Shown: positions 1-64,000 of the stretch, one piece after another
Layout of the letters: each line of letters begins with the position of its first letter
Numbering within the stretch: the stretch's first letter is position 1
Source of the DNA: Escherichia coli
Lineage (GTDB): Bacteria; Pseudomonadota; Gammaproteobacteria; Enterobacterales; Enterobacteriaceae
Direction: 5' to 3' (one strand)
Assembly (NCBI RefSeq): GCF_003790525.1
Contig: NZ_CP033633.1
Length of the DNA stretch: 64,000 nucleotides
Program-made: the position numbers and the translations under genes
The notes under the pieces: generated by a model
Database searches by the model: none
Told to the model about the DNA's origin: nothing
What the model saw: only the letters and a program-made list of their open reading frames with translations

Positions 1-333
1 TCCGGGACCAAAATTTGGCTGGTTGCCGGTATCACCGATATGAGAAATGGCTTCAACGGCCTGGCTGCGAAAGTACAGACGGCGCTGAAAGACGATCCCA
101 TGTCCGGCCATGTTTTCATTTTCCGGGGCCGCAGCGGCAGTCAGGTTAAACTGCTGTGGTCCACCGGTGACGGACTGTGCCTCCTGACCAAACGGCTGGA
201 GCGTGGGCGCTTCGCCTGGCCGTCAGCCCGTGATGGCAAAGTGTTCCTTACACAGGCGCAGCTGGCGATGCTGCTGGAAGGTATCGACTGGCGACAGCCT
301 AAGCGGCTGCTGACCTCCCTGACCATGCTGTAA
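1..333 (+). CDS. tnpB: IS66-family accessory protein TnpB (orfB), 5' end beyond window
   Basis: Frame open from base 1; translation about 70 percent identical to the TnpB ORF at 58381-58728. Confidence 0.85.
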   Translation, partial: SGTKIWLVAGITDMRNGFNGLAAKVQTALKDDPMSGHVFIFRGRSGSQVKLLWSTGDGLCLLTKRLERGRFAWPSARDGKVFLTQAQLAMLLEGIDWRQPKRLLTSLTML

Positions 334-382
334 ATCTCTTTATCCTGGTTGTCACAGAATAAGCCCGGTAAAATACGGGCTT

Positions 383-1920
383 ATGAACGACATCTCTTCT
401 GACGACATCTTCCTGCTGAAACAGCGCCTGGCCGAACAGGAAGCGCTGATCCACGCCCTGCAGGAAAAGCTGAGCAACCGTGAGCGCGAAATAGACCATC
501 TGCAGGCGCAGCTGGATAAACTCCGCCGGATGAACTTCGGCAGTCGTTCCGAAAAAGTCTCCCGCCGTATCGCACAAATGGAAGCCGATCTGAACCGGCT
601 TCAGAAAGAGAGCGATACGCTGACTGGTAGGGTGTATGACCCGCAGTACAGCGTCCGTTGCGTCAGACCCGCATCCGTAAGCCGTTCCCTGAATCACTAC
701 CCCGTGACGAAAAGCGACTGTTGCCTGCGGCGCCGTGCTGCCCGAACTGCGGCGGTTCACTGAGCTATCTGGGCGAGGATACCGCCGAACAGCTGGAGTT
801 GATGCGTAGCGCCTTCCGGGTTATCCGGACGGTACGGGAAAAACATGCCTGTACTCAGTGCGATGCCATCGTGCAGGCACCTGCACCTTCGCGGCCCATC
901 GAGCGGGGTATCGCCGGACCGGGGCTGCTGGCCCGCGTGCTGACCTCGAAGTATGCAGAGCACACCCCGCTGTATCGCCAGTCAGAAATATACGGCCGGC
1001 AAGGTGTGGAGCTGAGCCGTTCACTGCTGTCGGGCTGGGTGGATGCATGCTGCCGGCTGCTGTCTCCGCTGGAAGAGGCGCTTCATGGCTATGTCATGAC
1101 TGACGGCAAACTCCATGCCGATGATACCCCGGTCCAGGTACTGATGCCGGGTAATAAGAAGACGAAGACCGGGCGGTTGTGGGCGTATGTTCGTGATGAC
1201 CGCAATGCCGGGTCAGCGTTGGCACCTGCAGTGTGGTTCGCTTACAGCCCGGACAGAAAAGGCATCCATCCGCAGACTCATCTTGCTTGCTTCAGCGGTG
1301 TGCTGCAAGCGGATGCGTACGCCGGGTTCAACGAGCTGTATCGCAATGGTGGGATAACGGAAGCTGCCTGCTGGGCTCATGCCCGCCGAAAGATCCACGA
1401 TGTGCACGTCCGCATCCCGTCAGCACTGACGGAAGAAGCCCTGGAGCAGATCGGTCAGTTGTACGCCATAGAGGCGGATATAAGGGGAATGCCGGCAGAG
1501 CAGCGGCTTGCTGAACGTCAGCGAAAAACGAAACCGCTGTTGAAATCCCTGGAAAGCTGGTTGCGTGAAAAGATGAAGACCCTGTCGCGACACTCAGAGT
1601 TGGCGAAGGCGTTCGCGTACGCACTTAACCAGTGGCCGGCACTGACGTACTATGCGAACGATGGCTGGGTGGAAATCGACAACAACATCGCTGAAAATGC
1701 CCTGCGGGCGGTAAGTCTGGGTCGTAAAAACTTCCTGTTCTTCGGCTCTGGCCATGGTGGTGAGCGGGGAGCGCTACTGTACAGCCTGATAGGGACGTGC
1801 AAACTGAATGACGTGGATCCAGAAAGCTACCTTCGCCATGTGCTTGGCGTCATAGCAGACTGGCCGGTCAACCGGGTCAGCGAACTGCTTCCGTGGCGCA
1901 TAGCACTGCCAGCTGAATAA
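383..1920 (+). pseudogene. tnpC: IS66-family transposase TnpC, split by a frameshift near 640-660
   Basis: ORFs 383-763 and 658-1920 together align to the intact 523-aa TnpC at 56790-58361; frame changes after YDPQY. Confidence 0.8.
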
Positions 1921-2058
1921 CACATCCCCGTCAATACGGCCCTCGCTGTACGCTTACTCTCCTACAAGATTATTTAATGGAATGAAAAATATCTGGCCTG
2001 ATAATAATGTTCCAGAATTAATATCTGCAGGCTATGTTAAGTTGTCCCCACACACAAT

Positions 2059-2334
2059 CTACCTGTTTTCTCGTGTGTGCCACAGGCGCAATACATAAAT
2101 AGTCTGGCCATTAAGTTCGTAACGGATTTCGTACTCGCCAGCAAAAATCCGTCTGACCTCCCTGGGTTCAAACTGAAACAACTGTTCTCCCATACGTGGA
2201 TGAGTTAACAGAATGACCGGTGCCTGTGTCAGGGACTGCACCGTTCTGGCGGCCGCAGGTTTACTGGCCAGCACCAGAAAATCATATAACCGCGCCAAAT
2301 CAGAAAGCGCCTTACTGGTCCACTTCAGTTCCAT
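2059..2334 (-). CDS. RelE/ParE-family toxin
   Basis: 91-aa protein with RelE/ParE-like C-terminus (YVLRLWHTRE); start overlaps the stop of the upstream antitoxin ORF. Confidence 0.7.
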   Translation of the reverse strand: MELKWTSKALSDLARLYDFLVLASKPAAARTVQSLTQAPVILLTHPRMGEQLFQFEPREVRRIFAGEYEIRYELNGQTIYVLRLWHTRENR

Positions 2335-2618
2335 CAGCGTGGCACCGGTAACGGATTGTCAGTACTGAGGCTGTCCGCCCAGGCCTGTACAGCCTGATGG
2401 TCGATAACCTGTCCGGATTTCACATCGTCCAGGGCTTCCAGCGTCAGGCGATTACGCTCCTCCTCCTGGGCAAGCCATGCAGAAAGCGCCTGTTTGATAA
2501 CCCAGCCCCGGGAGCGTTCCAGTCTGGCGGCCATCTGGTCGACTTTATCAGCCATTGGTAATGGCACATGCGCGGTAATGACTTTTGTTGCCTGTGCGGT
2601 ATTGTTTTTCATTTGCAT
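2334..2618 (-). CDS. Ribbon-helix-helix (CopG/ParD-like) antitoxin
   Basis: Small ORF immediately upstream of and overlapping the toxin; RHH-like segment. Confidence 0.6.
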   Translation of the reverse strand: MQMKNNTAQATKVITAHVPLPMADKVDQMAARLERSRGWVIKQALSAWLAQEEERNRLTLEALDDVKSGQVIDHQAVQAWADSLSTDNPLPVPR

Positions 2619-3002
2619 ACCCGATTAGTTGTTAATCATATTTAATCATAGTGATTACTTTCAGACGGAACAAGGCAAATAATGCGCGTCAGCGCATGTA
2701 AGGCGGCACTCCGTTGTTGCATATGGCACAGGAGTAAAACCGCCGAAGCCCGGCGTAAGCCGGTACTGATTGATAGATTTCACCTTACCCATCCCCAGCC
2801 CTGCTAAGCCATACCCGCTTTCAGCCATGAGAGAGCTTCTGTGCGCGGTCGGAGTGGTCCCGACGAGGGTTTACCCGAAGTCGGGACGTATCTCCGCGTT
2901 AGCGGGGTCAGTTTGGAATTCGGAAAATAAACCATGTTAAGACTATTTTTTAGCCAAAGGGCTTTCAGGAATCGCCAGAATGGCGGGGCAACAGTGGTTT
3001 TG

Positions 3003-3100
3003 GTGTCCGAAATCGACCTGTTTCGGACATTGTTAAACAGATATATCCGAAAGTCAGCAAAATTACTTTCGGACATGCATTATAATATGTACACCCATTT
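3003..3100. promoter_or_regulatory. Putative res site (resolvase binding subsites)
   Basis: Imperfect palindromes TGTCCGAAA...TTTCGGACA and TCCGAAAGT...ACTTTCGGA directly upstream of the serine recombinase gene. Confidence 0.4.
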
Positions 3101-3118
3101 CGTACAGAAGATCTCACT

Positions 3119-3709
3119 ATGTCTCGAATTTTTGCCTATTGTCGGGTTTCCACTCTGGAACAGACGACCGAAAATCAACGTCGGGAAATCGAAAGCGCGG
3201 GTTTTAACGTCAGACCCCAACGAATAATAGAAGAACAAATTAGTGGATCAGTAGCAGCCAGTGAACGTCCAGGTTTTAACCGGTTGCTTGATCGTCTGGA
3301 AAGTGGCGATGTATTGATAGTCACAAAACTGGATCGCCTCGGTCGTAATGCAATGGATATCAGGAAAACAGTGGAGCAACTGACCGAATCTGGCATCAGG
3401 GTGCATTGCCTGGCATTAGGTGGTGTTGATCTGACCAGTCCGGCAGGAAAAATGACAATGCAAGTGATTTCAGCGGTCGCTGAATTTGAACGAGATCTTT
3501 TACTTGAACGAACTTATTCAGGGATAGCAAGAGCACGGGATGCAGGAAAACGTTTTGGTCGCCCACCGGTATTAAATGAAGAACAAAAACAGAAGGTACT
3601 CGAACGCATTAAGTCTGGGGCAAGTATAAGTGCTATTGCCAGGGAATTCCGAACCACACGGCAAACAATTCTGAGAGTTAGAGCGAAACAGCAAACTGTT
3701 ACTGTATAG
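3119..3709 (+). CDS. Serine recombinase (resolvase/invertase family)
   Basis: 196 aa; N-terminal catalytic motif YCRVST and C-terminal HTH; typical resolvase length. Confidence 0.85.
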
Positions 3710-3722
3710 AAAATAGTCTTAG

Positions 3723-3951
3723 CGTGGGATATTTTCCGTTTTCCAAGCGGACCCCAAGGAAGACTACATCGCGTTCATGCCGAAACCGAATGTAAGAACG
3801 GCATTGCATAATCTTGCAGTGGCGATCGAACATTACAATGAAAACCATCCGCACAGTGCGTTGGGTTATCGCTCTCCGCGAGAATATCGACGTCAGCGGG
3901 TAACATTAACTTAAGATACAACCCCTGTCTGGAAATAAGGGGGCAAGAACA
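3723..3951 (+). pseudogene. IS2-like (IS3 family) transposase C-terminal remnant with right inverted repeat
   Basis: Translation [11 protein letters not shown]...[14 protein letters not shown] matches the C-terminus of IS2 OrfB at 53952-54857; TGTCTGGAAATAAGGGGGCAAGAACA resembles the IS2 right end. Confidence 0.6.
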
Positions 3952-4063
3952 CATTGACACTGTAAATATGGCATTGTATAAAATCCCGCGACGATAATGA
4001 GTTTCATTTGCATTACTCCCATTTGCTGGTCATCCACTCGCCTGTTTACAAGGATAGCGTTTA

Positions 4064-5062
4064 ATGAAGAAGGTCCTTTGCGCGTTAGGCTTGATGTTCA
4101 CCGCCGTCAGTTCCGCGCTGGCAACAACCTACCCCCTGACGATTGAAAACTGCGGCTATCAGGAGACCTTCACCCGGCCGCCGGAGCGCGTGGTCGCGCT
4201 GGGGCAAAATACGGTCGAAATTCTGCTGCTGCTCGGGCTGCAAAAGCAGGTGGTCGCCAGCGCCTTCTGGCCGACCAACGTTTTACCGCAGCTGGCTGAG
4301 CAAAACGCGAAGATTAAAACCTTGACGGTGGAAATTCCGAGCCTGGAATCGGTGCTGGCGCAAAATCCTGATTTCGTTCCCGCCCAGTTGCCGCTGCTGC
4401 TGGGGCCGGAAAGCAAAGTCGCCAGGCGTGAAGATCTCGCCACCGTCGGCGTGAACAGCTACGTCTCACCGGGGGTGTGCGCCACCAAAAAGGCCACCGG
4501 CGATATGTACGGCAGCCGGCAAAAGCTGTGGGATATGACCTGGCTGTATCAGGAAATTAGCGATTTTTCCCGCATTTTCAACGTCGAAGATCGTGGTCAG
4601 GCGCTGATTGCCGATTTCAAAAAACGTGAAGCCGACCTGCGCCAGGAGTTTGGTAAAAGCAAAAAGGATCTCTCCTTCGTCTTCTGGTTCTCCAGCGCCT
4701 CACCTTCGGCCGATGCCTATGTCGGCGGCAAAAACAGCGCCTCCGGATTTATCGCCAGCGTGCTGGGCGGACATAATGCGATTACCTCCGAAACCGAGTG
4801 GCCCACGGTGAGCTGGGAGAGCATTATTGCCGCCAACCCGGATGTGATCGTGGTCGCCAGCCTGGATCGTAACCGCTGGGCGCTGGATAAAGCCGAGGAG
4901 AAGATCAAATTCCTCAAAAGCGATCCCGCCGTCAGCCAGCTGGAGGCGGTGAAAAAAGGCCATATCGTGGTCATGGACGGTCAGGCGATGAATCCGACCA
5001 TTCGCACGCTTTACGGCGCGGAGCAGGTGGGCGAGCAGCTGAGAAAAATGGGGCTGAACTGA
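4064..5062 (+). CDS. ABC transporter periplasmic substrate-binding protein (FecB/FhuD-like, iron-siderophore type)
   Basis: 332 aa with N-terminal signal peptide; first gene of an SBP-permease-ATPase cluster. Confidence 0.7.
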   Translation: MKKVLCALGLMFTAVSSALATTYPLTIENCGYQETFTRPPERVVALGQNTVEILLLLGLQKQVVASAFWPTNVLPQLAEQNAKIKTLTVEIPSLESVLAQNPDFVPAQLPLLLGPESKVARREDLATVGVNSYVSPGVCATKKATGDMYGSRQKLWDMTWLYQEISDFSRIFNVEDRGQALIADFKKREADLRQEFGKSKKDLSFVFWFSSASPSADAYVGGKNSASGFIASVLGGHNAITSETEWPTVSWESIIAANPDVIVVASLDRNRWALDKAEEKIKFLKSDPAVSQLEAVKKGHIVVMDGQAMNPTIRTLYGAEQVGEQLRKMGLN

Positions 5063-6099
5063 TGAGCGTCGGCGCGATTGAGACGTGCCGCAGCATACTG
5101 CTCACCGGCTGGTGTGTACTGGCAGCGATCGTGCTGGCGCTGGTGATCGCTGTGGGCGTCAGCGTTGGCGAGCTGGCCATCCCGCTGCAGAATGTCTTTT
5201 ATGCTATCAGCAACAGAACCGGCTTAACCGCTGAGCCGCTCAACCATATCTATGAGAGCGTTATCTGGGATTTCCGCCTCAGCCGCGCGCTGGTCGCCGC
5301 CTGCTGCGGCGCCGGCCTCGCTATCTGCGGTGTCGTGCTGCAAAGCTTGCTGAAGAATGCCCTCGCCGAACCCTACGTCCTCGGCGTCTCCGCCGGGGCC
5401 TCCACCGGCGCGGTGTCGATCGTGGTGCTGGGCCTTGGCTCTGGCGCAATTTCCCTCTCGGCAGGCGCCTTTGCCGGGGCCTTCGCCGCCTTCGCCTTTG
5501 TCGCCTTGCTGACTAACGGCGCGCGCGGCGGCAATGAGCGTACGATTCTTGCGGGCGTCGCCGCCTCGCAGTTATTTAACGCCATCACGGCCTATACCAT
5601 CAGCACCACCGCCAGCGCGCAGCAGGCGCGCGATGTGATGTTCTGGCTGCTGGGCAGCTTCAGCGGCGTCCGCTGGCCCGAATTCCAGTTGGTCATCGTG
5701 GTGGTGCTCGCGGGTCTGGCGGTCTGCCTGTGGTATGCCCGGGCGCTGGACGCGTTCACCTTCGGCGACGATGCCGCCGCCTCGCTGGGGATTGCTGTGC
5801 CGCGCGTGCGCCTGATCCTCTTCACCACTGCGGCGCTGATCACCGCCACCATCGTCAGCATGGCCGGCTCAATCGGCTTTGTTGGCCTGGTGGTGCCGCA
5901 CGTGATGCGTTTCTTCTTTGGCCCGCTGCACCGAACGTTGCTGATCGCCAGCGCGCTGGCAGGGGCGATATTGATGGTACTGGCGGACATTGCGTCGCGC
6001 CTGCTGATTGCCCCGCAAAGTCTGCCCGTTGGGGTAGTAACCGCCCTGGTTGGGGTGCCTTTCTTTGCCGTGATTATCTACCGCTCAAGGAATAAGTGA
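5062..6099 (+). CDS. ABC transporter permease (FecCD family)
   Basis: 345 aa, hydrophobic multi-helix protein; start overlaps the SBP stop. Confidence 0.8.
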   Translation: MSVGAIETCRSILLTGWCVLAAIVLALVIAVGVSVGELAIPLQNVFYAISNRTGLTAEPLNHIYESVIWDFRLSRALVAACCGAGLAICGVVLQSLLKNALAEPYVLGVSAGASTGAVSIVVLGLGSGAISLSAGAFAGAFAAFAFVALLTNGARGGNERTILAGVAASQLFNAITAYTISTTASAQQARDVMFWLLGSFSGVRWPEFQLVIVVVLAGLAVCLWYARALDAFTFGDDAAASLGIAVPRVRLILFTTAALITATIVSMAGSIGFVGLVVPHVMRFFFGPLHRTLLIASALAGAILMVLADIASRLLIAPQSLPVGVVTALVGVPFFAVIIYRSRNK

Positions 6100-6860
6100 T
6101 GAGTATTTGCGCTGAAAATATCACCTGGAAGGCAGGCAAAAAGGTCATCGTCAATAATGTCTCGCTGCGGGTGCCGCGCGGAGAAACGGTCGGACTGCTG
6201 GGGCCCAACGGCTGCGGCAAATCCTCGCTGCTGCGCGTTCTGGCGGGCCTGCGCCGCCCGGATGCAGGTCGCGTCACCCTCGACGGCCAGGATATCGCCC
6301 GGATGGCGAAAAAGCAGCTCGCCCGCCGCGTGGCTTGCGTCGAGCAACACGGCATGACCGAGGCCAATATGCGGGTGCGCGACGTCGTGCGCCTGGGACG
6401 CATTCCCCACCACTCTCCGTTCTCAAACTGGAGCGCTCAGGATGACGAAGCGATTGCCGCCGCGCTGCAGCGGGTAGCGATGCTGGAGAAAAGCGAACAG
6501 GGATGGTTAAGCCTCTCCGGCGGCGAGCGGCAGCGGGTGCATATCGCCCGCGCGCTGGCGCAGAGCCCGAGCGAAATCCTGCTGGATGAGCCGACCAACC
6601 ATCTGGATATACACCATCAGATGCAGTTAATGCAGTTGATCAGCGAGCTGCCGGTAACCAGCATTGTGGCCATTCACGATCTTAACCATGCCGCGATGTT
6701 CTGCGATTCGCTGATCGTGATGCAGCAGGGGCAGATCCTCGCCAGCGGGACGCCGGAGGAGATTTTGTCCGAAGCGCTGCTGTGGGACGTTTTCCGGGTG
6801 AAAACCAAAATCGAGATCTCCCCTTACCACGGCAAAAAGCACATTCATTTCATCGTTTAG
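6096..6860 (+). CDS. ABC transporter ATP-binding protein
   Basis: Walker A GPNGCGKSS, signature LSGGERQR, Walker B ILLLDEP. Confidence 0.85.
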   Translation: MMSICAENITWKAGKKVIVNNVSLRVPRGETVGLLGPNGCGKSSLLRVLAGLRRPDAGRVTLDGQDIARMAKKQLARRVACVEQHGMTEANMRVRDVVRLGRIPHHSPFSNWSAQDDEAIAAALQRVAMLEKSEQGWLSLSGGERQRVHIARALAQSPSEILLDEPTNHLDIHHQMQLMQLISELPVTSIVAIHDLNHAAMFCDSLIVMQQGQILASGTPEEILSEALLWDVFRVKTKIEISPYHGKKHIHFIV

Positions 6861-6871
6861 GTTGGGCGGAT

Positions 6872-8104
6872 ATGCCTCTTTTCTCCCTGCGCCCTGCGGC
6901 AACCCTCTGGCCTCCGGTGTTACTGGGAAGCCAGTTCGTTTTTAATATTGGCTTTTACGCGGTCGTACCTTTCCTCGCCCTCTTCCTGCGCGACGACATG
7001 CTGCTCTCAGGCGGACTTATCGGCCTGATCCTCGGGCTGCGTACCTTCTCCCAACAGGGGATGTTTATCCTCGGCGGGACGCTGGCCGACCGCTATGGCG
7101 CTAAGGCGATCATTCTCGCCGGCTGCGTCGTTCGCGTCGCCGGTTTTCTCCTGCTGGCGTGCGGGGCGTCGCTGTGGCCCATTATCCTTGGCGCCTGCCT
7201 GACCGGCGTCGGCGGCGCCCTGTTCTCCCCGTCGATAGAGGCCCTGCTGGCGCGGGCCGGTACCCACAGCCAGGCCAACGGGAAACGCAGCCGCGCCGAG
7301 TGGTTTGCGCTGTTTGCGGTATGCGGTGAACTGGGAGCGGTGATCGGCCCGGTGGCCGGAGGCGTGCTGAGCGGGATCGGCTTTCGACATATCGCCCTCG
7401 CCGGCGCGGGAATATTTCTTCTGGCGCTGGCGGTGCTCTTTTTCGGTCTGCCCGCCGACGGGCACACGACAACAACGCGCAGACGAGTCCCATGGTGGAC
7501 GCCTTTGCGCCAGCCGCGCTTTGTCGCGTTTATTCTCGCCTACAGCTCATGGCTGTTGAGCTACAACCAACTCTACCTCGCTCTGCCGGTGGAGATCCAA
7601 CGTTCCGGCGGCCGCGAGCAGGATCTGGCGCCGCTCTTTATGCTGGCCTCGCTGTTGATTATCACCCTCCAGCTCCCTCTCGCCCGCTTCGCCCGGCGAA
7701 TGGGCGCCGTGCGCATCCTGCCGGTGGGCTTTCTGCTGCTGTCGGCTTCCTTTGCCAGCGTGGCGTTATTCGCCGCCGCCCCACCCGCCGAAAGTTGGCT
7801 GCGGTTAATGCCGGCGGCTAGTTTTGTCACGCTGCTCACCCTCGGCCAGATGCTGTTAGTGCCCGCAGCCAAGGATCTGATCCCGCTGTTCGCCGAGGAG
7901 TCGACGCTGGGCGCCCACTACGGAGCGCTCGCCACCGCAGGAGGGTGCGCGGTGTTAGCCGGGAATTTACTGCTCGGTCATTTACTTGACCAGGCGCTCA
8001 TTCCGTCGCCGCAGGCGGTTTATCCCTGGCTTCTGCTGGCGCTGTTTCCGCTGTGCAGCGCCGTCGCCCTGCGGGCGATCTGTCGCCCGCTGGCGGCAAC
8101 ATGA
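6872..8104 (+). CDS. MFS-family transporter
   Basis: About 410 aa, highly hydrophobic; start chosen at the internal ATG 6872 rather than the ORF-track start 6782, which overlaps the ATPase gene. Confidence 0.65.
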   Translation: MPLFSLRPAATLWPPVLLGSQFVFNIGFYAVVPFLALFLRDDMLLSGGLIGLILGLRTFSQQGMFILGGTLADRYGAKAIILAGCVVRVAGFLLLACGASLWPIILGACLTGVGGALFSPSIEALLARAGTHSQANGKRSRAEWFALFAVCGELGAVIGPVAGGVLSGIGFRHIALAGAGIFLLALAVLFFGLPADGHTTTTRRRVPWWTPLRQPRFVAFILAYSSWLLSYNQLYLALPVEIQRSGGREQDLAPLFMLASLLIITLQLPLARFARRMGAVRILPVGFLLLSASFASVALFAAAPPAESWLRLMPAASFVTLLTLGQMLLVPAAKDLIPLFAEESTLGAHYGALATAGGCAVLAGNLLLGHLLDQALIPSPQAVYPWLLLALFPLCSAVALRAICRPLAAT

Positions 8105-8106
8105 CG

Positions 8107-8130
8107 CAGAGCGGGTAACAGCCCGCTCTG
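8107..8130. terminator. Hairpin downstream of the MFS gene
   Basis: CAGAGCGGG-TAACAG-CCCGCTCTG perfect 9-bp stem; no clear T-run. Confidence 0.35.
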
Positions 8131-8181
8131 GAAGTGAACAGCTGGTATCCATATTTTCAGCTAATCCTTTAACAAAGATCC

Positions 8182-8357
8182 TCAGCCCTGTTTAAACCCC
8201 GGCTTGCCGTTTTTGGCTCGCCATTCCTTCACTTCTTTTACGATACCTTCAGGACTGTCCTCACGGTCATCCCTTGGATAATAAATAAGATCAGAACCAT
8301 CAGGGTGTTCAGCTAATCGACGAAATTCATCCACTAATTTATCGTCATCAGCCTCAG
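8182..8357 (-). pseudogene. Colicin DNase-type immunity protein (Im-family) C-terminal fragment, truncated by IS1
   Basis: Minus-strand translation [57 protein letters not shown] matches the conserved C-terminus of E-group colicin immunity proteins; reading frame runs into the IS1 left end. Confidence 0.6.
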
Positions 8358-8412
8358 GGTGATGCTGCCAACTTACTGATTTAGTATATGATGGTGTTTT
8401 TGAGGTGCTCCA

Positions 8413-8688
8413 GTGGCTTCTGTTTCTATCAGCTGTCCCTCCTGTTCAGCTACTGACGGGGTGGTGCGTAACGGCAAAAGCACCGCCGGACATCAGCGCT
8501 ATCTCTGCTCTCACTGCCGTAAAACATGGCAACTGCAGTTCACTTACACCGCTTCTCAACCCGGTACGCACCAGAAAATCATTGATATGGCCATGAATGG
8601 CGTTGGATGCCGGGCAACAGCCCGCATTATGGGCGTTGGCCTCAACACGATTTTACGTCACTTAAAAAACTCAGGCCGCAGTCGGTAA
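8413..8688 (+). CDS. insA: IS1 InsA
   Basis: 91-aa zinc-finger/HTH protein, canonical IS1 InsA sequence. Confidence 0.9.
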
Positions 8689-9110
8689 CCTCGCGCATAC
8701 AGCCGGGCAGTGACGTCATCGTCTGTGCGGAAATGGACGAACAGTGGGGCTATGTCGGGGCTAAATCGCGCCAGCGCTGGCTGTTTTACGCGTATGACAG
8801 GCTCCGGAAGACGGTTGTTGCGCACGTATTCGGTGAACGCACGATGGCGACGCTGGGGCGTCTTATGAGCCTGCTGTCACCCTTTGACGTGGTGATATGG
8901 ATGACGGATGGCTGGCCGCTGTATGAATCCCGCCTGAAGGGAAAGCTGCACGTAATCAGCAAGCGATATACGCAGCGAATTGAGCGGCATAACCTGAATC
9001 TGAGGCAGCACCTGGCACGGCTGGGACGGAAGTCGCTGTCGTTCTCAAAATCGGTGGAGCTGCATGACAAAGTCATCGGGCATTATCTGAACATAAAACA
9101 CTATCAATAA
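8607..9110 (+). CDS. insB: IS1 InsB reading frame (InsAB' by frameshift)
   Basis: 167-aa canonical IS1 InsB. Confidence 0.9.
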
Positions 9111-9125
9111 GTTGGAGTCATTACC

Positions 9126-9320
9126 CGAACTAAAGAGGGGATGGCTGTTGCCCGTTCAAAGGGAAAATTGAAAGGAAAACAGCCTAAATTATCTGAAAAA
9201 CAACAAAAAGAACTATGCCGTATGCGTGATACTGGCCAGTACTCTATCAGCGATCTAGCGGAACTATTTACCGTCTCGCGTGCAACGGTTTATCGAACAC
9301 TTTCACGAGGACAAAAATGA
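9126..9320 (+). pseudogene. Serine recombinase C-terminal (HTH) fragment, truncated by IS1
   Basis: Frame open from the IS1 boundary; ...KEGMAVARSKGKLKGKQPKLSEKQQKEL...VSRATVYRTL resembles a resolvase C-terminus. Confidence 0.6.
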
Positions 9321-9579
9321 CCGATTTAACTACACAGCAACATCTAGTAAAAATTGTCCATGATTATGCCTGCCCTCAAAAGGGTCATGGACAGTCCATC
9401 AAAGGTTCAAATGGATTACATCTGCATTCAATACCCAGATTACTTCCGCTTTGCTAAATGGATAGAACGGTTGGCGTAGGGTATTGTTGATGGTGTAATT
9501 AAAGTTCCTAAAGATCATTAAAATATCAGATCGGAAATTTAGGCGGTTCCGGCGTAGAACCCAGAACCCCTTATCCGAA

Positions 9580-10443
9580 TTATTGTTCAGTTAACTTCAT
9601 TTCGACAAGTAAAGGTAAATGATCTGAGACAGATGCATATGGCTTACTTTCAGGGGTCGCTCTATCTGACGGTTTAGGAATATATACATCTTTAATGTCC
9701 CATTTTTGAGCATTTGATGTAAGTATATAATCAATTTTCCTGTCTGGATTCCATGATGGTGCCGTGTACTTCAATTCCTTATCAGTGTCATTGAACCATG
9801 CTGTTAAATCCAAGTACTCTGTTGATTGAGGTGGTAAATTAAGATCACCCACTATAATTGGAAGTGCATTTTTAAACTGCCAAGAAGAGAATTCTGTTTG
9901 AAGAGTTCTTACTTGCTCTGCTCGTAATGGCTGCGTAGTGAAGTCCAAATGAGTAGTTACTAACATAACAGGCGCAGGATAATTAGGGACATCAACTTCT
10001 ACAGCACAGGCCGCTCTTTGCTCCGCACCTTTGATGTTAGGTAGTTCCATCCTTTTACTCAATTTCAAATCATACTTAGACAGTACTGCTGTACCATATT
10101 CCCCACCATCATGATCTATAGCCTTGCAGAAGTAATAATTCATTCCCAACTTATTAGCTATATACTCTGCTTGATTGACTGGGTTAGAACCCTCTTTACT
10201 AAAGTTCTTACCAGAACGCCCAGTCATGTTATCAACTTCTTGCAGTCCAATAATATCAACATTCATTTTACGAATTGCTTCTACAATGGCATCAGTACTC
10301 CCCATTCTAGAGGCCATTATGTTATATGACCCAACACGAATACTATCGGTATCTGCTGGACCATCCATGAGGCGATCAGAAGCTAAAGTTGAAGAGGAAA
10401 GAACTATAAACCCTATAACCGCAGCAATGCTTGTTAATTTCAT
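9580..10443 (-). CDS. Secreted endonuclease/exonuclease/phosphatase (EEP, DNase I-like) family protein
   Basis: 287 aa, N-terminal signal peptide, EEP-like motifs (GLQEV near N-terminus, SDHLPL near C-terminus); low-GC gene between inverted IS1 copies. Confidence 0.6.
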   Translation of the reverse strand: MKLTSIAAVIGFIVLSSSTLASDRLMDGPADTDSIRVGSYNIMASRMGSTDAIVEAIRKMNVDIIGLQEVDNMTGRSGKNFSKEGSNPVNQAEYIANKLGMNYYFCKAIDHDGGEYGTAVLSKYDLKLSKRMELPNIKGAEQRAACAVEVDVPNYPAPVMLVTTHLDFTTQPLRAEQVRTLQTEFSSWQFKNALPIIVGDLNLPPQSTEYLDLTAWFNDTDKELKYTAPSWNPDRKIDYILTSNAQKWDIKDVYIPKPSDRATPESKPYASVSDHLPLLVEMKLTEQ

Positions 10444-21747: not shown

Positions 21748-21778
21748 CTGTACATATAACCACTGGTTTTATGTACAG
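21748..21778. promoter_or_regulatory. Overlapping double LexA (SOS) box of the colicin promoter
   Basis: CTGTACATATAACCACTGGTTTTATGTACAG, two overlapping CTGT-N8-ACAG-like boxes upstream of cba. Confidence 0.55.
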
Positions 21779-21816
21779 ATCAAAAATTACGCCGCTGTGT
21801 TTTCTCTGTCAAGACT

Positions 21817-22377
21817 GTGGATTTCAATTTTTGTGAAAACGATCAAAAAACAGGCACTCACACCACGTGCTATTCTCGCCTGATACCACAAAAAACTGCA
21901 CAAGCATTACTGGTCAGGACGGCAGGAAGAATGCCCGCCGGCCAGCAGACTCACCGGCTGGTTCCGCTCTCGGACTCCTGGTACGTCAGCCAGCTGCAGA
22001 CGATAGTGGCCACACTGAAAATCCCCATGGAACGGCGTAATAAACGAACAGGCAGGACAGAGAAAGCGCGGATCTGGGAAGTGACGGACAGAACGGTCAG
22101 TACCTGGATTGGGGAAGCGGTTGCCGCCGCTGCCGCTGATGGTGTGACGTTCTCTGCCCCGGTCACGCCACATACGTTCCGCCATTCCTATACGATGCAC
22201 ATGCTGTATGCCGGTATACCGCTGAAGGTCCTGCAGAGCCTGATGGGGCATAAGTCCATCAGCTCAACGGAAGTCTACACGAAGGTGTTTGCGCTGGATG
22301 TGGCTGCCCGGCACCGGGTGCAGTTTTCGATGCCTGAGTCCGATGCGGTCACAATGCTGAAAAACAGACACGCATAA
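21817..22377 (+). pseudogene. Duplicated 3' fragment of resD (no N-terminus)
   Basis: From about 21909 the DNA is a near-identical direct repeat of 19515-20055; the N-terminal 33 residues of the ORF are unrelated. Confidence 0.7.
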
Positions 22378-22513
22378 TTCATAAATCATAATTATGAATT
22401 GTGATTTATTCTGTAAAAAAGAGACCACTGCAATATGTGATCTCTTGTATGCAAGGGGGCTTAAACAGTATGAATTCACAAGTGTGATTTCATAAGTAAT
22501 AACTTTTTGATTA

Positions 22514-22789
22514 TTATGTTAGTGTTTTTAAGTATTGCTCAAGGGCTACTCTGACGATGGCACTTACATTTTTTGGATCTTTACCATTGCGTTTATTCCT
22601 CAATGCCAGATCTTCTATTGTGACAAGCATGCTTTCACCAAGAGAGATTGTCGTCCGACATTGTTTTTCTGGTTCGGTTTTTTCCGGCGCGCCGTATGGT
22701 TTATCCGCAAGGCGCTGAGCCAGAGCCTCTGCTTGTTCTACCGTAACTGCAGCTCTGTTTAATGCTTGCTGGCTGGGTTTCTTCACCAT
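22514..22789 (-). CDS. ParG-like ribbon-helix-helix centromere-binding protein
   Basis: 91 aa directly downstream of and overlapping the ParA-like ATPase gene; C-terminal RHH-like segment. Confidence 0.5.
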   Translation of the reverse strand: MVKKPSQQALNRAAVTVEQAEALAQRLADKPYGAPEKTEPEKQCRTTISLGESMLVTIEDLALRNKRNGKDPKNVSAIVRVALEQYLKTLT

Positions 22790-23427
22790 GGGCCAAATAC
22801 CTCATTCATTAAATGTTCAATTTCTGCTTTGGCTGCTGTATTGTTCGTTTCTACTACACCGGTGCCGTTGCTCATGCAATCGCGATAGACTTTTCTGAAA
22901 CAAATAACTGAATCCAGAACTTGAATTGTTGGGAATTCTTCAAGATATTCAAGGAATTCTTTTCTCTCATTTCCCCTCAAAACCGGATTGGTTGTTGCCA
23001 TACTTTGTAAACAATAAACCTTAAGTTCCGGGTTAAGGTTACGCATTGCGTCTATCTGTTGTTCTAGTTCTGTAAGAGTATCCAGATCTGGTTGAGAACA
23101 CTGTAGTGGCGCAATTATTTGATGTGCGACAACTCCACTCGTTATGAATTCCTTTGAGTTTCTTCCTGCGACATCCACTATTACATCATCGAACTTTTCA
23201 TTCAGAGCCTGTAGTGTTTGTGTCAGATTATCAAATTTCTCAACAAGAGTTATTGCTGGTAAAAGTCCTGCAGCTTCTCGTTCCGCATGATGTTTTGCGG
23301 CTGTTCGTTGTAGATCTCCGTTTAACAGGCAGACTTCCCTTCCTTTATTTGCGAGAGCAATAGCCAGGTTTGATGCAATGGTAGTTTTCCCTGAACCACC
23401 TTTGTTCCCACCAACTACAGTAATCAT
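22783..23427 (-). CDS. ParA/ParF-family partition ATPase (type Ib)
   Basis: 214 aa; deviant Walker A GGNKGGSGKTT. Confidence 0.8.
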   Translation of the reverse strand: MITVVGGNKGGSGKTTIASNLAIALANKGREVCLLNGDLQRTAAKHHAEREAAGLLPAITLVEKFDNLTQTLQALNEKFDDVIVDVAGRNSKEFITSGVVAHQIIAPLQCSQPDLDTLTELEQQIDAMRNLNPELKVYCLQSMATTNPVLRGNERKEFLEYLEEFPTIQVLDSVICFRKVYRDCMSNGTGVVETNNTAAKAEIEHLMNEVFGPW

Positions 23428-23429
23428 TG

Positions 23430-23655
23430 CAACCTCATAAATGTGATGTGTGAAGTATGATGATATTTTGACACGGTAACCTGAGGTGTCAATATGCGTT
23501 CATATTTATGAAGTATGAAACATGAAGTGTTTCATATGATGTAATAAATAATACTTGTGTTTTGTGATTTCATAACTATGATAGTACTCAAATTGAGTAT
23601 TACCTTGCAACCAGAAACAGTGATTTACTCAGATTGAGTATTTAAGGGGCTATAG
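23430..23655. promoter_or_regulatory. Divergent promoter / candidate centromere region with repeats
   Basis: Repeats TGAAGTATGA and ACTCAAATTGAGTATTA / ACTCAGATTGAGTATTTA between the divergent parA-like and parM genes. Confidence 0.4.
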
Positions 23656-24627
23656 ATGAACGTATACTGCGATGATGGTTCAACAACAATCAAGTTGGCA
23701 TGGAATGACAATGGGAAAATCAGTAAGTCGTTGTCGCAAAACTCATTTCGTCATGGATGGAAGGTTGACGGGTTAGGGATTCGCCAGACATTTAACTATG
23801 AACTGGATGGTAAAAAATACACGTATGATGAAGTTAGCAACCAATCTATTCTTACGACTCATATTGAGTATCAATATACGGATGTTAACCTGTTAGCTGT
23901 GCATCACGCTTTACTGAATAGTGGATTAGTGCCTCAGCCTGTATCATTGACTGTGACTTTGCCTATCAGTGAGTTCTACACGAAAGAGTGTCAAAAAAAT
24001 GAACTCAACATTCAGCGTAAAATTGAGAATTTAATGAGGCCGATTCGTCTTAATAAAGGCGATGTTTTCACCATTGAACACGTTGATGTGATGCCTGAAT
24101 CATTGCCAGCTGTGTTTTCTCGTCTGGTCATGGATAAAGTTGGTCAGTTCGAAAAATCGCTGGTAGTTGATATTGGCGGCACTACGCTTGATGTTGGTGT
24201 TATCGTTGGTCAATTTGACTCTGTAAGTGCCATTCATGGTAATTCTGGCATTGGTGTGTCTTCAGTTACGAAAGCTGCAATGAGTGCATTGCGCATGGCA
24301 TCCAGTGATACCAGTTTCCTCGTTGCAGATGAATTGATTAAACGTCGTAATGACCCGGACTTTGTTCGGCAGGTTATAAATGACGAAACAAAAACTGATC
24401 TGGTCCTTAATACCATTGAGGGGGCTATTGCCAGTCTGGGGGAGCAAGTAGTCAATGAGCTCGGTGATTTTCATCATGTGAATCGTGTTTATGTTGTCGG
24501 TGGTGGGGCACCGTTGATCTATGATTCGATAAAAACGGCATGGCACCATCTTGGGCAAAAAGTAGTGATGATGGAGTCGCCACAGACAGCACTGGTTGAA
24601 GCTATCGCGGCTTTCAAAGAGGAGTAA
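23656..24627 (+). CDS. parM: ParM/StbA actin-like segregation ATPase (type II partition)
   Basis: 323 aa; DDGSTxIK N-terminus and DIGGTTLD phosphate-binding motif, colinear with R1 ParM. Confidence 0.85.
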   Translation: MNVYCDDGSTTIKLAWNDNGKISKSLSQNSFRHGWKVDGLGIRQTFNYELDGKKYTYDEVSNQSILTTHIEYQYTDVNLLAVHHALLNSGLVPQPVSLTVTLPISEFYTKECQKNELNIQRKIENLMRPIRLNKGDVFTIEHVDVMPESLPAVFSRLVMDKVGQFEKSLVVDIGGTTLDVGVIVGQFDSVSAIHGNSGIGVSSVTKAAMSALRMASSDTSFLVADELIKRRNDPDFVRQVINDETKTDLVLNTIEGAIASLGEQVVNELGDFHHVNRVYVVGGGAPLIYDSIKTAWHHLGQKVVMMESPQTALVEAIAAFKEE

Positions 24628-24631
24628 TATT

Positions 24632-25024
24632 GTGGACGATGAACGGAAAAGGAAAAAATTCACACTTTATCTGCATCCGGAAAAAGCTGCAGACTTTCAA
24701 ACTTTGGAAGCGATAGAGTCCGTTCCGCGTTCTGAGCGTGGTGAGCTGTTCCGGAATGCATTTATTTCTGGAATGGCGTTACACCAACTTGATCCTCGCC
24801 TGCCTGTATTGCTGACTGCCATTTTGAGCGAGGAGTTTTCAGCAGATCAGGTTGTAACCTTACTCAGTCAGACGACTGGATGGAAGCCTTCTCAGGCCGA
24901 TATCAGAGCTGTGTTGACTGAACTCGGTGCTTCGCAATCTGCTGAAAAAATGCCTCCTTCTGCTACTGATTCGGTGCAGGAGGCAATGAATGATGTGCGC
25001 CTTAAAATGCAAAAATTATTCTGA
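24632..25024 (+). CDS. parR: ParR/StbB-like adaptor protein
   Basis: About 130 aa from GTG at 24632, immediately after parM; resembles R1 ParR in the ERSxL...DPR...LL region. Confidence 0.65.
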   Translation: MDDERKRKKFTLYLHPEKAADFQTLEAIESVPRSERGELFRNAFISGMALHQLDPRLPVLLTAILSEEFSADQVVTLLSQTTGWKPSQADIRAVLTELGASQSAEKMPPSATDSVQEAMNDVRLKMQKLF

Positions 25025-25028
25025 TATA

Positions 25029-26300
25029 TCAGAATGAAGCAATGGGGATCTCAGTCCATTGTGTTGTATACGAAGGCGAGAGCATTTCCCGTTTCATTTG
25101 CCATTCAGGGGCGGTTCCTCGCCCCGCAAACCACACTTTCCCTTTTCCCGACTGGTTCAGTTCATCGAGTGTTTTCATTAACTTTTCACTGTTTTTACGG
25201 GGCTGGATTTCATCAAATAATCCCGGCTGCGCTATACCCGATGGTGTGAAATCAGCCAGCATGACTCCTGCCTTCATATAGCGGTACCCTTCACGCCAGA
25301 CATGGTTTAAGGCTCTGCATGCGGCGGCAATAATGTCCCGGCTGTCCTGTGTGGGCAATGGAAGCTTTTCCACAGCGGCATTGCTGTAACAGGGTTCTTT
25401 TACTGCAAAGGGGGATGTCCGTACAAATGTCGTCACCTGCCGGCAATACTGACGCTCCCCACGTAGTTTCTCTGCGGCCCGCTCTGCATACTGAACAACA
25501 GCCTGGTGCATGGCATCTTTGTCTGTGATTCGTTCACCAAAACTGCGACTACAGACAATCTGCTGTTTTGCCGGTGGTGCTTCTTCCAGGGATATGCAGG
25601 ACTCGCCGTTGAGTTCGCGTACCGTACGCTCAAGAATGACGCTGAAGTTTTTCCGGATGAATGCCGTGTTAGCCTGCGCCAGCTGCAGTGCTGTGTTAAT
25701 ACCCAGCGCATTCAGCTTTTCCGTCAGTCTGCGTCCTACTCCCCAGACCTCACCAACTGGCTGCAGTCCCAGTAGCTTCAAGATCCGATTACGGTTTTCT
25801 GCCGTCAGCGCGACCACACCGGAAAACTGTGGCCATTGCTTTGTTGCCCACTGTGCACTTTTAGCCAGCGTTTTTGTAGGCGCAATGCCCACCCCCATGG
25901 TGAGTCCTGTCCAGCTCTTTACCTGTTCCCTGAGCTGATGACCAAAAAACTCCGGAGAGATGCAATGATTTATCCCCCGCAAATCAATAAACATTTCATC
26001 AATTGAGTAGGGCTCAACTGCGGGAGAAAGCGACTCCAGAACAGCCATGACCCGTTGGCTCATGCTGTGGTACAGCGCATAATTGCTGGAAAATACATGT
26101 ATTTTCTTCTCCAGGCGCATCTGTCTCACCTGAAACCAGGGCTGCCCCATTCTGATGCCAAGGGCTTTTGCCTCCGGGCTGCGCGCGATCACACAGCCAT
26201 CGTTATTGCTGAGTACGATGACCGGTTCGTTGCGAAGGTCCGGGCGGAAAACTTTTTCACATGAGGCGTAGAAACTGTTGATATCAGCCAGTGCAAACAT
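25029..26300 (-). CDS. impB: Y-family error-prone DNA polymerase subunit ImpB (UmuC/MucB-like)
   Basis: 423 aa; N-terminal ALADINSFYASCE typical of UmuC. Confidence 0.9.
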   Translation of the reverse strand: MFALADINSFYASCEKVFRPDLRNEPVIVLSNNDGCVIARSPEAKALGIRMGQPWFQVRQMRLEKKIHVFSSNYALYHSMSQRVMAVLESLSPAVEPYSIDEMFIDLRGINHCISPEFFGHQLREQVKSWTGLTMGVGIAPTKTLAKSAQWATKQWPQFSGVVALTAENRNRILKLLGLQPVGEVWGVGRRLTEKLNALGINTALQLAQANTAFIRKNFSVILERTVRELNGESCISLEEAPPAKQQIVCSRSFGERITDKDAMHQAVVQYAERAAEKLRGERQYCRQVTTFVRTSPFAVKEPCYSNAAVEKLPLPTQDSRDIIAAACRALNHVWREGYRYMKAGVMLADFTPSGIAQPGLFDEIQPRKNSEKLMKTLDELNQSGKGKVWFAGRGTAPEWQMKREMLSPSYTTQWTEIPIASF

Positions 26301-26737
26301 CAGCGTAACTCCCGCGTCCTGTGTATCACGTGAGTGACAACACCAAAAATACAGATGTTTTCCGGATACAGTGTGCGGAACTCCGGGCTGTCTGAAACCG
26401 GCTCCAGTGCCGGGCGTGGGCGCAACAGCAGTCGTTTGACGGTGAACTCACCGTCGATCTCAGCGATAACGATGTCCCCGTGTTGTGGTTTTTCGGCCCT
26501 GTCCACTACCAGCAGATCACCATTCTGCACGCCAGCCTGGTTCATCGATTCACCGCTGGCGCGCAGAAAGAAGGTGGCTGCAGGTCTGCTGATGCAATAG
26601 CTGTTCAGATCCAGTTCCTGCTCAGCATAATCAGTGGCAGGCGAAGGAAAACCGGCCTGGCAACGATCGGCAAACAACGGTCGCACGTAACTGTCATCGC
26701 CTGAAGGGTCAGCCGGACGGTGATAAACGGTACTCAT
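26300..26737 (-). CDS. impA: ImpA (UmuD/MucA-like, LexA-type self-cleaving protein)
   Basis: 145 aa with S24 peptidase-like region; start overlaps the impC stop. Confidence 0.85.
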   Translation of the reverse strand: MSTVYHRPADPSGDDSYVRPLFADRCQAGFPSPATDYAEQELDLNSYCISRPAATFFLRASGESMNQAGVQNGDLLVVDRAEKPQHGDIVIAEIDGEFTVKRLLLRPRPALEPVSDSPEFRTLYPENICIFGVVTHVIHRTRELR

Positions 26738-26982
26738 GCTGCAGGCAGCCAGCTGTCGTCCTGCCAGATTTCTTCCAGCAGAGACAGGATACGTTCTTTA
26801 TCCTTGTCGTTGCGGGCTCCTGTGACAGATACAGACGGGGCGCTGCCCTGGTCTATACGCAGCCAGATTTCCGGGTAGTGTGGTTTCAGACGTTGTTCGA
26901 TTTCATTCTGTAGCGCCTGAAGTGTGCCTGATTTGAGGTTTTTTGTGCTCTGGCGGTCGAAAAGAATTTCAATGCGGATCAT
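26734..26982 (-). CDS. impC: ImpC small protein of the impCAB operon
   Basis: Start placed at MIRIEILF (26982) so that the LexA box lies upstream; 82 aa. Confidence 0.6.
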   Translation of the reverse strand: MIRIEILFDRQSTKNLKSGTLQALQNEIEQRLKPHYPEIWLRIDQGSAPSVSVTGARNDKDKERILSLLEEIWQDDSWLPAA

Positions 26983-27005
26983 GTTCTCATCTCCCTTTTC
27001 TCTTG

Positions 27006-27021
27006 CTGTATGTATATACAG
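27006..27021. promoter_or_regulatory. LexA (SOS) box upstream of impCAB
   Basis: CTGTATGTATATACAG matches CTGT-N8-ACAG. Confidence 0.75.
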
Positions 27022-27375
27022 TATTCTAATAACTGAATCCACACACAGTCAAATGTCATTATTGTGACTAAAAAACGCTCAATTCTCTGAGGGTGTGGCT
27101 GTATGCCTGCTGTGGAGTGCTGTGTCCAGCTTATCCACAGCATTTTGTGCACGGTTCTGTGGACAAAATACCTGGTTACCCAGGCCGTGCCGGCACGTTA
27201 ACCGGGCTGCATCCGATGCAAGTATGTCGCTGTCGCCGGCCTCCTCACCCGGTCACGTTTCGTCGTTCCTCCTCCACGCGCTGCGGCTTCGGGGCCGCAC
27301 CTGCATTCGTATGCGGTCGCCCGGTAACAGGTGCGGCACGGCCTGATGGAGGCCGCATGTGAGAGGAGAATTCCC

Positions 27376-28302
27376 ATGCCAAACTGGTGCTCGAATCGTA
27401 TGTATTTTTCTGGTGAACCGGCACAGATCGCTGAGATTAAACGACTGGCCAGTGGTGCAGTCACACCGCTTTATCGCCGCGCCACAAATGAAGGTATTCA
27501 GCTGTTTCTGGCCGGAAGTGCCGGACTTCTGCAGACCACTGAAGATGTGCGGTTTGAACCATGCCCCGGACTGACGGCTGCCGGACGTGGTGTTGTATCT
27601 CCGGAGAATATAGCGTTCACCCGCTGGCTGACACACCTGCAGAACGGTGTACTGCTGGATGAGCAAAACTGCCTGATGCTGCATGAACTCTGGCTGCAGA
27701 GCGGTACTGGACAGCGTCGCTGGGAAGGATTACCGGACGATGTCAGGGATACCATCACCGCACTTTTCACCGCAAAAAGAGGTGACTGGTGTGGCTTCTG
27801 GAGTAACGAGGATGTATCGGTGTGGTGGAACCGTCTGTGTGACAATGTACTGCCGGAAAAAACCATGCCGTTTGACCTGCTGACGGTTCTGCCGACCCGC
27901 CTTGATGTTGAAGTGAATGGCTTCAACGGTGGTGTTCTGAACGGTGTTCCTTCTGCATATCACTGGTATACAGAACGGTATGGTGTGAAGTGGCCTTGTG
28001 GGTATGACCTGAATATCAGCAGTCAGGGGGAAAACTTCATTCAGGTGGATTTCGACACGCCGTGGTGTCAGCCGGAAAGCGACGTTATTGCAGCATTAAG
28101 CCGCCGTTTCAGCTGCACGCTGGAGCACTGGTATGCCGAACAGGGCTGTGATTTCTGTGGCTGGCAGTTGTATGAGCGCGGAGAGCTTGTTGATGTGCTG
28201 TGGGGGGAACTGGAATGGTCTTCCCCGACAGATGACGATGAGCTGCCGGAAGTCACCGGACCTGCGTGGATAGTCGACAATGTGGCGCATTATGGCGGAT
28301 GA
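27376..28302 (+). CDS. Leading-region hypothetical protein
   Basis: 308 aa from ATG 27376 with RBS GAGAGGAG; no family confidently recognised. Confidence 0.45.
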   Translation: MPNWCSNRMYFSGEPAQIAEIKRLASGAVTPLYRRATNEGIQLFLAGSAGLLQTTEDVRFEPCPGLTAAGRGVVSPENIAFTRWLTHLQNGVLLDEQNCLMLHELWLQSGTGQRRWEGLPDDVRDTITALFTAKRGDWCGFWSNEDVSVWWNRLCDNVLPEKTMPFDLLTVLPTRLDVEVNGFNGGVLNGVPSAYHWYTERYGVKWPCGYDLNISSQGENFIQVDFDTPWCQPESDVIAALSRRFSCTLEHWYAEQGCDFCGWQLYERGELVDVLWGELEWSSPTDDDELPEVTGPAWIVDNVAHYGG

Positions 28303-28349
28303 AGTATGACGGAGACGGGCGGGAAACCGCCCGTTTCTTTTCCGACAAA

Positions 28350-28690
28350 GGATGTCGCCGGCGGCTCCGCTTTACCCGGCCATGCGGGGCATGGCCTTGT
28401 GGGTTTTCAACTCTGTAGCCTCAGCGTCGTGTGCGGGCTGTGCCGTGCCTCCATCGTAGCCGGGCTTCTGCGGGCGGGTTGCAAGGTAAGGTGAACCGCT
28501 GCGGTCACCCGGTCCCTCCTTCCCGTCTGCCGTGATTTTCCGGTCGTTCACCCGCTCAGATTTCGCGGTCTCACCCTCCAACTCCCGTCAGCCGTGTGCG
28601 TCAGGCTGCGGCTTCCCTTGCGCCCTTGCAACCCTGCAGGCCCGGCAAAGATGGAGGCACGGCACCGCCCGGTGTCGCGGAATATGTGAA
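28350..28690. promoter_or_regulatory. Structured GC-rich repeat, family B copy 1 (candidate ssi/Frpo-like single-strand promoter)
   Basis: About 340 bp near-identical to 35303-35647; immediately upstream of klcA. Confidence 0.5.
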
Positions 28691-28707
28691 CAACGGAGGA
28701 AAACATC

Positions 28708-29133
28708 ATGCAATATGCGAAACCTGTCACTCTGAATGTTGAAGAGTGCGACCGTCTCTCCTTTCTGCCTTACCTGTTTGGCAACGATTTTCTGTATGCC
28801 GAGGCGTATGTGTACGCGCTGGCGCAAAAAATGATGCCGGAATATCAGGGAGGCTTCTGGCACTTCATCCGCCTGCCGGACGGTGGCGGTTACATGATGC
28901 CGGATGGCGACCGTTTCCACATGGTGAACGGTGCAAACTGGTTTGACCGTACCGTGAGTGCTGATGCCTGCGGCATCATTCTGACTTCCCTTGTGATTAA
29001 CCGCCAGTTGTGGCTGTACCACGACAGCGGGGATGCGGGACTGACACACCTTTACCGGATGCGCGATGCGCAGTTGTGGAGCCACATCGAATTTCACCCC
29101 GAATGCAATGCGATTTACGCGGCACTGGACTGA
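28708..29133 (+). CDS. klcA: KlcA/ArdB-type antirestriction protein
   Basis: 141 aa; LSFLPYLFG...[16 protein letters not shown] resembles KlcA/ArdB. Confidence 0.8.
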
Positions 29134-29179
29134 TTAACGGACGGGGCGGCGATGCCGCCCCTGTAAAGGAGACGAGAAC

Positions 29180-29599
29180 ATGTACTGTACTGTTAAAGAA
29201 ATTATCCGCGAAGTGCTGGATACAGACGTGCCGGACAGTGAATGCGTTTTTGCTGTGGTGCTGACCCGTGGGGATGTACGTCACATAGCCCAGGACTGGA
29301 GTCTGACAGACGATGAGCTGGAAACCGTCATGCAGCGGCTGGACGATGCCTTTGAGCATGGTGCTGATGTCAGCATTGTTCACGACGTTGTTCGTGAACT
29401 GATGGAGGAAAAGCGCGTAAACCGTCTTGTAACAGTCCCTGCGGTGCTGCTGGAAAAAGTGATGGTGATGGCTGGTAGTGAAATTTATCGCCTCCATGCT
29501 GTAGGGAGCGAGAACGGGGGCGACGGTGACGCATTTGTCAGGGAAGAACGTGAGATTATGCGGTTGATGCGTCAGGCGCTGGACGGGGAGAACGGGTAA
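29180..29599 (+). CDS. Leading-region hypothetical protein
   Basis: 139 aa acidic protein; no family recognised. Confidence 0.4.
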   Translation: MYCTVKEIIREVLDTDVPDSECVFAVVLTRGDVRHIAQDWSLTDDELETVMQRLDDAFEHGADVSIVHDVVRELMEEKRVNRLVTVPAVLLEKVMVMAGSEIYRLHAVGSENGGDGDAFVREEREIMRLMRQALDGENG

Positions 29600-29790
29600 T
29601 GAATATCAGCACAGAAACCCGCGAAATTCTGCGCAATTACAAAGCCGTGATTAATGCACGACGTCGTGAGATGGGGCAGAAACCGCTCACCACCGCGCAG
29701 ATTGTTGATGAAATCTGCGATTTTGTGGCAAATCAGCAGGCTGTTTTCCTCGGCGGTCACTACATCCTTCAGGGCAGCAGAAACAGGTGA
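29599..29790 (+). CDS. Small hypothetical protein
   Basis: 63-aa ORF whose start overlaps the preceding stop; weak. Confidence 0.3.
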   Translation: MNISTETREILRNYKAVINARRREMGQKPLTTAQIVDEICDFVANQQAVFLGGHYILQGSRNR

Positions 29791-29989
29791 TACAGGGCAG
29801 GCGGTGGAGGCCGCCTGTCAGCCCGCGCGAAAACCCCTGGCAGGCTGACGCCTGCCGGAAACGCGGGGTGCAGCGCCTGCGGCGCTGCCGGCCCGGCTTT
29901 CCGGTCAGAAGGTAGTGTATGGCTGTATGCCAGGAACAGGTGTGATATTCCGTGACGCTGTCACCGTTTCTGGCTGTTTTTTGTTGCGC

Positions 29990-30500
29990 CCACTTCGGCT
30001 CCCGGCTGCCTGGCGGCATCCGGTCGTCAGGCCCGACTCCGACAGGCAGCTGCTGGCGCACCCGCCAGTCTCCGCCGAACCCGCTGGCGCGGTTTCGGGC
30101 TGTCGCTACGGTCCGATGCGTGAAAACCCGGGCTTGCAGCGACCGTTCCGGTCGCGCCGCCTCTGTCGCGCCGTGACCTGCGCTCCCTGCACACCTGACG
30201 GTGTGTGAGGAAACTGCGCCTGATGGCGCAGCAGTCTTCCCTCCTGCCGCCACCTCTGCGGCCTGTTTCCCGCTGTGGACTTTCCGGGGGGCAGACGTAA
30301 CCCCCTCCCGTTCCATCTGTCCAGGGTGAGATGCACCGGCCACAAAATTTTTAGCCATGAACCCGGCTAAAAATTTTGCGTCCGCCCCCGGACAGCTGTC
30401 CCGTGAGGCGGTAAACGGGCCCCCATCGGAAAGGTCCACTGCGGGGAGAAACCCCTGTGAAGTGGACGGCAGGAGGAGCTTTCGCTCCTCTGAAGGGGCA
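29990..30500. promoter_or_regulatory. Structured GC-rich repeat, family A copy 1 (candidate ssi/Frpo-like single-strand promoter)
   Basis: About 500 bp repeated at 36343-36848 and partly at 39725-40055; upstream of ssb. Confidence 0.5.
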
Positions 30501-30559
30501 CATGAACGTCCCGTCGCCGGTATCCGGTTTATCTCACATCTTTCAGTCAGGAGGTTCTT

Positions 30560-31087
30560 ATGAGTGCACGTGGTATCAACAAGGTCATCCTCGTCGGGCG
30601 TCTGGGCAATGATCCGGAAGTCCGTTACATCCCCAACGGGGGCGCAGTGGCAAACCTGCAGGTGGCCACGTCAGAAAGCTGGCGCGACAAACAGACGGGG
30701 GAGATGCGGGAGCAGACGGAATGGCACCGCGTGGTGCTGTTCGGCAAGCTCGCGGAAGTGGCAGGTGAATATCTGCGCAAGGGCGCGCAGGTCTACATCG
30801 AGGGGCAACTCCGTACCCGTAGCTGGGAAGATAACGGTATCACCCGTTACGTCACTGAAATTCTTGTTAAGACCACGGGCACCATGCAGATGCTGGGGAG
30901 TGCACCACAGCAGAACGCTCAGGCGCAACCGAAGCCTCAGCAGAATGGGCAGCCACAGAGTGCTGACGCGACGAAAAAAGGTGGCGCGAAAACGAAAGGC
31001 CGTGGACGTAAGGCCGCGCAGCCCGAGTCTCAGCCGCAACCGCCGGAGGGGGAGGATTACGGGTTTTCAGACGATATCCCGTTCTGA
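30560..31087 (+). CDS. ssb: Plasmid single-stranded DNA-binding protein
   Basis: OB-fold N-terminus [18 protein letters not shown], Gln/Pro-rich linker, acidic C-terminal DDIPF tail. Confidence 0.95.
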
Positions 31088-31105
31088 CTGGCCTGACTGT
31101 GATAA

Positions 31106-31378
<273 letters not shown>

Positions 31379-31441
31379 GAGAGGTGCCGGACGGGAACGC
31401 GTCCGGCAGACATACAACCATCCCGGTCAAAGGAGAAATAT

Positions 31442-33001
31442 ATGTCAGTTACAGAGTCTAAGACAAAAACGGAGCGTAAATCCAGCCGTAAACCTGCAAA
31501 AACGCAGGAAACTGCACTGTCTGCCCTGCTGGCGCAGACGGAGGAAGTGAGCGTGCCGCTGGATTCACTGATTAAATCACCGCTGAATGTGCGCACGGTG
31601 CCGTATTCTGCGGAGTCCGTCAGTGAACTGGCTGATTCCATTAAGGGAGTCGGCCTGCTGCAGAATCTGGTTGTTCATGCCCTGCCAGGTGACCGTTACG
31701 GTGTCGCCGCAGGTGGTCGCCGACTGGCAGCACTCAACATGCTGGCAGAGCGTGACATCATTCAGGCTGACTGGCCTGTCCGCGTGAAAATTATTCCGCA
31801 GGAGCTGGCGACGGCTGCATCGATGACCGAGAACGGTCATCGTCGGGATATGCACCCTGCCGAACAGATTGCCGGATTCCGCGCAATGGCGCAGGAAGGC
31901 AAAACACCTGCGCAAATCGGTGATTTGCTGGGCTATTCACCCCGCCATGTCCAGCGAATGCTGAAACTGGCTGACCTTGCGCCTGTCATCCTCGATGCGC
32001 TGGCAGAAGACCGCATCACCACCGAACACTGTCAGGCGCTGGCGCTGGAGAACGACACCGCGCGTCAGGTGCAGGTGTTTGAAGCCGCCTGCCAGTCAGG
32101 ATGGGGTGGAAAACCGGATGTGCGGGTTATCCGCAACCTGATTACGGAAAGTGAAGTGGCGGTGAAGGACAACACTAAATTTCGCTTTGTGGGGGCTGAT
32201 GCTTTCTCGCCTGACGAACTGCGCACCGATTTGTTCAGCGATGACGGGGACGGTTATGTCGACCGCGTGGCGCTCGATGCCGCCCTGCTGGAAAAACTCC
32301 AGGTTGTTGCAGAGTCCCTTCGGGAAGCAGAAGGCTGGGAATGGTGCGCCGGGCGCATGGAGCCAGTCGGTGAGTGCCGTGAGGATGCCGGAACATACCG
32401 CTGTCTGCCGGAGCCGGAAGCGGTGCTGACGGAGGCGGAAGAAGAACGCCTGAACGAACTGATGACGCGTTACGACGCGCTGGAAAACCAGTGTGAGGAA
32501 TCCGACCTGCTGGAAGCAGAAATGAAGCTGATGCGCTGCATGGCGAAGGTCAGAGCGTGGACGCCGGAGATACGTGCCGGAAGCGGTGTGGTGGTGTCCT
32601 GGCGTTATGGCAACGTATGTGTCCAGCGTGGTGTGCAGTTGCGCAGTGAAGATGACGCGACTGACGACGCTGACCGCACGGAACAGGTGCAGGAGAAAGC
32701 GTCAGTGGAGGAAATCAGTCTGCCACTGCTGACGAAAATGTCTTCCGAACGCACGCTGGCAGTCCAGGCGGCACTGATGCAGCAACCGGACAAATCCCTG
32801 ACACTGCTGGCATGGACGCTCTGCCTGAATGTGTTTGGCAGCGGAGCGTACAGTAAACCAGCACAAATCAGCCTGGAATGTAAACATTATTCGCTGACCA
32901 GCGATGCGCCGTCAGGGAAGGAAGGTGCCGCATTCATGGCGCTGATGGCAGAAAAAGCCCGTCTTGCGGCCCTGTACCGGAGGGATGGTCACGGGACATG
33001 A
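31442..33001 (+). CDS. ParB-like nuclease-domain protein of the leading region
   Basis: 519 aa; N-terminal ParB/Srx-like region (GLLQNLVV...GGRRLAAL). Confidence 0.65.
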   Translation: MSVTESKTKTERKSSRKPAKTQETALSALLAQTEEVSVPLDSLIKSPLNVRTVPYSAESVSELADSIKGVGLLQNLVVHALPGDRYGVAAGGRRLAALNMLAERDIIQADWPVRVKIIPQELATAASMTENGHRRDMHPAEQIAGFRAMAQEGKTPAQIGDLLGYSPRHVQRMLKLADLAPVILDALAEDRITTEHCQALALENDTARQVQVFEAACQSGWGGKPDVRVIRNLITESEVAVKDNTKFRFVGADAFSPDELRTDLFSDDGDGYVDRVALDAALLEKLQVVAESLREAEGWEWCAGRMEPVGECREDAGTYRCLPEPEAVLTEAEEERLNELMTRYDALENQCEESDLLEAEMKLMRCMAKVRAWTPEIRAGSGVVVSWRYGNVCVQRGVQLRSEDDATDDADRTEQVQEKASVEEISLPLLTKMSSERTLAVQAALMQQPDKSLTLLAWTLCLNVFGSGAYSKPAQISLECKHYSLTSDAPSGKEGAAFMALMAEKARLAALYRRDGHGT

Positions 33002-33399
33002 CGACATTCCTTTCACTCAGTCAGGAGGTGCTGTTATCCCTGCTCAGTTTCTGCACCGCGTGCAGCATCCACGGCGTTCAGACCCGCGAGTGTGGTCACA
33101 CGTCACGCAGCCCGCTGGACACGCTGGAGAGCGCCATCGGTTTTCACATGCGCGACTGGTGGCAGCCGACAAAAGCAAACTTCTTCGGACACCTGAAAAA
33201 GCCGCAGATTATCGCAGCCCTGAATGAGGCAGGACTGTCCGGTGCCGCACGGGACGCGGAGAAGATGAAGAAAGGCGATGCGGCTGAACATGCAGAGTTC
33301 CATATGAAAGACAACCGCTGGGTGCCTGGCTGGATGTGTGCACCACGTCCACAGACGGATACCACTGAACGCACTGATAACCTGGCTGATGCCGCCTGA
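32998..33399 (+). CDS. Hypothetical protein, ATGA-coupled to the ParB-like gene (possibly its detached C-terminal part)
   Basis: 133-aa ORF starting at the ATGA overlap with the preceding stop. Confidence 0.35.
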   Translation: MTTFLSLSQEVLLSLLSFCTACSIHGVQTRECGHTSRSPLDTLESAIGFHMRDWWQPTKANFFGHLKKPQIIAALNEAGLSGAARDAEKMKKGDAAEHAEFHMKDNRWVPGWMCAPRPQTDTTERTDNLADAA

Positions 33400-33453
33400 T
33401 GAACAACCACACCGCCCCGCCGGAGACGGGGCGGCAGCAAGGGAGATACCGTG

Positions 33454-33888
33454 ATGAAAACTGAACTGACCCTGAATGTCCTGCAGACCATGAACGCACA
33501 GGAATATGAAGATATCCGTGCTGCGGGAAGCGATATGCGCCGTAATCTCACTCACGAGGTGATGCGTAAAGTGGACGCACCGGCTAACTGGATGATGAAT
33601 GGCGAGTATGGCAGTGAGTTCGGGGGCTTTTTCCCCGTCCAGGTTCGTTTCACGCCAGCCCACGAACGTTTCCACCTGGCATTATGTTCGCCGGGAGACG
33701 TCTCTCAACTCTGGATGCTGGTTCTGGTGAATGGTGGTGGACAGCCTTTCGCCGTCGTTCAGGTGCAACATATCTTCACGCCTGTCGCGATCAGTCACAC
33801 GCTGGCGCTCGCCGCGACACTTGATGCGCAGGGATACAGTGTTAACGACATCATTCATATTTTGATGGCAGAAGGAGGTCAGGCATGA
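33454..33888 (+). CDS. psiB: PsiB, plasmid SOS-inhibition protein
   Basis: [27 protein letters not shown]... near-identical to F PsiB. Confidence 0.9.
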
Positions 33889-34604
33889 GCGCACGTTCAC
33901 GGGCACTGATCCCCCTCAGCGCAGAACAACAGGCCGCCATGCAGGCTGTGGCTGTCACCGAACAACGTCGTCGTCAGGGACGCACACTTTCAGCATGGCC
34001 TTATGCCAGCGCTTTCTTTCGCTGCCTGAATGGCAGTCGCCGGATTTCGCTGACCGATCTCCGCTTTTTTGCCCCTGCGCTGACGAAGGAGGAATTTCAT
34101 GGCAACCGTCTCCTGTGGCTGGCTGCCGTGGATAAACTGATTGAAAGTTTTGGTGAAGTCTGTGTTCTTCCCCTGCCATCCGATGCGGGGCATCGTCTGT
34201 TCCCGTCTGTTCCTTTTCGTGAAGGTGAGCGTCGTCGTCAGAAAACCACGCTGACAGAGCAGAAATACAGCCGCCAGCGGGAACGTGAGGCAGAACGACG
34301 GGAACTGGAATACCAGACATGTTTTGCTCAGGCGCAGATTGACCTTGCGTTTCATACTCCCGCCACGGTCGGAAGCTGGTTGTCCCGCTGGTCTGGTGCT
34401 GTTGAGGAGCATGATCTGGAAACGATTTTCTGGGGGTGGTGCGGGCGTTTTCCGTCACTGTCATCATTTGACCGGTTTTTCTGGCAGGAGGGACCACTCT
34501 GGCGGCTGATTTTTGAAGCCGGTGAGGCCGGTCGTGGTGCACCGGTACAGGTACGTGCACTTGAGCAGTGGATGATCCCGAACAAGCTGGAGAACGTAAT
34601 ATGA
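33885..34604 (+). CDS. psiA: PsiA
   Basis: 239 aa directly after psiB with overlapping stop/start, as in F and ColIb-P9 leading regions. Confidence 0.8.
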
Positions 34605-35197
34605 TGAAATCAGACGAAAAATATCAGGTTCCCGTGTGGATGCGACCTCTGTTGCCGTTGCTCTGCAACACCGGGGGGAACGATCCGGAAGAACTGCTGA
34701 ATGATACAGCAACCACTGTCAGTGCGAATGTTGTCCGTTATGTACTGATAGTTGCTGTGCGGTCGCAGGTTGATCTGCTGCAGATTCTGTACAGGAAAGG
34801 GCTGTTGCGCACAGAGATACCAGGTGGCTTTTCACCGGAAGAAGCGCAGGCACTCCTGGATAATCTGGTGCGCAGCCATATCAGCAGGGCGCTGTCGGGT
34901 GAGCGAATGGCAGCCCGTGACAGAAATGCCGATCTGGCCTGGATTCGACAGCAACTGGTCGATGCCGCCTGGTTTGTCCGTGCCACACTGGAGGCGCATG
35001 GGATGGGCGTCGGAAATGAGAGTCCCCCTGCTCAGCCGGAGACAATGCCGGACATACAGACACGGGAACTGGTGATGTTGATCAAGCGACTGGCATCATC
35101 GCTGAAAGCGGTGAAACCGGACAGTTGTGTGGTGCGTGAAGCGCAGGACTGGCTGCGCGACAGAAAACTTGTGAGCATCACGGATGTTCTTCGGTGA
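34601..35197 (+). CDS. Leading-region hypothetical protein
   Basis: About 198 aa from the internal Met; no family recognised. Confidence 0.4.
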   Translation: MMKSDEKYQVPVWMRPLLPLLCNTGGNDPEELLNDTATTVSANVVRYVLIVAVRSQVDLLQILYRKGLLRTEIPGGFSPEEAQALLDNLVRSHISRALSGERMAARDRNADLAWIRQQLVDAAWFVRATLEAHGMGVGNESPPAQPETMPDIQTRELVMLIKRLASSLKAVKPDSCVVREAQDWLRDRKLVSITDVLR

Positions 35198-35302
35198 ACC
35201 AGTGGAGGTATGCTTGAGGGGCAGGGACATGCCGGTCATGATCGTTTCGTTCCAGGGGTGGTCTGGAGATCATGCGGTGTGCTCCCTGCTCTCGCCGGAA
35301 TA

Positions 35303-35647
35303 AGGACGTCGCCGGCGGCTCCGCTTTTACCCGGCCATGCGGGGCATGGCCTTGTGGGTTTTCAGGTATGAAGCCATCGTGTCGTGTGCGGGCTGTGCCG
35401 TGCCTCCATCGTAGCCGGGCTTCTGCGGGCGGGATGCAAAGGTACGCTTCGCCGCTGCGGTCACCCGGTCCCTCCTTCCCGTCTGCCGTGATTTTCCGGT
35501 CGTTCACCCGCTCAGATTTCGCGGTCTCACCCTCCAACTCCCGTCAGCCGTGCGCGTCGGGCTGCGGCTTTCCTTGCGCCCTTGCATCCCTGCAGGCCCG
35601 GCAAGGATGGAGGCACGGCACCGCCCGGTGCCGCAGAACATGTGACT
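35303..35647. promoter_or_regulatory. Structured GC-rich repeat, family B copy 2
   Basis: Near-identical to 28350-28690; immediately upstream of ardA. Confidence 0.5.
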
Positions 35648-35662
35648 ATGGAGGATTCGGGA

Positions 35663-36163
35663 ATGTCTGTTGTTGCACCTGCTGTATACGTTGGAACCTG
35701 GCACAAATACAACTGCGGAAGCATCGCCGGACGCTGGTTTGACCTGACCACGTTTGATGATGAACGCGATTTTTTCGCCGCCTGCCGTGCCCTTCACCAG
35801 GATGAAACCGATCCGGAACTGATGTTTCAGGATTATGAGGGATTCCCGGGGAATATGGCCTCTGAATGTCATATCAACTGGGCCTGGGTTGAAGGCTTCC
35901 GCCGGGCGCGGGATGAAGGCTGCGAAGAGGCTTATCGTCTCTGGGTGGATGATACCGGTGAGACGGATTTTGACACCTTCCGCGATGCCTGGTGGGGCGA
36001 GGCTGACAGTGAGGAGGCTTTTGCGGTTGAGTTCGCCAGTGATACCGGCCTGCTGGCTGGCGTGCCGGAGACGGTGGCGCTCTATTTTGACTATGAGGCG
36101 TATGCGCGGGATTTATTCCTGGACTCCTTCACCTTTATTGACGGTCATGTGTTCCGTCGGTGA
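35663..36163 (+). CDS. ardA: ArdA antirestriction protein (type I restriction inhibitor)
   Basis: MSVVAPAVYVGTWHKYNCGSIAGRWFDL... near-identical to ColIb-P9 ArdA; 166 aa from ATG 35663. Confidence 0.9.
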   Translation: MSVVAPAVYVGTWHKYNCGSIAGRWFDLTTFDDERDFFAACRALHQDETDPELMFQDYEGFPGNMASECHINWAWVEGFRRARDEGCEEAYRLWVDDTGETDFDTFRDAWWGEADSEEAFAVEFASDTGLLAGVPETVALYFDYEAYARDLFLDSFTFIDGHVFRR

Positions 36164-36342
36164 TTTACTCCCCCGCTCCGGCGGGGGTATGGCCTGCCGG
36201 GCCGCCGGAAAACCCTGGCAGGCTTACGCCTGCCTGAAATGCAGGAGGGCCGCGCCTGCGGCGCTGCCCTTCCTGCCCGTCATGGTGTGAGGCATTTTTC
36301 TGTTATGTCGTTTCTGTTGTTCTGATTTCCGGAGGCGGGGAC

Positions 36343-36848
36343 ACCCTTCGGCTCCCGGCTGCCTGGCGGCATCCGGTCGTCAGGCCCGACTCCGACAGGC
36401 AGCTGCTGGCGCACCCGCCAGTCTCCGCCGAACCCGCTGGCGCGGTTTCGGGCTGCCGCTACGGTCCGATGTCTGAAAAACCAGGCCTGCAGCGACCGTT
36501 CCGGTCGCGCCGCCCCTGTCGCGCCGGAAACGGCGCTCCCTGCACACCTGACGGTGTGTAAGGCCACTGCGCCTGATGGCGCAGTTGTCTGCCCTTCCGC
36601 CGCCACCCCTGCGGCCTGTTTCCCGCTGTGGACTTTCCGGGGGCTGAAGCGGCCACAACACGTTTCAGCCGTCCAGGGGAGAGATGTACCAGCCACAAAA
36701 CTTTTTGCCGCAGGCGTCAAAAACTTTTGCGTCTGCCCCCGGACAACTGCCCCGTGCCGTGGCAGTCGCTGCCCCATCGGAAAGGTCCACTGCGGGGAGA
36801 AACCCCGAAGAAGTGGACGGCAGAAGGGGCTTTCGCCCCTCCGGGGAA
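36343..36848. promoter_or_regulatory. Structured GC-rich repeat, family A copy 2
   Basis: Near-identical to 29990-30500; upstream of ORF 36895. Confidence 0.5.
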
Positions 36849-36894
36849 TAACCGGTCGGCCCGGCGACCTGATTCAGCAGAAGGAGACGTTTTC

Positions 36895-37329
36895 ATGACA
36901 GTCAGCAGCACGATTTCCGTTTTTTGCCGAGACGGGGTGTTCCGTACCGTTTACTGCCACCTGCACGGTGAGCCGACCTGGAACGGTCGCATCCTGCATA
37001 CCCACTATGCCACCGGTCAGCTGGCCGAAGCCCTGGTTGAACACGGAGATATCCGTTGCCTCGGTCCCCGTTGCGACAAACCCGCCGGGCATACGCTTCA
37101 GAACCCGGTGGACGGTGTGACGGCTTATTACGGACGTGACAGTGGTTTCCGGATGGACAGTGAAGCGCGTGAGTACCGCTCTTTCAGGGAGGCTATTGCC
37201 ACTGAAAGCACAGAAGAGGTGCGCTTCCATTATGTGTTCATCGACGGCTACTGGAAGGTGATGTACCGCACGCCGGAAGGCTGGAAGATGAAAGCGCTCG
37301 CGCTGGCACTGCGTCGCTGTCCGGAATGA
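36895..37329 (+). CDS. Leading-region hypothetical protein
   Basis: 144 aa, Cys/His-rich N-terminus; no family recognised. Confidence 0.4.
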   Translation: MTVSSTISVFCRDGVFRTVYCHLHGEPTWNGRILHTHYATGQLAEALVEHGDIRCLGPRCDKPAGHTLQNPVDGVTAYYGRDSGFRMDSEAREYRSFREAIATESTEEVRFHYVFIDGYWKVMYRTPEGWKMKALALALRRCPE

Positions 37330-37421
37330 AAAAAAGCAGGGCGATAAACCCTGCCTTTCTCCGCCGGCGCTTCCCCGTACGGAAGTCCGGCATCTCATTC
37401 ACTAACTATGGAGATTATGCT

Positions 37422-37688
37422 ATGAGGCCATCAATTATCTTCGCAACCGCCGAGTATGTAAAGCGTCTGCGTGAAGAGTGCCGGCGGGAGAACAAACCCC
37501 TGCACCGCCATACCCGCTTCAGACGCCAGGAACTGGCACCGGATGAGATTAACCCGGACGTCCTGGCGATGGGCGGTCATATCGCCAGACGCTGCAGTGA
37601 GCGGAAGCGGGTGCGTATCCCCGCCATGAAAGTCAGCGAATGGGGCCACCTGCTCCGCGCGCTTGAAATTGAGCGGGTCTGCCACTGA
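37422..37688 (+). CDS. Small basic hypothetical protein
   Basis: 88 aa from ATG 37422. Confidence 0.35.
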   Translation: MRPSIIFATAEYVKRLREECRRENKPLHRHTRFRRQELAPDEINPDVLAMGGHIARRCSERKRVRIPAMKVSEWGHLLRALEIERVCH

Positions 37689-37752
37689 TTAACCCTTGCC
37701 GTCTGCCTGTGCAGGCGGCAGGATACGTTCAGACATCTCACCAGGAGGAACC

Positions 37753-38715
37753 GTGAGTAAGAAGAAAACCACCACGACGCCCACGCCGCATGATGCCGCG
37801 TTCCGGTCGTTCCTGGCGAACCCCGACGTCGCCAGAGATTTTCTGGAACTGCATCTTCCGGCGGAGTACCGGCAGTTGTGCGACCTGTCCACGCTGAAGC
37901 TGGAACCCGCCACCTTTGTTGAGCCGGACCTGCATCAGTACGCCAGCGATATCCTCTGGAGTGTGAAAACCACCGGGGGTGAAGACGGCTATATTTATAC
38001 GCTCATCGAGCACCAGAGCACCGAAAATCTGTACATGCCTTTCCGCATGTTACGTTACAGTGTGGCGGCGATGCAGAGACATCTGGAGCAGCACAAAACA
38101 TTGCCACTGGTGATTCCGGTGCTGTTCTATCATGGTGAGCGCAGCCCGTACCCGTACAGCATGAACTGGCTGGACTGTTTTGAGGATCCGGCGCTTGCGG
38201 CTAAAATATACACAAAGCCGTTTCCGCTGGTTGATATCACTGTCGTTGATGACAATGAAATCATGAACCATCGCCGGATGGCCGCACTGACGCTGCTGAT
38301 GAAGCATATCCGCCATCGTGACATGATGGAGCTGCTGGACAAACTCCCGCAGGTCATGGTGGAAATTTCAGACGAGCAGGTGCGTGTTCTGATTCATTAC
38401 ATCGTTAACGCAGGGGACTCTGTATCACCGGAATTTATGCGGGCGCTGGCTGAGCGTCTGCCGCAGCATGAGGATAAACTGATGACTATTGCCGAACGTC
38501 TTGAGCAGCAAGGAATACAGAAAGGAATACAGCAGGGAATACAGCAGGGAATACAGCAGGGAATACAGCAGGGAATACAGCAGGGAATACAGAAAGGCCG
38601 CATGGAGGAGAAGCAGGATATTGCGCGTCAGCTTCAGAAAACGGGAATGCCATCTGCACAAATCTGTCAGATCACCGGACTTTCCGAAGCTGAACTGAAG
38701 AACATCACTCACTGA
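37753..38715 (+). CDS. Rpn (YhgA-like) recombination-promoting nuclease, full length
   Basis: GTG start after RBS; N-terminal domain DAAFRSFL...DILWSV...YTLIEHQST; C-terminal MTIAERLEQ...TGLSEAELKNI module containing seven in-frame 12-bp repeats. Confidence 0.75.
   Translation: MSKKKTTTTPTPHDAAFRSFLANPDVARDFLELHLPAEYRQLCDLSTLKLEPATFVEPDLHQYASDILWSVKTTGGEDGYIYTLIEHQSTENLYMPFRMLRYSVAAMQRHLEQHKTLPLVIPVLFYHGERSPYPYSMNWLDCFEDPALAAKIYTKPFPLVDITVVDDNEIMNHRRMAALTLLMKHIRHRDMMELLDKLPQVMVEISDEQVRVLIHYIVNAGDSVSPEFMRALAERLPQHEDKLMTIAERLEQQGIQKGIQQGIQQGIQQGIQQGIQQGIQKGRMEEKQDIARQLQKTGMPSAQICQITGLSEAELKNITH
38512..38595 (+). repeat. In-frame 12-bp tandem repeat (7 units, GIQQ/GIQK) inside the Rpn gene
   Basis: GGAATACAGCAG repeated seven times with two A-for-C variants. 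Confidence 0.9.
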
Positions 38716-38728
38716 TGAGAACCACAAA

Positions 38729-38753
38729 GCCCGGCAAAATGCCGGGTTTTTTT
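38729..38753. terminator. Rho-independent terminator after the Rpn gene
   Basis: CCCGGCAAAATGCCGGG followed by TTTTTTT. Confidence 0.6.
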
Positions 38754-38777
38754 GTCAGCAGGAGCAGAGCAAACAGT

Positions 38778-38951
38778 ATGACGATTGCAGAACGTCTTGA
38801 GCAAAAAGGTCGCCAGGAGGGCAGGATGGAAGGTGCGCTTGAAAAAGCCCTGGCTATTGCGTGCCAGCTTCAGAAAATGGGGATGACGCCGGAGCAGATT
38901 AAGCAGGCTACCGGACTGTCCGAAGCTGAACTGAAAAAAATCATTCACTGA
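38778..38951 (+). CDS. Stand-alone Rpn C-terminal-domain small protein (RpnS-like), copy 1
   Basis: 57 aa MTIAERLEQKGRQEGRMEG...TGLSEAELKKIIH; paralogous to the C-terminus of the Rpn gene. Confidence 0.5.
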   Translation: MTIAERLEQKGRQEGRMEGALEKALAIACQLQKMGMTPEQIKQATGLSEAELKKIIH

Positions 38952-38965
38952 TGAGAGCATCACAG

Positions 38966-38990
38966 CCCGGAAGAATGCCGGGCTTTTTTG
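38966..38990. terminator. Rho-independent terminator after RpnS-like copy 1
   Basis: AGCCCGGAAGAATGCCGGGCT followed by TTTTTT. Confidence 0.6.
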
Positions 38991-39009
38991 CCAGCAGGGG
39001 CAGAGCAGT

Positions 39010-39240
39010 ATGACTATTGCAGAACGTCTTATACAGAAAGGTTTCGACGAAGGTTTTAAAGAAAGTTTTAAAGAAAGTTTTAAAGAAGGCTTTAAAGAAG
39101 GCTTTAAAGAAGGGGCGCTTGAAGTGGCGCGGGAAATAGCCTGCCGGCTGCGGGATATAGGCTGGCCGCCGGAACGGATTCAGGAGGTCACGGGACTTTC
39201 CGGTGAAGAACTGAAAAAGCTGTTTCCTGATGAGCAGTAG
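39010..39240 (+). CDS. Stand-alone Rpn C-terminal-domain small protein (RpnS-like), copy 2
   Basis: 76 aa MTIAERLIQKG...(FKES/FKEG x5)...TGLSGEELKKLF; contains its own 12-bp tandem array at about 39050-39112. Confidence 0.5.
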   Translation: MTIAERLIQKGFDEGFKESFKESFKEGFKEGFKEGALEVAREIACRLRDIGWPPERIQEVTGLSGEELKKLFPDEQ

Positions 39241-39270
39241 CCTGGCATTCAGCCAGGCTGTGAATCATGC

Positions 39271-39522
39271 TCACACATCCTCTGCCGTTTCCCCCAGTTC
39301 ATTTTCCAGACGCCTGATGATATCTGCCTTACGCATCCCCTGCATGTGAGGCAGCAGGTCACGGACTGAAAGAGCCTGGGTGGTCCTCCAGACGGTGACG
39401 TCCACCTGTTCCGCATTTTCCCAGGCGTGCCATGTTCTCTGCGTCACGCCAAATTCTCTGGCCGCTTTTTCGCGTGACCAGAGCATGCTTTTTCGCCAGA
39501 TTCGCAGTTCCCAGCCGGTCAT
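39271..39522 (-). CDS. Small helix-turn-helix regulator (hypothetical)
   Basis: 83 aa; HTH-like segment AAREFGVTQRTWHAWEN. Confidence 0.45.
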   Translation of the reverse strand: MTGWELRIWRKSMLWSREKAAREFGVTQRTWHAWENAEQVDVTVWRTTQALSVRDLLPHMQGMRKADIIRRLENELGETAEDV

Positions 39523-39536
39523 AAAACACCTTTGAA

Positions 39537-39625
39537 AAAGTGAAAAAACTTCACTTTATTTTATCACCATAATTGCCAAATCAGCGCGATAAATAAGTGT
39601 GAAAAAAGTGAAGAAATTTCACTTT
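39537..39625. promoter_or_regulatory. Two 21-bp palindromic operator-like sites flanking a promoter
   Basis: AAAGTGAA-N5-TTCACTTT at 39537-39557 and 39605-39625, about 68 bp apart, upstream of the HTH gene. Confidence 0.45.
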
Positions 39626-39724
39626 TTTTGGTTGCAGATGTCGTGCGGTTTTCTCTGTTTTCACCTGTGCGGGAGTGGTGCGCCAGTGACCACAGCATGC
39701 CGTTGTTGTGCCGTCGGTTTTCTC

Positions 39725-40055
39725 CGGTCGCGCCGGATGCGGCGCTCCCTGCACACCTGACGGTGTGTAAGGCCACTGCGCCTGATGGCGCAGCTGTCTC
39801 TGCCTGTCTGCCGCCGCACTGCGGCCCGTTCTCCGCAGACGAACTTTCCGGGGGTACATACACGACCACATCCCGTTTCAGTCGTCCAGGGGAGAGATGT
39901 ACCAGCCACAAAACTTTTTGCCGCAGGCGTCAAAAACTTTTGCGTCTGCCCCCGGACAACTGCCCCGTGACGTGGTGAGCGTCCCCCGTCGGAAAGGTCC
40001 ACTGCGGGGAAATCCCCGAAGACCCGGACGGCAGAAGGAGCTTCGCTCCTCCGGG
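39725..40055. promoter_or_regulatory. Structured GC-rich repeat, family A copy 3 (shorter)
   Basis: Shares the 3' roughly 330 bp of family A; upstream of ORF 40100. Confidence 0.5.
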
Positions 40056-40099
40056 AAATGACCTGGCTGACCCGGCAGTCGTGACGATGAGGAGACAAT

Positions 40100-40951
40100 G
40101 TGATGAATCAGACTTTACCCACTGCTGACCTGAATACTGCCGGCACGACAGATGTTATTCCGTCTGTGGCTATCGACCGCATCATCGCGCAGCGTAACGA
40201 AGGTATTGCACTGTTCATGCAGGCGATGGAATGCCTGGCGACAGCGCGCAGGATTCTGCTCGATGCGTCAGGTGATATTTTTCTTTACGGGTTTGAAGAC
40301 TGCGTGACTGATTCCGTTCGTCGCATGGATAAACCGGAAGAAGCGAAAAGGAATATCACCCGTCTTGCCGACCGGAAAATCTGGGACCGCCTGATGACAG
40401 ATACGGGCATGTACACCTTCATGAGTTCATGCCAGCGTGATGAGTGGAACAGCCAGCTGATGAGCGACACCTGTCCTGAAATCATCCTGGACAATGTACT
40501 GGCAACATTCCGCCATCTGAATGCCAGCAAAATGCAGACATTTGAACAGGGACTGATTGATGTCTACCGGAAATTGTCATGGGATTACAGAACCAATAAT
40601 CCCTGCCGTCTGGGCAAGAGAATCATTATTGAAAACCTGCTGTACCGCTGGAGTAACGGGCGTGTGACGCTGGACTGCAGCGGGCGGGAGGCACTGGATG
40701 ACCTGGTACGTCCGTTTTATCTGCTGGATGGGCGCAACATTCCTGACTTCCGGAGCAGCATCGGGGCGCAGTATGGTGAATTTCTCGGGAACGGCGACAA
40801 TGTCGGTAAGCTGTTAGAAGGGGAATATTTTACGGTGCGTGGCTACCAGAAAGGGACCGTACACATTGTCTTTAAGCGTTCTGACCTTGTTGAAAAACTG
40901 AATGATATTATTGCACGGCATTATCCTGGTGCATTGCCGCCACGAGTCTGA
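40100..40951 (+). CDS. Leading-region hypothetical protein, the plus-strand gene nearest oriT
   Basis: 283 aa; no family recognised. Confidence 0.45.
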   Translation: MMNQTLPTADLNTAGTTDVIPSVAIDRIIAQRNEGIALFMQAMECLATARRILLDASGDIFLYGFEDCVTDSVRRMDKPEEAKRNITRLADRKIWDRLMTDTGMYTFMSSCQRDEWNSQLMSDTCPEIILDNVLATFRHLNASKMQTFEQGLIDVYRKLSWDYRTNNPCRLGKRIIIENLLYRWSNGRVTLDCSGREALDDLVRPFYLLDGRNIPDFRSSIGAQYGEFLGNGDNVGKLLEGEYFTVRGYQKGTVHIVFKRSDLVEKLNDIIARHYPGALPPRV

Positions 40952-40961
40952 TTAAACAGAA

Positions 40962-40996
40962 AAGCCCTGGTATTTATGCCGGGGCTTTTTTTTCTG
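40962..40996. terminator. Rho-independent terminator after ORF 40100
   Basis: AGCCCTGG...CCGGGGCT followed by TTTTTTTT. Confidence 0.5.
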
Positions 40997-41036
40997 TAAT
41001 CATCATAATCTCAGAACATGATGTGACATTGTCACA

Positions 41037-64000: not shown

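Follow-up and report, generated by a model that had tools for sequence, protein, structure and literature searches.

Related importers and identity of the operon

Several type II ABC importers have been described in Escherichia coli K-12, and FhuCDB, FepBDGC, FecBCDE and BtuCDF all combine a Peripla_BP_2 binding protein with a FecCD permease and an ABC ATPase. The iron systems among them are controlled by Fur, and each of the four works with a dedicated TonB-dependent receptor. The Co(II) importer CbtJKL of Sinorhizobium meliloti is a three-component type II system as well, and together with its close relatives it is controlled by a cobalamin riboswitch and often found near cob genes. An operon of the same build with an additional MFS gene has been named eitABCD on virulence plasmids of avian and extraintestinal E. 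coli; its description is about twenty years old, and it is now called a siderophore transporter in the databases.

The window, i.e. the whole 64,000-nucleotide stretch of E. coli DNA analysed here (GCF_003790525.1 NZ_CP033633.1), carries eitABCD at 4064-8104. The eitA PCR primers of an earlier publication (PMC3251573) fit the sequence perfectly, with 0 mismatches, at 4148-4167 (plus strand) and 4523-4542 (minus strand), corresponding to a 395-bp amplicon, and EitA and EitC both exceed the cut-offs of their NCBIfam equivalog models (NF052484, 696 bits vs cut-off 640, and NF052485, 519 bits vs cut-off 485). The order of binding protein, permease, ATPase and MFS gene is that of eit-annotated records. 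The region is 100% identical to plasmid pE16-3 and the operon is the same as those of pAPEC-O2-ColV, pAPEC-O1-ColBM, pChi7122-2 and p1ColV5155 (99.7-100% nucleotide identity; 99.7-99.8% for the region in ColV plasmids such as p1ColV5155), while RefSeq plasmids are 99.3-100% identical and bear, in their newer annotations, the names eitA, eitC and eitD, including "MFS transporter EitD". Among 5,426 complete E. coli genomes, 218 (about 4%) carry eit at 99% identity or more, nearly always on a plasmid, and all 229 E. coli places share at least 99% identity among themselves.

The identity of the operon is thus not new and the value of the annotation as such is small, the locus being a known and widespread virulence-plasmid marker that is scored in APEC/ExPEC typing. 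New are its promoter and Fur box, the chromosomal cassettes lacking receptor and siderophore genes, and the kinship with CbtJ. Taken as a whole, eitABCD very probably encodes a type II ABC importer that is predicted to be repressed by Fur and takes up a metal, either as such or in a small chelate.

Gene content and predicted architecture

Table 1. Features of the eit region, with positions counted from the first nucleotide of the window.
Feature	Position	Strand	Description
ISEc48-like IS3-family remnant	3756-3951	+	Final 196 bp; encodes C-terminal transposase rve_3 part
Putative sigma-70 promoter	3954-3982	+	TTGACA 3954-3959, 17-nt spacer, TATAAA 3977-3982; read from the sequence
Fur-box-like operator (predicted)	3993-4011	.	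GATAATGAGTTTCATTTGC; core palindrome AATGA-N3-TCATT at 3996-4008
eitA	4064-5062	+	Class III periplasmic binding protein, 332 aa, Peripla_BP_2 PF01497 E 9e-29
eitB	5062-6099	+	FecCD-family permease, 345 aa, PF01032 E 4.8e-86
eitC	6099-6860	+	ABC ATPase, 253 aa, ABC_tran PF00005 E 7e-36
eitD	6872-8104	+	MFS transporter, drug/H+ antiporter type, 410 aa, MFS_1 E 1e-30
Hairpin	8107-8130	+	Perfect 9-bp stem CAGAGCGGG-taacag-CCCGCTCTG just 3' of the eitD stop codon
DNase-colicin immunity gene, 3' fragment	8182-8357	-	C-terminal 58 residues; cut by IS1
IS1	8358-9125	+	InsA + InsB ORFs; IS1A in the annotation of the identical plasmid pE16-3

All four genes lie on the plus strand, and the one-base overlaps (TGATG) of eitA with eitB and of eitB with eitC imply translational coupling. 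Their GC content is 61.9% compared with 51.6% in the remaining window, GC3 reaches 73-80%, and the region ranks first among 600 sliding 4-kb windows. A co-directional cluster of a binding protein, a FecCD permease, an ATPase and an MFS transporter with a high GC content had been proposed in the initial annotation, and both the Pfam domains and the composition bear this out; that the operon has long been known under a name of its own had been missed there.

EitA begins with a hydrophobic signal peptide sequence. Its AlphaFold model (pLDDT 88.4) contains a long helix at residues 175-196, which joins two lobes, and its Foldseek matches include class III binding proteins, the best PDB match being 4mlz with a TM-score of 0.82-0.90. 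In the NCBIfam ranking of EitB, TIGR03869 comes top but under its cut-off, followed by BtuC, FhuB and FecCD, and EitC has intact Walker A (GPNGCGKS), signature (LSGGE) and Walker B (ILLDEP) motifs. Judged by the Pfam domains, the intact motifs and the modelled fold of the binding protein, the predicted architecture is that of a type II ABC importer of the BtuCD-F/FhuCDB class.

EitD scores highest against MdtH in NCBIfam (119 bits, under cut-off) and, among PDB sequences, against NorA (E 6e-9). From residue 1-4 onwards, the MFS protein encoded after eitC in Serratia, Pantoea and Kluyvera shares 77-79% identity with EitD. A longer 440-aa reading frame from GTG 6782 was rejected, as it overlaps eitC and as the orthologues of these three genera align from ATG 6872; the start given by PGAP is GTG 6917. 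The hairpin behind eitD is not followed by a T-run and lies beyond the end, at about 8092, of the homology with the eit loci on chromosomes.

Promoter and predicted Fur operator

The putative promoter, which a scan with a mandatory T at position 6 of the -10 hexamer does not return, has counterparts in other genera: TTGAC and GTATAA are invariant upstream of the operon in Serratia, Pantoea and Cronobacter, while the flanks diverge. The predicted Fur box follows the -10 hexamer at a distance of 11 nt, ahead of eitA, and it matches the Fur consensus at 15/19 positions on the minus strand and 14/19 on the plus strand, the top score in the 64-kb window. Genuine K-12 boxes reach similar values by the same scoring (fhuA 14, fepB-entC 15, fepD-entS 16), and the core palindrome occurs a single time in the window against 0.08 occurrences expected. 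Orthologous boxes of 13-14/19 are found in Serratia, S. rubidaea, Pantoea, Kluyvera and Cronobacter, with a degraded one (11/19) on a Raoultella-like contig. Control of eit by Fur is therefore predicted from the operator and its conservation, and the induction of eitD reported in infected chickens (RIVET, PMC8069529) is indirect evidence for it. The arrangement would be that of a single promoter with a Fur operator overlapping just downstream, from which repression at plentiful iron and expression in iron starvation, e.g. in host tissues, would be expected.

The siderophore label

Given this predicted Fur box, which Eit would have in common with the iron importers of K-12, Eit could be a classical importer of ferric siderophores or xenosiderophores, whereby an unlinked TonB-dependent receptor delivers the substrate and EitD moves the siderophore out of or into the cell. 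Such a function is in line with the NCBIfam equivalogs, which carry the name "siderophore ABC transporter EitA/EitC", with the class III binding-protein fold, common to many siderophore binders, and with the presence of eit on ColV/ColBM plasmids that also carry the aerobactin, salmochelin and Sit systems, as well as on Cronobacter pESA3, which has iucABCD/iutA. In addition, MFS genes in Fur-controlled operons often encode siderophore exporters, e.g. EntS.

On the other hand, EitD resembles EntS weakly (E 2e-5), and no gene for a TonB-dependent receptor or for siderophore biosynthesis is present within 5-10 kb at any of nine loci checked (0/9), i.e. the window and eight related loci, seven of the nine being enterobacterial and two the closest alphaproteobacterial ones. 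The four K-12 systems each have such a receptor, which Eit lacks, and EitA is barely alignable with their binding proteins: comparisons with FhuD, FepB, FecB and BtuF give partial alignments with E values of 3e-5 to 0.09 (at least 0.005 for FhuD, FepB and FecB), and the NCBIfam FecB and FepB models score EitA at 25-31 bits. A phylogeny of the binding protein against characterised families had been named as a check in the initial annotation, and in a tree of this kind EitA is separated from the FhuD/FepB/FecB clade with 100% bootstrap. In the only functional tests reported, the eit-bearing plasmid pChi7122-2 showed no iron phenotype, either on CAS agar or in growth with dipyridyl alone or supplemented with FeSO4, haem or haemoglobin (PMC3251573), and no report naming a siderophore, or any other substrate of Eit, was found in the literature. 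The sequence context gives this alternative no support, and we regard it as rather unlikely; the siderophore label of Eit is unproven.

Kinship with the cobalt importer CbtJKL

By sequence comparison, the nearest experimentally characterised relative of EitA is CbtJ, encoded on S. meliloti pSymB, with 43% identity over the full length (E 2.5e-97). The pSymB locus compared here was taken to be cbtJKL, being the sole EitA-like match on pSymB, with a riboswitch and near repA. In a neighbour-joining tree, the Eit proteins form a clade with 100% bootstrap, whose sister group is the CbtJ clade with its riboswitches (bootstrap of their union 93%), and the motifs TYPLT-ENCG, FWFSS, EWPTVxWE and MNPTIRT are common to both. 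Clustering with a non-metal family was not observed; the sole non-metal neighbour is the group TIGR03868/69/73, under whose cut-offs the three Eit ABC proteins remain. Thus, where metal or siderophore uptake had been suggested in the initial annotation, the metal side is supported by the conserved Fur box and the CbtJKL kinship, and the siderophore side is left without support from the sequence context.

This kinship raises the question of whether Eit is the functional equivalent of CbtJKL, a cobalt importer with only its regulator changed. Besides the full-length identity, the sister-clade position and the common motifs, it would be favoured by the cobalamin riboswitch found in 5/5 alphaproteobacterial homologues at 40-45% identity (100-119 bits), some of them beside cob genes, and by the label "cbtJKL" given through automatic annotation to plasmid clusters in Cronobacter and Klebsiella papers. 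However, positions 2500-9500 of the window yielded no cobalamin riboswitch even at E values up to 1, and scans at the gathering threshold were equally negative for three loci of enterobacteria and for the alphaproteobacterial ones with 57-65% identity. Eit differs from CbtJKL and its close relatives by the apparent control by Fur instead and by the extra MFS gene. Moreover, the Eit and CbtJ clades are set apart at 30 alignment positions and, consequently, the cobalt specificity is not transferable to Eit. E. coli does not synthesise cobalamin de novo, and a cobalt uptake de-repressed in iron starvation would be harmful. Import of cobalt as the function of Eit is accordingly judged improbable. 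Neither clade shows a conserved His or free Cys of the kind expected at a site for a bare metal, so a chelate is equally possible as the substrate.

An organic cofactor, such as a deazaflavin (F420-0/FO) or a corrinoid, was considered as a non-metal cargo. The "putative F420-0 ABC transporter" models TIGR03868/69/73 are the next-best curated family for EitA, EitB and EitC (174, 284 and 283 bits); 4mlz, likely the structural representative of that family and the top structural neighbour of EitA, is an uncharacterised actinobacterial binding protein, and many Trp and Tyr residues are invariant. These scores nevertheless stay far under the cut-offs of 392, 437 and 372, the function of the family is itself hypothesised ("hypoth_equivalog"), and its members belong to another phylum, the Actinobacteria, and have no MFS partner. 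The predicted Fur box indicates metal homeostasis, and we know of no use of F420 in enterobacteria. All in all, a cofactor importer appears extremely improbable.

Mobile context and origin of the cassette

On its left side, the operon is preceded by an IS remnant whose outer end abuts the eit promoter. An IS2-like remnant had been noted there in the initial annotation, which is roughly right as to the IS3 family; the transposase fragment (Pfam rve_3 E 6.5e-9) is, by tblastn, closer to ISEc48 (87%) than to IS2 (65%), and the remnant has 98% nucleotide identity with ISEc48 in an E. albertii plasmid. The span of 3723-8104 given there fits the end of eitD, whereas its start falls inside a Tn21-type 38-bp inverted repeat (3718-3755), part of another element and not of the ISEc48 remnant. 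On the right side, the colicin-immunity fragment and IS1 are located as had been described: the fragment matches Colicin_Pyocin PF01320 at profile positions 28-82 of 82 (E 4.9e-26), the gene is intact in p1ColV5155, identity with that plasmid stops at 8357, and IS1 forms the right edge of the shared eit block. APEC/ExPEC eit plasmids agree with the window in gene order, primer match, flanking ISEc48 remnant and colicin-immunity gene. The differences are the IS1-cut immunity gene and the host plasmid, which is here of IncK2/Z type with ColBM remnants and identical to pE16-3, instead of an IncF ColV/ColBM plasmid.

The cassette is chromosomal in Serratia, Pantoea dispersa, a Raoultella-like strain and Kluyvera. 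The proteins of the chromosomal and Cronobacter loci share 77-89% (EitA) and 70-79% (EitD) amino acid identity with those of the window, and the promoter is common to them. These loci are, however, only 76-81% identical to the window in nucleotides and, therefore, none of them is the direct donor. Further differences are the order eitCBAD with a divergently transcribed MFS gene on pESA3-type plasmids of Cronobacter and the lack of eitD in S. rubidaea. Homology to the chromosomal cassettes of other Enterobacterales (77-81% nucleotide identity) begins at 3950-3954, right at the end of the IS. This starting point, the neighbours of the cassette, unrelated from genus to genus, and the identity of at least 99% among E. 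coli copies suggest a single capture from the chromosome of an environmental enterobacterium, which agrees with the import from elsewhere that had been proposed. From there, the cassette would have spread through the plasmids of E. coli as a fixed unit comprising a mini-Tn3-family element, the ISEc48 remnant, eitABCD and the colicin immunity gene.

In such a mosaic, the operon could also be a functionless passenger in E. coli, hitch-hiking with the IS elements and kept through linkage to other plasmid genes, as the surrounding IS and Tn debris, the experiments without phenotype and the presence in only about 4% of complete genomes might indicate. Against this stand the intact state of promoter, operator and all four reading frames, the conserved ATPase motifs, the persistence of the same block on backbones as different as IncF, IncK2/Z and Klebsiella plasmids, and the reported in vivo induction of eitD. 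A mere passenger is thus considered very unlikely.

Proposed function of Eit

In the proposed mechanism, EitA would be exported to the periplasm, capture the substrate there and dock on a dimer of the FecCD-type permease EitB joined to a dimer of the ATPase EitC, in the manner of BtuCD-F and FhuCDB, and ATP hydrolysis would drive the substrate into the cytoplasm. EitD, a 12-helix DHA1-like MFS protein, is a lineage-specific add-on; neither S. rubidaea nor the alphaproteobacterial relatives have it, which implies that it is dispensable for import. Going by family resemblance alone, EitD is most likely an exporter, whether of a small ligand or of substrate in excess, which is a guess. The cargo of the ABC importer is most likely a metal, either as an ion or in a small chelate, whose passage through the outer membrane needs no dedicated TonB-dependent receptor. 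Iron would be favoured by the predicted Fur control, Co2+ or Mn2+ would be possible by the kinship with CbtJKL, and a classical ferric siderophore is less likely. Points that speak against this overall reading are the missing iron phenotype of pChi7122-2, the degraded box on the Raoultella-like contig and the cobalt, instead of iron, transported by the nearest characterised relative.

More specifically, it is tentatively proposed that Eit is a Fur-controlled branch of the CbtJKL family for the receptor-independent uptake of a divalent metal, free or in a weak chelate (Fe2+, possibly Mn2+ or Co2+), and that EitD serves as an efflux partner. The riboswitch-bearing branch would then bring in Co2+ for cobalamin synthesis, and the Eit branch would have been rewired to respond to iron starvation. 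If this proposal is true, the negative tests with CAS, haem and haemoglobin would be explained and the current database name would be wrong. Taken together, a cobalt importer as a relative, loci that lack receptor and siderophore genes and a conserved Fur box make the function of this often-scored "iron gene" cheaply testable.

Identity and distribution of the eit operon

The four co-directional genes proposed in the initial annotation, encoding a binding protein, a FecCD-type permease, an ATPase and an MFS transporter, are all present on the plus strand with Pfam support (see table), and the locus is the eitABCD operon. The eitA PCR primers from PMC3251573 were placed with 0 mismatches at 4148-4167 and 4523-4542, EitA and EitC scored above the curated cut-offs of their NCBIfam equivalogs (NF052484, 696 bits, cut-off 640; NF052485, 519 bits, cut-off 485), and the gene labels eitA, eitC and eitD are used by recent RefSeq annotation. 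The operon was first described on APEC ColV/ColBM plasmids and figures in the literature as a 'putative iron transporter' and virulence marker; no functional study of its substrate was found in literature searches on eitABCD, eitCBAD, EitA-siderophore, eitD-MFS and expression.

At both the eitA/eitB and eitB/eitC junctions stop and start codons have one base in common (TGATG), implying translational coupling, and eitC and eitD are separated by 11 nt. The GC content of eitA-D is 61.9% (GC3 73-80%) compared with 51.6% for the remainder of the window and the block has the highest GC among 600 sliding 4-kb windows, consistent with the earlier description of a segment markedly richer in GC than the backbone. 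EitD is a DHA1-type MFS whose best matches were MdtH and NorA, both under family thresholds.

Window positions 3700-8200 are 100% identical to pE16-3 (IncK2/Z), a plasmid of chicken E. coli, and 99.8% identical to classical ColV plasmids, e.g. p1ColV5155. Carriage of eit was recorded in 218 of 5,426 complete E. coli genomes, every copy being at least 99% identical, with 224 of the 229 eit places on plasmids. The conjugative IncK2/Z backbone of pE16-3 also bears the ColBM remnants cma, cmi and cbi, so the eit block has left the IncF ColV/ColBM plasmids that normally carry it. The finding is real and was correctly described, and it was already known.

Features of the eit block and its surroundings (window coordinates)
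Feature	Coordinates	Strand	Remarks
IS66-family (ISEc8-like) tnpB/tnpC	40-1920		Upstream of eit block
ParE toxin and ribbon-helix-helix antitoxin	2059-2618	minus	After tnpB/tnpC, upstream of eit block
852-bp unit	2904-3755		Two Tn21-type 38-bp inverted repeats
Lone serine recombinase gene	3119-3709		Within the 852-bp unit
ISEc48 (IS3-family) remnant	3756-3951		98% identity to final 196 bp of ISEc48
eitA	4064-5062	plus	Periplasmic binding protein; Peripla_BP_2, E 9e-29
eitB	5062-6099	plus	Permease; FecCD, E 5e-86
eitC	6099-6860	plus	ABC ATPase; ABC_tran, E 7e-36; Walker A, signature and Walker B all intact
eitD	6872-8104	plus	MFS transporter; MFS_1, E 1e-30
Hairpin	8107-8130		Directly 3' of eitD stop codon
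DNase-colicin immunity fragment	8182-8357	minus	C-terminal 58 residues; PF01320, E 5e-26
IS1, first copy	8358-9125		Cuts immunity gene
Endonuclease/exonuclease/phosphatase-family gene	9580-10443	minus	N-terminal signal sequence; between both IS1 copies
IS1, second copy	10610-11377		Inverted relative to first copy
Cytochrome b562-like gene	11553-11960	minus	So annotated in identical plasmid pE16-3
528-aa ORF	12327-13913	minus	Without listed annotation in PLSDB gene table of identical plasmid

Boundaries of the eit block

The insertion sequence remnant noted on the left exists and its description as IS2-like was roughly right, its encoded fragment being 87% identical to the transposase of ISEc48 and 65% to that of IS2. 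The end of the remnant abuts the eit promoter, and similarity to the chromosomal eit cassettes of other genera extends from 3950-3954 to near 8092. Directly left of the remnant lies the 852-bp unit, whose repeats match the Tn21 inverted repeat at 28/38 and 31/38 positions and each other at 30/38; neither a transposase nor a 5-bp target duplication was found for this unit. Tn21-type inverted repeats are a known target of IS5075, and in the sister plasmid pPK8275-145kb an IS5075 is inserted in the right repeat, at window-equivalent position 3735. Simple insertion of this unit, as a mini-Tn3-family element, into ISEc48 was rejected for want of that duplication and because the left flank is plasmid backbone, not ISEc48.

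On the right, the colicin-immunity fragment and the IS1 named in the initial annotation were both recovered. The immunity gene is intact in p1ColV5155, whose identity with the window spans exactly 2801-8357. After eitD, a perfect 9-bp hairpin, CAGAGCGGG-taacag-CCCGCTCTG, lies beyond the segment similar to chromosomal eit loci and has no T-run. The two IS1 copies (764/768 identical) flank 1,484 bp at 38% GC, and the whole unit, 8358-11377, looks like a composite transposon. The cytochrome b562-like gene, an odd plasmid cargo, is within a patch of 28-37% GC.

Putative promoter and Fur operator

Upstream of eitA, direct reading identified TTGACA (3954-3959), a 17-nt spacer and TATAAA. This promoter was missed by a generic scan demanding a T as the sixth base of the -10 hexamer, and the call is therefore based on direct reading and conservation. 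A candidate Fur box, GATAATGAGTTTCATTTGC (3993-4011), begins 11 bases past TATAAA and agrees with the 19-bp Fur consensus at 15/19 positions when read on one strand and at 14/19 when read on its complement, which is the top score in the 64-kb window and inside the range obtained by the same scoring for K-12 Fur boxes (fhuA 14, fepB-entC 15, fepD-entS 16). The window contains a single copy of the box's core palindrome, AATGA-N3-TCATT, where 0.08 would be expected. When the regions upstream of orthologous operons are aligned, both promoter hexamers and the operator are kept while the flanks have diverged. The box scores 13-14/19 at the orthologous loci of Serratia, S. rubidaea, Pantoea, Kluyvera and Cronobacter; one Raoultella-like contig reaches 11/19. 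Taken together, the box score, the unique palindrome and the orthologue conservation make the predicted Fur repression of eit well supported computationally. Control by an RNA element was rejected, since an Rfam scan of 2500-9500 (E up to 1) gave no riboswitch or other element in the eit leader and its sole match was a chance one inside eitC.

Relatives of eit in other genera

Chromosomal EitA orthologues of 83-89% identity were found in Serratia, Pantoea, Raoultella, Kluyvera, Lelliottia, Kosakonia and others. The five loci inspected consist of a three- or four-gene cassette amid unrelated neighbours, and no TonB-dependent receptor or siderophore synthesis genes were found beside the cassette in any of the five. 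The MFS gene is divergent in Cronobacter and missing in S. rubidaea. Nucleotide identity with E. coli eit is only 76-81%, and 77-81% for the best chromosomal loci; consequently, the sampled loci were rejected as direct donors.

Kinship and structure of EitA

With K-12 proteins, EitA gave partial alignments to BtuF (E 3e-5), FepB (E 0.005), FecB (E 0.006) and FhuD (E 0.09), whereas a binding protein encoded on S. meliloti pSymB aligned over its full length at 43% identity (E 2.5e-97). The gene of the latter lies near repA, downstream of a cobalamin riboswitch, and from this location, the riboswitch and its uniqueness on pSymB we infer that the locus is cbtJKL, described in PMC7689651 and PMC11009365 as an ABC-type importer of Co(II) that is controlled by an adenosylcobalamin riboswitch. 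A cobalamin riboswitch (100-119 bits) is directly upstream of 5/5 alphaproteobacterial homologues at 40-45% identity, some of which adjoin cob genes. None was detected at the 57-65% identical homologues of R. johnstonii pRL12 and Qingshengfaniella or at the scanned enterobacterial loci; upstream of these two alphaproteobacterial genes there was also no Fur-like box (9-11/19) and no RirA or Irr motif recognised by eye.

The phylogenetic comparison with characterised families that had been proposed as a check was made with a neighbour-joining (distance) tree of few taxa and 100 bootstraps, in which the Eit clade (100%) is sister to the CbtJ clade (union 93%), both being set apart from FhuD, FepB, FecB and BtuF at 100%. 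The Eit clade differs from the CbtJ clade at thirty alignment positions, and both lack a conserved His, so that CbtJ specificity is not transferable to Eit. The reading of Eit as a cobalt importer as such is judged quite improbable. The next-best curated HMM family was a hypothetical actinobacterial 'F420-0' transporter, with all three Eit proteins far under its cut-offs. The AlphaFold model of EitA (pLDDT 88.4) has a class III binding-protein fold; its nearest PDB structures (4mlz, 4n01, 5cr9, 4ljs) are all uncharacterised structural-genomics entries, and haem, molybdate, siderophore and B12 binders rank next at similar lower scores, hence the structure gives no substrate inference.

More distant transporters of the Eit/CbtJ family also occur in suggestive settings: on a plasmid of Rhodococcus sp. 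M8-35 from nitrile-contaminated soil (7905-10833), between aliphatic amidase and acetamidase genes, and on a plasmid of the cyanobacterium Trichormus (1-8880, 11503-12452), behind TonB-dependent receptors. Some 2.6 kb downstream of the Trichormus transporter is a cobalamin riboswitch, followed by a DUF1636 gene.

Proposed function of Eit

In the predicted mechanism, Fur would leave the eit promoter under iron limitation, secreted EitA would capture its substrate in the periplasm and EitB2C2 would bring it in at the expense of ATP, EitD being accessory and probably an exporter. The kinship with CbtJKL suggests that the cargo is a metal ion or a small chelate able to pass porins; the Fur box favours iron, with Co2+ and Mn2+ possible. 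Uptake of a free or weakly chelated divalent metal is put forward tentatively, as a reading that may well prove wrong. That Eit is a true siderophore transporter is considered unlikely: no receptor or biosynthesis gene is linked to eit at any locus examined, EitA is far from the siderophore binders, and the eit-bearing plasmid pChi7122-2 conferred no phenotype on CAS agar or in medium with dipyridyl, whether or not FeSO4, haem or haemoglobin was added (PMC3251573).

The remaining value of the analysis lies in a testable proposal, namely that the name 'siderophore ABC transporter' given to Eit in databases lacks support and that Eit is a member of the CbtJKL family.

Follow-up and report, generated by a model that had tools for sequence, protein, structure and literature searches.

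A minus-strand reading frame that runs into the left end of an IS1 element was found in the window (the whole 64,000-nt stretch of Escherichia coli DNA analysed here), and with high probability it is an inert pseudogene, what is left being the 3′ two-thirds of a gene for Im2-like immunity to an HNH DNase bacteriocin. Direct translation of the minus strand over 8182-8357 gave a 58-letter reading, and the peptide quoted in the original prediction was exactly this minus-strand translation. The fragment comprised 57 complete codons (8355-8185), corresponding to E29 to G85 of the 85-aa ancestral protein WP_000412701.1, followed by a stop codon at 8184-8182 and preceded by 2 nt (8356-8357) left over from codon 28. 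Since the span 8182-8357 is 176 nt and not a multiple of 3, a naive translation of these coordinates is out of frame. A Pfam search matched the peptide to PF01320 (Colicin_Pyocin) at E = 4.9e-26, with 91.1 bits (gathering cut-off, 21.2 bits) and a match covering positions 28-82 of the 82 in the model, while the best phmmer match in the PDB was to residues 30-86 of the colicin E2 immunity protein (Im2; E = 4e-30), and 28 solved immunity-protein sequences were matched at E ≤ 3e-14. As a sequence match, this is far beyond chance, and the membership in the DNase immunity family (Im2/Im7/Im8/Im9) that had been proposed earlier was borne out by the protein search. The toxin-binding motif of helix III (D-x-x-Y-Y-P) was present in the fragment as SDLIYYP, and a 31-member alignment revealed that Y54 and P55 were invariant and that D50, L51 and I52 were nearly invariant.

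An AF2 model of the ancestral protein (31 homologues, pLDDT 92.3) placed helices at residues 11-22, 29-43, 50-53 and 63-76. A full family member has about 85 residues folded into a four-helix bundle and a start codon of its own; the window holds residues 29-85 only, with helices II, III and IV kept and the ATG and helix I gone. Nor does a cognate gene for an HNH DNase toxin directly precede the fragment, the upstream position in the window being occupied by IS1. It is a piece of a PF01320-family gene and not a functional member of the family. The description of an orphan C-terminal fragment of 57 codons adjoining the left end of IS1 copy A was upheld by both translation and alignment.

The features of the region are listed in Table 1. 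The MFS transporter gene, which we take to be eitD from the iron-uptake cluster eitABCD, is convergent with the immunity fragment, and its presence ties the locus to a ColV-plasmid context. The short flank 3′ to the fragment was homologous to the spacers between immunity genes of a Salmonella bacteriocin locus: when the segment of a ColV plasmid (p1ColV5155, locus L001) was compared by blastn with the Salmonella loci L012 and L013, homology reached L001 5136-5158, equivalent to window positions 8135-8157. As the Salmonella homology continues beyond the immunity stop codon for about 25-47 bp, the bacteriocin-derived DNA is taken to end near window position 8135, and this boundary with the eit module is approximate. 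A perfect 9-bp inverted repeat, CAGAGCGGG-TAACAG-CCCGCTCTG, was also noticed at 8108-8131, just past the eitD stop codon and on the eit side of the junction; having no T-run after it, it was not flagged by the terminator scan.

Table 1. Coordinates, strand and evidence for the immunity-gene fragment and surrounding features in the window
Feature	Position	Strand	Evidence or remark
MFS transporter gene	6917..8104	+	ORF list; PGAP 'MDR family MFS transporter'
3′ flank, bacteriocin-derived segment (~47 bp)	8135..8181	-	blastn vs Salmonella loci L012/L013
DNase-bacteriocin immunity gene, 3′ fragment	8182..8357	-	Translation; Pfam PF01320; Im2 match; alignment to intact gene
IS1 copy A (IS1A type, 768 bp)	8358..9125	+	End sequences; copy comparison; PGAP name
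Resolvase gene, 3′ stump (HTH_7)	9126..9320	+	Pfam PF02796, E=2.2e-11; PGAP pseudogene 'missing N-terminus'
Endonuclease/exonuclease/phosphatase (EEP)-family gene	9580-10443	-	Between IS1 copies A and B
IS1 copy B	10610-11377	-	End sequences; copy comparison
IS1 copy C	20056-20823	+	End sequences; copy comparison
Colicin B-type gene, N-terminal part	20819-21730	-	Pfam Cloacin domain, E=4e-100; adjoins IS1 copy C

IS1 copy A starts at 8358 with GGTGATGCTGCC, the sequence from 8358 on (GGTGATGCTGCCAACTTACTG...) being the left end of a 768-bp IS1, and its left inverted repeat is the break point of the immunity gene. In pairwise alignment, homology to the intact gene of p1ColV5155 ran to window position 8357, and none was detected beyond. 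Both insA and insB frames were found in the list of open reading frames of the window, and PGAP, annotating an identical sequence, records an 'IS1-like element IS1A family transposase' and a programmed frameshift. All three IS1 copies are 768 bp long, copies B and C differing from the reference copy A by 4-5 mismatches. No 9-bp (or 8-bp) target-site duplication was detected at copy A, which is flanked by CAGCCTCAG on the left and CGAACTAAA on the right, and comparison of the flanks of all three copies revealed neither a 9-bp duplication nor a cross-match. The lack of a target duplication at copy A indicates a secondary rearrangement and not a simple insertion, and the same conclusion follows from the resolvase stump on its right side, which is unrelated to the immunity locus.

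A search for the lost 5′ portion of the immunity gene, as a 41-mer with up to 3 mismatches, gave no match in the window, which shows that no inversion occurred within the window. The reciprocal junction, consisting of the IS1 right end, the 9-bp duplication and the 5′ immunity part, was found in none of 5,426 complete E. coli genomes, indicating that the simple-insertion intermediate has not been sampled. In this lineage, the boundary with IS1 falls after the second base of codon 28, and 28 codons including the ATG, the toxin stump (see below) and the adjoining backbone have given way to IS1 and unrelated DNA. Most likely, IS1 would have inserted into codon 28, and IS1-mediated adjacent deletion or IS1-IS1 recombination would then have replaced the upstream side. 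The window allele is a third haplotype, having SNPs in common with both the intact type and a codon-14-truncated type of the gene; when we tried to choose between these two alleles as the target of IS1, the SNP pattern proved mixed.

Copies A and B are in inverted orientation and bracket 1,484 bp. The module made up of the resolvase stump and the EEP-family gene was also seen beside IS1 in further plasmids of E. coli and in one of Providencia, and part of it is present in Vibrio tapetis. The bracketing of a 1.5-kb segment by copies A and B, together with the absence of target duplications at any of the three IS1 copies, might suggest that the fragment arrived as passenger DNA in a composite IS1 element and was not truncated in place. 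However, the fragment lies outside the A-B bracket and is collinear with eitD and a 78-bp spacer, exactly as in ColV plasmids that have no IS1 at this point. This collinearity already refutes a passenger origin, to which we assign next to no probability, and truncation in place is retained in what follows.

Window positions 7000-8357 matched 227 PLSDB plasmids, 214 of them at ≥99% identity, and at least 80% of this segment was covered in 220 records; the matching plasmids were mostly conjugative E. coli plasmids from poultry and extraintestinal infections. In p1ColV5155 (NZ_CP005931.1), an intact 85-codon gene encoding WP_000412701.1 (L001 5183-5440, annotated as 'bacteriocin immunity protein') is located 78 bp from eitD, and is abutted through TAA-ATG by an HNH toxin stump (WP_000451769.1, starting at L001 5441) annotated as 'HNH endonuclease signature motif containing protein'. 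The stump represents the last 83 codons of a DNase domain, covering positions 45-124 of 124 in PF21431 and aligning to residues 52-133 of the ColE2 DNase. Upstream of about L001 5690 there is ordinary F-plasmid backbone DNA, present in more than 700 plasmids, and the junction between stump and backbone in p1ColV5155 is not an IS1 end; the bacteriocin-derived segment of L001 extends from about 5692 down to about 5136. No lysis gene was found after the immunity gene, the distance between the immunity and eitD stop codons being 78 bp.

The window copy and that of p1ColV5155 occupy the same locus at the same 78-bp distance from eitD, and share 99.2% nucleotide identity over the retained part, with all 57 residues identical. 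They differ in that the p1ColV5155 copy has 85 codons, the ATG and the toxin stump, whereas the window copy is without residues 1-28 and without the stump. About 69 PLSDB plasmids of the ColV/ColBM type keep the intact immunity gene together with the 83-codon toxin stump. As far as these comparisons go, the ancestral state in ColV/ColBM virulence plasmids is a relic of about 560 bp, composed of a toxin stump and an orphan immunity gene. Since the toxin had been lost earlier at a junction not made by IS1, only the last cut is attributable to IS1. The earlier proposal that at least two bacteriocin loci had been eroded by IS1 is supported in so far as an N-terminal stump of the colicin B-type gene adjoins IS1 copy C, and has to be narrowed for the immunity locus, where the toxin was already down to 83 codons at the F-backbone junction.

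Protein searches with the immunity protein returned its own 90% cluster and then dense relatives at ≤87% identity. A word-indexed protein search with the toxin stump gave fragments only, and full-length relatives were found via the neighbours of related immunity proteins (85-87% identical). Two of these were inspected in their contigs, one from an uncultured Cedecea sp. (GCA_947498825.1, L010) and one from Salmonella enterica (L012/L013), with immunity proteins 87% and 85% identical, respectively, and in both the immunity gene is located directly downstream of a full-length bacteriocin gene, the products being 596 aa and 919-962 aa, respectively, and carrying Pyocin_S and Col-Pyo_DNase domains. 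The Cedecea toxin was 83.1% and the Salmonella toxin 80.7% identical in its C-terminus to the ColV toxin stump, versus 58.0-60.5% identity between the stump and ColE2-type toxins. The DNase domain is thus not closest to those of ColE2/E7/E8/E9.

These data bear on whether a complete E-group colicin operon (toxin, immunity and lysis genes) once stood at this position and was destroyed by IS1 activity. Such a history would be in keeping with the fragment adjoining IS1, with Im2 being its best characterised relative, and with the truncation of the colicin B locus by IS1 copy C in a like manner. It is weakened by the approximately 69 plasmids with an intact immunity gene, in which the 83-codon stump ends at F-backbone DNA and not at IS1, the lysis gene is missing and only about 47 bp of bacteriocin-derived DNA follow the stop codon, as well as by the greater similarity of the stump to Pyocin_S-type toxins (81-83%) than to ColE2 (58-60%). 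E-group colicins are a class defined by the receptor-binding part of the toxin, and neither the window nor the related plasmids examined contain a receptor or translocation domain; with this part preserved in none of them, assignment to the E group is not possible. We therefore consider the former presence of such an operon unlikely. Nothing shows that an intact operon was ever at this position, and the inspection of related plasmids, which had been suggested as a way to find one, led to the 83-codon stump without a lysis gene. The term 'E-group colicin', as applied to this locus in the original prediction, is not established, and the relic of toxin stump and orphan immunity gene is taken as the starting point for the IS1 truncation.

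The junction between the truncated immunity gene and IS1 was 100% identical over a 300-bp window in 13 PLSDB plasmids, and the whole arrangement of imm′-IS1-res′-EEP-IS1 was present in 12 PLSDB plasmids. Over 353 bp, the junction was 99.2-100% identical in 20 records, representing 18 of 5,426 complete E. coli genomes; these 20 records were from chickens, chicken meat, black kites (Milvus migrans), humans and a food animal. An identical junction across records suggests a single event that has since spread, and the exact imm′-IS1 junction can serve as a lineage marker, of modest value, tracing that single rearrangement. Two of the 20 records were chromosomal (NZ_CP135671.1, 5194744-5195096; NZ_CM142764.1, 2074631-2074983), implying that the plasmid region was integrated into two E. 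coli chromosomes.

Other states of decay were encountered at the same locus. In a group of the pPA45B type, homology stops 42 nt short of the ATG (codon 14), and a 91-aa chimeric protein is annotated; the group numbers about 50 records as judged from the 95-99% identity band and not from a dedicated junction search, and the counts for decay states are approximate. In pHK01 (NC_019057.1, L004 2501-2844), ISEcp1-blaCTX-M-14 was found downstream of eitD. No immunity sequence was detected in pHK01, homology to the ColV segment ending exactly at the immunity stop codon, and the IncF state of the pHK01 type is another independent erosion of the immunity locus. Beside eitABCD, the gene has therefore been met in at least four states: 1) intact, 2) truncated at codon 14, 3) truncated by IS1 at codon 28, and 4) deleted with ISEcp1.

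Several observations suggest that the fragment has most likely lost its function. With the IS1 break, the N-terminus and its ATG are gone, as are the whole of helix I and any ribosome-binding site, and the remaining helices II-IV would carry the toxin-binding face; with helix I, the start codon and the upstream expression signals lost, no functional protein is expected. Scanning of 7900-9300 revealed no promoter-like site on the minus strand, and the sole terminator-like hairpin found in that scan lies inside IS1, upstream of the fragment. An outward-facing TTGGCA in the left end of IS1 can reportedly take part in a hybrid promoter, a lead said to go back to Prentki et al. in 1986. At the present junction, this candidate was rejected, as no acceptable -10 hexamer was found at a spacing of 16-18 nt and the minus-strand scan was empty. 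The reading frame of the fragment continues into IS1 as far as a stop at about 8448, with no ATG in that extension. The earlier statement that there is no start codon is correct for the native ATG, which is missing, but has to be qualified by an in-frame GTG at 8334-8332 (Val36), the first mechanical start; no Shine-Dalgarno motif was seen before this GTG by direct reading.

It was considered whether the stub is still functional, with a 50-57-residue peptide of helices II-IV being made from the GTG or by read-through from IS1 and conferring partial immunity. The frame open to about 8448 and the GTG would permit translation, the whole DNase-binding region (helices II-III), including the motif residues of helix III, is retained, and the 57 residues are those of the protein of the intact allele, the 2 nucleotide differences between the window fragment and that allele both being synonymous. 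Nevertheless, the minus strand showed no promoter-like site, a terminator-like hairpin is located upstream in IS1, the GTG has no Shine-Dalgarno motif, helix I of the four-helix bundle is entirely gone, and a mere two synonymous differences do not suffice as a sign of selection. Residual activity of this kind is very improbable, and we would give hardly any credence to the related idea that the stub might bind and blunt a DNase bacteriocin of the Cedecea/Salmonella type as a natural 'mini-immunity' protein. An inert pseudogene is the reading adopted here.

The identical fragment is already annotated by PGAP in NZ_CP100531.1 as a 174-bp pseudogene (NLZ08_RS24380, 'bacteriocin immunity protein; incomplete; missing N-terminus'), and the finding is therefore known as an annotation. 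The fragment is biologically ordinary, one more IS1-truncated pseudogene on a mosaic plasmid of poultry E. coli, and matters little in itself. For the eit-adjacent immunity gene, our literature searches returned no specific mention in a published description. In a 2025 survey of bacteriocins on E. coli plasmids (PMC12546727), only one DNase orphan immunity gene was counted, because genes had to exceed 99% identity to a known cognate immunity gene. The orphan immunity gene common in ColV plasmids was probably missed by that survey. The intact copy in sister plasmids may be an orphan DNase immunity gene that is widely maintained in ColV virulence plasmids and has been overlooked; being carried by dozens of these plasmids, it may deserve a functional test.

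Among known plasmids, pLH10-b-1-A (NZ_CP100531.1) shares with the window the extent of the fragment (174 bp), the IS1 junction, and the neighbours eitD, IS1A, the resolvase stump, the EEP-family gene and the second IS1. The 353-bp junction (window 8105-8457) was 100% identical, no difference was found at the fragment, and the window is largely collinear with this plasmid. Two differences from pLH10-b-1-A were noted elsewhere in the window: 1) about 8.5 kb is missing at window 12141-12274, between a LysR regulator gene and a cysteine hydrolase gene, where the BLAST blocks overlap by 134 bp, suggesting a deletion between short direct repeats, and 2) a block of 2.8 kb containing cmi, cma, cbi and the 3′ part of cba is missing beyond IS1 copy C.

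Im2 (PDB 2NO8, 3U43 and 2WPT) was 86% identical to the fragment and 85.5% identical to the full-length ancestor, with which it has in common the Pfam family, the predicted four-helix fold and an identical helix III motif, SDLIYYP. Of the eight substitutions that separate the fragment from Im2, five are located in helix II (E31A, N34D, R38D, E41R and T44A; Im2 positions). Helix II is the specificity helix of DNase immunity proteins, and these substitutions suggest that the ancestral immunity gene probably had a specificity other than E2. ColE2 itself is a small Col plasmid with a lysis gene about 60 bp after the immunity gene, whereas the window locus has neither feature, and blastn against ColE2 plasmids gave 76-77% identity only over the stretch between the HNH motif and the immunity stop codon.

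In Salmonella (L012 1111-7052; L013), three full PF01320 immunity genes and a partial one, a colicin-type lysis gene and a pesticin-domain gene come after the gene for the Pyocin_S/DNase bacteriocin of 919-962 aa. The first of these immunity genes is the same as that of the ColV plasmids over residues 1-39 and then diverges, suggesting mosaic recombination. Neither the immunity-gene array nor the lysis gene of the Salmonella locus is preserved in the window, nor is there any counterpart of the full-length toxins of Cedecea and Salmonella. The Cedecea locus and the ColV segment share 82% DNA identity over 508 bp and exactly the same stop/start abutment, ...AATAAGTAAATG... (TAA-ATG). On the grounds of sequence comparison, the relic derives from the clade of Pyocin_S-domain DNase bacteriocins seen in Cedecea and Salmonella, and not from colicin E2 itself.

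Follow-up and report, generated by a model that had tools for sequence, protein, structure and literature searches.

A pB171-type double partition locus on a conjugative plasmid of Escherichia coli

The back-to-back arrangement of two plasmid partition systems, one of the actin type and one of the ParA type, was first reported from the Escherichia coli plasmid pB171. In the published descriptions of this plasmid, par1 (ParM/ParR) and par2 (ParA/ParB) are transcribed divergently and each affects the expression of the other, the ParB repeat arrays parC1 and parC2 are located upstream and downstream of parAB, respectively, and ParR binds to two direct repeats upstream of parM. It is likewise known from pB171 that ParB and ParR bind to DNA and repress, that the systems are active in segregation, each cassette stabilizing a test plasmid, and that ParA oscillates or positions plasmids. 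R27 (Par1/Par2), the Shigella plasmid pINV and SCP1 have also been described as replicons with two segregation systems that are active or potentially so. In the locus presented here, the two systems are placed back to back with cis-acting sites and regulation in common.

All four pB171 genes were identified, in the divergent order of pB171, in a 64-kb window, by which we mean the whole stretch of DNA that was analyzed. The genes parB (22514..22789, minus strand) and parA (22783..23427, minus strand) overlap by 7 nt and are transcribed away from parM (23656..24627, plus strand) and parR (24632..25024, plus strand), with 228 bp between the divergent start codons of parA and parM (23428-23655). 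This intergenic region, parC1 (23428..23655), carries both types of repeats and corresponds to the common centromere/operator region of the pB171 literature. The sites described for pB171 were also matched, with ParB arrays on either side of parAB and two ParR boxes before parM. Genes, gene order, ParR repeats and flanking ParB arrays are all as reported for pB171 (Ebersbach & Gerdes 2001; Ringgaard et al. 2007), which is an F-like plasmid of EPEC, whereas the best match to the locus studied here is p135-1, a conjugative IncK2/Z plasmid of E. coli from chicken that is 100% identical across the locus. The identity to pB171 was determined for the ParA and ParR proteins, and the sites were compared to the published description of pB171. 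Our analysis establishes the gene content, the protein identity to pB171, and the repeat architecture and its conservation. We conclude that the pB171-type double partition locus is almost certainly present here in intact form, on a conjugative E. coli plasmid; no observation spoke against this reading. The double locus is genuine and was rightly recognized, but it is ordinary, and of a kind that is already known.

A preliminary description of this DNA had proposed that divergent type Ib and type II systems share one repeat-bearing region, and this is borne out by the gene order, the near-identity to the pB171 proteins and the pB171 literature; the four open reading frames and the distance of 228 bp between the starts were also correctly placed. 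The combined centromere that it suggested agrees, as a combined centromere/operator, with what the literature describes for pB171 par1/par2. Its coordinates captured parAB, parMR and the central region, but stopped short of parC2, the second centromere, which lies downstream of that gene pair.

The type II system consists of ParM, a 323-aa actin-like ATPase that matches the R1 ParM structures with an E-value of 2e-76 over residues 2-295 and is annotated as ParM in RefSeq, and ParR, a 130-aa RHH centromere-binding protein. ParR is identical at 127 of 130 positions to PDB 2JD3, which is described as ParR of pB171, the three substitutions being F10Y, A104V and Q127K. We placed the start of parR at the GTG codon at position 24632 rather than at the TTG codon of a 142-aa open reading frame, since RefSeq uses the same start and PDB 2JD3 aligns over residues 1-130.

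The type Ib system consists of a Walker-type partition ATPase of 214 aa, ParA, and a protein of 91 aa, ParB. ParA has no N-terminal HTH domain, contains the deviant Walker A motif KGGSGKT at residues 9-15 and is identical in sequence to UniRef Q0H055, which is given as ParA of pB171 in a paper from 2026. The best full-length NCBIfam model was ParA_partition, with an E-value of 7e-34 and a score of 117, which is below the curated cut-off of 180, and the closest full-length match among solved structures was ParF of TP228 (E-value 1e-7, residues 8-210). Partial matches to MipZ and CbiA were obtained with Pfam.

For ParB, the Pfam RHH_1 domain was matched at residues 45-88 with an E-value of 0.0038, which is weak taken alone. 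The same domain was matched with an E-value of at most 0.1 in 24 of 27 ParB homologs and of at most 0.001 in five of the 27, the best being 2.6e-5. The top matches in a profile search of PDB were CopG and the EndoAI antitoxin, both sub-threshold (E-values of 0.1 or more). EndoAI likewise has the RHH fold. The AF2 model of ParB (pLDDT 70.7) contains helices at residues 52-68 and 75-90, after a conserved RTTISL segment, and ParB of pB171 is classified as an RHH protein in reviews. A Foldseek search of the AF2 monomer model against PDB retrieved nothing below an E-value of 3, probably because the RHH monomer is tiny and its strand is formed only in the dimer, and a single-sequence search of solved structures gave only a chance match to an adenylate cyclase. 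No NCBIfam model matched ParB or ParR.

The putative binding sites for ParB are repeats of the motif TRTGAW. Repeats of the type ATGAAGT had been noted previously; the family is real, although ATGAAGT itself occurs in exact form only twice (23508 and 23522), as part of the larger TRTGAW family. The 228-bp parC1 region contains 11 copies of TRTGAW, as compared to averages of 0.53 in windows of the same size across the 64 kb and of 2.2 in local dinucleotide shuffles, none of which reached 11 copies in 2000 trials. The first cluster in parC1 (23442..23462) consists of three 7-bp units, TGTGATG TGTGAAG TATGATG, between the -10 element of the parAB promoter-like site P2 and the start of parA, while the second (23493..23583) consists of 13 consecutive 7-bp units in one register, eight of which are TRTGAW in direct or inverted orientation. 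Nine copies were found downstream of parB, at 22378-22513, a count that was also reached in none of 2000 shuffles. Here, the proximal cluster (22469..22503) contains TATGAAT TCACAAG TGTGATT TCATAAG in 7-bp phase and alternating orientation, and the distal cluster (22378..22412), beyond the putative parAB terminator, contains TTCATAA ATCATAA TTATGAA TTGTGAT, with four matches to TRTGAW. Overall, the 7-bp phasing of the TRTGAW units is partial. No region elsewhere in the 64-kb window matched the TRTGAW counts of parC1 and parC2.

The arrays are conserved beyond E. coli, in that relatives with a ParB of only about 70% identity have kept arrays of TATGAAK/TGTGATK on both sides of parAB, with ten tandem TATGAAT units in Providencia and five tandem CATCATA units in Edwardsiella. 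The distal segment of parC2 is also present after resD-like integrase genes, in plasmids without parAB, and it has persisted in ColBM plasmids from which parAB is absent. TRTGAW-rich spots were in addition observed at 16529-16633, outside the 7-bp phase, and at 19985-20090, where the left part of parC2 is duplicated.

We infer the exact positions of the promoters, the terminator and the IHF site from the sequence. The promoter scan identified P2 (23465..23492, minus strand), which combines TTGACA with TG-CAAAAT over a spacer of 16 nt (10 of 12 matches) and has ParB units on either side, a geometry that suggests autorepression of parAB. Since the parC1 array brackets the parAB promoter, the partition complex would double as a repression complex. 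No sigma-70 match for parMR was found in the promoter scan; a weak candidate, read manually, consists of TTGTGT (23555-23560) and TATGAT (23577-23582) with a spacer of 16 nt and overlaps the second ParB unit cluster. The parAB operon probably ends at a terminator-like hairpin (22413..22446, minus strand) with a 10-bp stem, AAGAGAUCAC/GUGGUCUCUU, followed by UUUUUU. Its 71-nt context has a folding energy of -14.7 kcal/mol and a z-score of -3.0, and an equally good fold was obtained in none of 200 shuffles. Adjacent to parB, a candidate IHF site, AATCAAAAAGTTA (22500..22512, minus strand), is an exact match to WATCAANNNNTTR. IHF reportedly has a role in par2.

Two motifs of the form ACTCA(A/G)ATTGAGTATT had been indicated between the two operons, and both were confirmed as 17-nt sequences that are alike at 16 of 17 positions and located 41 bp apart. 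These putative ParR boxes, R1 (TACTCAAATTGAGTATT, 23585..23601, plus strand) and R2 (TACTCAGATTGAGTATT, 23626..23642, plus strand), the latter 14 bp before the start of parM, match the direct repeats in the pB171 literature. With at most one mismatch, ACTCANNNTGAGTA was found seven times in the 64 kb, as compared to 0.53 expected, and six of the seven matches were within 23585-23870. Relatives retain ACTCA-N3-TGAGTA boxes before parM.

The exact sequence ACTCA-N3-TGAGTA occurs only three times in the 64-kb window: in R1, in R2 and in a palindrome, ACTCATATTGAGTA, inside parM (23857..23870, plus strand; codons T68-Y72, +202). Eight of the sampled lineages encode T-H-I-E-Y at this position, and in every one of them the palindrome was nucleotide-identical or differed in the free spacer only, as compared to a synonymous codon identity of 42% over the rest of parM, and synonymous conservation in the 8-codon window around it was second in parM, behind only the first codons of the gene. 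The distance to R2 is constant at 230-231 bp, or about 22 helical turns. It is conceivable, though we consider it somewhat doubtful, that the par1 centromere/operator has a third, intragenic ParR site; if so, ParR bound to this box could draw the 5' part of parM, by looping or wrapping, into a partition or repression complex. A literature search for a ParR site within parM retrieved unrelated papers only; the primary pB171 papers were outside this search, and such a site may already be known.

The type II system can be compared to parMRC of plasmid R1. In both, an actin-like ParM is accompanied by a small RHH ParR, and the centromere, upstream of parM, overlaps with the control region of the operon. 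The parC site of R1 is composed of ten iterons. Unlike R1, the locus studied here has only two ParR boxes upstream, whose core is palindromic, and its control region is common to a second partition system. A minimum of two 11-bp repeats is described as a requirement for R1 ParR.

The type Ib system resembles parFGH of TP228 and delta/omega of pSM19035 in having a small Walker-type ATPase and a centromere-binding protein, putatively of the RHH type, whose N-terminal part is flexible, and it further resembles delta/omega in having contiguous 7-bp units, direct and inverse, that overlap the promoter. The omega heptads are given as 5'-WATCACW-3', and several units here fit that heptad literally (TGTGATT, on the other strand AATCACA). 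No sequence similarity was detectable between ParB and either ParG or omega. Two arrays flank the operon here, unlike in parFGH and delta/omega, and according to published work ParB can pair centromeres in the absence of ParA, in which it is described as differing from omega. The IncI1 par locus of pESBL, from a Tn-seq study, was considered as an identity for the system and rejected, since its ParB is reported to bind to GATAACAA octamers and the locus is described as distinct from pB171.

The two systems may be envisaged to work as follows. Dimers of the putative RHH protein ParB would bind to the TRTGAW arrays, direct and inverted and partly in 7-bp phase, with parC2 downstream of parAB serving as the second array. 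Centromere-bound ParB would stimulate nucleoid-bound ParA-ATP, and the plasmid copies would be spaced regularly over the nucleoid as a result. ParR is predicted to bind to the two ACTCA-N3-TGAGTA boxes directly upstream of parM, which would both repress parMR and form a complex that caps the ParM filaments, and the filaments would push the sister plasmids apart. As the ParB array reaches the first ParR box, both systems have one control region in common, and cross-regulation is possible.

In a search of 72,556 PLSDB plasmids, the whole locus was recovered at an identity of at least 95% in about 990, and the two cassettes were nearly always found together, co-occurring in about 975-990 records. 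The divergent module was identified on plasmids typed as IncK2/Z, IncFIA, IncFIB and IncHI1B, and in plasmids of Enterobacter, Citrobacter, Yersinia, Providencia, Photorhabdus and Edwardsiella, with ParB proteins that are 70-85% identical. Given these numbers and the several replicon types, the arrangement is not as uncommon as the preliminary description had held. Nor do the data support its suggestion of a fusion of two replicons as a recent event, since the module resides on varied replicons and recurs in six other genera.

That this arrangement was left behind as a scar when two replicons fused recently, with each replicon having contributed its own partition system, is accordingly very unlikely, although the cassettes do exist apart. 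Type Ib cassettes of this family without ParMR were found in Aeromonas (L006), Erwinia (L012) and Salmonella diarizonae (L013), ParMR of this clade occurs without this ParAB in Serratia (L018), and it occurs in tandem with a different ParA pair at L017 and L019, which indicates that the modules are separable and were joined at some time. However, the joined module is conserved as a unit in the six other genera and on several replicon types, and the intergenic region forms one array, interleaved and co-adapted, and not two control regions placed end to end. All this argues that the junction is old and gives no information on whether this plasmid arose as a cointegrate.

Nor is it at all probable that only one cassette works and that the other is a decaying passenger or solely a transcriptional regulator. 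Redundancy could permit such decay, and a small contribution of one par system in some plasmids with two is discussed in the literature for SCP1 and pINV, but all four open reading frames are intact here, functional and structural studies of pB171 used a ParA of the same sequence and a ParR that is 98% identical, both cassettes have been kept at an identity of at least 95% in the PLSDB plasmids, and the cis-acting sites of both systems are conserved in distant relatives. The idea, raised in the preliminary description, that the 214-aa ATPase might be a MinD/Soj-like (or MipZ-like) paralog with no centromere and no relation to plasmid partition, to which the name MipZ in some RefSeq records, the partial Pfam matches and the NCBIfam score below the cut-off might seem to lend weight, is refuted as far as sequence analysis goes, because the protein is exactly that listed as ParA of pB171, its gene is translationally coupled to that of a putative RHH partner, its operon has cognate repeat arrays on either side, and its best full-length matches are ParA_partition and ParF.

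[quoted passage not shown] In RefSeq, ParB is labeled "hypothetical protein", and ParA is labeled "AAA family ATPase" or "division plane positioning ATPase MipZ". Under these labels, the model system goes unrecognized in about a thousand of the resistance and virulence plasmids that have been sequenced. The relatives supply natural variation in both the ParB unit arrays and the ParR boxes, and the intragenic box in parM may merit testing, as it would refine how a two-repeat parC builds the ParR scaffold.

The ORF listing and direct reading of the sequence agree on the four genes and the divergent layout of the preliminary description. The type Ib cassette, par2, is on the minus strand and consists of parA (22783-23427, 214 aa) and, 3' of it, parB (22514-22789, 91 aa); the two reading frames share 7 nt, which suggests that they are translationally coupled. 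The type II cassette, par1, is on the plus strand and consists of parM (23656-24627, 323 aa) followed by parR, with 228 bp between the start codons of parA and parM. For parR, the mechanical ORF call begins at a TTG codon at 24596; a GTG codon at 24632 is preceded by an AGGAG motif and gives a 130-aa product that is the same as in the RefSeq annotation and aligns end to end with a solved protein. Directly after parR is a minus-strand operon (25029-27042) for a DinI-like protein, UmuD and a Y-family DNA polymerase, as named in RefSeq for the matching genes of p135-1, the IncK2/Z plasmid that is the best match.

The solved protein is PDB 2JD3, the ParR of pB171 according to a published paper, to which the window ParR is identical at 127 of 130 positions over the full length. 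An exact sequence look-up of the 214-aa ATPase returned a UniRef name with the representative Q0H055, which is listed as "pB171 ParA" in a 2026 survey. ParM matched the ParM structures of plasmid R1 (E 2e-76). The best full-length matches of ParA, which has a deviant Walker A motif (KGGSGKT), were the family ParA_partition (E 7e-34) and, among structures, ParF of TP228. For ParB, the single sequence gave a weak match to Pfam RHH_1 over residues 45-88 (E 0.0038), and 24 of 27 homologs, with identities down to 53%, matched this family at E<=0.1. CopG and the EndoAI antitoxin, the latter also of the RHH fold, head the list of PDB matches to the ParB family profile, both below threshold. The AF2 model of ParB has two helices that follow an invariant R-T-T-I-S-L segment in chain order; a Foldseek search with this model was uninformative.

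The shared region, parC1, carries repeats as previously described, and the arrays are more extensive than was noted. Two 17-nt ParR boxes, R1 (TACTCAAATTGAGTATT, at 23585) and R2 (TACTCAGATTGAGTATT, at 23626), were read upstream of parM. Their core, ACTCA-N3-TGAGTA, has seven matches with at most one mismatch in the 64 kb, as compared to 0.53 expected, and six of these are within 23585-23870. The repeats described as ATGAAGT-type belong to a family that is best written TRTGAW, with 11 copies in the 228 bp between parA and parM (average of equal-sized windows of the 64 kb, 0.5) and nine in the 136 bp from the parB stop codon to an integrase gene fragment (average 0.3). Neither count was reached in any of 2000 dinucleotide shuffles of the same AT-rich regions. 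These ParB-type units occur in direct and inverted orientation and partly in a 7-bp phase: in parC1, 13 consecutive units are in one register (23493-23583) and three at 23442-23462, while parC2, downstream of parB, has four (22469-22496) and further units at 22378-22405. Another AT-rich segment (16529-16633) has six TATGAT/TATGAA hexamers out of the 7-bp phase, which are probably unrelated to ParB.

A promoter scan gave a good match to a sigma-70-like parAB promoter, P2 (23492-23465, minus strand; TTGACA and TG-CAAAAT, 16 nt apart), located exactly between the two parC1 clusters. The parC1 array reaches as far as the first ParR box, overlapping the one plausible set of -35/-10 elements for parMR. 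An exact IHF consensus (AATCAAAAAGTTA, 22500-22512, minus strand) is located directly after the parB stop codon, beside parC2, and none was found in parC1. The parAB transcript probably ends between the two parC2 clusters, at a predicted terminator (22446-22413, minus strand) with a hairpin (dG -14.7 kcal/mol, z -3) and a T-run.

Part of the mechanism that we propose draws on what is generally known about type Ib and type II partition. Its binding and activity steps follow reports on pB171 and related systems, and its geometry follows the window. ParB dimers would coat the unit arrays cooperatively and, since P2 has parC1 units on both sides, the partition complex would at the same time act as a repression complex. 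ParA-ATP on the nucleoid would be stimulated by ParB-bound centromeres, thereby positioning the plasmid, and ParR bound at R1 and R2 would both repress parMR and nucleate ParM filaments.

The closest described analogue for the ParB arrays is omega of pSM19035, which has contiguous WATCACW heptads overlapping promoters. Several of the window units (TGTGATT, or AATCACA on the other strand) literally match this consensus, and the 7-bp contiguity is common to both, with no detectable sequence similarity between ParB and omega. In pB171, ParB reportedly also acts as a repressor of par1, which is not its cognate operon, and a part in par2 partition is reported for IHF; the arrangement of sites in the window would agree with both roles.

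Plasmid pB171 has one type I and one type II partition locus. According to a paper that cites Ringgaard et al. (2007), the two are transcribed divergently and each affects the expression of the other. Its par2 has repeat arrays both upstream and downstream of parAB, with constructs written as parC1+ parA parB parC2+, and the upstream array also has a role in transcription regulation. Its ParB is counted, like ParG and omega, among the RHH centromere-binding proteins and pairs centromeres without ParA. Each element of the published description of the double locus was found in the window; the system is already known in detail.

The third exact ACTCA-N3-TGAGTA of the window is a palindrome, ACTCATATTGAGTA, inside parM (23857-23870, at +202), where it spells T-H-I-E-Y. 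Eight parM lineages whose proteins are 67-80% identical to the window ParM retain the intact box at this position, and its distance from R2 is constant at 230-231 bp, or about 22 helical turns. For an overlapping set of lineages, nucleotide identity averages 67% and synonymous-codon identity 42%. In the 8-codon window that surrounds the box, synonymous identity is 0.71, as compared to a gene mean of 0.42 (sd 0.10), and only the first codons of parM rank higher. The codons ACT, ATT and GAG are invariant, and the flanking Thr, Gln and Tyr codons are free to vary. With the codon usage of the respective gene, the probability that T-H-I-E-Y spells the box is 2-11% per lineage. Two lineages that encode T-N-(I/V)-E-Y have no box, and in one of them the upstream boxes are degenerate; the box is also absent from the Edwardsiella lineage, which has a ParM like that of plasmid R1 and different upstream repeats. 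This pattern of conservation could reflect some other embedded signal, or the box may be a third ParR site. A literature search, which did not cover the primary pB171 papers, found no description of a ParR-like box inside parM.

The region 20056-22377 is rearranged. It includes an IS1 copy (InsB ORF, 20305-20808), a 303-aa ORF beside it (20819-21730, minus strand), which we take to resemble the N-terminal part of colicin B, and a 186-aa C-terminal integrase fragment (21817-22377); cbi, cma and cmi are close by in the best-matching plasmid. The window has two copies (22300-22450 and 19896-20042, 92.7% identity) of a resD-like integrase gene 3' end with the next 73 bp, which comprise the distal parC2 units and the terminator hairpin; the second copy abuts IS1. 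Roughly 550 PLSDB records match the parAB query in this 73-bp part only, 3' of integrase genes; the two inspected are IncF-type, with colicin M genes and without parAB. Such copies may have been left behind when a par2 was deleted.

The kind of system proposed in the preliminary description stands, as it matches the pB171 double locus; its supposed rarity and its suggested origin by replicon fusion do not. In PLSDB, a query of the whole locus matches 1564 records, and in 994 the match spans at least 80% of the query. Queried alone, parAB gave 988 near-complete records and parMR 975, so that the cassettes virtually always occur together at the identity level searched. The carriers are typed as IncK2/Z, IncFIA, IncFIB (including Salmonella Infantis plasmids of about 320 kb) and IncFIB/IncHI1B. 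The same divergent quartet, with ParB 70-85% identical, is present in six other genera (Enterobacter, Citrobacter, Yersinia ruckeri, Providencia, Photorhabdus and Edwardsiella), with arrays of the ParB-type unit kept on either side of parAB, for instance ten tandem TATGAAT in Providencia. The double module does not indicate that the window plasmid arose by fusion. We also found parAB without parMR in Aeromonas, Erwinia and Salmonella diarizonae, parMR alone in Serratia, the cassettes parted by umuDC in one metagenomic contig, and an unrelated ParA and a 124-aa protein in tandem before parMR in IncFIA plasmids. The par genes adjoin UmuD/Y-family polymerase genes in Enterobacter, Citrobacter, Erwinia and one metagenomic relative as well, and this linkage is therefore recurrent. 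From its distribution across replicons and genera, the double par module is old, common and mobile as a unit. RefSeq mostly labels its ParB "hypothetical protein" and its ParA "AAA family ATPase" or "division plane positioning ATPase MipZ", and the model par2 system of pB171 therefore goes unrecognized on about a thousand plasmids.

What the first reader, a model, noticed from the sequence alone, without database searches (positions are those of the whole stretch)
27376..40951. Unannotated ORFs interleaved with antirestriction and SOS-inhibition genes are anti-defence candidates
Between klcA, ssb, psiB-psiA and ardA lie at least seven ORFs with no recognisable family (27376-28302, 29180-29599, 31139-31378, 34601-35197, 36895-37329, 37422-37688, 40100-40951). 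All are co-oriented toward oriT, and several sit directly behind a structured repeat. ORF 40100-40951 (283 aa) is the plus-strand gene closest to oriT and has its own repeat copy. Leading regions are known to concentrate anti-restriction, anti-SOS and anti-CRISPR functions, so these are plausible new anti-defence genes.
Basis: inference. Interest (0 to 1): 0.55.

Follow-up and report, generated by a model that had tools for sequence, protein, structure and literature searches.

The report
Known uncharacterised plasmid leading-region genes
The seven ORFs are real, conserved genes in the first-transferred part of an IncK/IncI-type E. coli conjugative plasmid, but their families were already catalogued in 2024 as uncharacterised, possibly anti-defence, leading-region genes, and their functions remain unknown.

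Summary
The window holds the leading region of an IncK/IncI-gamma conjugative plasmid, 99% identical to pF1022-2. It runs from an impC/umuDC-like operon to oriT/nikAB.

All seven ORFs are real. Each has a Shine-Dalgarno sequence and is intact in an IncI1 plasmid; dN/dS, measurable for six (ORF2's alignment had gaps), is 0.14-0.66. All point towards oriT. They lie in six operons. Five operons start with structured repeats homologous to the single-stranded-DNA promoters of F and IncI1: three of class 1 (Frpo/ssi) and two of class 2.

"No recognisable family" is wrong for most:
- ORF1 is DUF1281 (solved relative 2ijr).
- ORF2 is DUF1380.
- ORF3 is DUF905 (solved relative 2hjj).
- ORF7 is DUF4942.
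- ORF4 and ORF5 match phage families.
- ORF6 belongs to a large plasmid-only family.

Samuel et al. (Nature 2024) already list these families as uncharacterised leading-region genes. TnSeq on pESBL found all seven homologues dispensable for maintenance and for transfer into K-12.

New details here:
- ORF7 is only the non-catalytic N-terminal module of a methyltransferase family.
- The ORF5 and ORF7 models match no solved fold.
- ORF1 and ORF2 are as acidic as ArdA.

Anti-defence roles remain plausible but untested.

The parts
25029..27042 (-). umuC-like (25029-26300), umuD-like (26300-26737) and dinI/impC-like (26734-27042) genes. They form the distal boundary of the island.
   Evidence: boundary role as described in PMC11541004
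27043..27375 (.). Structured, non-repeated spacer upstream of ORF1. It is conserved in IncI1 (97.6%) and F (95%). No promoter has been identified in it.
27376..28302 (+). ORF1, 308 aa, DUF1281 plus DUF1281_C (YubB/YfdA/YccB family; homologue of pESBL Hp8). Net charge is -22, with 16 Trp. It is missing from several close relatives and frameshifted in F.
28371..28689 (.). Class-2 single-stranded-DNA promoter repeat, copy 1, upstream of klcA. It is homologous to the region upstream of klcA in F (89%).
   Evidence: classes defined in PMC12672017
28708..29133 (+). klcA/ardB anti-restriction gene (Pfam Antirestrict)
29180..29599 (+). ORF2, 139 aa, DUF1380 (weak Pfam match; NCBI names it a DUF1380 family protein; homologue of pESBL Hp12). 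It is 22% Asp+Glu, with net charge -15.
29599..29790 (+). 63-aa ORF (homologue of pESBL Hp13) whose start overlaps the stop of ORF2. It is 100% identical in F and has no family.
29993..30490 (.). Class-1 (Frpo/ssi-type) single-stranded-DNA promoter repeat, copy 1, upstream of ssb
30560..31087 (+). Plasmid ssb gene
31139..31378 (+). ORF3, 79 aa, DUF905 (YfjA/YubL/YkfF family; homologue of pESBL Hp14). The solved relative is 2hjj (YkfF).
31442..33399 (+). ParB-like herB/yfjB/yfhA gene. In this window it is broken by a 1-nt deletion at about 32974, giving ORFs of 519 aa and 133 aa.
   Evidence: PMC13370423, PMC10104558
33451..34604 (+). psiB (33451-33888) and psiA (33885-34604)
34601..35197 (+). 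ORF4, 198 aa, YgaA (homologue of pESBL Hp15). Its start overlaps the psiA stop (ATGA). It is a mosaic: residues 73-151 resemble a lambdoid Ea22-region protein and residues 151-198 match PHROG 660/924. No Pfam family. dN/dS is 0.66.
35326..35645 (.). Class-2 single-stranded-DNA promoter repeat, copy 2, upstream of ardA
35663..36163 (+). ardA anti-restriction gene
36346..36841 (.). Class-1 single-stranded-DNA promoter repeat, copy 2, upstream of ORF5
36895..37329 (+). ORF5, 144 aa (homologue of pESBL Hp16, often mislabelled 'PndC'). It matches PHROG 1987/23089 and has homologues in jumbo, KVP40-like and T4-like cyanophages. The AlphaFold2 model has pLDDT 86 and matches no solved fold.
37422..37688 (+). 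ORF6, 88 aa, basic (pI 10.4; homologue of pESBL Hp17). It matches no library, but at least 5000 plasmid records hold homologues. In pO157 a 45%-identical relative heads a DUF3560 plus methyltransferase operon.
37753..38715 (+). Rpn (YhgA-like, Transposase_31) nuclease gene carrying 12-nt (4-aa, GIQQ) tandem repeats
   Evidence: PMC10327210
38715..39240 (+). Two stand-alone minigenes resembling the Rpn C-terminus (RpnS-like): 38715-38951 and 39010-39240. The second carries FKE(S/G) 4-aa repeats.
39271..39522 (-). Small helix-turn-helix regulator on the opposite strand (homologue of pESBL Hp21). By position and strand it corresponds to Samuel et al. family 22, 'HTH / aca6-like' (inferred).
39724..39975 (.). 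Class-1 single-stranded-DNA promoter repeat, copy 3, upstream of ORF7
40100..40951 (+). ORF7, 282-283 aa, DUF4942 (YgfB/YdiA; homologue of pESBL Hp22). It is the first T-strand gene to enter the recipient. It ends at the ALPPRV motif, where fused relatives continue into a gamma-class N6-adenine methyltransferase domain. It has no methyltransferase domain itself.
41037..41378 (-). yggA-like gene (PGAP label 'MobC'), on the opposite strand
41379..41604 (.). oriT-containing spacer, placed by its position relative to pESBL oriT. It is structured (z -5.7).
   Evidence: inference by synteny
41605..44651 (+). nikA (41605-41937) and nikB relaxase (41949-44651)

Best explanation
The seven ORFs are conserved accessory genes of the IncI-complex leading region, which is a published type of 'anti-defence island'. 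They lie in six operons on the strand whose template is the transferred strand (the window's minus strand).

Five operons begin with long hairpin-forming repeats homologous to the Frpo/ssi (class 1) and class-2 single-stranded-DNA promoters of F and IncI1. The inferred sequence of events is as follows. When the T-strand enters a recipient, these hairpins recruit host RNA polymerase. The operons fire in a short burst ('zygotic induction') before the complementary strand is made, and they fall silent once the DNA is double-stranded.

The known products act on the recipient. ArdA and KlcA block type I restriction, PsiB blocks SOS induction, SSB coats single-stranded DNA, and ParB-like HerB reprograms host transcription.

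My best reading is that the seven unknowns are further short-lived, recipient-directed establishment factors. They look more like binders or inhibitors than enzymes:
- ORF1 and ORF2 are as acidic as ArdA.
- ORF7 is the non-catalytic module of a methyltransferase family.
- ORF5 is a small alpha/beta domain shared with large lytic phages.
- ORF4 is a mosaic of lambdoid early-region modules.
- ORF3 is a YkfF-type mini-domain.
- ORF6 is a small basic protein.

I put the chance that at least one is a true defence inhibitor at about 0.6, and the chance that all seven are at under 0.05. The anatomy, homologies and repeats are shown here. The timing of expression comes from published work on IncI1 pESBL and F. 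The functions are inference.
For: - Identity and synteny with IncK and IncI1 plasmids.
- Real coding genes.
- Repeats and their structure.
- Homology of the repeats to the F Frpo1/Frpo2 regions and to the region upstream of klcA in F.
- pESBL RNA-seq with 5' RACE found six induced operons with class 1-3 single-stranded-DNA promoters (PMC12672017).
- The simple sigma-70 scan finds only one + strand consensus site in 14.8 kb.
- TnSeq classed all pESBL homologues as non-essential for maintenance and for transfer into K-12 (PMC4288162).
- DUF905, DUF1380, DUF4942, DUF1281, the 'PndC'-named family and Rpn are enriched on the T-strand of leading regions (PMC11541004 supplement).
- Net charges.
- ORF7's domain limits against methyltransferase-fused relatives.
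- Phage relatives of ORF5 and ORF4.
Against: - No experiment or homology ties any of the seven to a defence system.
- ORF1 has no recognised single-stranded-DNA promoter. Its pESBL homologue (Hp8) lies outside the six promoter-headed operons as I map them, so it may not be induced at entry.
- ORF1 is frameshifted in F and absent from several close relatives, so it may be decaying.
- The dN/dS values rest on 9-43 substitutions each.
- The neighbouring genes herB and rpn show that leading-region genes can have other roles.
- Induction was not measured for this plasmid.
Confidence: 0.72

Rival explanations
1. Establishment factors that are not anti-defence. The proteins would adjust recipient physiology, as HerB does. 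They might dampen the cost of acquisition, tune the SOS or stress response, or help convert single-stranded DNA to double-stranded DNA and recircularise it, without targeting an immune system.
For: HerB/YfjB lies in the same ssb operon as ORF3 and ORF4. It reprograms host transcription and relieves acquisition cost (PMC13370423). ORF4 is translationally coupled to psiA. DUF905 always travels with ssb and the parB-like gene (PMC12826799). Benz et al. suggest that yfhA and ykfF interact (PMC10104558).
Against: Known anti-defence genes are heavily concentrated in the same operons (klcA with ORF2; ardA one operon away from ORF5/6). Deleting the F promoter that drives the klcA homologue mainly affects transfer into non-isogenic hosts rich in restriction systems.
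Confidence: 0.3
2. Some of the ORFs serve the plasmid against competitors. They would be defence, exclusion or addiction functions against phages or other plasmids rather than counter-defence.
For: The same operon as ORF5/ORF6 carries an Rpn nuclease and two RpnS-like minigenes. That system was shown to be a toxin-antitoxin anti-phage system for a plasmid Rpn (PMC10327210). ORF4 and ORF5 share modules with phage accessory genes.
Against: None of the seven gave a credible PADLOC match. Expression limited to the first minutes after entry fits poorly with standing defence. No toxin-like partner is evident.
Confidence: 0.1
3. ORF7 (DUF4942) is a DNA methyltransferase that protects the incoming DNA, as many database labels and Samuel et al.'s 'putative methyltransferase' tag imply.
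For: PHROG 6263 'DNA methyltransferase' matches it (1e-17). UniProt relatives carry the name 'Methyltransferase' (supplement). Some relatives are fused to a class-I methyltransferase domain with LEPSAGxG and NPPF motifs.
Against: ORF7 ends at the ALPPRV motif, exactly where the methyltransferase domain begins in the fused proteins. Pfam finds only DUF4942 in it. It has no SAM-binding or (D/N)PP(Y/F) motif. The model shows a helical N-terminal part plus a small alpha/beta C-terminal part, with no Rossmann-fold match. Most of the 150 best-scoring representatives shown, from 3240 matching clusters, are stand-alone proteins of about 270 aa. No M.EcoGIX homologue is present in the window, and the fused domain is not M.EcoGIX-like.
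Confidence: 0.05
4. Some of the ORFs are decaying hitch-hikers with no current function.
For: All are dispensable in TnSeq. ORF1 is frameshifted in F and absent from several IncK/B/O relatives. herB is frameshifted here. ORF4 has dN/dS 0.66.
Against: All are intact here and in IncI1, and dN/dS is below 1 for the six measured. The families hold thousands of members across IncI, IncK, IncF, IncL/M and IncHI2 plasmids and keep a conserved position and strand.
Confidence: 0.1

Closest known systems
Leading-region 'anti-defence islands' of conjugative plasmids (Samuel et al., Nature 2024, PMC11541004)
   Same: The boundaries (oriT and a umuDC-like operon), T-strand orientation and Frpo promoters are the same. 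So is the mix of klcA, ardA, psiBA and ssb with uncharacterised families. DUF905, DUF1380, DUF4942 and DUF1281 are families 2, 7, 24 and 27 in their table.
   Different: Nothing substantive. This is one more instance, in the IncK/IncI-gamma backbone. It lacks the M.EcoGIX methyltransferase operon that IncI1 and F carry at the same place.
pESBL / R64 / ColIb-P9 IncI1 leading region, with six operons driven by single-stranded-DNA promoters (Wen et al. 2025, PMC12672017; Yamaichi et al. 2015, PMC4288162)
   Same: The gene order matches one to one: Hp8, KlcA, Hp12, Hp13, Ssb, Hp14, ParB-like, PsiB, PsiA, Hp15/YgaA, ArdA, Hp16, Hp17, Rpn, Hp20, Hp21, Hp22, YggA, oriT, NikAB. Nucleotide identity to the IncI1 plasmid EcPF18 p2, which has the same gene order, is 89-98%. 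The class-1 and class-2 promoter repeats occupy the same places.
   Different: The class-3 promoter with M.EcoGIX, Hp9, Hp10 and Hp11 is missing. The Rpn gene is intact here (split in pESBL) and is followed by two RpnS-like minigenes rather than one. The ParB-like gene is frameshifted.
ArdA, KlcA/ArdB and Ocr-type protein inhibitors of restriction
   Same: They share location, orientation and early expression. ORF1 (net -22) and ORF2 (net -15) are as acidic as ArdA (net -23).
   Different: There is no sequence match to the ArdA or Antirestrict Pfam families, and no DNA-mimic fold was shown. Acidity alone is weak evidence.
M.EcoGIX-type single-strand-specific orphan methyltransferases of leading regions (PMC7736820, PMC4288162)
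   Same: They share the leading-region position and the protective logic. Relatives of ORF7 are fused to a methyltransferase domain.
   Different: ORF7 has no catalytic domain. The fused domain is gamma-class (SAM motif before NPPF), whereas M.EcoGIX is beta-class (DPPY before the SAM motif), and BLASTP finds no similarity.
HerB/YfjB ParB-like host reprogrammer (PMC13370423)
   Same: It sits in the same operon as ORF3 and ORF4 and is zygotically induced. It was also 'unknown' until tested.
   Different: It shows that a leading-region gene need not be anti-defence. None of the seven ORFs has ParB/HTH features.

Membership tests
Leading-region anti-defence island (Samuel et al. 2024) | Lies between oriT and a umuDC-like operon, on the side that enters first | tested here: met
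   The umuC/umuD/dinI-like genes are at 25029-27042 (- strand) and oriT/nikAB begin at about 41379.
Leading-region anti-defence island (Samuel et al. 2024) | Genes are encoded so that the transferred strand is the template | tested here: met
   All seven ORFs and klcA, ssb, psiBA and ardA are on the + strand pointing towards oriT, the same arrangement as in pESBL and F.
Leading-region anti-defence island (Samuel et al. 2024) | Contains known anti-restriction and anti-SOS genes | tested here: met
   Pfam finds ArdA (3e-29) and Antirestrict (1e-25); psiB and psiA are annotated.
Frpo/ssi single-stranded-DNA promoters (classes 1 and 2 of Wen et al. 2025) | Sequence homology to the F Frpo regions, or to the IncI1/F region upstream of klcA | tested here: met
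   blastn links the class-1 copies to F L011 10175-10481 and 15559-15895, and the class-2 copies to L011 8393-8755 at 89%.
Frpo/ssi single-stranded-DNA promoters (classes 1 and 2 of Wen et al. 2025) | Extensive hairpin structure of the transferred strand | tested here: met
   DNA-parameter folding gives z from -3.5 to -10.4 against dinucleotide shuffles.
Frpo/ssi single-stranded-DNA promoters (classes 1 and 2 of Wen et al. 2025) | Transcription starts from single-stranded DNA in new transconjugants | not testable with these tools
   Shown by RNA-seq and 5' RACE for pESBL and F (PMC12672017), not for this plasmid.
Anti-defence protein (functional class) | Inhibits a defined defence system or restores transfer into a defence-proficient recipient | not testable with these tools
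   I found no experiment for any of the seven families. TnSeq tested only a K-12 recipient.
Known anti-restriction / anti-SOS families (ArdA, KlcA/ArdB, PsiB) | Sequence match of the seven ORFs to those families | tested here: not met
   Pfam, NCBIfam, PHROGs and PDB sequence searches give only DUF or unknown families. The ESMFold/Foldseek screen of Samuel et al. lists 'NA' against their anti-CRISPR and anti-restriction sets for the DUF905, DUF1380, DUF4942 and DUF1281 families.
DNA methyltransferase (label attached to DUF4942/ORF7) | SAM-binding motif I and catalytic (D/N)PP(Y/F) motif within a class-I Rossmann fold | tested here: not met
   Pfam finds only DUF4942 in ORF7. The protein ends where the fused relatives' methyltransferase domain (LEPSAGxG ... 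NPPF) starts. The model has no Rossmann-fold match.
PndC post-segregation killing protein (label attached to ORF5) | Tiny leader ORF of a hok/pnd-type toxin locus with an antisense RNA | tested here: not met
   ORF5 is a 144-aa soluble alpha/beta protein with jumbo-phage homologues. No Hok gene is annotated nearby and Rfam finds no hok/sok-type RNA in 20000-46000.
Plasmid housekeeping functions (replication, partition, transfer) | Needed for maintenance or conjugation | tested here: not met
   Taken from the literature, not computed here. The pESBL homologues Hp8, 12, 14, 15, 17 and 22 score 0.95-1.00 'non-essential'. Hp16 scores 0.76 non-essential and 0.24 essential for maintenance (PMC4288162 Table 2).
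DNA-mimic inhibitors (ArdA/Ocr type), considered for ORF1 and ORF2 | Strongly acidic surface imitating B-DNA | tested here: inconclusive
   Net charges are -22 and -15, against -23 for ArdA. I did not test surface geometry.

The most novel reading that the evidence does not exclude
One or more of the families with no matching solved fold is the founder of a new class of anti-defence protein. The candidates are DUF4942/YgfB, the very first gene to enter and a methyltransferase-family module that has shed its catalytic domain, and the ORF5 family, which is shared between plasmid leading regions and jumbo, T4-like and cyanophage genomes. Such a protein would neutralise a recipient immune system by binding it.
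Probability: 0.35. Interest if true: 0.65.

Novelty: already known. Interest (0 to 1): 0.3.

Why it matters
IncI, IncK and IncF plasmids are major carriers of ESBL and other resistance genes. What their first-expressed genes do in a new host helps decide which strains they can invade. The seven families sit in thousands of plasmids and are still functionally blank, so each is a fair target for experiments. The hypothesis, the gene families and the promoter architecture are already published, however, so this finding adds no new concept. It does offer a tidy, fully mapped example and a few clarifications. ORF7 is not a methyltransferase. The 'PndC' label on ORF5 is wrong. ORF5 belongs to a family shared between phages and plasmids.

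Tried and rejected
- NCBIfam and PADLOC gave nothing usable for the seven ORFs.
- Sequence searches of the PDB found relatives only for ORF1 (2ijr) and ORF3 (2hjj), both structural-genomics entries of unknown function. Profile searches with the ORF7 and ORF5 alignments found nothing meaningful.
- I tested a 'Rosetta stone' link between DUF4942 and M.EcoGIX and rejected it. The two methyltransferase classes differ, BLASTP finds no similarity, and the window has no M.EcoGIX homologue.
- The long form of ORF6 (37326, ATGA overlap with ORF5) was rejected because the extension carries an indel in IncI1.
- Context look-ups for three distant DUF4942 proteins returned only short contigs of 2-7 kb and told me little.
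- The expression table of Wen et al. 2025 is not held as a supplement, so I could not read per-gene induction values for Hp8 or Hp22.
- Word-indexed homologue searches for ORF4 and ORF5 returned only close relatives. I obtained distant ORF5 relatives by tblastn against phage genomes instead.
- I did not locate -35/-10 elements inside the hairpins. The consensus scan found none at 9 of 12 matches or better.

Full report
**What the region is.**
Window 27000-41500 is 99% identical over its whole length to the E. coli plasmid pF1022-2 (IncI-gamma/K1, MOBP, MPF_I). It matches at least 5000 plasmid records, most of them conjugative enterobacterial plasmids. The PGAP annotation of that relative and of an IncI1 plasmid gives the layout below.

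- On the minus strand lies a dinI/umuD/umuC-like operon (25029-27042).
- On the plus strand follow ORF1, klcA, ORF2, a 63-aa ORF, ssb, ORF3, a ParB-like gene, psiB, psiA, ORF4, ardA, ORF5, ORF6, an Rpn nuclease and two small Rpn-C-terminal genes.
- Then come a minus-strand HTH gene, ORF7, a minus-strand yggA-like gene, oriT, and nikA/nikB.

This is the classical IncI-complex leading region. It corresponds gene for gene to the re-annotated pESBL map: Hp8, KlcA, Hp12, Hp13, Ssb, Hp14, ParB-like, PsiB, PsiA, Hp15/YgaA, ArdA, Hp16, Hp17, Hp18/19, Hp20, Hp21, Hp22, YggA, oriT, NikA, NikB (PMC4288162).

**Are the ORFs real?**
All seven exist at the stated coordinates.

- Each is preceded by a GGAG-type Shine-Dalgarno sequence.
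- ORF4 overlaps the psiA stop (ATGA).
- All seven are open in the IncI1 plasmid EcPF18 p2. Six align to it without gaps at 89-98% nucleotide identity, with dN/dS of 0.14-0.66, compared with 0.05-0.19 for klcA, ssb, psiB, psiA and ardA. ORF2 (89.6% identical) aligned with gaps, so its dN/dS was not computed.
- The counts are small (9-43 differences each), so the ratios are rough.
- PGAP starts ORF7 at ATG 40103.
- A longer ORF6 starting at 37326 is not conserved in frame.

**The structured repeats.**
The repeat finder and alignments show two repeat families.

| Class | Copies | Identity between copies | Gene downstream |
|---|---|---|---|
| 1 | 29993-30490, 36346-36841, 39724-39975 | mean column identity 78% across the three (93% over 298 nt between the first two) | ssb, ORF5, ORF7 |
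| 2 | 28371-28689, 35326-35645 | 92-94% | klcA, ardA |

- Folded as single-stranded DNA, the six spacers upstream of operons have z-scores from -3.5 to -10.4 against dinucleotide shuffles. Two coding controls give about -0.2 to -1.5; a third, inside the parB-like gene, gave about -4.9.
- The class-1 copies are homologous to the F-plasmid segments upstream of ssb and of the oriT-proximal operon, where Frpo2 and Frpo1 lie.
- The class-2 copies are 89% identical to the F segment upstream of its klcA homologue.
- Wen et al. 2025 mapped exactly these elements in pESBL as class-1 (ssi1-3) and class-2 single-stranded-DNA promoters. They confirmed the start sites by 5' RACE and measured up to about 500-fold induction in 15-min transconjugants (PMC12672017).
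- A crude sigma-70 scan finds only one + strand consensus site in the whole 14.8 kb. That fits genes that depend on these unusual promoters.
- ORF1 is the exception. Its upstream spacer is structured (z about -4) and conserved in IncI1 and F, but it is not one of the repeats. The six pESBL promoters described head the M.EcoGIX, klcA, ssb and ardA operons and, as I map ssi1-3, the Hp16 and Hp22 operons. Hp8 is not among them.

**'No recognisable family' does not hold.**

| ORF | Family evidence |
|---|---|
| ORF1 | DUF1281 plus DUF1281_C (5e-49, 7e-15); 3e-50 to the crystal structure 2ijr (Api92, function unknown) |
| ORF2 | DUF1380, weak (5e-4); NCBI names the homologue a DUF1380 family protein |
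| ORF3 | DUF905 (1e-34); 8e-22 to 2hjj (E. coli YkfF) |
| ORF7 | DUF4942 (2e-50) |
| ORF5 | PHROG 1987 and 23089 (1e-20) |
| ORF4 | C-terminus matches PHROG 660/924 |
| ORF6 | No library match, but tblastn finds it in at least 5000 plasmid records |

For ORF6, about 3000 of the matching records are below 60% identity; the sampled distant hits are about 45% identical and include IncF plasmids. In pO157 the relative heads a DUF3560 plus methyltransferase operon. NCBIfam and PADLOC gave nothing usable.

**What is already published.**
Samuel et al. (Nature 2024) showed that leading regions are anti-defence islands bounded by oriT and umuDC. They found that genes there sit on the T-strand behind Frpo promoters, and that a third of the 100 largest enriched families are uncharacterised and 'probably' anti-defence.

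Their Supplementary Table 1 lists these families, all on the T-strand unless noted:

| Their family no. | Family | Median position from oriT |
|---|---|---|
| 2 | DUF905 | 12 |
| 7 | DUF1380 | 19 |
| 24 | DUF4942, tagged 'Methyltransferase' | 1 |
| 27 | DUF1281 | 22 |
| 23 | A family named 'PndC' | 7 |
| 18, 20 | Rpn | 4 and 3 |
| 22 | aca6-like HTH, on the opposite strand | 2 |

- Their ESMFold/Foldseek screen found no similarity of these families to known anti-CRISPR or anti-restriction structures.
- The pESBL TnSeq study classed every homologue as non-essential for maintenance and for transfer into a K-12 recipient. Hp16 (ORF5) scored 0.76 non-essential and 0.24 essential for maintenance.
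The housekeeping alternative it named as a refutation is already disfavoured. The positive test, transfer into defence-proficient recipients, has been reported only for M.EcoGIX and for an F promoter deletion that removes the klcA homologue.

**ORF7 (DUF4942).**
- A profile search of 1.84 billion representative proteins found 3240 clusters. Most of the 150 best-scoring representatives shown are stand-alone proteins of about 260-295 aa, alongside some shorter fragments.
- tblastn finds the family in at least 5000 plasmid records, including IncI1, IncK, IncL/M (the pOXA-48 type) and IncHI2.
- A minority of relatives are fused at the C-terminus to a class-I methyltransferase domain with LEPSAGxG and NPPF motifs. 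Examples are P0169 and P0260, a 483-aa protein of Sphingobium pNIN2, and a 563-aa IncHI2 protein. That explains the 'methyltransferase' labels.
- ORF7 stops at ALPPRV, exactly at the domain boundary, and carries no catalytic motifs.
- The fused domain is not related to M.EcoGIX, and the window contains no M.EcoGIX homologue.
- ORF7 is therefore a non-catalytic module of unknown activity. It is the first gene to enter the recipient and sits behind a class-1 promoter, divergent from an aca6-like HTH gene.

**ORF5.**
- Databases often call it 'post-segregation killing protein PndC'. That label cannot be right for a 144-aa soluble protein with no annotated Hok partner and no hok/sok-type Rfam hit nearby.
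- tblastn finds 25-46% identical proteins in jumbo phages (GAP32, BF, CBB, XbC2), KVP40-like vibriophages, T4-like cyanophages and Caulobacter phages. There they lie among runs of small unknown genes.
- The family shares the motifs MxTRS, YxHWDGYP, YGRDRGE and EEYxYxF..GxW. The plasmid protein has HLHGEP in place of HWDGYP.
- A domain shared by plasmid leading regions and large lytic phages is the pattern expected of a host-takeover or counter-defence protein. That is inference only.

**The other ORFs.**
- ORF4 (YgaA) is restricted to close IncI/K relatives in the word-indexed search. It is a mosaic: residues 73-151 are 48-59% identical to Ea22-region proteins of Stx and lambdoid phages, residues 6-68 match a Cronobacter phage protein, and residues 151-198 match Eaa-type C-termini.
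- ORF1 (net charge -22, 16 Trp) and ORF2 (22% acidic residues, net -15) are as acidic as ArdA (net -23). ORF6 is basic, with pI 10.4.
- F carries ORF2, the 63-aa ORF and ORF3, plus a frameshifted ORF1. It lacks ORF4 to ORF7.
- Several close IncK/B/O relatives lack the ORF1 segment (hits H11-H15).

**Verdict.**

The most likely mechanism is burst expression from single-stranded-DNA promoters in the new host, with the products acting as short-lived, host-directed binders. At least one may well inhibit a defence system. Others may act as HerB does, on host physiology rather than on immunity. Nothing here is categorically new.

Noticed in passing
window 31442-33399 (deletion at about 32974): The ParB-like herB/yfjB/yfhA gene differs from the pF1022-2 copy by one missing T (TGTTAC becomes TGTAC). 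This splits it into ORFs of 519 aa and 133 aa. Benz et al. 2023 saw loss-of-function mutations in this same gene arise in IncI-gamma ESBL plasmids and raise the transfer rate in a strain-specific way. It could equally be a sequencing error.
   Followed up: partly
window 28303-28373, compared with L004 4891-7498: The class-3 promoter and the M.EcoGIX methyltransferase operon (methyltransferase, Hp9, a second DUF1380 gene and YchA) sit between DUF1281 and klcA in IncI1 and F. That segment of about 2.5 kb is absent here, and no homologue exists anywhere in the 64-kb window.
   Followed up: yes
window 37753-39240: An Rpn (YhgA-like) nuclease gene carries about 7 tandem 12-nt repeats (GIQQ). It is followed by two stand-alone minigenes resembling the Rpn C-terminus; the second has FKE(S/G) repeats. 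This matches the RpnL/RpnS toxin-antitoxin and anti-phage system with variable 4-aa repeats described by Zhong et al. 2023. The extra RpnS copies might neutralise Rpn nucleases in recipients (speculation).
   Followed up: partly
window 39271-39522 (- strand): An 83-aa helix-turn-helix gene lies on the opposite strand, divergent from the class-1 promoter of ORF7. By position and strand it corresponds to Samuel et al.'s family 22 ('HTH regulator; aca6-like', median position 2, opposite strand). It may repress neighbouring genes once the plasmid is double-stranded.
   Followed up: partly
window 29687-30439, 36280-36777, 39661-40098 (- strand) and others: The GC-rich promoter repeats contain long mechanical ORFs of up to 250 aa. 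Some relatives annotate a 104-aa 'hypothetical protein' inside them (L004 9014-9328). These are probably not genes.
   Followed up: partly
window 44687-45312: A pemI/pemK (MazE/MazF-type) toxin-antitoxin pair lies directly after the nikB relaxase gene.
   Followed up: no
window 45905-45991 (+ strand): Rfam matches the ALIL pseudoknot (63.8 bits, gathering score 50). This is the frameshifting element of an IS3-family insertion sequence, so an IS probably sits just beyond the toxin-antitoxin pair.
   Followed up: no
L003 6412-6530 (pOXA-48-type IncL plasmid): A short stretch similar to the class-1 repeat (72-85% identity) lies upstream of the IncL DUF4942 gene. The pairing of this promoter type with DUF4942 may therefore extend beyond the IncI complex.
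   Followed up: no

Follow-up and report, generated by a model that had tools for sequence, protein, structure and literature searches.

The ParB-like leading-region gene of an IncK2/Z plasmid record is in all likelihood a herB gene split by a single missing base

The closest described relative of the gene analysed here belongs to the F plasmid. Its product, YfjB, was renamed HerB ('host expression reprogrammer') in a July 2026 preprint (Virolle et al., bioRxiv 2026, PMC13370423); in annotations it also appears as ParB2, YubM or YfhA/YcjA. F HerB is zygotically induced from single-strand promoters; in new transconjugants it appears as foci associated with the nucleoid, and it binds the chromosome at multiple sites and reprograms transcription in the host (PMC13370423). 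Deletion of herB from F leaves the transfer frequency the same, raises the acquisition cost by about 10% and makes the mutant lose in repeated conjugation-competition. The protein comprises four domains: D1 (residues 1–136), which binds CTP, D2 (137–235), an HTH domain, D3 (238–417) and D4 (418–652), a new helical dimerisation core of which cryo-EM covers residues 421–636. D4 includes an inter-subunit β-strand (475–479), a protruding loop (545–558) and a four-helix module (577–625), and it dimerises via a domain-swapped helix, with about 4,500 Å2 buried. HerB constructs without D4 are diffuse in the cell, whereas those with D4 are nucleoid-associated, and coverage of at least 80% of each domain is the published criterion for the family (PMC13370423). 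The ssb–herB–psiB–psiA cluster is itself conserved (PMC8406263). A second point of comparison is the parB-like gene of IncI1 plasmids: in the experimental evolution of two IncI1 ESBL plasmids, parallel frameshifts, premature stops and deletions arose in this gene in one host strain, and its knock-out raised the transfer rate in that host only (Benz & Hall).

The window analysed here is a stretch of 64,000 nucleotides from Escherichia coli (RefSeq assembly GCF_003790525.1, contig NZ_CP033633.1). The plasmid is of the IncK2/Z, IncI-complex type. Positions 1–10900 are 100.0% identical, without gaps, to plasmids of the chicken E. coli strains E15, E16 and E32 (NZ_CP119749, NZ_CP119729 and NZ_CP119733), and the window therefore belongs to a poultry-associated IncK2/Z lineage. 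The cargo in this part consists of an MFS transporter, an iron ABC transporter and an endonuclease/exonuclease/phosphatase family protein. The leading region reads, in order, an ardB-like antirestriction gene, DUF1380, ssb, DUF905, the ParB-like gene, psiB, psiA, a hypothetical gene and ardA, in agreement with F, p135-2, pE15-3 and others; the ParB-like gene thus occupies the position of herB, between ssb (and DUF905) and psiB–psiA. The features are collected in Table 1.

Table 1. Features of the disrupted herB locus and its neighbours; positions are those of the window.
Feature	Position	Strand	Remarks
ssb	30560..31087	+	Upstream gene of the ssb–herB–psiB–psiA cluster; context
DUF905 gene	31139..31378		Between ssb and the ParB-like gene
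Disrupted herB (yfjB / parB2 / yubM) locus, whole	31442..33399	+	1958 nt; 1959 nt in relatives (652 codons + stop)
herB codons 1–511, original frame	31442..32974	+	D1 (CTP-binding ParB N-domain), D2 (HTH), D3 and first ~40% of D4
Lesion site	32975	+	Single T where relatives have TT; codon 512 TTA (Leu) becomes T-A
Eight out-of-frame codons (YRRDGHGT), then TGA	32975..33001	+	In place of the conserved LPEGWSRD, residues 512–519
133-aa ORF (herB codons 520–652)	32998..33399	+	Rest of D4 and C-terminal tail; opened by internal Met520
psiB	33451/33454..33888	+	Downstream gene, same operon as herB
psiA	33885..34604	+	Downstream gene, same operon as herB

The first-pass annotation had described a 519-aa ParB-like ORF whose end overlaps a 133-aa ORF by ATGA, and had left open whether these are two translationally coupled genes or one gene whose C-terminus has been detached by a frameshift. 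The ORF list and the raw sequence contain both ORFs and their junction: the longer one (31442..33001, + strand) runs from an ATG to a TGA, the shorter one also starts with ATG, in a different frame, and the four bases ATGA at 32998..33001 are common to the two. Pfam recognises ParB_N (32.0 bits, cut-off 26.3) and HTH_ParB (35.1 bits, cut-off 22.6; residues 136–222) in the 519-aa ORF, while the 133-aa ORF matched no Pfam family. The label of a ParB-like leading-region gene was apt, and the gene is herB/yfjB: with the missing base restored, the encoded protein has the 652 residues of F HerB (WP_000117173.1, encoded between DUF905 and psiB) and is identical to it at 625 of them (95.9%), with no gaps.

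The 519-aa ORF retains the N-terminal hallmarks of the family. Tested for the signature of the ParB/Srx CTP-binding clamps, it shows an N-domain with both GxxRxxA (Box II, GGRRLAA at 91–97, including R94) and ENxxR (Box III, MTENG at 128–132, including E130), followed by the HTH with R168, R172 and K175; the two boxes and these three HTH residues are shared with F HerB, and all of the 71 aligned homologues have G91, R94, E130 and N131. What sets the window gene apart from F HerB is that it is broken at codon 512, inside D4, so that full-length HerB is not encoded, and that its backbone is IncK2/Z (MOBP, MPF_I) as opposed to IncF (MOBF, MPF_F). A HerB family member is a single polypeptide of about 600–770 residues with D1–D4; the record as written does not encode one, and does so once the T is restored. 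The locus is thus a disrupted member of the HerB family (a pseudogene or a sequencing error) and not a non-member.

Kinship with the CTP-dependent DNA clamps ParB, Spo0J, Noc and KorB is confined to the homologous N-terminal 235 residues, where the two Pfam domains lie. Homologues of solved structure cover only the first 220–235 residues or so (Spo0J, PDB entry 1vz0, E = 1e-17; ParB, 4umk; Noc, 7nfu; and KorB); a sequence search of the PDB returned no solved structure of HerB D3/D4, and residues 236–652 match no ParB C-terminal domain of solved structure. Unlike canonical ParB, the window gene has no adjacent ParA, and the C-terminal 415 residues (D3–D4) are unrelated to the ParB C-terminal domain. 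Nor is its setting that of a ParABS system, the neighbours being ssb, DUF905 and psiB, with the partition genes of the plasmid, parM and an AAA ATPase, located elsewhere. The roles differ as well: partition for canonical ParB, host transcriptional reprogramming for HerB (PMC13370423).

The origin of the two ORFs becomes apparent from near-identical plasmids. A base-by-base comparison with p135-2 (NZ_CP080262.1) reveals a sole difference, the window having GCCCTGTACCGG where p135-2 has GCCCTGTTACCGG: at 32975, a TT pair has been reduced to a single T. The TT form GCCCTGTTACCGG is also found in pE15-3, pF1022-2, pEF5-18-41_2 and pCREC-591_1. At least nine IncK2/Z and IncI-complex plasmids, among them p135-2, pE15-3, pF1022-2 and pEF5-18-41_2, match all 1958 nt exactly bar one extra T, each with one 1959-nt CDS for 652 aa; these intact relatives are typed as IncK2/Z or IncI-gamma/K1, MOBP and MPF_I. 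More broadly, at least 5000 PLSDB plasmids matched the 1958 nt by megablast, and among the matches listed the interval is always 1959 nt long and annotated as one 'ParB/RepB/Spo0J family partition protein'. Compared with the intact protein, the 519-aa ORF corresponds to residues 1–511 followed by eight out-of-frame residues, and the 133-aa ORF to residues 520–652, while LPEGWSRD (residues 512–519) is encoded by neither. The TGA that closes the first ORF takes its TG from the end of the internal Met520 codon and its A from the codon that follows. The ATGA overlap is therefore seen because a one-base deletion makes eight shifted codons run into a stop built on the Met520 codon. We put the probability that the two ORFs are pieces of one herB gene, which has lost one T in codon 512, at about 96%; no observation speaks against the single-gene reading. 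This is not a new gene pair, but a known gene with a frameshift that is private to this record. Of the two alternatives offered by the first-pass annotation, the detached C-terminus has stood and the coupling of two genes has not, since near-identical relatives carry one 1959-nt CDS.

Translational coupling in bacterial operons commonly takes the form of a four-base ATGA overlap. Such an overlap, with an ATG opening each ORF, is what speaks for two genuine genes, one for a ParB-like protein of 519 aa and one for a distinct partner of 133 aa; we nevertheless consider this arrangement exceedingly unlikely. A single protein of 652 aa is encoded by relatives that are 100% identical at all other positions, no homologue shows the split, and the last eight residues of the 519-aa ORF are out-of-frame junk in place of a conserved LP motif. 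The first-pass annotation had named homologues made up of two separate genes that meet at the same ATGA as the observation that would speak against a frameshift; PLSDB, 5,426 complete E. coli genomes, about 15 billion collected proteins, 100,044 species-representative genomes and metagenome contigs revealed no such case. The alignment with full-length homologues that it had recommended also supports the frameshift, in showing the 652-aa single-protein form. A phmmer search with the intact protein against 1.84 billion cluster representatives (clusters at 50% identity) gave 1213 matches below 1e-30, of which the best 150 were examined: 101 of these are single full-length proteins (597–769 aa) that align in one stretch from residue 60 or earlier to residue 620 or later, at 29–57% identity, and only three begin after residue 490, all of them fragments with 91% identity or more to the query. 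Around the break, 71 aligned full-length homologues show at most one insertion column; L512 is conserved in 53 and P513 in 68 of the 71, and Met is found at position 520 in only three, the others having F, W or L. Neither the downstream start codon nor the separate frames of a coupled pair are thus conserved. With the fused form maintained down to about 29% identity and Met520 so rare, the ATGA junction is best regarded as accidental. In metagenomes, where the intact allele is present on at least 120 contigs, an open frame of 649–686 aa spans the site in 94 of the 103 loci with a complete gene, and in the other nine the open frame ends early, upstream of the site and at differing positions.

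The 133-aa piece was also considered as a stand-alone family, and this was rejected: the fragments in the databases are contig-edge calls or come from broken loci, and their lengths vary, which again argues against a coupled partner. Against 5.8 billion proteins, the 133-aa query retrieved fragments only, of scattered lengths (74–233 aa) and mostly labelled partial. The exact 133-aa product occurs once (OJL26155.1), on a 1101-nt contig that begins 26 nt 5′ of its ATG; these 26 nt begin tgTTaccgg, i.e. with the intact allele, so that this entry is a gene call at a contig edge. Three C-terminal fragments on long contigs were inspected, and psiB and other genes are broken there too. In GCA_046507365.1 (two loci) and GCA_008711395.1, ssb, herB, psiB and psiA are all broken up into numerous short ORFs; these loci have the look of indel-ridden or decayed sequence, and spurious database entries for 'stand-alone' C-terminal pieces of HerB come from them. 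None of the approximately 15 billion proteins is the exact 519-aa product; in that collection the exact intact 652-aa product is found on 650 contigs, YubM being one of its names there. The deletion allele itself was not found elsewhere in PLSDB, in the 5,426 complete E. coli genomes or, by an exact-pattern scan for which the intact metagenome copies served as positive control, in the species-representative genomes and metagenome contigs. Neither PLSDB nor the complete E. coli RefSeq set includes the present record. Among the 103 complete metagenome copies, 34 are 682 aa long from the first in-frame ATG, compared with 652 or 654 aa; this length fits the 2049 bp given for the IncI1 parB-like gene by Benz & Hall, and the true start codon of the herB family may be annotated inconsistently.

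If the T is indeed absent from codon 512, the ribosome would read eight wrong codons and then stop at the TGA formed from the Met520 codon and the next base. The product would consist of HerB residues 1–511, namely D1, D2, D3 and the first 40% or so of D4, with the remainder of D4 gone. AlphaFold, given the alignment of 71 sequences, yields a model (mean pLDDT 88.9) with a helix at 496–511, a loop at 512–519 and a helix at 520–525, with pLDDT values of 90–97 there; this confident fold places the cut inside the folded D4 domain. The frameshift splits D4 and removes its best-conserved local motif. By analogy with the truncations of F HerB, the shortened protein should fail at nucleoid association and focus formation, and should be null or strongly hypomorphic. 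We infer that the 519-aa product has no functional dimerisation and nucleoid-association core, an argument that is not airtight in that the published truncations took out the whole of D4, whereas the 519-aa ORF retains residues 418–511. Plasmid transfer should persist; at most, establishment should become modestly costlier or the transfer rate should change in a way that depends on the host.

The split could conceivably be real and function kept, either through a +1 ribosomal frameshift that restores full-length HerB or through re-initiation at Met520 that yields a complementing D4 fragment. Hungry AGG codons provoke low-frequency +1 shifts, and termination–reinitiation occurs at ATGA overlaps. 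The shifted frame (TAC CGG AGG GAT) does contain the rare Arg codons CGG–AGG, the junction is of the kind that can support reinitiation, and in the model the cut lies in a loop that separates two helices, which favours fragment complementation. We regard maintained function as very unlikely all the same. The shifted arrangement is conserved in no sequence searched, and the relatives are all single-frame, which is not the pattern of a programmed ribosomal frameshift; inspection of 32972–33001 by eye recognised no known slippery motif, and no recoding motif was recognised either. The GGAGG closest to the ATG of the 133-aa ORF, at 32979–32983, is 14 nt away, a poor spacing for a Shine–Dalgarno sequence. 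A two-piece protein would moreover be devoid of the conserved L512–P513 segment, and the domain-swapped D4, with its large buried interface, is unlikely to bear a nick together with an eight-residue deletion.

A single herB gene interrupted by the loss of one T being the preferred reading, we may wonder whether the base is missing from the plasmid or from its record. We lean slightly towards a real mutation of the plasmid, and grant a consensus error in the record a little less than an even chance. The allele is unique to this record, in a gene otherwise unchanged with respect to at least nine plasmids; this is compatible with an error and also with a very recent mutation. A second private one-nucleotide indel is present at 45482, where an extra C gives GTCCGTC instead of the GTCGTC of pE15-3, pF1022-2 and pEF5-18-41_2; this indel falls within a minus-strand remnant of the C-terminus of an IS256-like transposase and converts an 81-aa open frame into frames of 74 and 58 aa. 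Over 34.4 kb, the private differences from the three relatives amount to 24 SNPs and these 2 indels. Taken with the perfect match of positions 1–10900 to three plasmids, this tally indicates that the assembly is not rich in indel errors. An error-ridden assembly was examined as an explanation and found to be unsupported, a result that holds for the assembly in general and not for any one site. The lesion sequence, TT, is no long homopolymer, and this also counts against an error-prone assembly.

A real disruption of herB is plausible in view of other broken copies. In a spread sample of 60 records from the complete E. coli genomes, another herB copy, that of NZ_CP062820.1, is one base too long and is called a 'frameshifted' pseudogene by PGAP; about 9% of the metagenome copies have an open frame shortened upstream of the site; and the IncI1 evolution mutants were affected in the same gene. 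With these evolved IncI1 alleles the window allele shares the gene family, the plasmid complex and the kinds of lesion (frameshifts and premature stops). They differ in that the IncI1 alleles were experimentally verified and their effect on transfer was shown, whereas the window allele is known from one sequence alone.

For annotation, the consequence is that the interval should be described as one frameshifted herB/yfjB pseudogene, or as a single 652-aa CDS if reads show TT; a ParB-like gene followed by a hypothetical protein is wrong. The significance beyond annotation is small: either an already known gene is broken in an unremarkable way, or its sequence contains an error. Should the mutation be real, the record would represent a natural herB-defective IncK2/Z plasmid, comparable with near-identical herB-intact relatives from poultry E. 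coli, and the comparison could test the roles reported for HerB in acquisition cost and host-specific transfer rate. It is improbable that the missing T is a natural loss-of-function allele selected in the host of the plasmid; if it were, it would be a field counterpart of the host-specific parB-like knock-outs of IncI1 experimental evolution, and would imply that wild plasmids shed the host-reprogramming factor when it is unprofitable.

Two sets of long direct repeats flank this part of the leading region: 29828–30490 (upstream of ssb) is repeated at 36206–36841 (downstream of ardA), and 28371–28689 (upstream of the ardB-like gene) at 35326–35645 (upstream of ardA). Both sets consist of blocks of 40–298 nt that are 83–94% identical. 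Their positions fit those of the ssi/Frpo single-strand promoter repeats of leading regions, and also those of the repeats reported to mediate deletion of the ssb–parB-like–psiBA operon (Benz & Hall). Further downstream, the window and pE15-3 differ by 12 nt in length at 38819–38834, and SNPs are denser at 39060–39700 (99.2% identity, compared with about 99.8% elsewhere); this variable stretch between an Rpn-family gene and a DUF4942 gene is probably a recombination patch.

Follow-up and report, generated by a model that had tools for sequence, protein, structure and literature searches.

An Rpn-type nuclease gene followed by two stand-alone RpnS-like modules in the leading region of an Escherichia coli conjugative plasmid

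Results

The locus described here lies in a 64,000-nucleotide stretch of Escherichia coli DNA (contig NZ_CP033633.1; hereafter the window) that matches an E. coli IncK2/Z conjugative plasmid with 100% identity. It sits 3-4 kb from oriT, in a run of genes in the order psiA, ardA, rpn and then nikA/relaxase genes, all on the + strand and transcribed toward oriT, which bears out the plasmid leading-region placement proposed in a first-pass annotation made from the letters alone. Two ORFs, ygcA-like and ygdA-like, precede the rpn gene, two stand-alone genes follow it, and a convergent gene, ygeA, forms the boundary of the locus in all variants examined (Table 1). The ygcA-like ORF is named ygcA in LC567077 and "PndC" in some GenBank records.

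Table 1. Features of the rpn locus and its surroundings (positions in the window)
Feature	Position	Strand	Evidence or properties
ssi/Frpo-like single-strand promoter repeat, upstream of the ygcA-ygdA-rpn string	36353..36841	-	direct repeat family, ssDNA folding
ygcA-like ORF, first of the co-oriented string	36895..37329	+	CDS annotated in NZ_CP029742.1
ygdA-like ORF	37422..37688	+	annotated CDS
rpnL (ygdB), full-length Rpn/YhgA-like PD-(D/E)XK nuclease with G-type C-terminal module	37753..38715	+	PF04754, TIGR01784
intragenic rpnS, G module, 77 aa	38482..38715	+	in-frame ATG, GAGGA Shine-Dalgarno 7 nt upstream
12-bp in-frame repeat array, GIQK/GIQQ x7	38506..38592	+	TRF 7.2 copies, 96% matches, score 153
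intrinsic-terminator-like hairpin + U7 after rpnL	38726..38752	+	-16.9 kcal/mol, z=-4.3
rpnSs gene 1, R module, 57 aa, RQEG-RMEG (2 units)	38778..38951	+	TIGR01784 C-terminal end, E=1.4e-10
intrinsic-terminator-like hairpin + U6 after rpnSs 1	38964..38990	+	-13.2 kcal/mol
rpnSs gene 2, F module, 76 aa	39010..39240	+	TIGR01784 C-terminal end, E=1.1e-4
12-bp in-frame repeat array, FDEG + five FKES/FKEG units	39038..39113	+	TRF 6.3 copies, 90% matches, score 103
hairpin without T-run, between rpnSs 2 and convergent HTH gene	39238..39260	.	-16.6 kcal/mol
convergent helix-turn-helix gene ygeA, locus boundary	39271..39522	-	

The rpnL gene starts with a GTG, with AGGAGG 4-5 nt upstream, and encodes a product of 320 aa. 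Residues 11-207 match Pfam PF04754 (Transposase_31/YhgA-like) with E=1.3e-78 over model positions 1-197 of 203, and the score for NCBIfam TIGR01784 is 192 bits (cut-off 52.1). Its identity to K-12 RpnA, B, C and E is 47-54% in our alignment, and 45-54% by blastp when RpnD is included. The catalytic residues of RpnA are D11, D63, E82 and Q84 (PMC5350276); their equivalents in RpnL, D14, D66, E86 and Q88, are conserved throughout the alignment, and N168 occupies the position of RpnA D165. Judged from its sequence, rpnL thus encodes an intact Rpn nuclease with its catalytic residues present, and both the full-length Rpn-type gene called at first pass and the catalytic-residue check attached to that call are upheld.

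The C-terminal part of RpnL, the G module, matches the C-terminal end of TIGR01784 (E=2.6e-11) and can also be read as an intragenic rpnS. Its Met codon at 38482 is invariant in comparison with K-12 RpnA, B, C and E and has a Shine-Dalgarno sequence, in favor of the earlier suggestion that this internal ATG may start a small protein. The seven in-frame 12-bp units noticed in this module were found again, their description as perfect copies was not: five GGAATACAGCAG units lie between two flanking GGAATACAGAAA units. In ColIb-P9 and L004, the G module has 5 repeat units.

Both stand-alone ORFs open with MTIAERL and, in the profile search, cover only positions 219-273 of the 273 of TIGR01784, that is, the last ∼55. 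They therefore correspond, as had been proposed, to RpnS-type modules that encode the C-terminal part alone, each with a distinct repeat (Table 1). RefSeq names of matching small genes include "RpnC/YadD family protein" and "Rpn/YhgA-type helix-turn-helix domain-containing protein"; small ORF 1 is unannotated in the PLSDB copy of the record. The RpnS fold consists of a long first helix and a compact helical bundle (PDB 7TH0). At the sequence level, the R module matches 7TH0 (RpnA-S) over its full length with E=0.013. The AF2 model of the F module, with a pLDDT of only 68, comprises a helix, H3-30, followed by three short helices; in Foldseek, 7TH0 ranked third at E=0.89, with no significant match. 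A profile search of the PDB is circular, since RpnAS is contained in the profile, and the matches to PPR and designed-repeat proteins are repeat artefacts. The Pfam scan of the F module returned Yae1_N alone (E=5.7e-5) and no DUF4351 (PF14261), a domain reported for rpnSs of some species; homologs of the F module carry precomputed PF27070.1. DUF4351 is not a defining feature of the rpnSs class. Outside the repeats, pN/pS is 0.18 for R and 0.23 for F, which suggests purifying selection on these parts of both modules. A protein search with the F module gave 335 homologous clusters; the variants seen differ in 4-aa steps between 52 and 76 aa. Few of the 120 F variants listed are frameshifted or truncated, and the change in length is nearly always a multiple of 12 nt.

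The G, R, and F modules share the N-terminal MTIAERL and the C-terminal TGLSxxELKK segments, their mutual identity is only 37-63%, and the length of the helix differs. All units follow one layout: a conserved 5' end, ATGAC(T/G)ATTGC(C/A)GAACGTCTT, leads into a 12-bp repeat tract, which in every module begins at residue 10-11, and then come a helical bundle and TGATGA as the stop. The homology extends to the terminators. On these grounds of sequence, G (the nuclease-fused module), R, and F are diverged paralogs arranged in tandem units. The first-pass annotation had assigned to each unit a hairpin with a T-run; this holds after rpnL and after small ORF 1, and the hairpin after small ORF 2 has no T-run. 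The same annotation had described the small genes as independently transcribed, a claim that found no backing, since no sigma-70-like site was found before either of them. The 58-62 nt spacers contain a TTGTCA/TTGCCA -35-like hexamer and, by eye, no acceptable -10. Both genes have weak Shine-Dalgarno sequences and good terminators upstream; together with the lack of a recognizable promoter, these features suggest that the levels of the R and F proteins may be low.

Upstream of the ygcA-ygdA-rpn string lies one of three copies of an ssi/Frpo-like repeat present in the window, the others being at ∼30000-30490 and 39724-40051. Folded as ssDNA, the minus strand of 36340-36900 reaches -174.7 kcal/mol (z=-10.1), and ColIb-P9 carries a copy at the same position. 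In an IncI1 plasmid, ssi1-3 are class 1 ssDNA promoters of early-induced operons (PMC12672017). Given its position behind an ssi/Frpo-type ssDNA promoter and close to oriT, the gene string is probably transcribed at once when the plasmid enters a recipient.

The locus is present in ∼2000 plasmids of PLSDB. Of complete E. coli genomes, of which 5426 were covered, a quarter carry its small genes; we counted 2340 DNA matches there, 2311 of them on plasmids and 29 on chromosomes. The matching records number 1416 in 1341 genomes, so the co-residence of such plasmids is possible, in about 75 genomes.

Across the ∼2000 plasmids, the cassettes form a nested series, for which the frequencies are drawn from sampled rows of the matching plasmids. 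The G.R.F form of the window accounts for roughly 2-3% of records (roughly 50), as counted by one-piece matches and record spans; counting by at least 80% coverage proved misleading, because the self-similar modules are joined into one place. ColIb-P9 is G.F, the commonest form among the loci examined is R.F, an R/F hybrid also exists, and R621a has F alone, with the F module fused to the nuclease domain and no stand-alone copy. Short S-module protein queries retrieved short or partial proteins only and missed even 100%-identical full-length RpnL, so the fact that they list no fused form is unusable; the F-fused RpnL does exist, as found by tblastn of plasmids. A stand-alone F gene is kept in most loci examined, whichever module is fused to the nuclease. 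Some plasmids are without stand-alone genes.

The comparison of repeat copy numbers among homologous plasmids, which had been recommended, revealed that they vary independently, from 5 to 7 in G, 1 to 5 in R, and 0 to 6 in F. Compared with an R.F plasmid, the window shows a clean indel of one 296-bp unit and is otherwise 96-100% identical. The R protein of the window shares 95-96% identity and the number of repeats with the RpnL tails of the sister plasmids L002 and L013. Its F module has 6 repeats versus 3 in the sole F-type RpnL seen (R621a). The array changes by gain and loss of 12-bp repeats in every module and by removal of whole units via recombination between the conserved unit ends, which fuses the nuclease domain to the next cassette. 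This pattern of 4-amino-acid steps and of deleted or fused modules agrees with the diversifying toxin-inhibitor locus considered at first pass.

Discussion

The predicted products identify the locus as ygdB of IncI-complex plasmids. This gene belongs with the "gene-within-gene" toxin-antitoxin modules, built of an RpnL nuclease and its RpnS, that Zhong et al. described (2023, PNAS, PMC10400941). It is a tidy example of an already described system and not a new system. We found nothing specific in the literature on the names ygdB and ygeA or on Rpn in a "leading region," and PADLOC, which has no Rpn model, returned weak, irrelevant matches only. In the published systems, RpnS is an intragenic antitoxin with hypervariable 4-amino-acid repeats, which start 8-20 residues past the initiating Met and vary in number among strains. 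The first-pass annotation knew of no description of the present arrangement, yet the same study already reports separate downstream rpnSs genes on chromosomes and plasmids (ypaA after rpnE, and rpnCSs) and notes that such genes have been lost, either deleted or fused to the N-terminal domain (PMC10400941). Our locus shares with RpnLS and rpnSs the PD-(D/E)XK nuclease with a conserved internal start for a small C-terminal protein, the strain-variable 4-amino-acid repeats ∼10 residues after the Met, and one or more separate downstream S-only genes that are lost by deletion or fusion. RpnP2LS of ECOR13 offers a further parallel, since it too is encoded on an E. coli plasmid and carries its antitoxin within the gene, as predicted for our locus; RpnP2LS is toxic without RpnS and reduces the plaquing of T-even phages (PMC10400941).

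The locus also departs from the published rpnSs in several respects. It has two stand-alone genes of two types instead of one. The published stand-alone copies group with the S module of their direct upstream neighbor (PMC10400941), whereas the R copy is 63% identical to the upstream G module and far closer, as described above, to the RpnL tails of sister plasmids. A hairpin terminator-like element follows each unit, whereas rpnE and ypaA are only 12 bp apart. Finally, its context, a conjugative leading region behind an ssDNA promoter, is not discussed in PMC10400941.

We propose, with moderate confidence in the explanation as a whole, that R and F are spare or alternative antitoxin cassettes arrayed as tandem S units behind the RpnL/RpnS module. 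RpnS-G, translated from the internal start at 38482, would pair with the G-type RpnL via their identical repeat helices and so keep it inactive. Having other repeat sequences and lengths, R and F probably do not neutralize the RpnL of their own plasmid; they could serve as antitoxins for the RpnL alleles of sister IncI/K/B/O/Z plasmids in the same cells and as a reservoir of C-terminal cassettes, from which a single deletion would switch the specificity of the toxin. The whole string would be expressed immediately after transfer, from the ssi/Frpo-type ssDNA promoter. Three observations make this reading the best one: the low identity of the modules to the S domains of K-12 RpnA-E and YpaA (27-48%), the confinement of the DNA largely to plasmids, and the near identity of R to the tail of a sister RpnL. 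Against it stand the possibly low levels of the R and F proteins and the fact that cross-neutralization requires equal numbers of repeats, which vary widely.

An alternative that we regard as rather unlikely is that R and F bind the resident G-type RpnL via the conserved three-helix part, as an extra dose or a regulator that would buffer the burst of expression at entry. A commentary on Rpn suggests that second RpnS copies may add regulatory flexibility (PMC10400984), the end segments are common to the three modules, and a stand-alone F is retained in most loci whatever module is fused to the nuclease. However, the published specificity is strict, in that RpnAS fails to block RpnBL and a single extra repeat abolishes neutralization (PMC10400941); G, R, and F are only 37-63% identical and unequal in helix length, and F-only plasmids such as R621a cope without a stand-alone copy.

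The array might also be a polymorphism of competition and immunity between plasmids, a possibility to which we give little credence. In that case, RpnL expressed at entry from the ssDNA promoter would attack the DNA of any cell or rival replicon without a matching S, the R and F cassettes would immunize against the RpnL types of sister plasmids, and unit deletion together with repeat slippage would create new toxin and immunity specificities. The situation would resemble that of the orphan immunity arrays in bacteriocin, CDI, and Rhs loci, except that it would take effect while a plasmid establishes itself. In the cdiA and rhs arrays, tandem partial cassettes with a common junction lie downstream of a full-length toxin gene; recombination at this junction exchanges the C-terminal specificity, and the extra cassettes may protect against the alleles of neighbors. 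The swapped tip of CDI and Rhs proteins is the toxic domain, and immunity is encoded by a separate gene, whereas here the swapped tip is the antitoxin/dimerization domain and the nuclease domain is constant.

It seems improbable to us that the stand-alone genes are remnants of tandem duplication that have no function and yield no protein. The weak ribosome-binding sites, the failure to find a promoter, the upstream terminators, the missing annotation of small ORF 1 in the PLSDB record, and the absence of stand-alone genes from some plasmids would all fit. Yet the pN/pS values of the non-repeat parts are low, length varies almost only in multiples of 12 nt with few disrupted F variants, the F gene persists in most loci examined out of ∼2000 matching plasmids, and protein has been detected for YpaA, their chromosomal counterpart (PMC10400941).

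The setting of the locus recalls the orphan antitoxins of leading regions (Samuel et al. 2024, PMC11541004), which are likewise adjacent to oriT, oriented toward it, accompanied by ardA, psiB, and ssb, and preceded by ssDNA promoters, and for which an action against rival mobile elements or host systems has been proposed, as here. Rpn/YhgA genes are unmentioned in that work, and the toxin is also present in our locus, whose "orphans" are paralogs of the toxin's own tail. The enrichment of such antitoxins in leading regions and their proposed action against toxin-antitoxin systems of hosts or rivals, along with the location, orientation, and promoter of the present genes, would fit the idea, raised at first pass, that the S proteins are anti-defense decoys that inactivate the chromosomal Rpn of the recipient during plasmid entry, which we consider very improbable, given the low identity to the K-12 S domains, the 29 chromosomal places against 2311 on plasmids, the matching repeats required by known S-L pairs, and a close match to the inhibitor-binding domain of the target that was found for RpnL alleles of sister plasmids only and not for the K-12 chromosomal ones.

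The locus lies among the genes that a recipient receives first. The G.R.F, G.F, R.F, R/F hybrid, and F forms, with their graded repeat numbers, constitute a ready-made allelic panel with which the number and type of repeats can be probed as determinants of specificity, together with the role of the stand-alone rpnSs. Should the spare cassettes not neutralize the toxins of sister plasmids, the locus would simply be another well-annotated Rpn module; should they do so, a plasmid-versus-plasmid layer would be added to the biology of the leading region.

A plasmid rpn gene followed by two S-module genes

The rpn locus is real and non-random, and profile searches and alignments show a putative Rpn toxin gene with an intragenic antitoxin, followed by two paralogous stand-alone genes of the antitoxin type. 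The full-length product (RpnL) matches the Pfam Transposase_31/YhgA-like model (E=1.3e-78) and NCBIfam TIGR01784 'Rpn family' (192 bits; cut-off 52.1), as the first-pass annotation had proposed, and is 45-54% identical to K-12 RpnA-E. The conserved catalytic acidic residues are present (D14, D66 and E86), together with Q88; by alignment, these four are the invariant counterparts of D11, D63, E82 and Q84, mutation of any of which inactivates RpnA (PMC5350276). The internal ATG aligns with a Met that is invariant among Rpn paralogues. The seven repeat units announced as perfect are all there, five being identical and two variant. At residue N168 (38254-38256), the PDDE motif of chromosomal Rpn proteins reads DDNE in this plasmid lineage; N168 is the counterpart of RpnA D165, and the D165A mutant of RpnA is hyperactive (PMC5350276).

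Features of the rpn locus and its surroundings (window positions)
Feature	Position	Strand	Remarks
rpnL ORF, 320 aa	37753-38715	+	GTG start, AGGAGG 5' of start
Internal in-frame ATG	38482	+	GAGGA 7 nt 5'
12-bp repeat array, 7.2 copies	38506-38592	+	Tandem Repeats Finder
Small ORF 1 (R module), 57 aa	38778-38951	+	C-terminal end of Rpn family model
Small ORF 2 (F module), 76 aa	39010-39240	+	C-terminal end of Rpn family model
Second 12-bp repeat array, 6.3 copies	39038-39113	+	Tandem Repeats Finder
ssi/Frpo-like repeat, three copies, ~330-490 bp	~30000-30490, 36353-36841, 39724-40051		Direct repeat family

Both small ORFs start with MTIAERL, end with TGLSxxELKK and have matches to the Rpn family model that are confined to its final ~55 positions (E=1.4e-10 and 1.1e-4 for ORFs 1 and 2), which bears out that they encode the C-terminal (S) module alone. 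By sequence, the R module alone matches RpnA-S (7TH0; E=0.013). AF2 models F, at low confidence, as a long helix followed by three short ones; Foldseek with this model returned nothing significant, RpnA-S (7TH0) ranking third. Full-length RpnL was not among the matches returned by the protein database search with these short queries, and PADLOC holds no Rpn model. The 4-aa tracts encoded by the two arrays score against the FliH and Yae1_N models (GxxxG-type glycine repeats), suggesting that they share the helix-helix packing motif of flagellar/T3SS FliH proteins.

Terminator-like hairpins with U-runs lie 3' of rpn and of small ORF 1, and a third hairpin, 3' of small ORF 2, has no U-run; a terminator after each unit, as first described, is thus found in two of the three. 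A search for a sigma-70-like site 5' of the small genes found none at either; their independent transcription, as first proposed, is hypothetical. An ATG overlaps the rpn stop (TGATG, 38713-38717) and opens an ORF (38715-38951) that reads without a frame change across the terminator hairpin and joins small ORF 1, lengthening it by 21 aa. An equivalent in-frame extension explains the 85/89-aa F gene calls of many plasmids; the spacer 5' of small ORF 2 in the window is 4 nt shorter, which puts the extension out of frame. Coupling by termination-reinitiation is possible.

A cassette series across plasmids

Matches to the locus occur in 2021 PLSDB plasmids, of which 1895 are conjugative, and in 1341 of the 5426 complete E. 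coli genomes searched. Architectures parsed from 14 fetched variants contain three module types, G (GIQQ repeats), R (RQEG/RMEG) and F (FDEG/FKEG), in a fixed order that forms a nested series. With N denoting the nuclease domain, [N+G]+R+F occurs in the window and in one fetched variant, L004 (both IncK2/Z), [N+G]+F in ColIb-P9, and [N+R]+F in 8 of the 14 (IncI1/Igamma/K1, K2/Z and others; one frameshifted). Two forms have no stand-alone gene: an N + R/F hybrid (L006), and [N+F] in R621a and at least 15 Shigella/E. coli plasmids. Repeat numbers, for which a comparison of homologous plasmids had been suggested, vary independently (G 5-7, R 1-5, F 0-6).

The window and a plasmid of the [N+R]+F form are 96-100% identical outside a single clean unit of 296 bp, made up of G module, terminator and spacer, the product expected from recombination between the conserved 5' ends of units. 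Compared with ColIb-P9, the window's linker and G module show 20-45% difference, making the locus a mosaic. In ~50 of ~1990 records, a single unbroken match covers the end of G, R and the start of F, which makes the three-cassette form of the window the rare, most complete state. As read from these alignments, the array is shown to evolve via repeat slippage and unit deletion/fusion.

In the IncK2/Z variant L012 (CP061251.1; 2165-2989), a frameshift directly behind MTIAERLEQK cuts RpnL short, so that its S module is lost, and leaves the stand-alone F intact, a natural knockout of the toxin tail as predicted from the reading frame. In some IncI plasmids, the rpn start is overlapped by the end of an additional gene of 390 bp (L002 3256-3645; L005 666-1055; L010 666-1055; L019 276-665), which is named ccgAII in one record, mislabelled CbiX in others and absent from the window.

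Location in the leading region

The region is 100% identical to the E. coli AR_0085 plasmid NZ_CP029742.1 (conjugative, IncK2/Z, MPF_I). The gene order (ssb, parB-like, psiA, IS150, ardA, ygcA, ygdA, rpn, small genes, convergent HTH gene, DUF4942 gene, nikA/relaxase) places the locus in the leading region, in agreement with the initial reading, with genes oriented toward oriT. IS150 (IS3 family; 33626-34995) sits between psiA (32439-33158) and ardA (35663-36163). Several GenBank records label the ygcA-like gene heading the string (36895-37329) as 'post-segregation killing protein PndC', RefSeq as 'hypothetical'; it had no match in a PADLOC scan at E<=0.01. Window positions 1-32380 carry colicin M and its immunity gene, colicin B immunity, ccdAB, a RelE/ParE pair, astA within IS1414, a umuDC-like operon, parM, an antirestriction gene, ssb and parB-like genes.

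The three long repeats are class 1 ssDNA promoters of the ssi/Frpo type, and by position the ygcA-ygdA-rpn string lies behind one copy. As ssDNA, the middle copy's transferred strand has a folding energy of -174.7 kcal/mol (z=-10), and ColIb-P9 has copies at the two equivalent positions either side of its rpn locus. Such promoters drive the most strongly induced operons of the IncI1 plasmid pESBL in new transconjugants (PMC12672017). The first copy and the annotated 5' end of the ParB-like CDS (29995-31953) overlap, and this start is probably over-extended.

Role of the stand-alone genes

Rpn genes encode a toxic nuclease, and a small antitoxin, RpnS, arises from a start inside rpn (Zhong et al. 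2023, PMC10400941). The first helix of RpnS carries 4-aa repeats whose count differs among strains, and a one-repeat mismatch abolishes neutralisation (PMC10400941). We propose that RpnL-G would be controlled by RpnS-G from the internal start, and that R and F, non-cognate for the toxin of their own plasmid, would be spare antitoxins matching RpnL alleles of sister plasmids and reserve cassettes for switching specificity. The stand-alone R protein is 95-96% identical to the RpnL tail of common IncI plasmids, with two repeats in both; the locus is on 1416 records in the 1341 genomes, so two such plasmids do co-reside. On entry, the ssDNA promoter probably drives transcription of the string.

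That the small genes supply additional antitoxin against the toxin of their own plasmid is a less probable, still credible reading. It is rather improbable that they are non-functional relics, given that pN/pS of the non-repeat parts is 0.18 for R and 0.23 for F and that nearly all length changes are multiples of 12 nt, which argues that both are translated. The decoy function against recipient Rpn proteins, initially offered as one of two readings, is very doubtful, and neutralisation of chromosomal Rpn by G, R or F is unlikely, because the modules share just 27-48% identity with the S domains in K-12 RpnA-E and YpaA, a sensitive DNA search of the 5426 genomes found 29 chromosomal against 2311 plasmid places, and published pairing is strict.

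What stands of the earlier interpretation is an Rpn gene with S-module genes in a leading region, and the idea of a diversifying toxin-inhibitor locus; the arrangement, thought undescribed, is of a known kind, that of RpnLS with rpnSs, a separate downstream gene for the S module. Such genes occur on chromosomes and plasmids (ypaA after rpnE; rpnCSs) and are lost via deletion or when the N-terminal domain becomes fused to the rpnSs region, and plasmid-borne RpnP2LS protects against T-even phages (PMC10400941). Conjugation and leading regions are not mentioned in PMC10400941, nor is Rpn in the leading-region survey of Samuel et al. 2024. To this known system, the locus adds a natural cassette series and a leading-region context.

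What the first reader, a model, noticed from the sequence alone, without database searches (positions are those of the whole stretch)
39537..39625. Paired palindromic operator-like sites upstream of the small HTH regulator
Two 21-bp sites of the form AAAGTGAA-N5-TTCACTTT lie about 68 bp apart and flank an AT-rich promoter-like stretch upstream of the minus-strand HTH gene, between the Rpn cluster and family A repeat copy 3. The HTH protein may autoregulate and could also control neighbouring leading-region genes.
Basis: seen in the sequence. Interest (0 to 1): 0.4.

Follow-up and report, generated by a model that had tools for sequence, protein, structure and literature searches.

The report
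Self-control sites of a plasmid regulator
Two identical 21-bp palindromes in front of a small DNA-binding protein gene on an IncI-type resistance plasmid are almost certainly that protein's own binding sites for switching its gene off, which is an ordinary type of control, though the protein family is uncharacterised.

Summary
AAAGTGAA-N5-TTCACTTT occurs at 39537-39557 and 39605-39625. It occurs nowhere else in the 64-kb window, nor in 100 kb of a related IncI plasmid.

The window is the oriT-proximal leading region of an IncI-complex plasmid. The 83-aa gene (39271-39522, minus strand) is 'ygeA' in R64 naming.

Comparative evidence supports a repressor-operator pair:
- In 29 of about 37 loci encoding homologs (35-57% identity), an (A/T)AAGTG-N9-CACTT(T) palindrome lies about 25 nt upstream of the ATG.
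- In 21 of 27 loci a -10-like hexamer abuts this palindrome.
- A second copy lies 55-68 bp further upstream in about half of them.
- The inner half-site bases (GTGAA, GTGCA, GTGAC) change together with residues of the recognition helix.

The protein's HTH is closest to the anti-CRISPR-associated repressor Aca2. It lacks Aca2's C-terminal domain, its operon partner and its operator sequence.

Most likely mechanism: a YgeA dimer on the proximal site blocks RNA polymerase (negative autoregulation) and the distal site assists. No sequence evidence supports control of neighbouring leading-region genes.

The gene is antisense to the leading genes, so it can only be transcribed after complementary-strand synthesis. 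Binding itself is untested.

The parts
39537..39557 (.). Proximal operator, AAAGTGAA-AAAAC-TTCACTTT. It is a perfect 8+8 palindrome that abuts the -10 hexamer and ends 15 nt before the ATG.
   Evidence: The equivalent site is centred 22-26 nt upstream of the ATG in most homolog loci. It is conserved in the diverged 84% Salmonella clade.
39605..39625 (.). Distal operator, AAAGTGAA-GAAAT-TTCACTTT. Flanking A and T runs extend the palindrome to about 39602-39628.
   Evidence: A distal copy lies 55-68 bp from the proximal one in about half of the homolog loci. It forms a conserved island in otherwise diverged intergenic DNA.
39558..39566 (-). Predicted extended -10 promoter element of ygeA. On the minus strand it reads TG-a-TAAAAT, with TAAAAT at 39563-39558. 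No convincing -35 was found.
   Evidence: Read. A -10-like hexamer ends within 0-2 nt of the operator edge in 21 of 27 loci, against 12% of random windows. TGATA(A/G)AAT is conserved in both IncI clades. The generic promoter scan found nothing at 9/12 or better.
39527..39532 (-). Shine-Dalgarno-like AAGGTG, 4 nt upstream of the ATG at 39522-39520.
   Evidence: Read. Conserved through the ATG in the IncI clades.
39271..39522 (-). ygeA (R64 nomenclature). It encodes an 83-aa XRE-type HTH protein with helices 3-12, 17-24, 28-35 (recognition), 42-60 and 65-76.
39700..40090 (+). Family A repeat copy 3 (class 1 ssDNA promoter, ssi/Frpo-type) in front of ygfB (40100-40951). It is a neighbour, not part of the operator system.
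   Evidence: PMC12672017 identifies ssi1-3 as class 1 ssDNA promoters.

Best explanation
The two palindromes are the operators of the adjacent 83-aa HTH protein YgeA. A YgeA dimer binds each 21-bp site, with one recognition helix per AAGTG half-site (half-site centres about 12-13 bp apart). The proximal site starts immediately after the -10 hexamer and spans the expected transcription start. Bound YgeA therefore excludes or traps RNA polymerase and represses its own monocistronic gene. The distal site, 68 bp upstream, probably raises occupancy of the proximal site through cooperativity or looping. The gene is antisense to the leading-region genes, so the transferred strand carries its sense strand, not its template. 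The promoter can therefore fire only after complementary-strand synthesis in the recipient. It would start unrepressed and then shut itself down to a low steady level. Shown here: the sites, their uniqueness, their conserved position over the -10/+1 region, their co-occurrence and co-variation with the HTH family, and the HTH fold. Inferred: binding, dimerisation, the sign of regulation, the role of the distal site, and the timing.
For: (1) Two exact copies exist, unique in 64 kb and in 100 kb of pN537; such a pair never arose in simulations. (2) AGTG-N9-CACT occurs 32 times in 4,080 nt upstream of homologous genes and 6 times in 184 kb elsewhere in the same loci. Four of those 6 are distal sites displaced by an inserted cassette. 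(3) The neighbouring genes differ between loci (DUF4942, DUF5983, DUF932, TA cassettes, methylase, klcA, phage-plasmid genes). The HTH gene is the only constant partner. (4) Operator and recognition helix co-vary: GVT(Q/L)RTWHAWEN goes with GTG(A/T)A; (S/C)LRT(Y/W)(K/H)xYE with GTGCA; SLRTYKRYE with GTG(A/T)C; and Gilliamella VTTRTYQNYE with ACG-N9-CGT in the same geometry. (5) A -10-like hexamer abuts the proximal site in 21 of 27 loci, against 12% background. (6) In the 84%-identity Salmonella clade the intergenic DNA has diverged except for the distal site and the TGATAGAAT-proximal site-SD block. (7) The AF2 model has pLDDT 91.5 and a five-helix HTH fold. The nearest solved relatives are autorepressors that bind inverted repeats: Aca2 (profile E 9.6e-7), HipB, MqsA and C-proteins. 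YgeA R29 aligns with Aca2 R30, which is required for Aca2 regulation.
Against: There is no experimental binding, transcription-start or expression data for this gene. The library search for ygeA plus IncI1 found only papers about the unrelated F-plasmid ygeA. The promoter is weak by consensus, with no -35, and the scan tool found none, so the position of +1 is inferred. Distal-proximal spacing (55-57, 64, 67-68 bp) does not keep a constant helical phase, and several loci have no distal site, so cooperative looping is uncertain. A protein that regulates only itself has no obvious purpose, so another target or activity must exist that this analysis did not find.
Confidence: 0.75

Rival explanations
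1. YgeA binds both sites but the circuit is dual. The distal site activates a weak promoter at low YgeA levels and the proximal site represses at high levels, as in restriction-modification controller (C) proteins.
For: The promoter lacks a recognisable -35 in all loci. The distal site is centred roughly 50-65 bp upstream of the inferred start, where activators act. C-proteins are among the structural neighbours.
Against: Many loci have only the proximal site, or a distal site moved 0.8-1.1 kb away by an insertion, so the gene can apparently be expressed without a nearby distal site. The IncI clades carry an extended -10 (TGn) that does not need activation. C-protein operators are adjacent, not 55-68 bp apart (my own knowledge of C.AhdI and C.Esp1396I).
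Confidence: 0.15
2. The palindromes act as nucleic-acid hairpins rather than, or in addition to, duplex operators. Options are a weak terminator for plus-strand read-through from the Rpn operon, or a 5'-UTR hairpin bound by the protein as Aca2 binds its IR2 RNA.
For: The distal site folds as a 12-bp A/U hairpin (-10.6 kcal/mol, z -3.5) flanked by U residues on the plus strand. Aca2, the closest relative, also binds an RNA hairpin in its 5' UTR.
Against: The stems have only 2 G-C pairs, the U run is consumed by the stem, and the terminator scan found nothing there. With the conserved -10 abutting the site, transcription should start inside the left arm, so the proximal hairpin would not be fully transcribed. 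Hairpin function alone does not explain the conserved AAGTG identity or its co-variation with the protein.
Confidence: 0.07
3. The sites are bound by some other factor, such as a host protein like CRP or the neighbouring Rpn C-terminal HTH fragments, and their position upstream of ygeA is incidental.
For: GTGA...TCAC resembles a CRP half-site pair. Rpn-derived small HTH ORFs lie next door. An unrelated phage cro/cI switch uses the same GTGAA-N5-TTCAC motif.
Against: The spacing is GTGA-N7-TCAC, not the CRP N6 (read; CRP consensus from my own knowledge). Most homolog loci use GTGCA or GTGAC, which are further from CRP. Rpn genes are absent from most loci that keep the palindromes. The half-site variants track the HTH sequence.
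Confidence: 0.03

Closest known systems
Aca2 (anti-CRISPR-associated protein 2, phage ZF40; PDB 7ezy, 7vjo-q, 7b5j)
   Same: It is the best sequence-profile and fold match: E 9.6e-7 over residues 1-52 and Foldseek probability 0.99. Both share the MTxxEL..R(K)...AA..(I/L)G.S.R(S/T)(W/Y)..(W/Y)E N-terminus, and the DNA-contacting arginine aligns (Aca2 R30 = YgeA R29). Aca2 is an autorepressor with two inverted repeats in its promoter and 5' UTR (PMC6765145).
   Different: YgeA is 83 aa, not about 120. It has no DUF1870 match and lacks the C-terminal dimerisation domain. It is monocistronic with no upstream acr-like gene. Its operator is AAGTG-N9-CACTT rather than TTCG-N6/N8-CGAA. Its sites are 55-68 bp apart.
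HipB / MqsA / HigA-type XRE antitoxin repressors
   Same: They are small XRE HTH dimers that autorepress through palindromes overlapping the promoter. They appear as weak profile and fold hits. The half-site spacing of about 13 bp resembles the HipB operator TATCC-N8-GGATA (my own knowledge).
   Different: No toxin partner gene is co-transcribed. All NCBIfam scores are far below the cut-offs.
Restriction-modification controller (C) proteins, e.g. C.AhdI and C.Esp1396I
   Same: They are XRE proteins of about 80 aa with paired palindromic operators upstream of their own gene, timing expression after entry into a new host. They are structural neighbours.
   Different: C-boxes are adjacent and control a downstream endonuclease gene. 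Here the sites are 68 bp apart and no downstream gene exists. Only the distant pOXA-48 homolog sits before a 'restriction endonuclease' gene, and it lacks the motif.
PHROG 6962 (phage protein family, function unknown) and RstR of CTXphi
   Same: The window protein matches phrog_6962 at E 1.8e-13 and its phage-plasmid homolog matches at 9.5e-45. The homologs give weak RstR-family hits.
   Different: PHROG 6962 has no assigned function. The RstR scores (19-34 bits, homologs only) are far below the 80-bit cut-off.

Membership tests
XRE / Cro-C1-type HTH regulators (Pfam HTH_3, HTH_31) | Sequence match to the Pfam HTH models at the curated threshold | tested here: inconclusive
   The window protein scores HTH_31 23.5 bits (cut-off 27) and HTH_3 16.8 bits (cut-off 23). 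Of 32 family members, 29 match HTH_31 and 27 match HTH_3 at E<=0.01, best 8.8e-9.
XRE / Cro-C1-type HTH regulators (Pfam HTH_3, HTH_31) | Helical bundle with a helix-turn-helix (helices 2-3) fold | tested here: met
   The AF2 model has pLDDT 91.5 with helices 3-12, 17-24, 28-35, 42-60 and 65-76. The top Foldseek hits are all XRE proteins (Aca2, HipB, HigA2, SinR, C.AhdI), though E-values are 0.19 or higher because the domain is short.
XRE / Cro-C1-type HTH regulators (Pfam HTH_3, HTH_31) | Binds a palindromic operator as a dimer | not testable with these tools
   Only indirect evidence is available: conserved palindromes upstream of 29 of about 37 homologs, and co-variation with the recognition helix.
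Aca2 (DUF1870, anti-CRISPR-associated) | N-terminal HTH homologous to Aca2 | tested here: met
   The family profile against PDB gives 7ezy_A E 9.6e-7, 8w35 8.6e-5 and 7vjo 8.8e-5, over residues 1-52 only. The best fold hit is 7vjp_A.
Aca2 (DUF1870, anti-CRISPR-associated) | C-terminal dimerisation domain, with a protein of about 115-125 aa matching DUF1870 | tested here: not met
   The protein is 83 aa. No DUF1870 hit appears for it or any of the 32 relatives at E<=0.01. The alignment to Aca2 stops at residue 52.
Aca2 (DUF1870, anti-CRISPR-associated) | Encoded in an operon downstream of an anti-CRISPR gene | tested here: not met
   There is no co-oriented ORF between the promoter and the gene or after it. 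The flanking genes are divergent or convergent in nearly all operator-bearing loci.
Aca2 (DUF1870, anti-CRISPR-associated) | Operators with the TTCG-N6/N8-CGAA core | tested here: not met
   The sites are AAGTG-N9-CACTT. The Aca2 repeats are as described in PMC6765145.
Type II antitoxin (HipB/MqsA/HigA) | Adjacent co-transcribed toxin gene | tested here: not met
   The gene is monocistronic. NCBIfam hits are at E 0.04-0.1, far below the cut-offs.
R-M controller (C) protein | Adjacent paired C-boxes and a downstream restriction endonuclease gene | tested here: not met
   The sites are 68 bp apart centre to centre and no downstream co-oriented gene exists.
Intrinsic terminator (for the palindromes themselves) | G+C-rich stem followed by a free U tract | tested here: not met
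   The terminator scan found nothing at either site. Each 8-bp arm has 2 G-C pairs, and folding energies are -6.3 to -10.6 kcal/mol.
Family A (class 1 ssDNA promoter, ssi/Frpo) repeat | The sites lie within the repeated unit | tested here: not met
   Copies 1 and 2 have no such palindrome. Copy 3 homology starts at about 39700-39720.

The most novel reading that the evidence does not exclude
YgeA-like proteins are a conserved double-strand-stage module of NikB-type (MOBP) leading regions. The gene lies a few kb from oriT and is antisense to the ssDNA-promoter-driven anti-restriction genes (klcA, ardA, methylase, Rpn). It can fire only after complementary-strand synthesis. Its burst of convergent transcription, or YgeA bound as a roadblock or insulator next to the ssi element, would help close the early anti-defence programme. 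This would be an Aca-like 'off switch' for plasmids, built from a truncated Aca2-type HTH.
Probability: 0.1. Interest if true: 0.7.

Novelty: new member of a known kind. Interest (0 to 1): 0.35.

Why it matters
IncI-complex plasmids are major carriers of ESBL genes, and about 2,000 plasmid records carry this locus nearly unchanged. Recent leading-region studies have focused on genes transcribed from the incoming single strand (PMC11541004, PMC12672017). YgeA is one of two genes here with the opposite orientation (the other is the oriT-adjacent MobC-like yggA), and it has a clean, predictable operator code (AAGTG-N9-CACTT with specificity variants). That makes it an easy experimental handle on the transition from the single-strand to the double-strand programme. 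It is also a compact set of orthogonal repressor/operator pairs. As a regulatory device it is conventional.

Tried and rejected
- **CRP or other host-factor site.** The spacing is GTGA-N7-TCAC, not N6, and most relatives use GTGCA.
- **Intrinsic terminators.** None was detected and the stems are weak and AT-rich.
- **Part of the family A / ssi repeat.** The sites lie outside the homology.
- **Known RNA family.** No Rfam match overlaps the sites at E<=1.
- **Further YgeA targets on the plasmid.** None was found in the 64-kb window or in 100 kb of pN537. The AGTG-N9-CACT hits there lie at five repeated positions (14971-34377) overlapping or next to annotated IS26 transposase genes and look like chance.
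- **Divergent sigma-70 promoter at the distal site.** None was found, and the inter-site sequence is not conserved in the 84% clade.
- **Constant helical phasing of the two sites.** Spacings of 55-57, 64 and 67-68 bp give no constant phase.
- **Aca2, antitoxin and C-protein membership.** Defining features were not met (see the membership table).
- **Literature on ygeA.** The hits concern the unrelated F-plasmid ygeA. The pESBL conjugation RNA-seq paper has no supplementary tables held, so I could not read the expression of this gene.
- **Scan of viral contigs for the exact motif.** It gave 61 loci. Most are single hits in contigs of low G+C (median 0.39), consistent with chance. Two are IncI plasmid fragments, and one is an unrelated cro/cI switch using the same motif.
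- **PADLOC.** No meaningful hit.

Full report
**1. Observation**

The plus strand reads AAAGTGAAAAAACTTCACTTT at 39537-39557 and AAAGTGAAGAAATTTCACTTT at 39605-39625.
- A search for AAAGTGAA-N5-TTCACTTT with up to three mismatches returns only these two places in 64 kb.
- With four mismatches, only two further hits with degenerate arms appear.
- The window holds 59 perfect inverted repeats with arms of 8 or more, against 7.6 expected. A pair sharing the same arm within 150 nt never arose in 100 Markov simulations.

**2. Setting**

- The region matches about 2,000 conjugative IncI-complex plasmids at 95% identity or more. The best match is an IncK2/Z plasmid, NZ_CP029742.1.
- In a record annotated with R64 names the gene order is ssb, yfhA, psiB, psiA, ygaA, ardA, ygcA, ygdA, ygdB (Rpn), ygeA (opposite strand), ygfB (DUF4942), yggA (opposite strand), then nikA and nikB. 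The oriT lies in the yggA-nikA gap (inferred from R64).
- The window is thus the oriT-proximal leading region, and the HTH gene is R64-type ygeA. This gene is unrelated to the F-plasmid ygeA studied by Couturier et al..
- The family A repeats are the class 1 ssDNA promoters (ssi1-3) described for IncI1 plasmids (PMC12672017). Copy 3 homology begins near 39700-39720, so the palindromes lie outside it.
- The leading region lies at lower coordinates than oriT and enters first. The transferred strand must therefore be the minus strand, which is the template for the plus-strand leading genes. It carries the sense strand of ygeA, not its template (inference from gene order; PMC11541004, for the orientation rule).

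**3. Anatomy in the direction of the gene (minus strand)**

The sequence reads: ...AAAAAAAGTGAAATTTCTTCACTTTTTT (distal) - 47 nt - TG a TAAAAT | AAAGTGAAGTTTTTTCACTTT (proximal) TTCAAAGGTGTTTT ATG.
- The -10 hexamer directly abuts the proximal site and has an extended-10 TG.
- No good -35 exists, and the generic scan reports no promoter.
- The proximal site should therefore cover about -6 to +15.

**4. The protein**

- Pfam gives sub-threshold HTH_31 and HTH_3 hits for this protein. Of 32 relatives, 29 match HTH_31 and 27 match HTH_3 at E<=0.01.
- The family is small: 79 cluster representatives at E<=1e-3 among 1.84 billion.
- It shares a conserved N-terminus, MTGxELRLWRKGMxWxQExAAEELGVSLRTYxxYE.
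- AlphaFold2 gives a confident five-helix model with pLDDT 91.5.
- The closest solved proteins by profile and by fold are Aca2 anti-CRISPR-associated repressors, followed by HipB, MqsA, HigA2 and C-proteins. The Aca2 match (E 9.6e-7) covers residues 1-52 only.
- YgeA R29 aligns with Aca2 R30, which is needed for Aca2 regulation.
- YgeA lacks the Aca2 C-terminal domain, gives no DUF1870 hit, and is not preceded by an acr-like gene.
- It also matches PHROG 6962, a family of unknown function.

**5. Comparative test of the operator hypothesis**

I collected loci encoding homologs from plasmids, phages, one genome per species, and assemblies. They include Erwinia, Yersinia, Citrobacter, Rahnella, Buttiauxella, Enterobacter, Hafnia, Providencia, Pantoea, Serratia and a Yersinia phage-plasmid.

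- *Presence and position.* In 29 of about 37 loci a palindrome (A/T)AAGTG-N9-CACTT(T) lies upstream of the ATG. In most its centre is 22-26 nt from the ATG, and in a few 34-56 nt.
- *Enrichment.* AGTG-N9-CACT occurs 32 times in the 4,080 nt upstream of these genes and 6 times in the remaining 184 kb. Four of those six are perfect distal sites moved 0.8-1.1 kb away by an inserted cassette. I confirmed this cassette as a toxin-antitoxin pair in L014.
- *Promoter overlap.* A -10-like hexamer (TAAAAT, TAGAAT, TATAAT, TACAAT or TAAATT) ends within 0-2 nt of the operator edge in 21 of 27 loci, against 12% of random windows.
- *Distal copies.* A second site lies 55-57 bp away in most loci that have one, 64 bp in Hafnia, and 67-68 bp in the IncI clades. 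Buttiauxella has three sites at 55-56 bp steps.
- *Neighbours.* The adjacent genes vary widely while the HTH gene is constant. It is nearly always a lone gene antisense to its neighbours. It often lies within 3 kb of nikA/nikB/yggA and is convergent with klcA or ardA homologs.

The inner operator bases change with the recognition helix:

| Recognition helix | Half-site |
|---|---|
| GVT(Q/L)RTWHAWEN (IncI) | GTG(A/T)A |
| (S/C)LRT(Y/W)(K/H)xYE | GTGCA |
| SLRTYKRYE | GTG(A/T)C |
| Gilliamella VTTRTYQNYE | ACG-N9-CGT, same geometry |

In the 84%-identity Salmonella clade the intergenic DNA is essentially unalignable. The exceptions are two islands: the distal site, and the block TGATAGAAT + proximal site + SD.

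Together these results make the cis-encoded HTH the only consistent candidate binder.

**6. Mechanism**

The best-supported reading is classical negative autoregulation. A YgeA dimer on the proximal site occludes the -10/+1 region, and the distal site assists.
- Helical phase is not conserved and the distal site is dispensable in some lineages. Its role in cooperativity, looping or activation therefore stays open.
- Because of its orientation, the gene should be silent on the incoming single strand. It should fire once the duplex is made, unrepressed at first, and then settle at a low level (inference).
- No other operator exists in the window or in 100 kb of pN537, so there is no sequence support for control of neighbouring leading-region genes.
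- What YgeA does beyond regulating itself is unknown. That gap is the main weakness of the account.

**7. Rivals**

- Hairpin or terminator function is unlikely. The stems have 2 G-C pairs, the scan gave no terminator call, and the proximal palindrome should be only partly transcribed.
- CRP is excluded by spacing, and Rpn-derived HTH fragments by their absence from most loci.
- A C-protein-like dual circuit remains possible.

**8. Novelty and score**

I found no description of this protein family or its operator in the searchable literature. The device itself, a small XRE repressor with palindromic operators over its own promoter, is textbook.

I rate it a new member of a known kind, with interest 0.35. 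The more novel possibility is that this antisense, duplex-only, Aca2-like gene closes or insulates the early anti-defence programme of the leading region. That reading is not excluded, but it is unsupported beyond synteny (probability about 0.1).

Noticed in passing
L014 2158-2991 (Yersinia ruckeri); likewise L017 and L035; L036 and L029 with other inserts: In L014 a cassette of about 0.8 kb sits between the distal and proximal YgeA-type operators, separating them by 813 bp. It holds a 107-aa and a 98-aa gene resembling a RelE/HigB-type toxin and an XRE antitoxin, plus its own TTCGTACTnAGTACGAA palindromes. L017 shows the same pair of ORFs and spacing; L035 has the same ORFs and distal site but a weaker proximal site. 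The inter-operator gap may be an insertion hot spot.
   Followed up: partly
L020, L021, L022, L025 (Buttiauxella), about 135, 79 and 24 nt upstream of the HTH gene: Three operator copies occur at regular 55-56 bp steps, and the two distal ones have a degenerate right arm (TGCCCTT). This suggests a higher-order nucleoprotein array.
   Followed up: no
window 28371-28689 and 35326-35645: Two repeats of about 320 nt, 92-94% identical, lie immediately upstream of a KlcA/ArdB-like gene (28708-29133) and of ardA (35663-36163). They fit the class 2 ssDNA promoters reported for klcA and ardA in pESBL (PMC12672017).
   Followed up: partly
window 38715-38951 and 39010-39240 (plus repeat 38616-38771 / 38852-39007): Two small ORFs after the full Rpn gene are duplicated Rpn C-terminal tails. 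Related loci flag them as HTH_Rpn_C. They carry low-complexity QQGI/KEGF repeats and resemble stand-alone Rpn tail proteins.
   Followed up: no
window 39500-39720 versus 29993-30160 and 36346-36515: Family A (ssi) copy 3 lacks the 5' part of about 170 nt shared by copies 1 and 2. The ygeA promoter region occupies that space.
   Followed up: partly
window 39239-39259: A perfect 8-bp-arm inverted repeat (AGCCTGGC-ATTCA-GCCAGGCT) lies between the convergent stops of the Rpn-tail ORF and ygeA. It may be a bidirectional terminator hairpin, but it has no T run.
   Followed up: no
L002 6338-6358 (NZ_CP029742.1, the closest relative of the window): The proximal operator carries a C-to-T change in its right arm (TTCATTTT). 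This is a natural operator variant worth testing for derepression.
   Followed up: no
L065 4240-4370; L071 6950-7135: A phage cro/cI-type switch with an unrelated 62-aa Cro-like protein carries four GTGA-N7-TCAC operators, one of them identical to the IncI site. A 60% G+C viral contig carries three AAAGTGAAAC-N-GTTTCACTTT copies with no YgeA homolog detected.
   Followed up: partly
L031, L032 (Gilliamella), about 36 nt upstream of the HTH gene: The homolog has the palindrome AAATACGAAAAATTTTCGTATTT (ACG-N9-CGT). The geometry is the same but the half-site differs, matching a changed recognition helix (VTTRTYQNYE).
   Followed up: no
L003 4001-4829 (pOXA-48-like IncL plasmid): A 31%-identical homolog sits inside an operon, overlapping a downstream gene annotated as a restriction endonuclease. 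It has no AAGTG palindrome upstream, so it is a different use of the same HTH.
   Followed up: no
window 19511-19810 / 21915-22214 and 19960-20042 / 22368-22450: These are further direct repeats (95% and 88% identical) about 2.4 kb apart, elsewhere in the window. I did not examine them.
   Followed up: no
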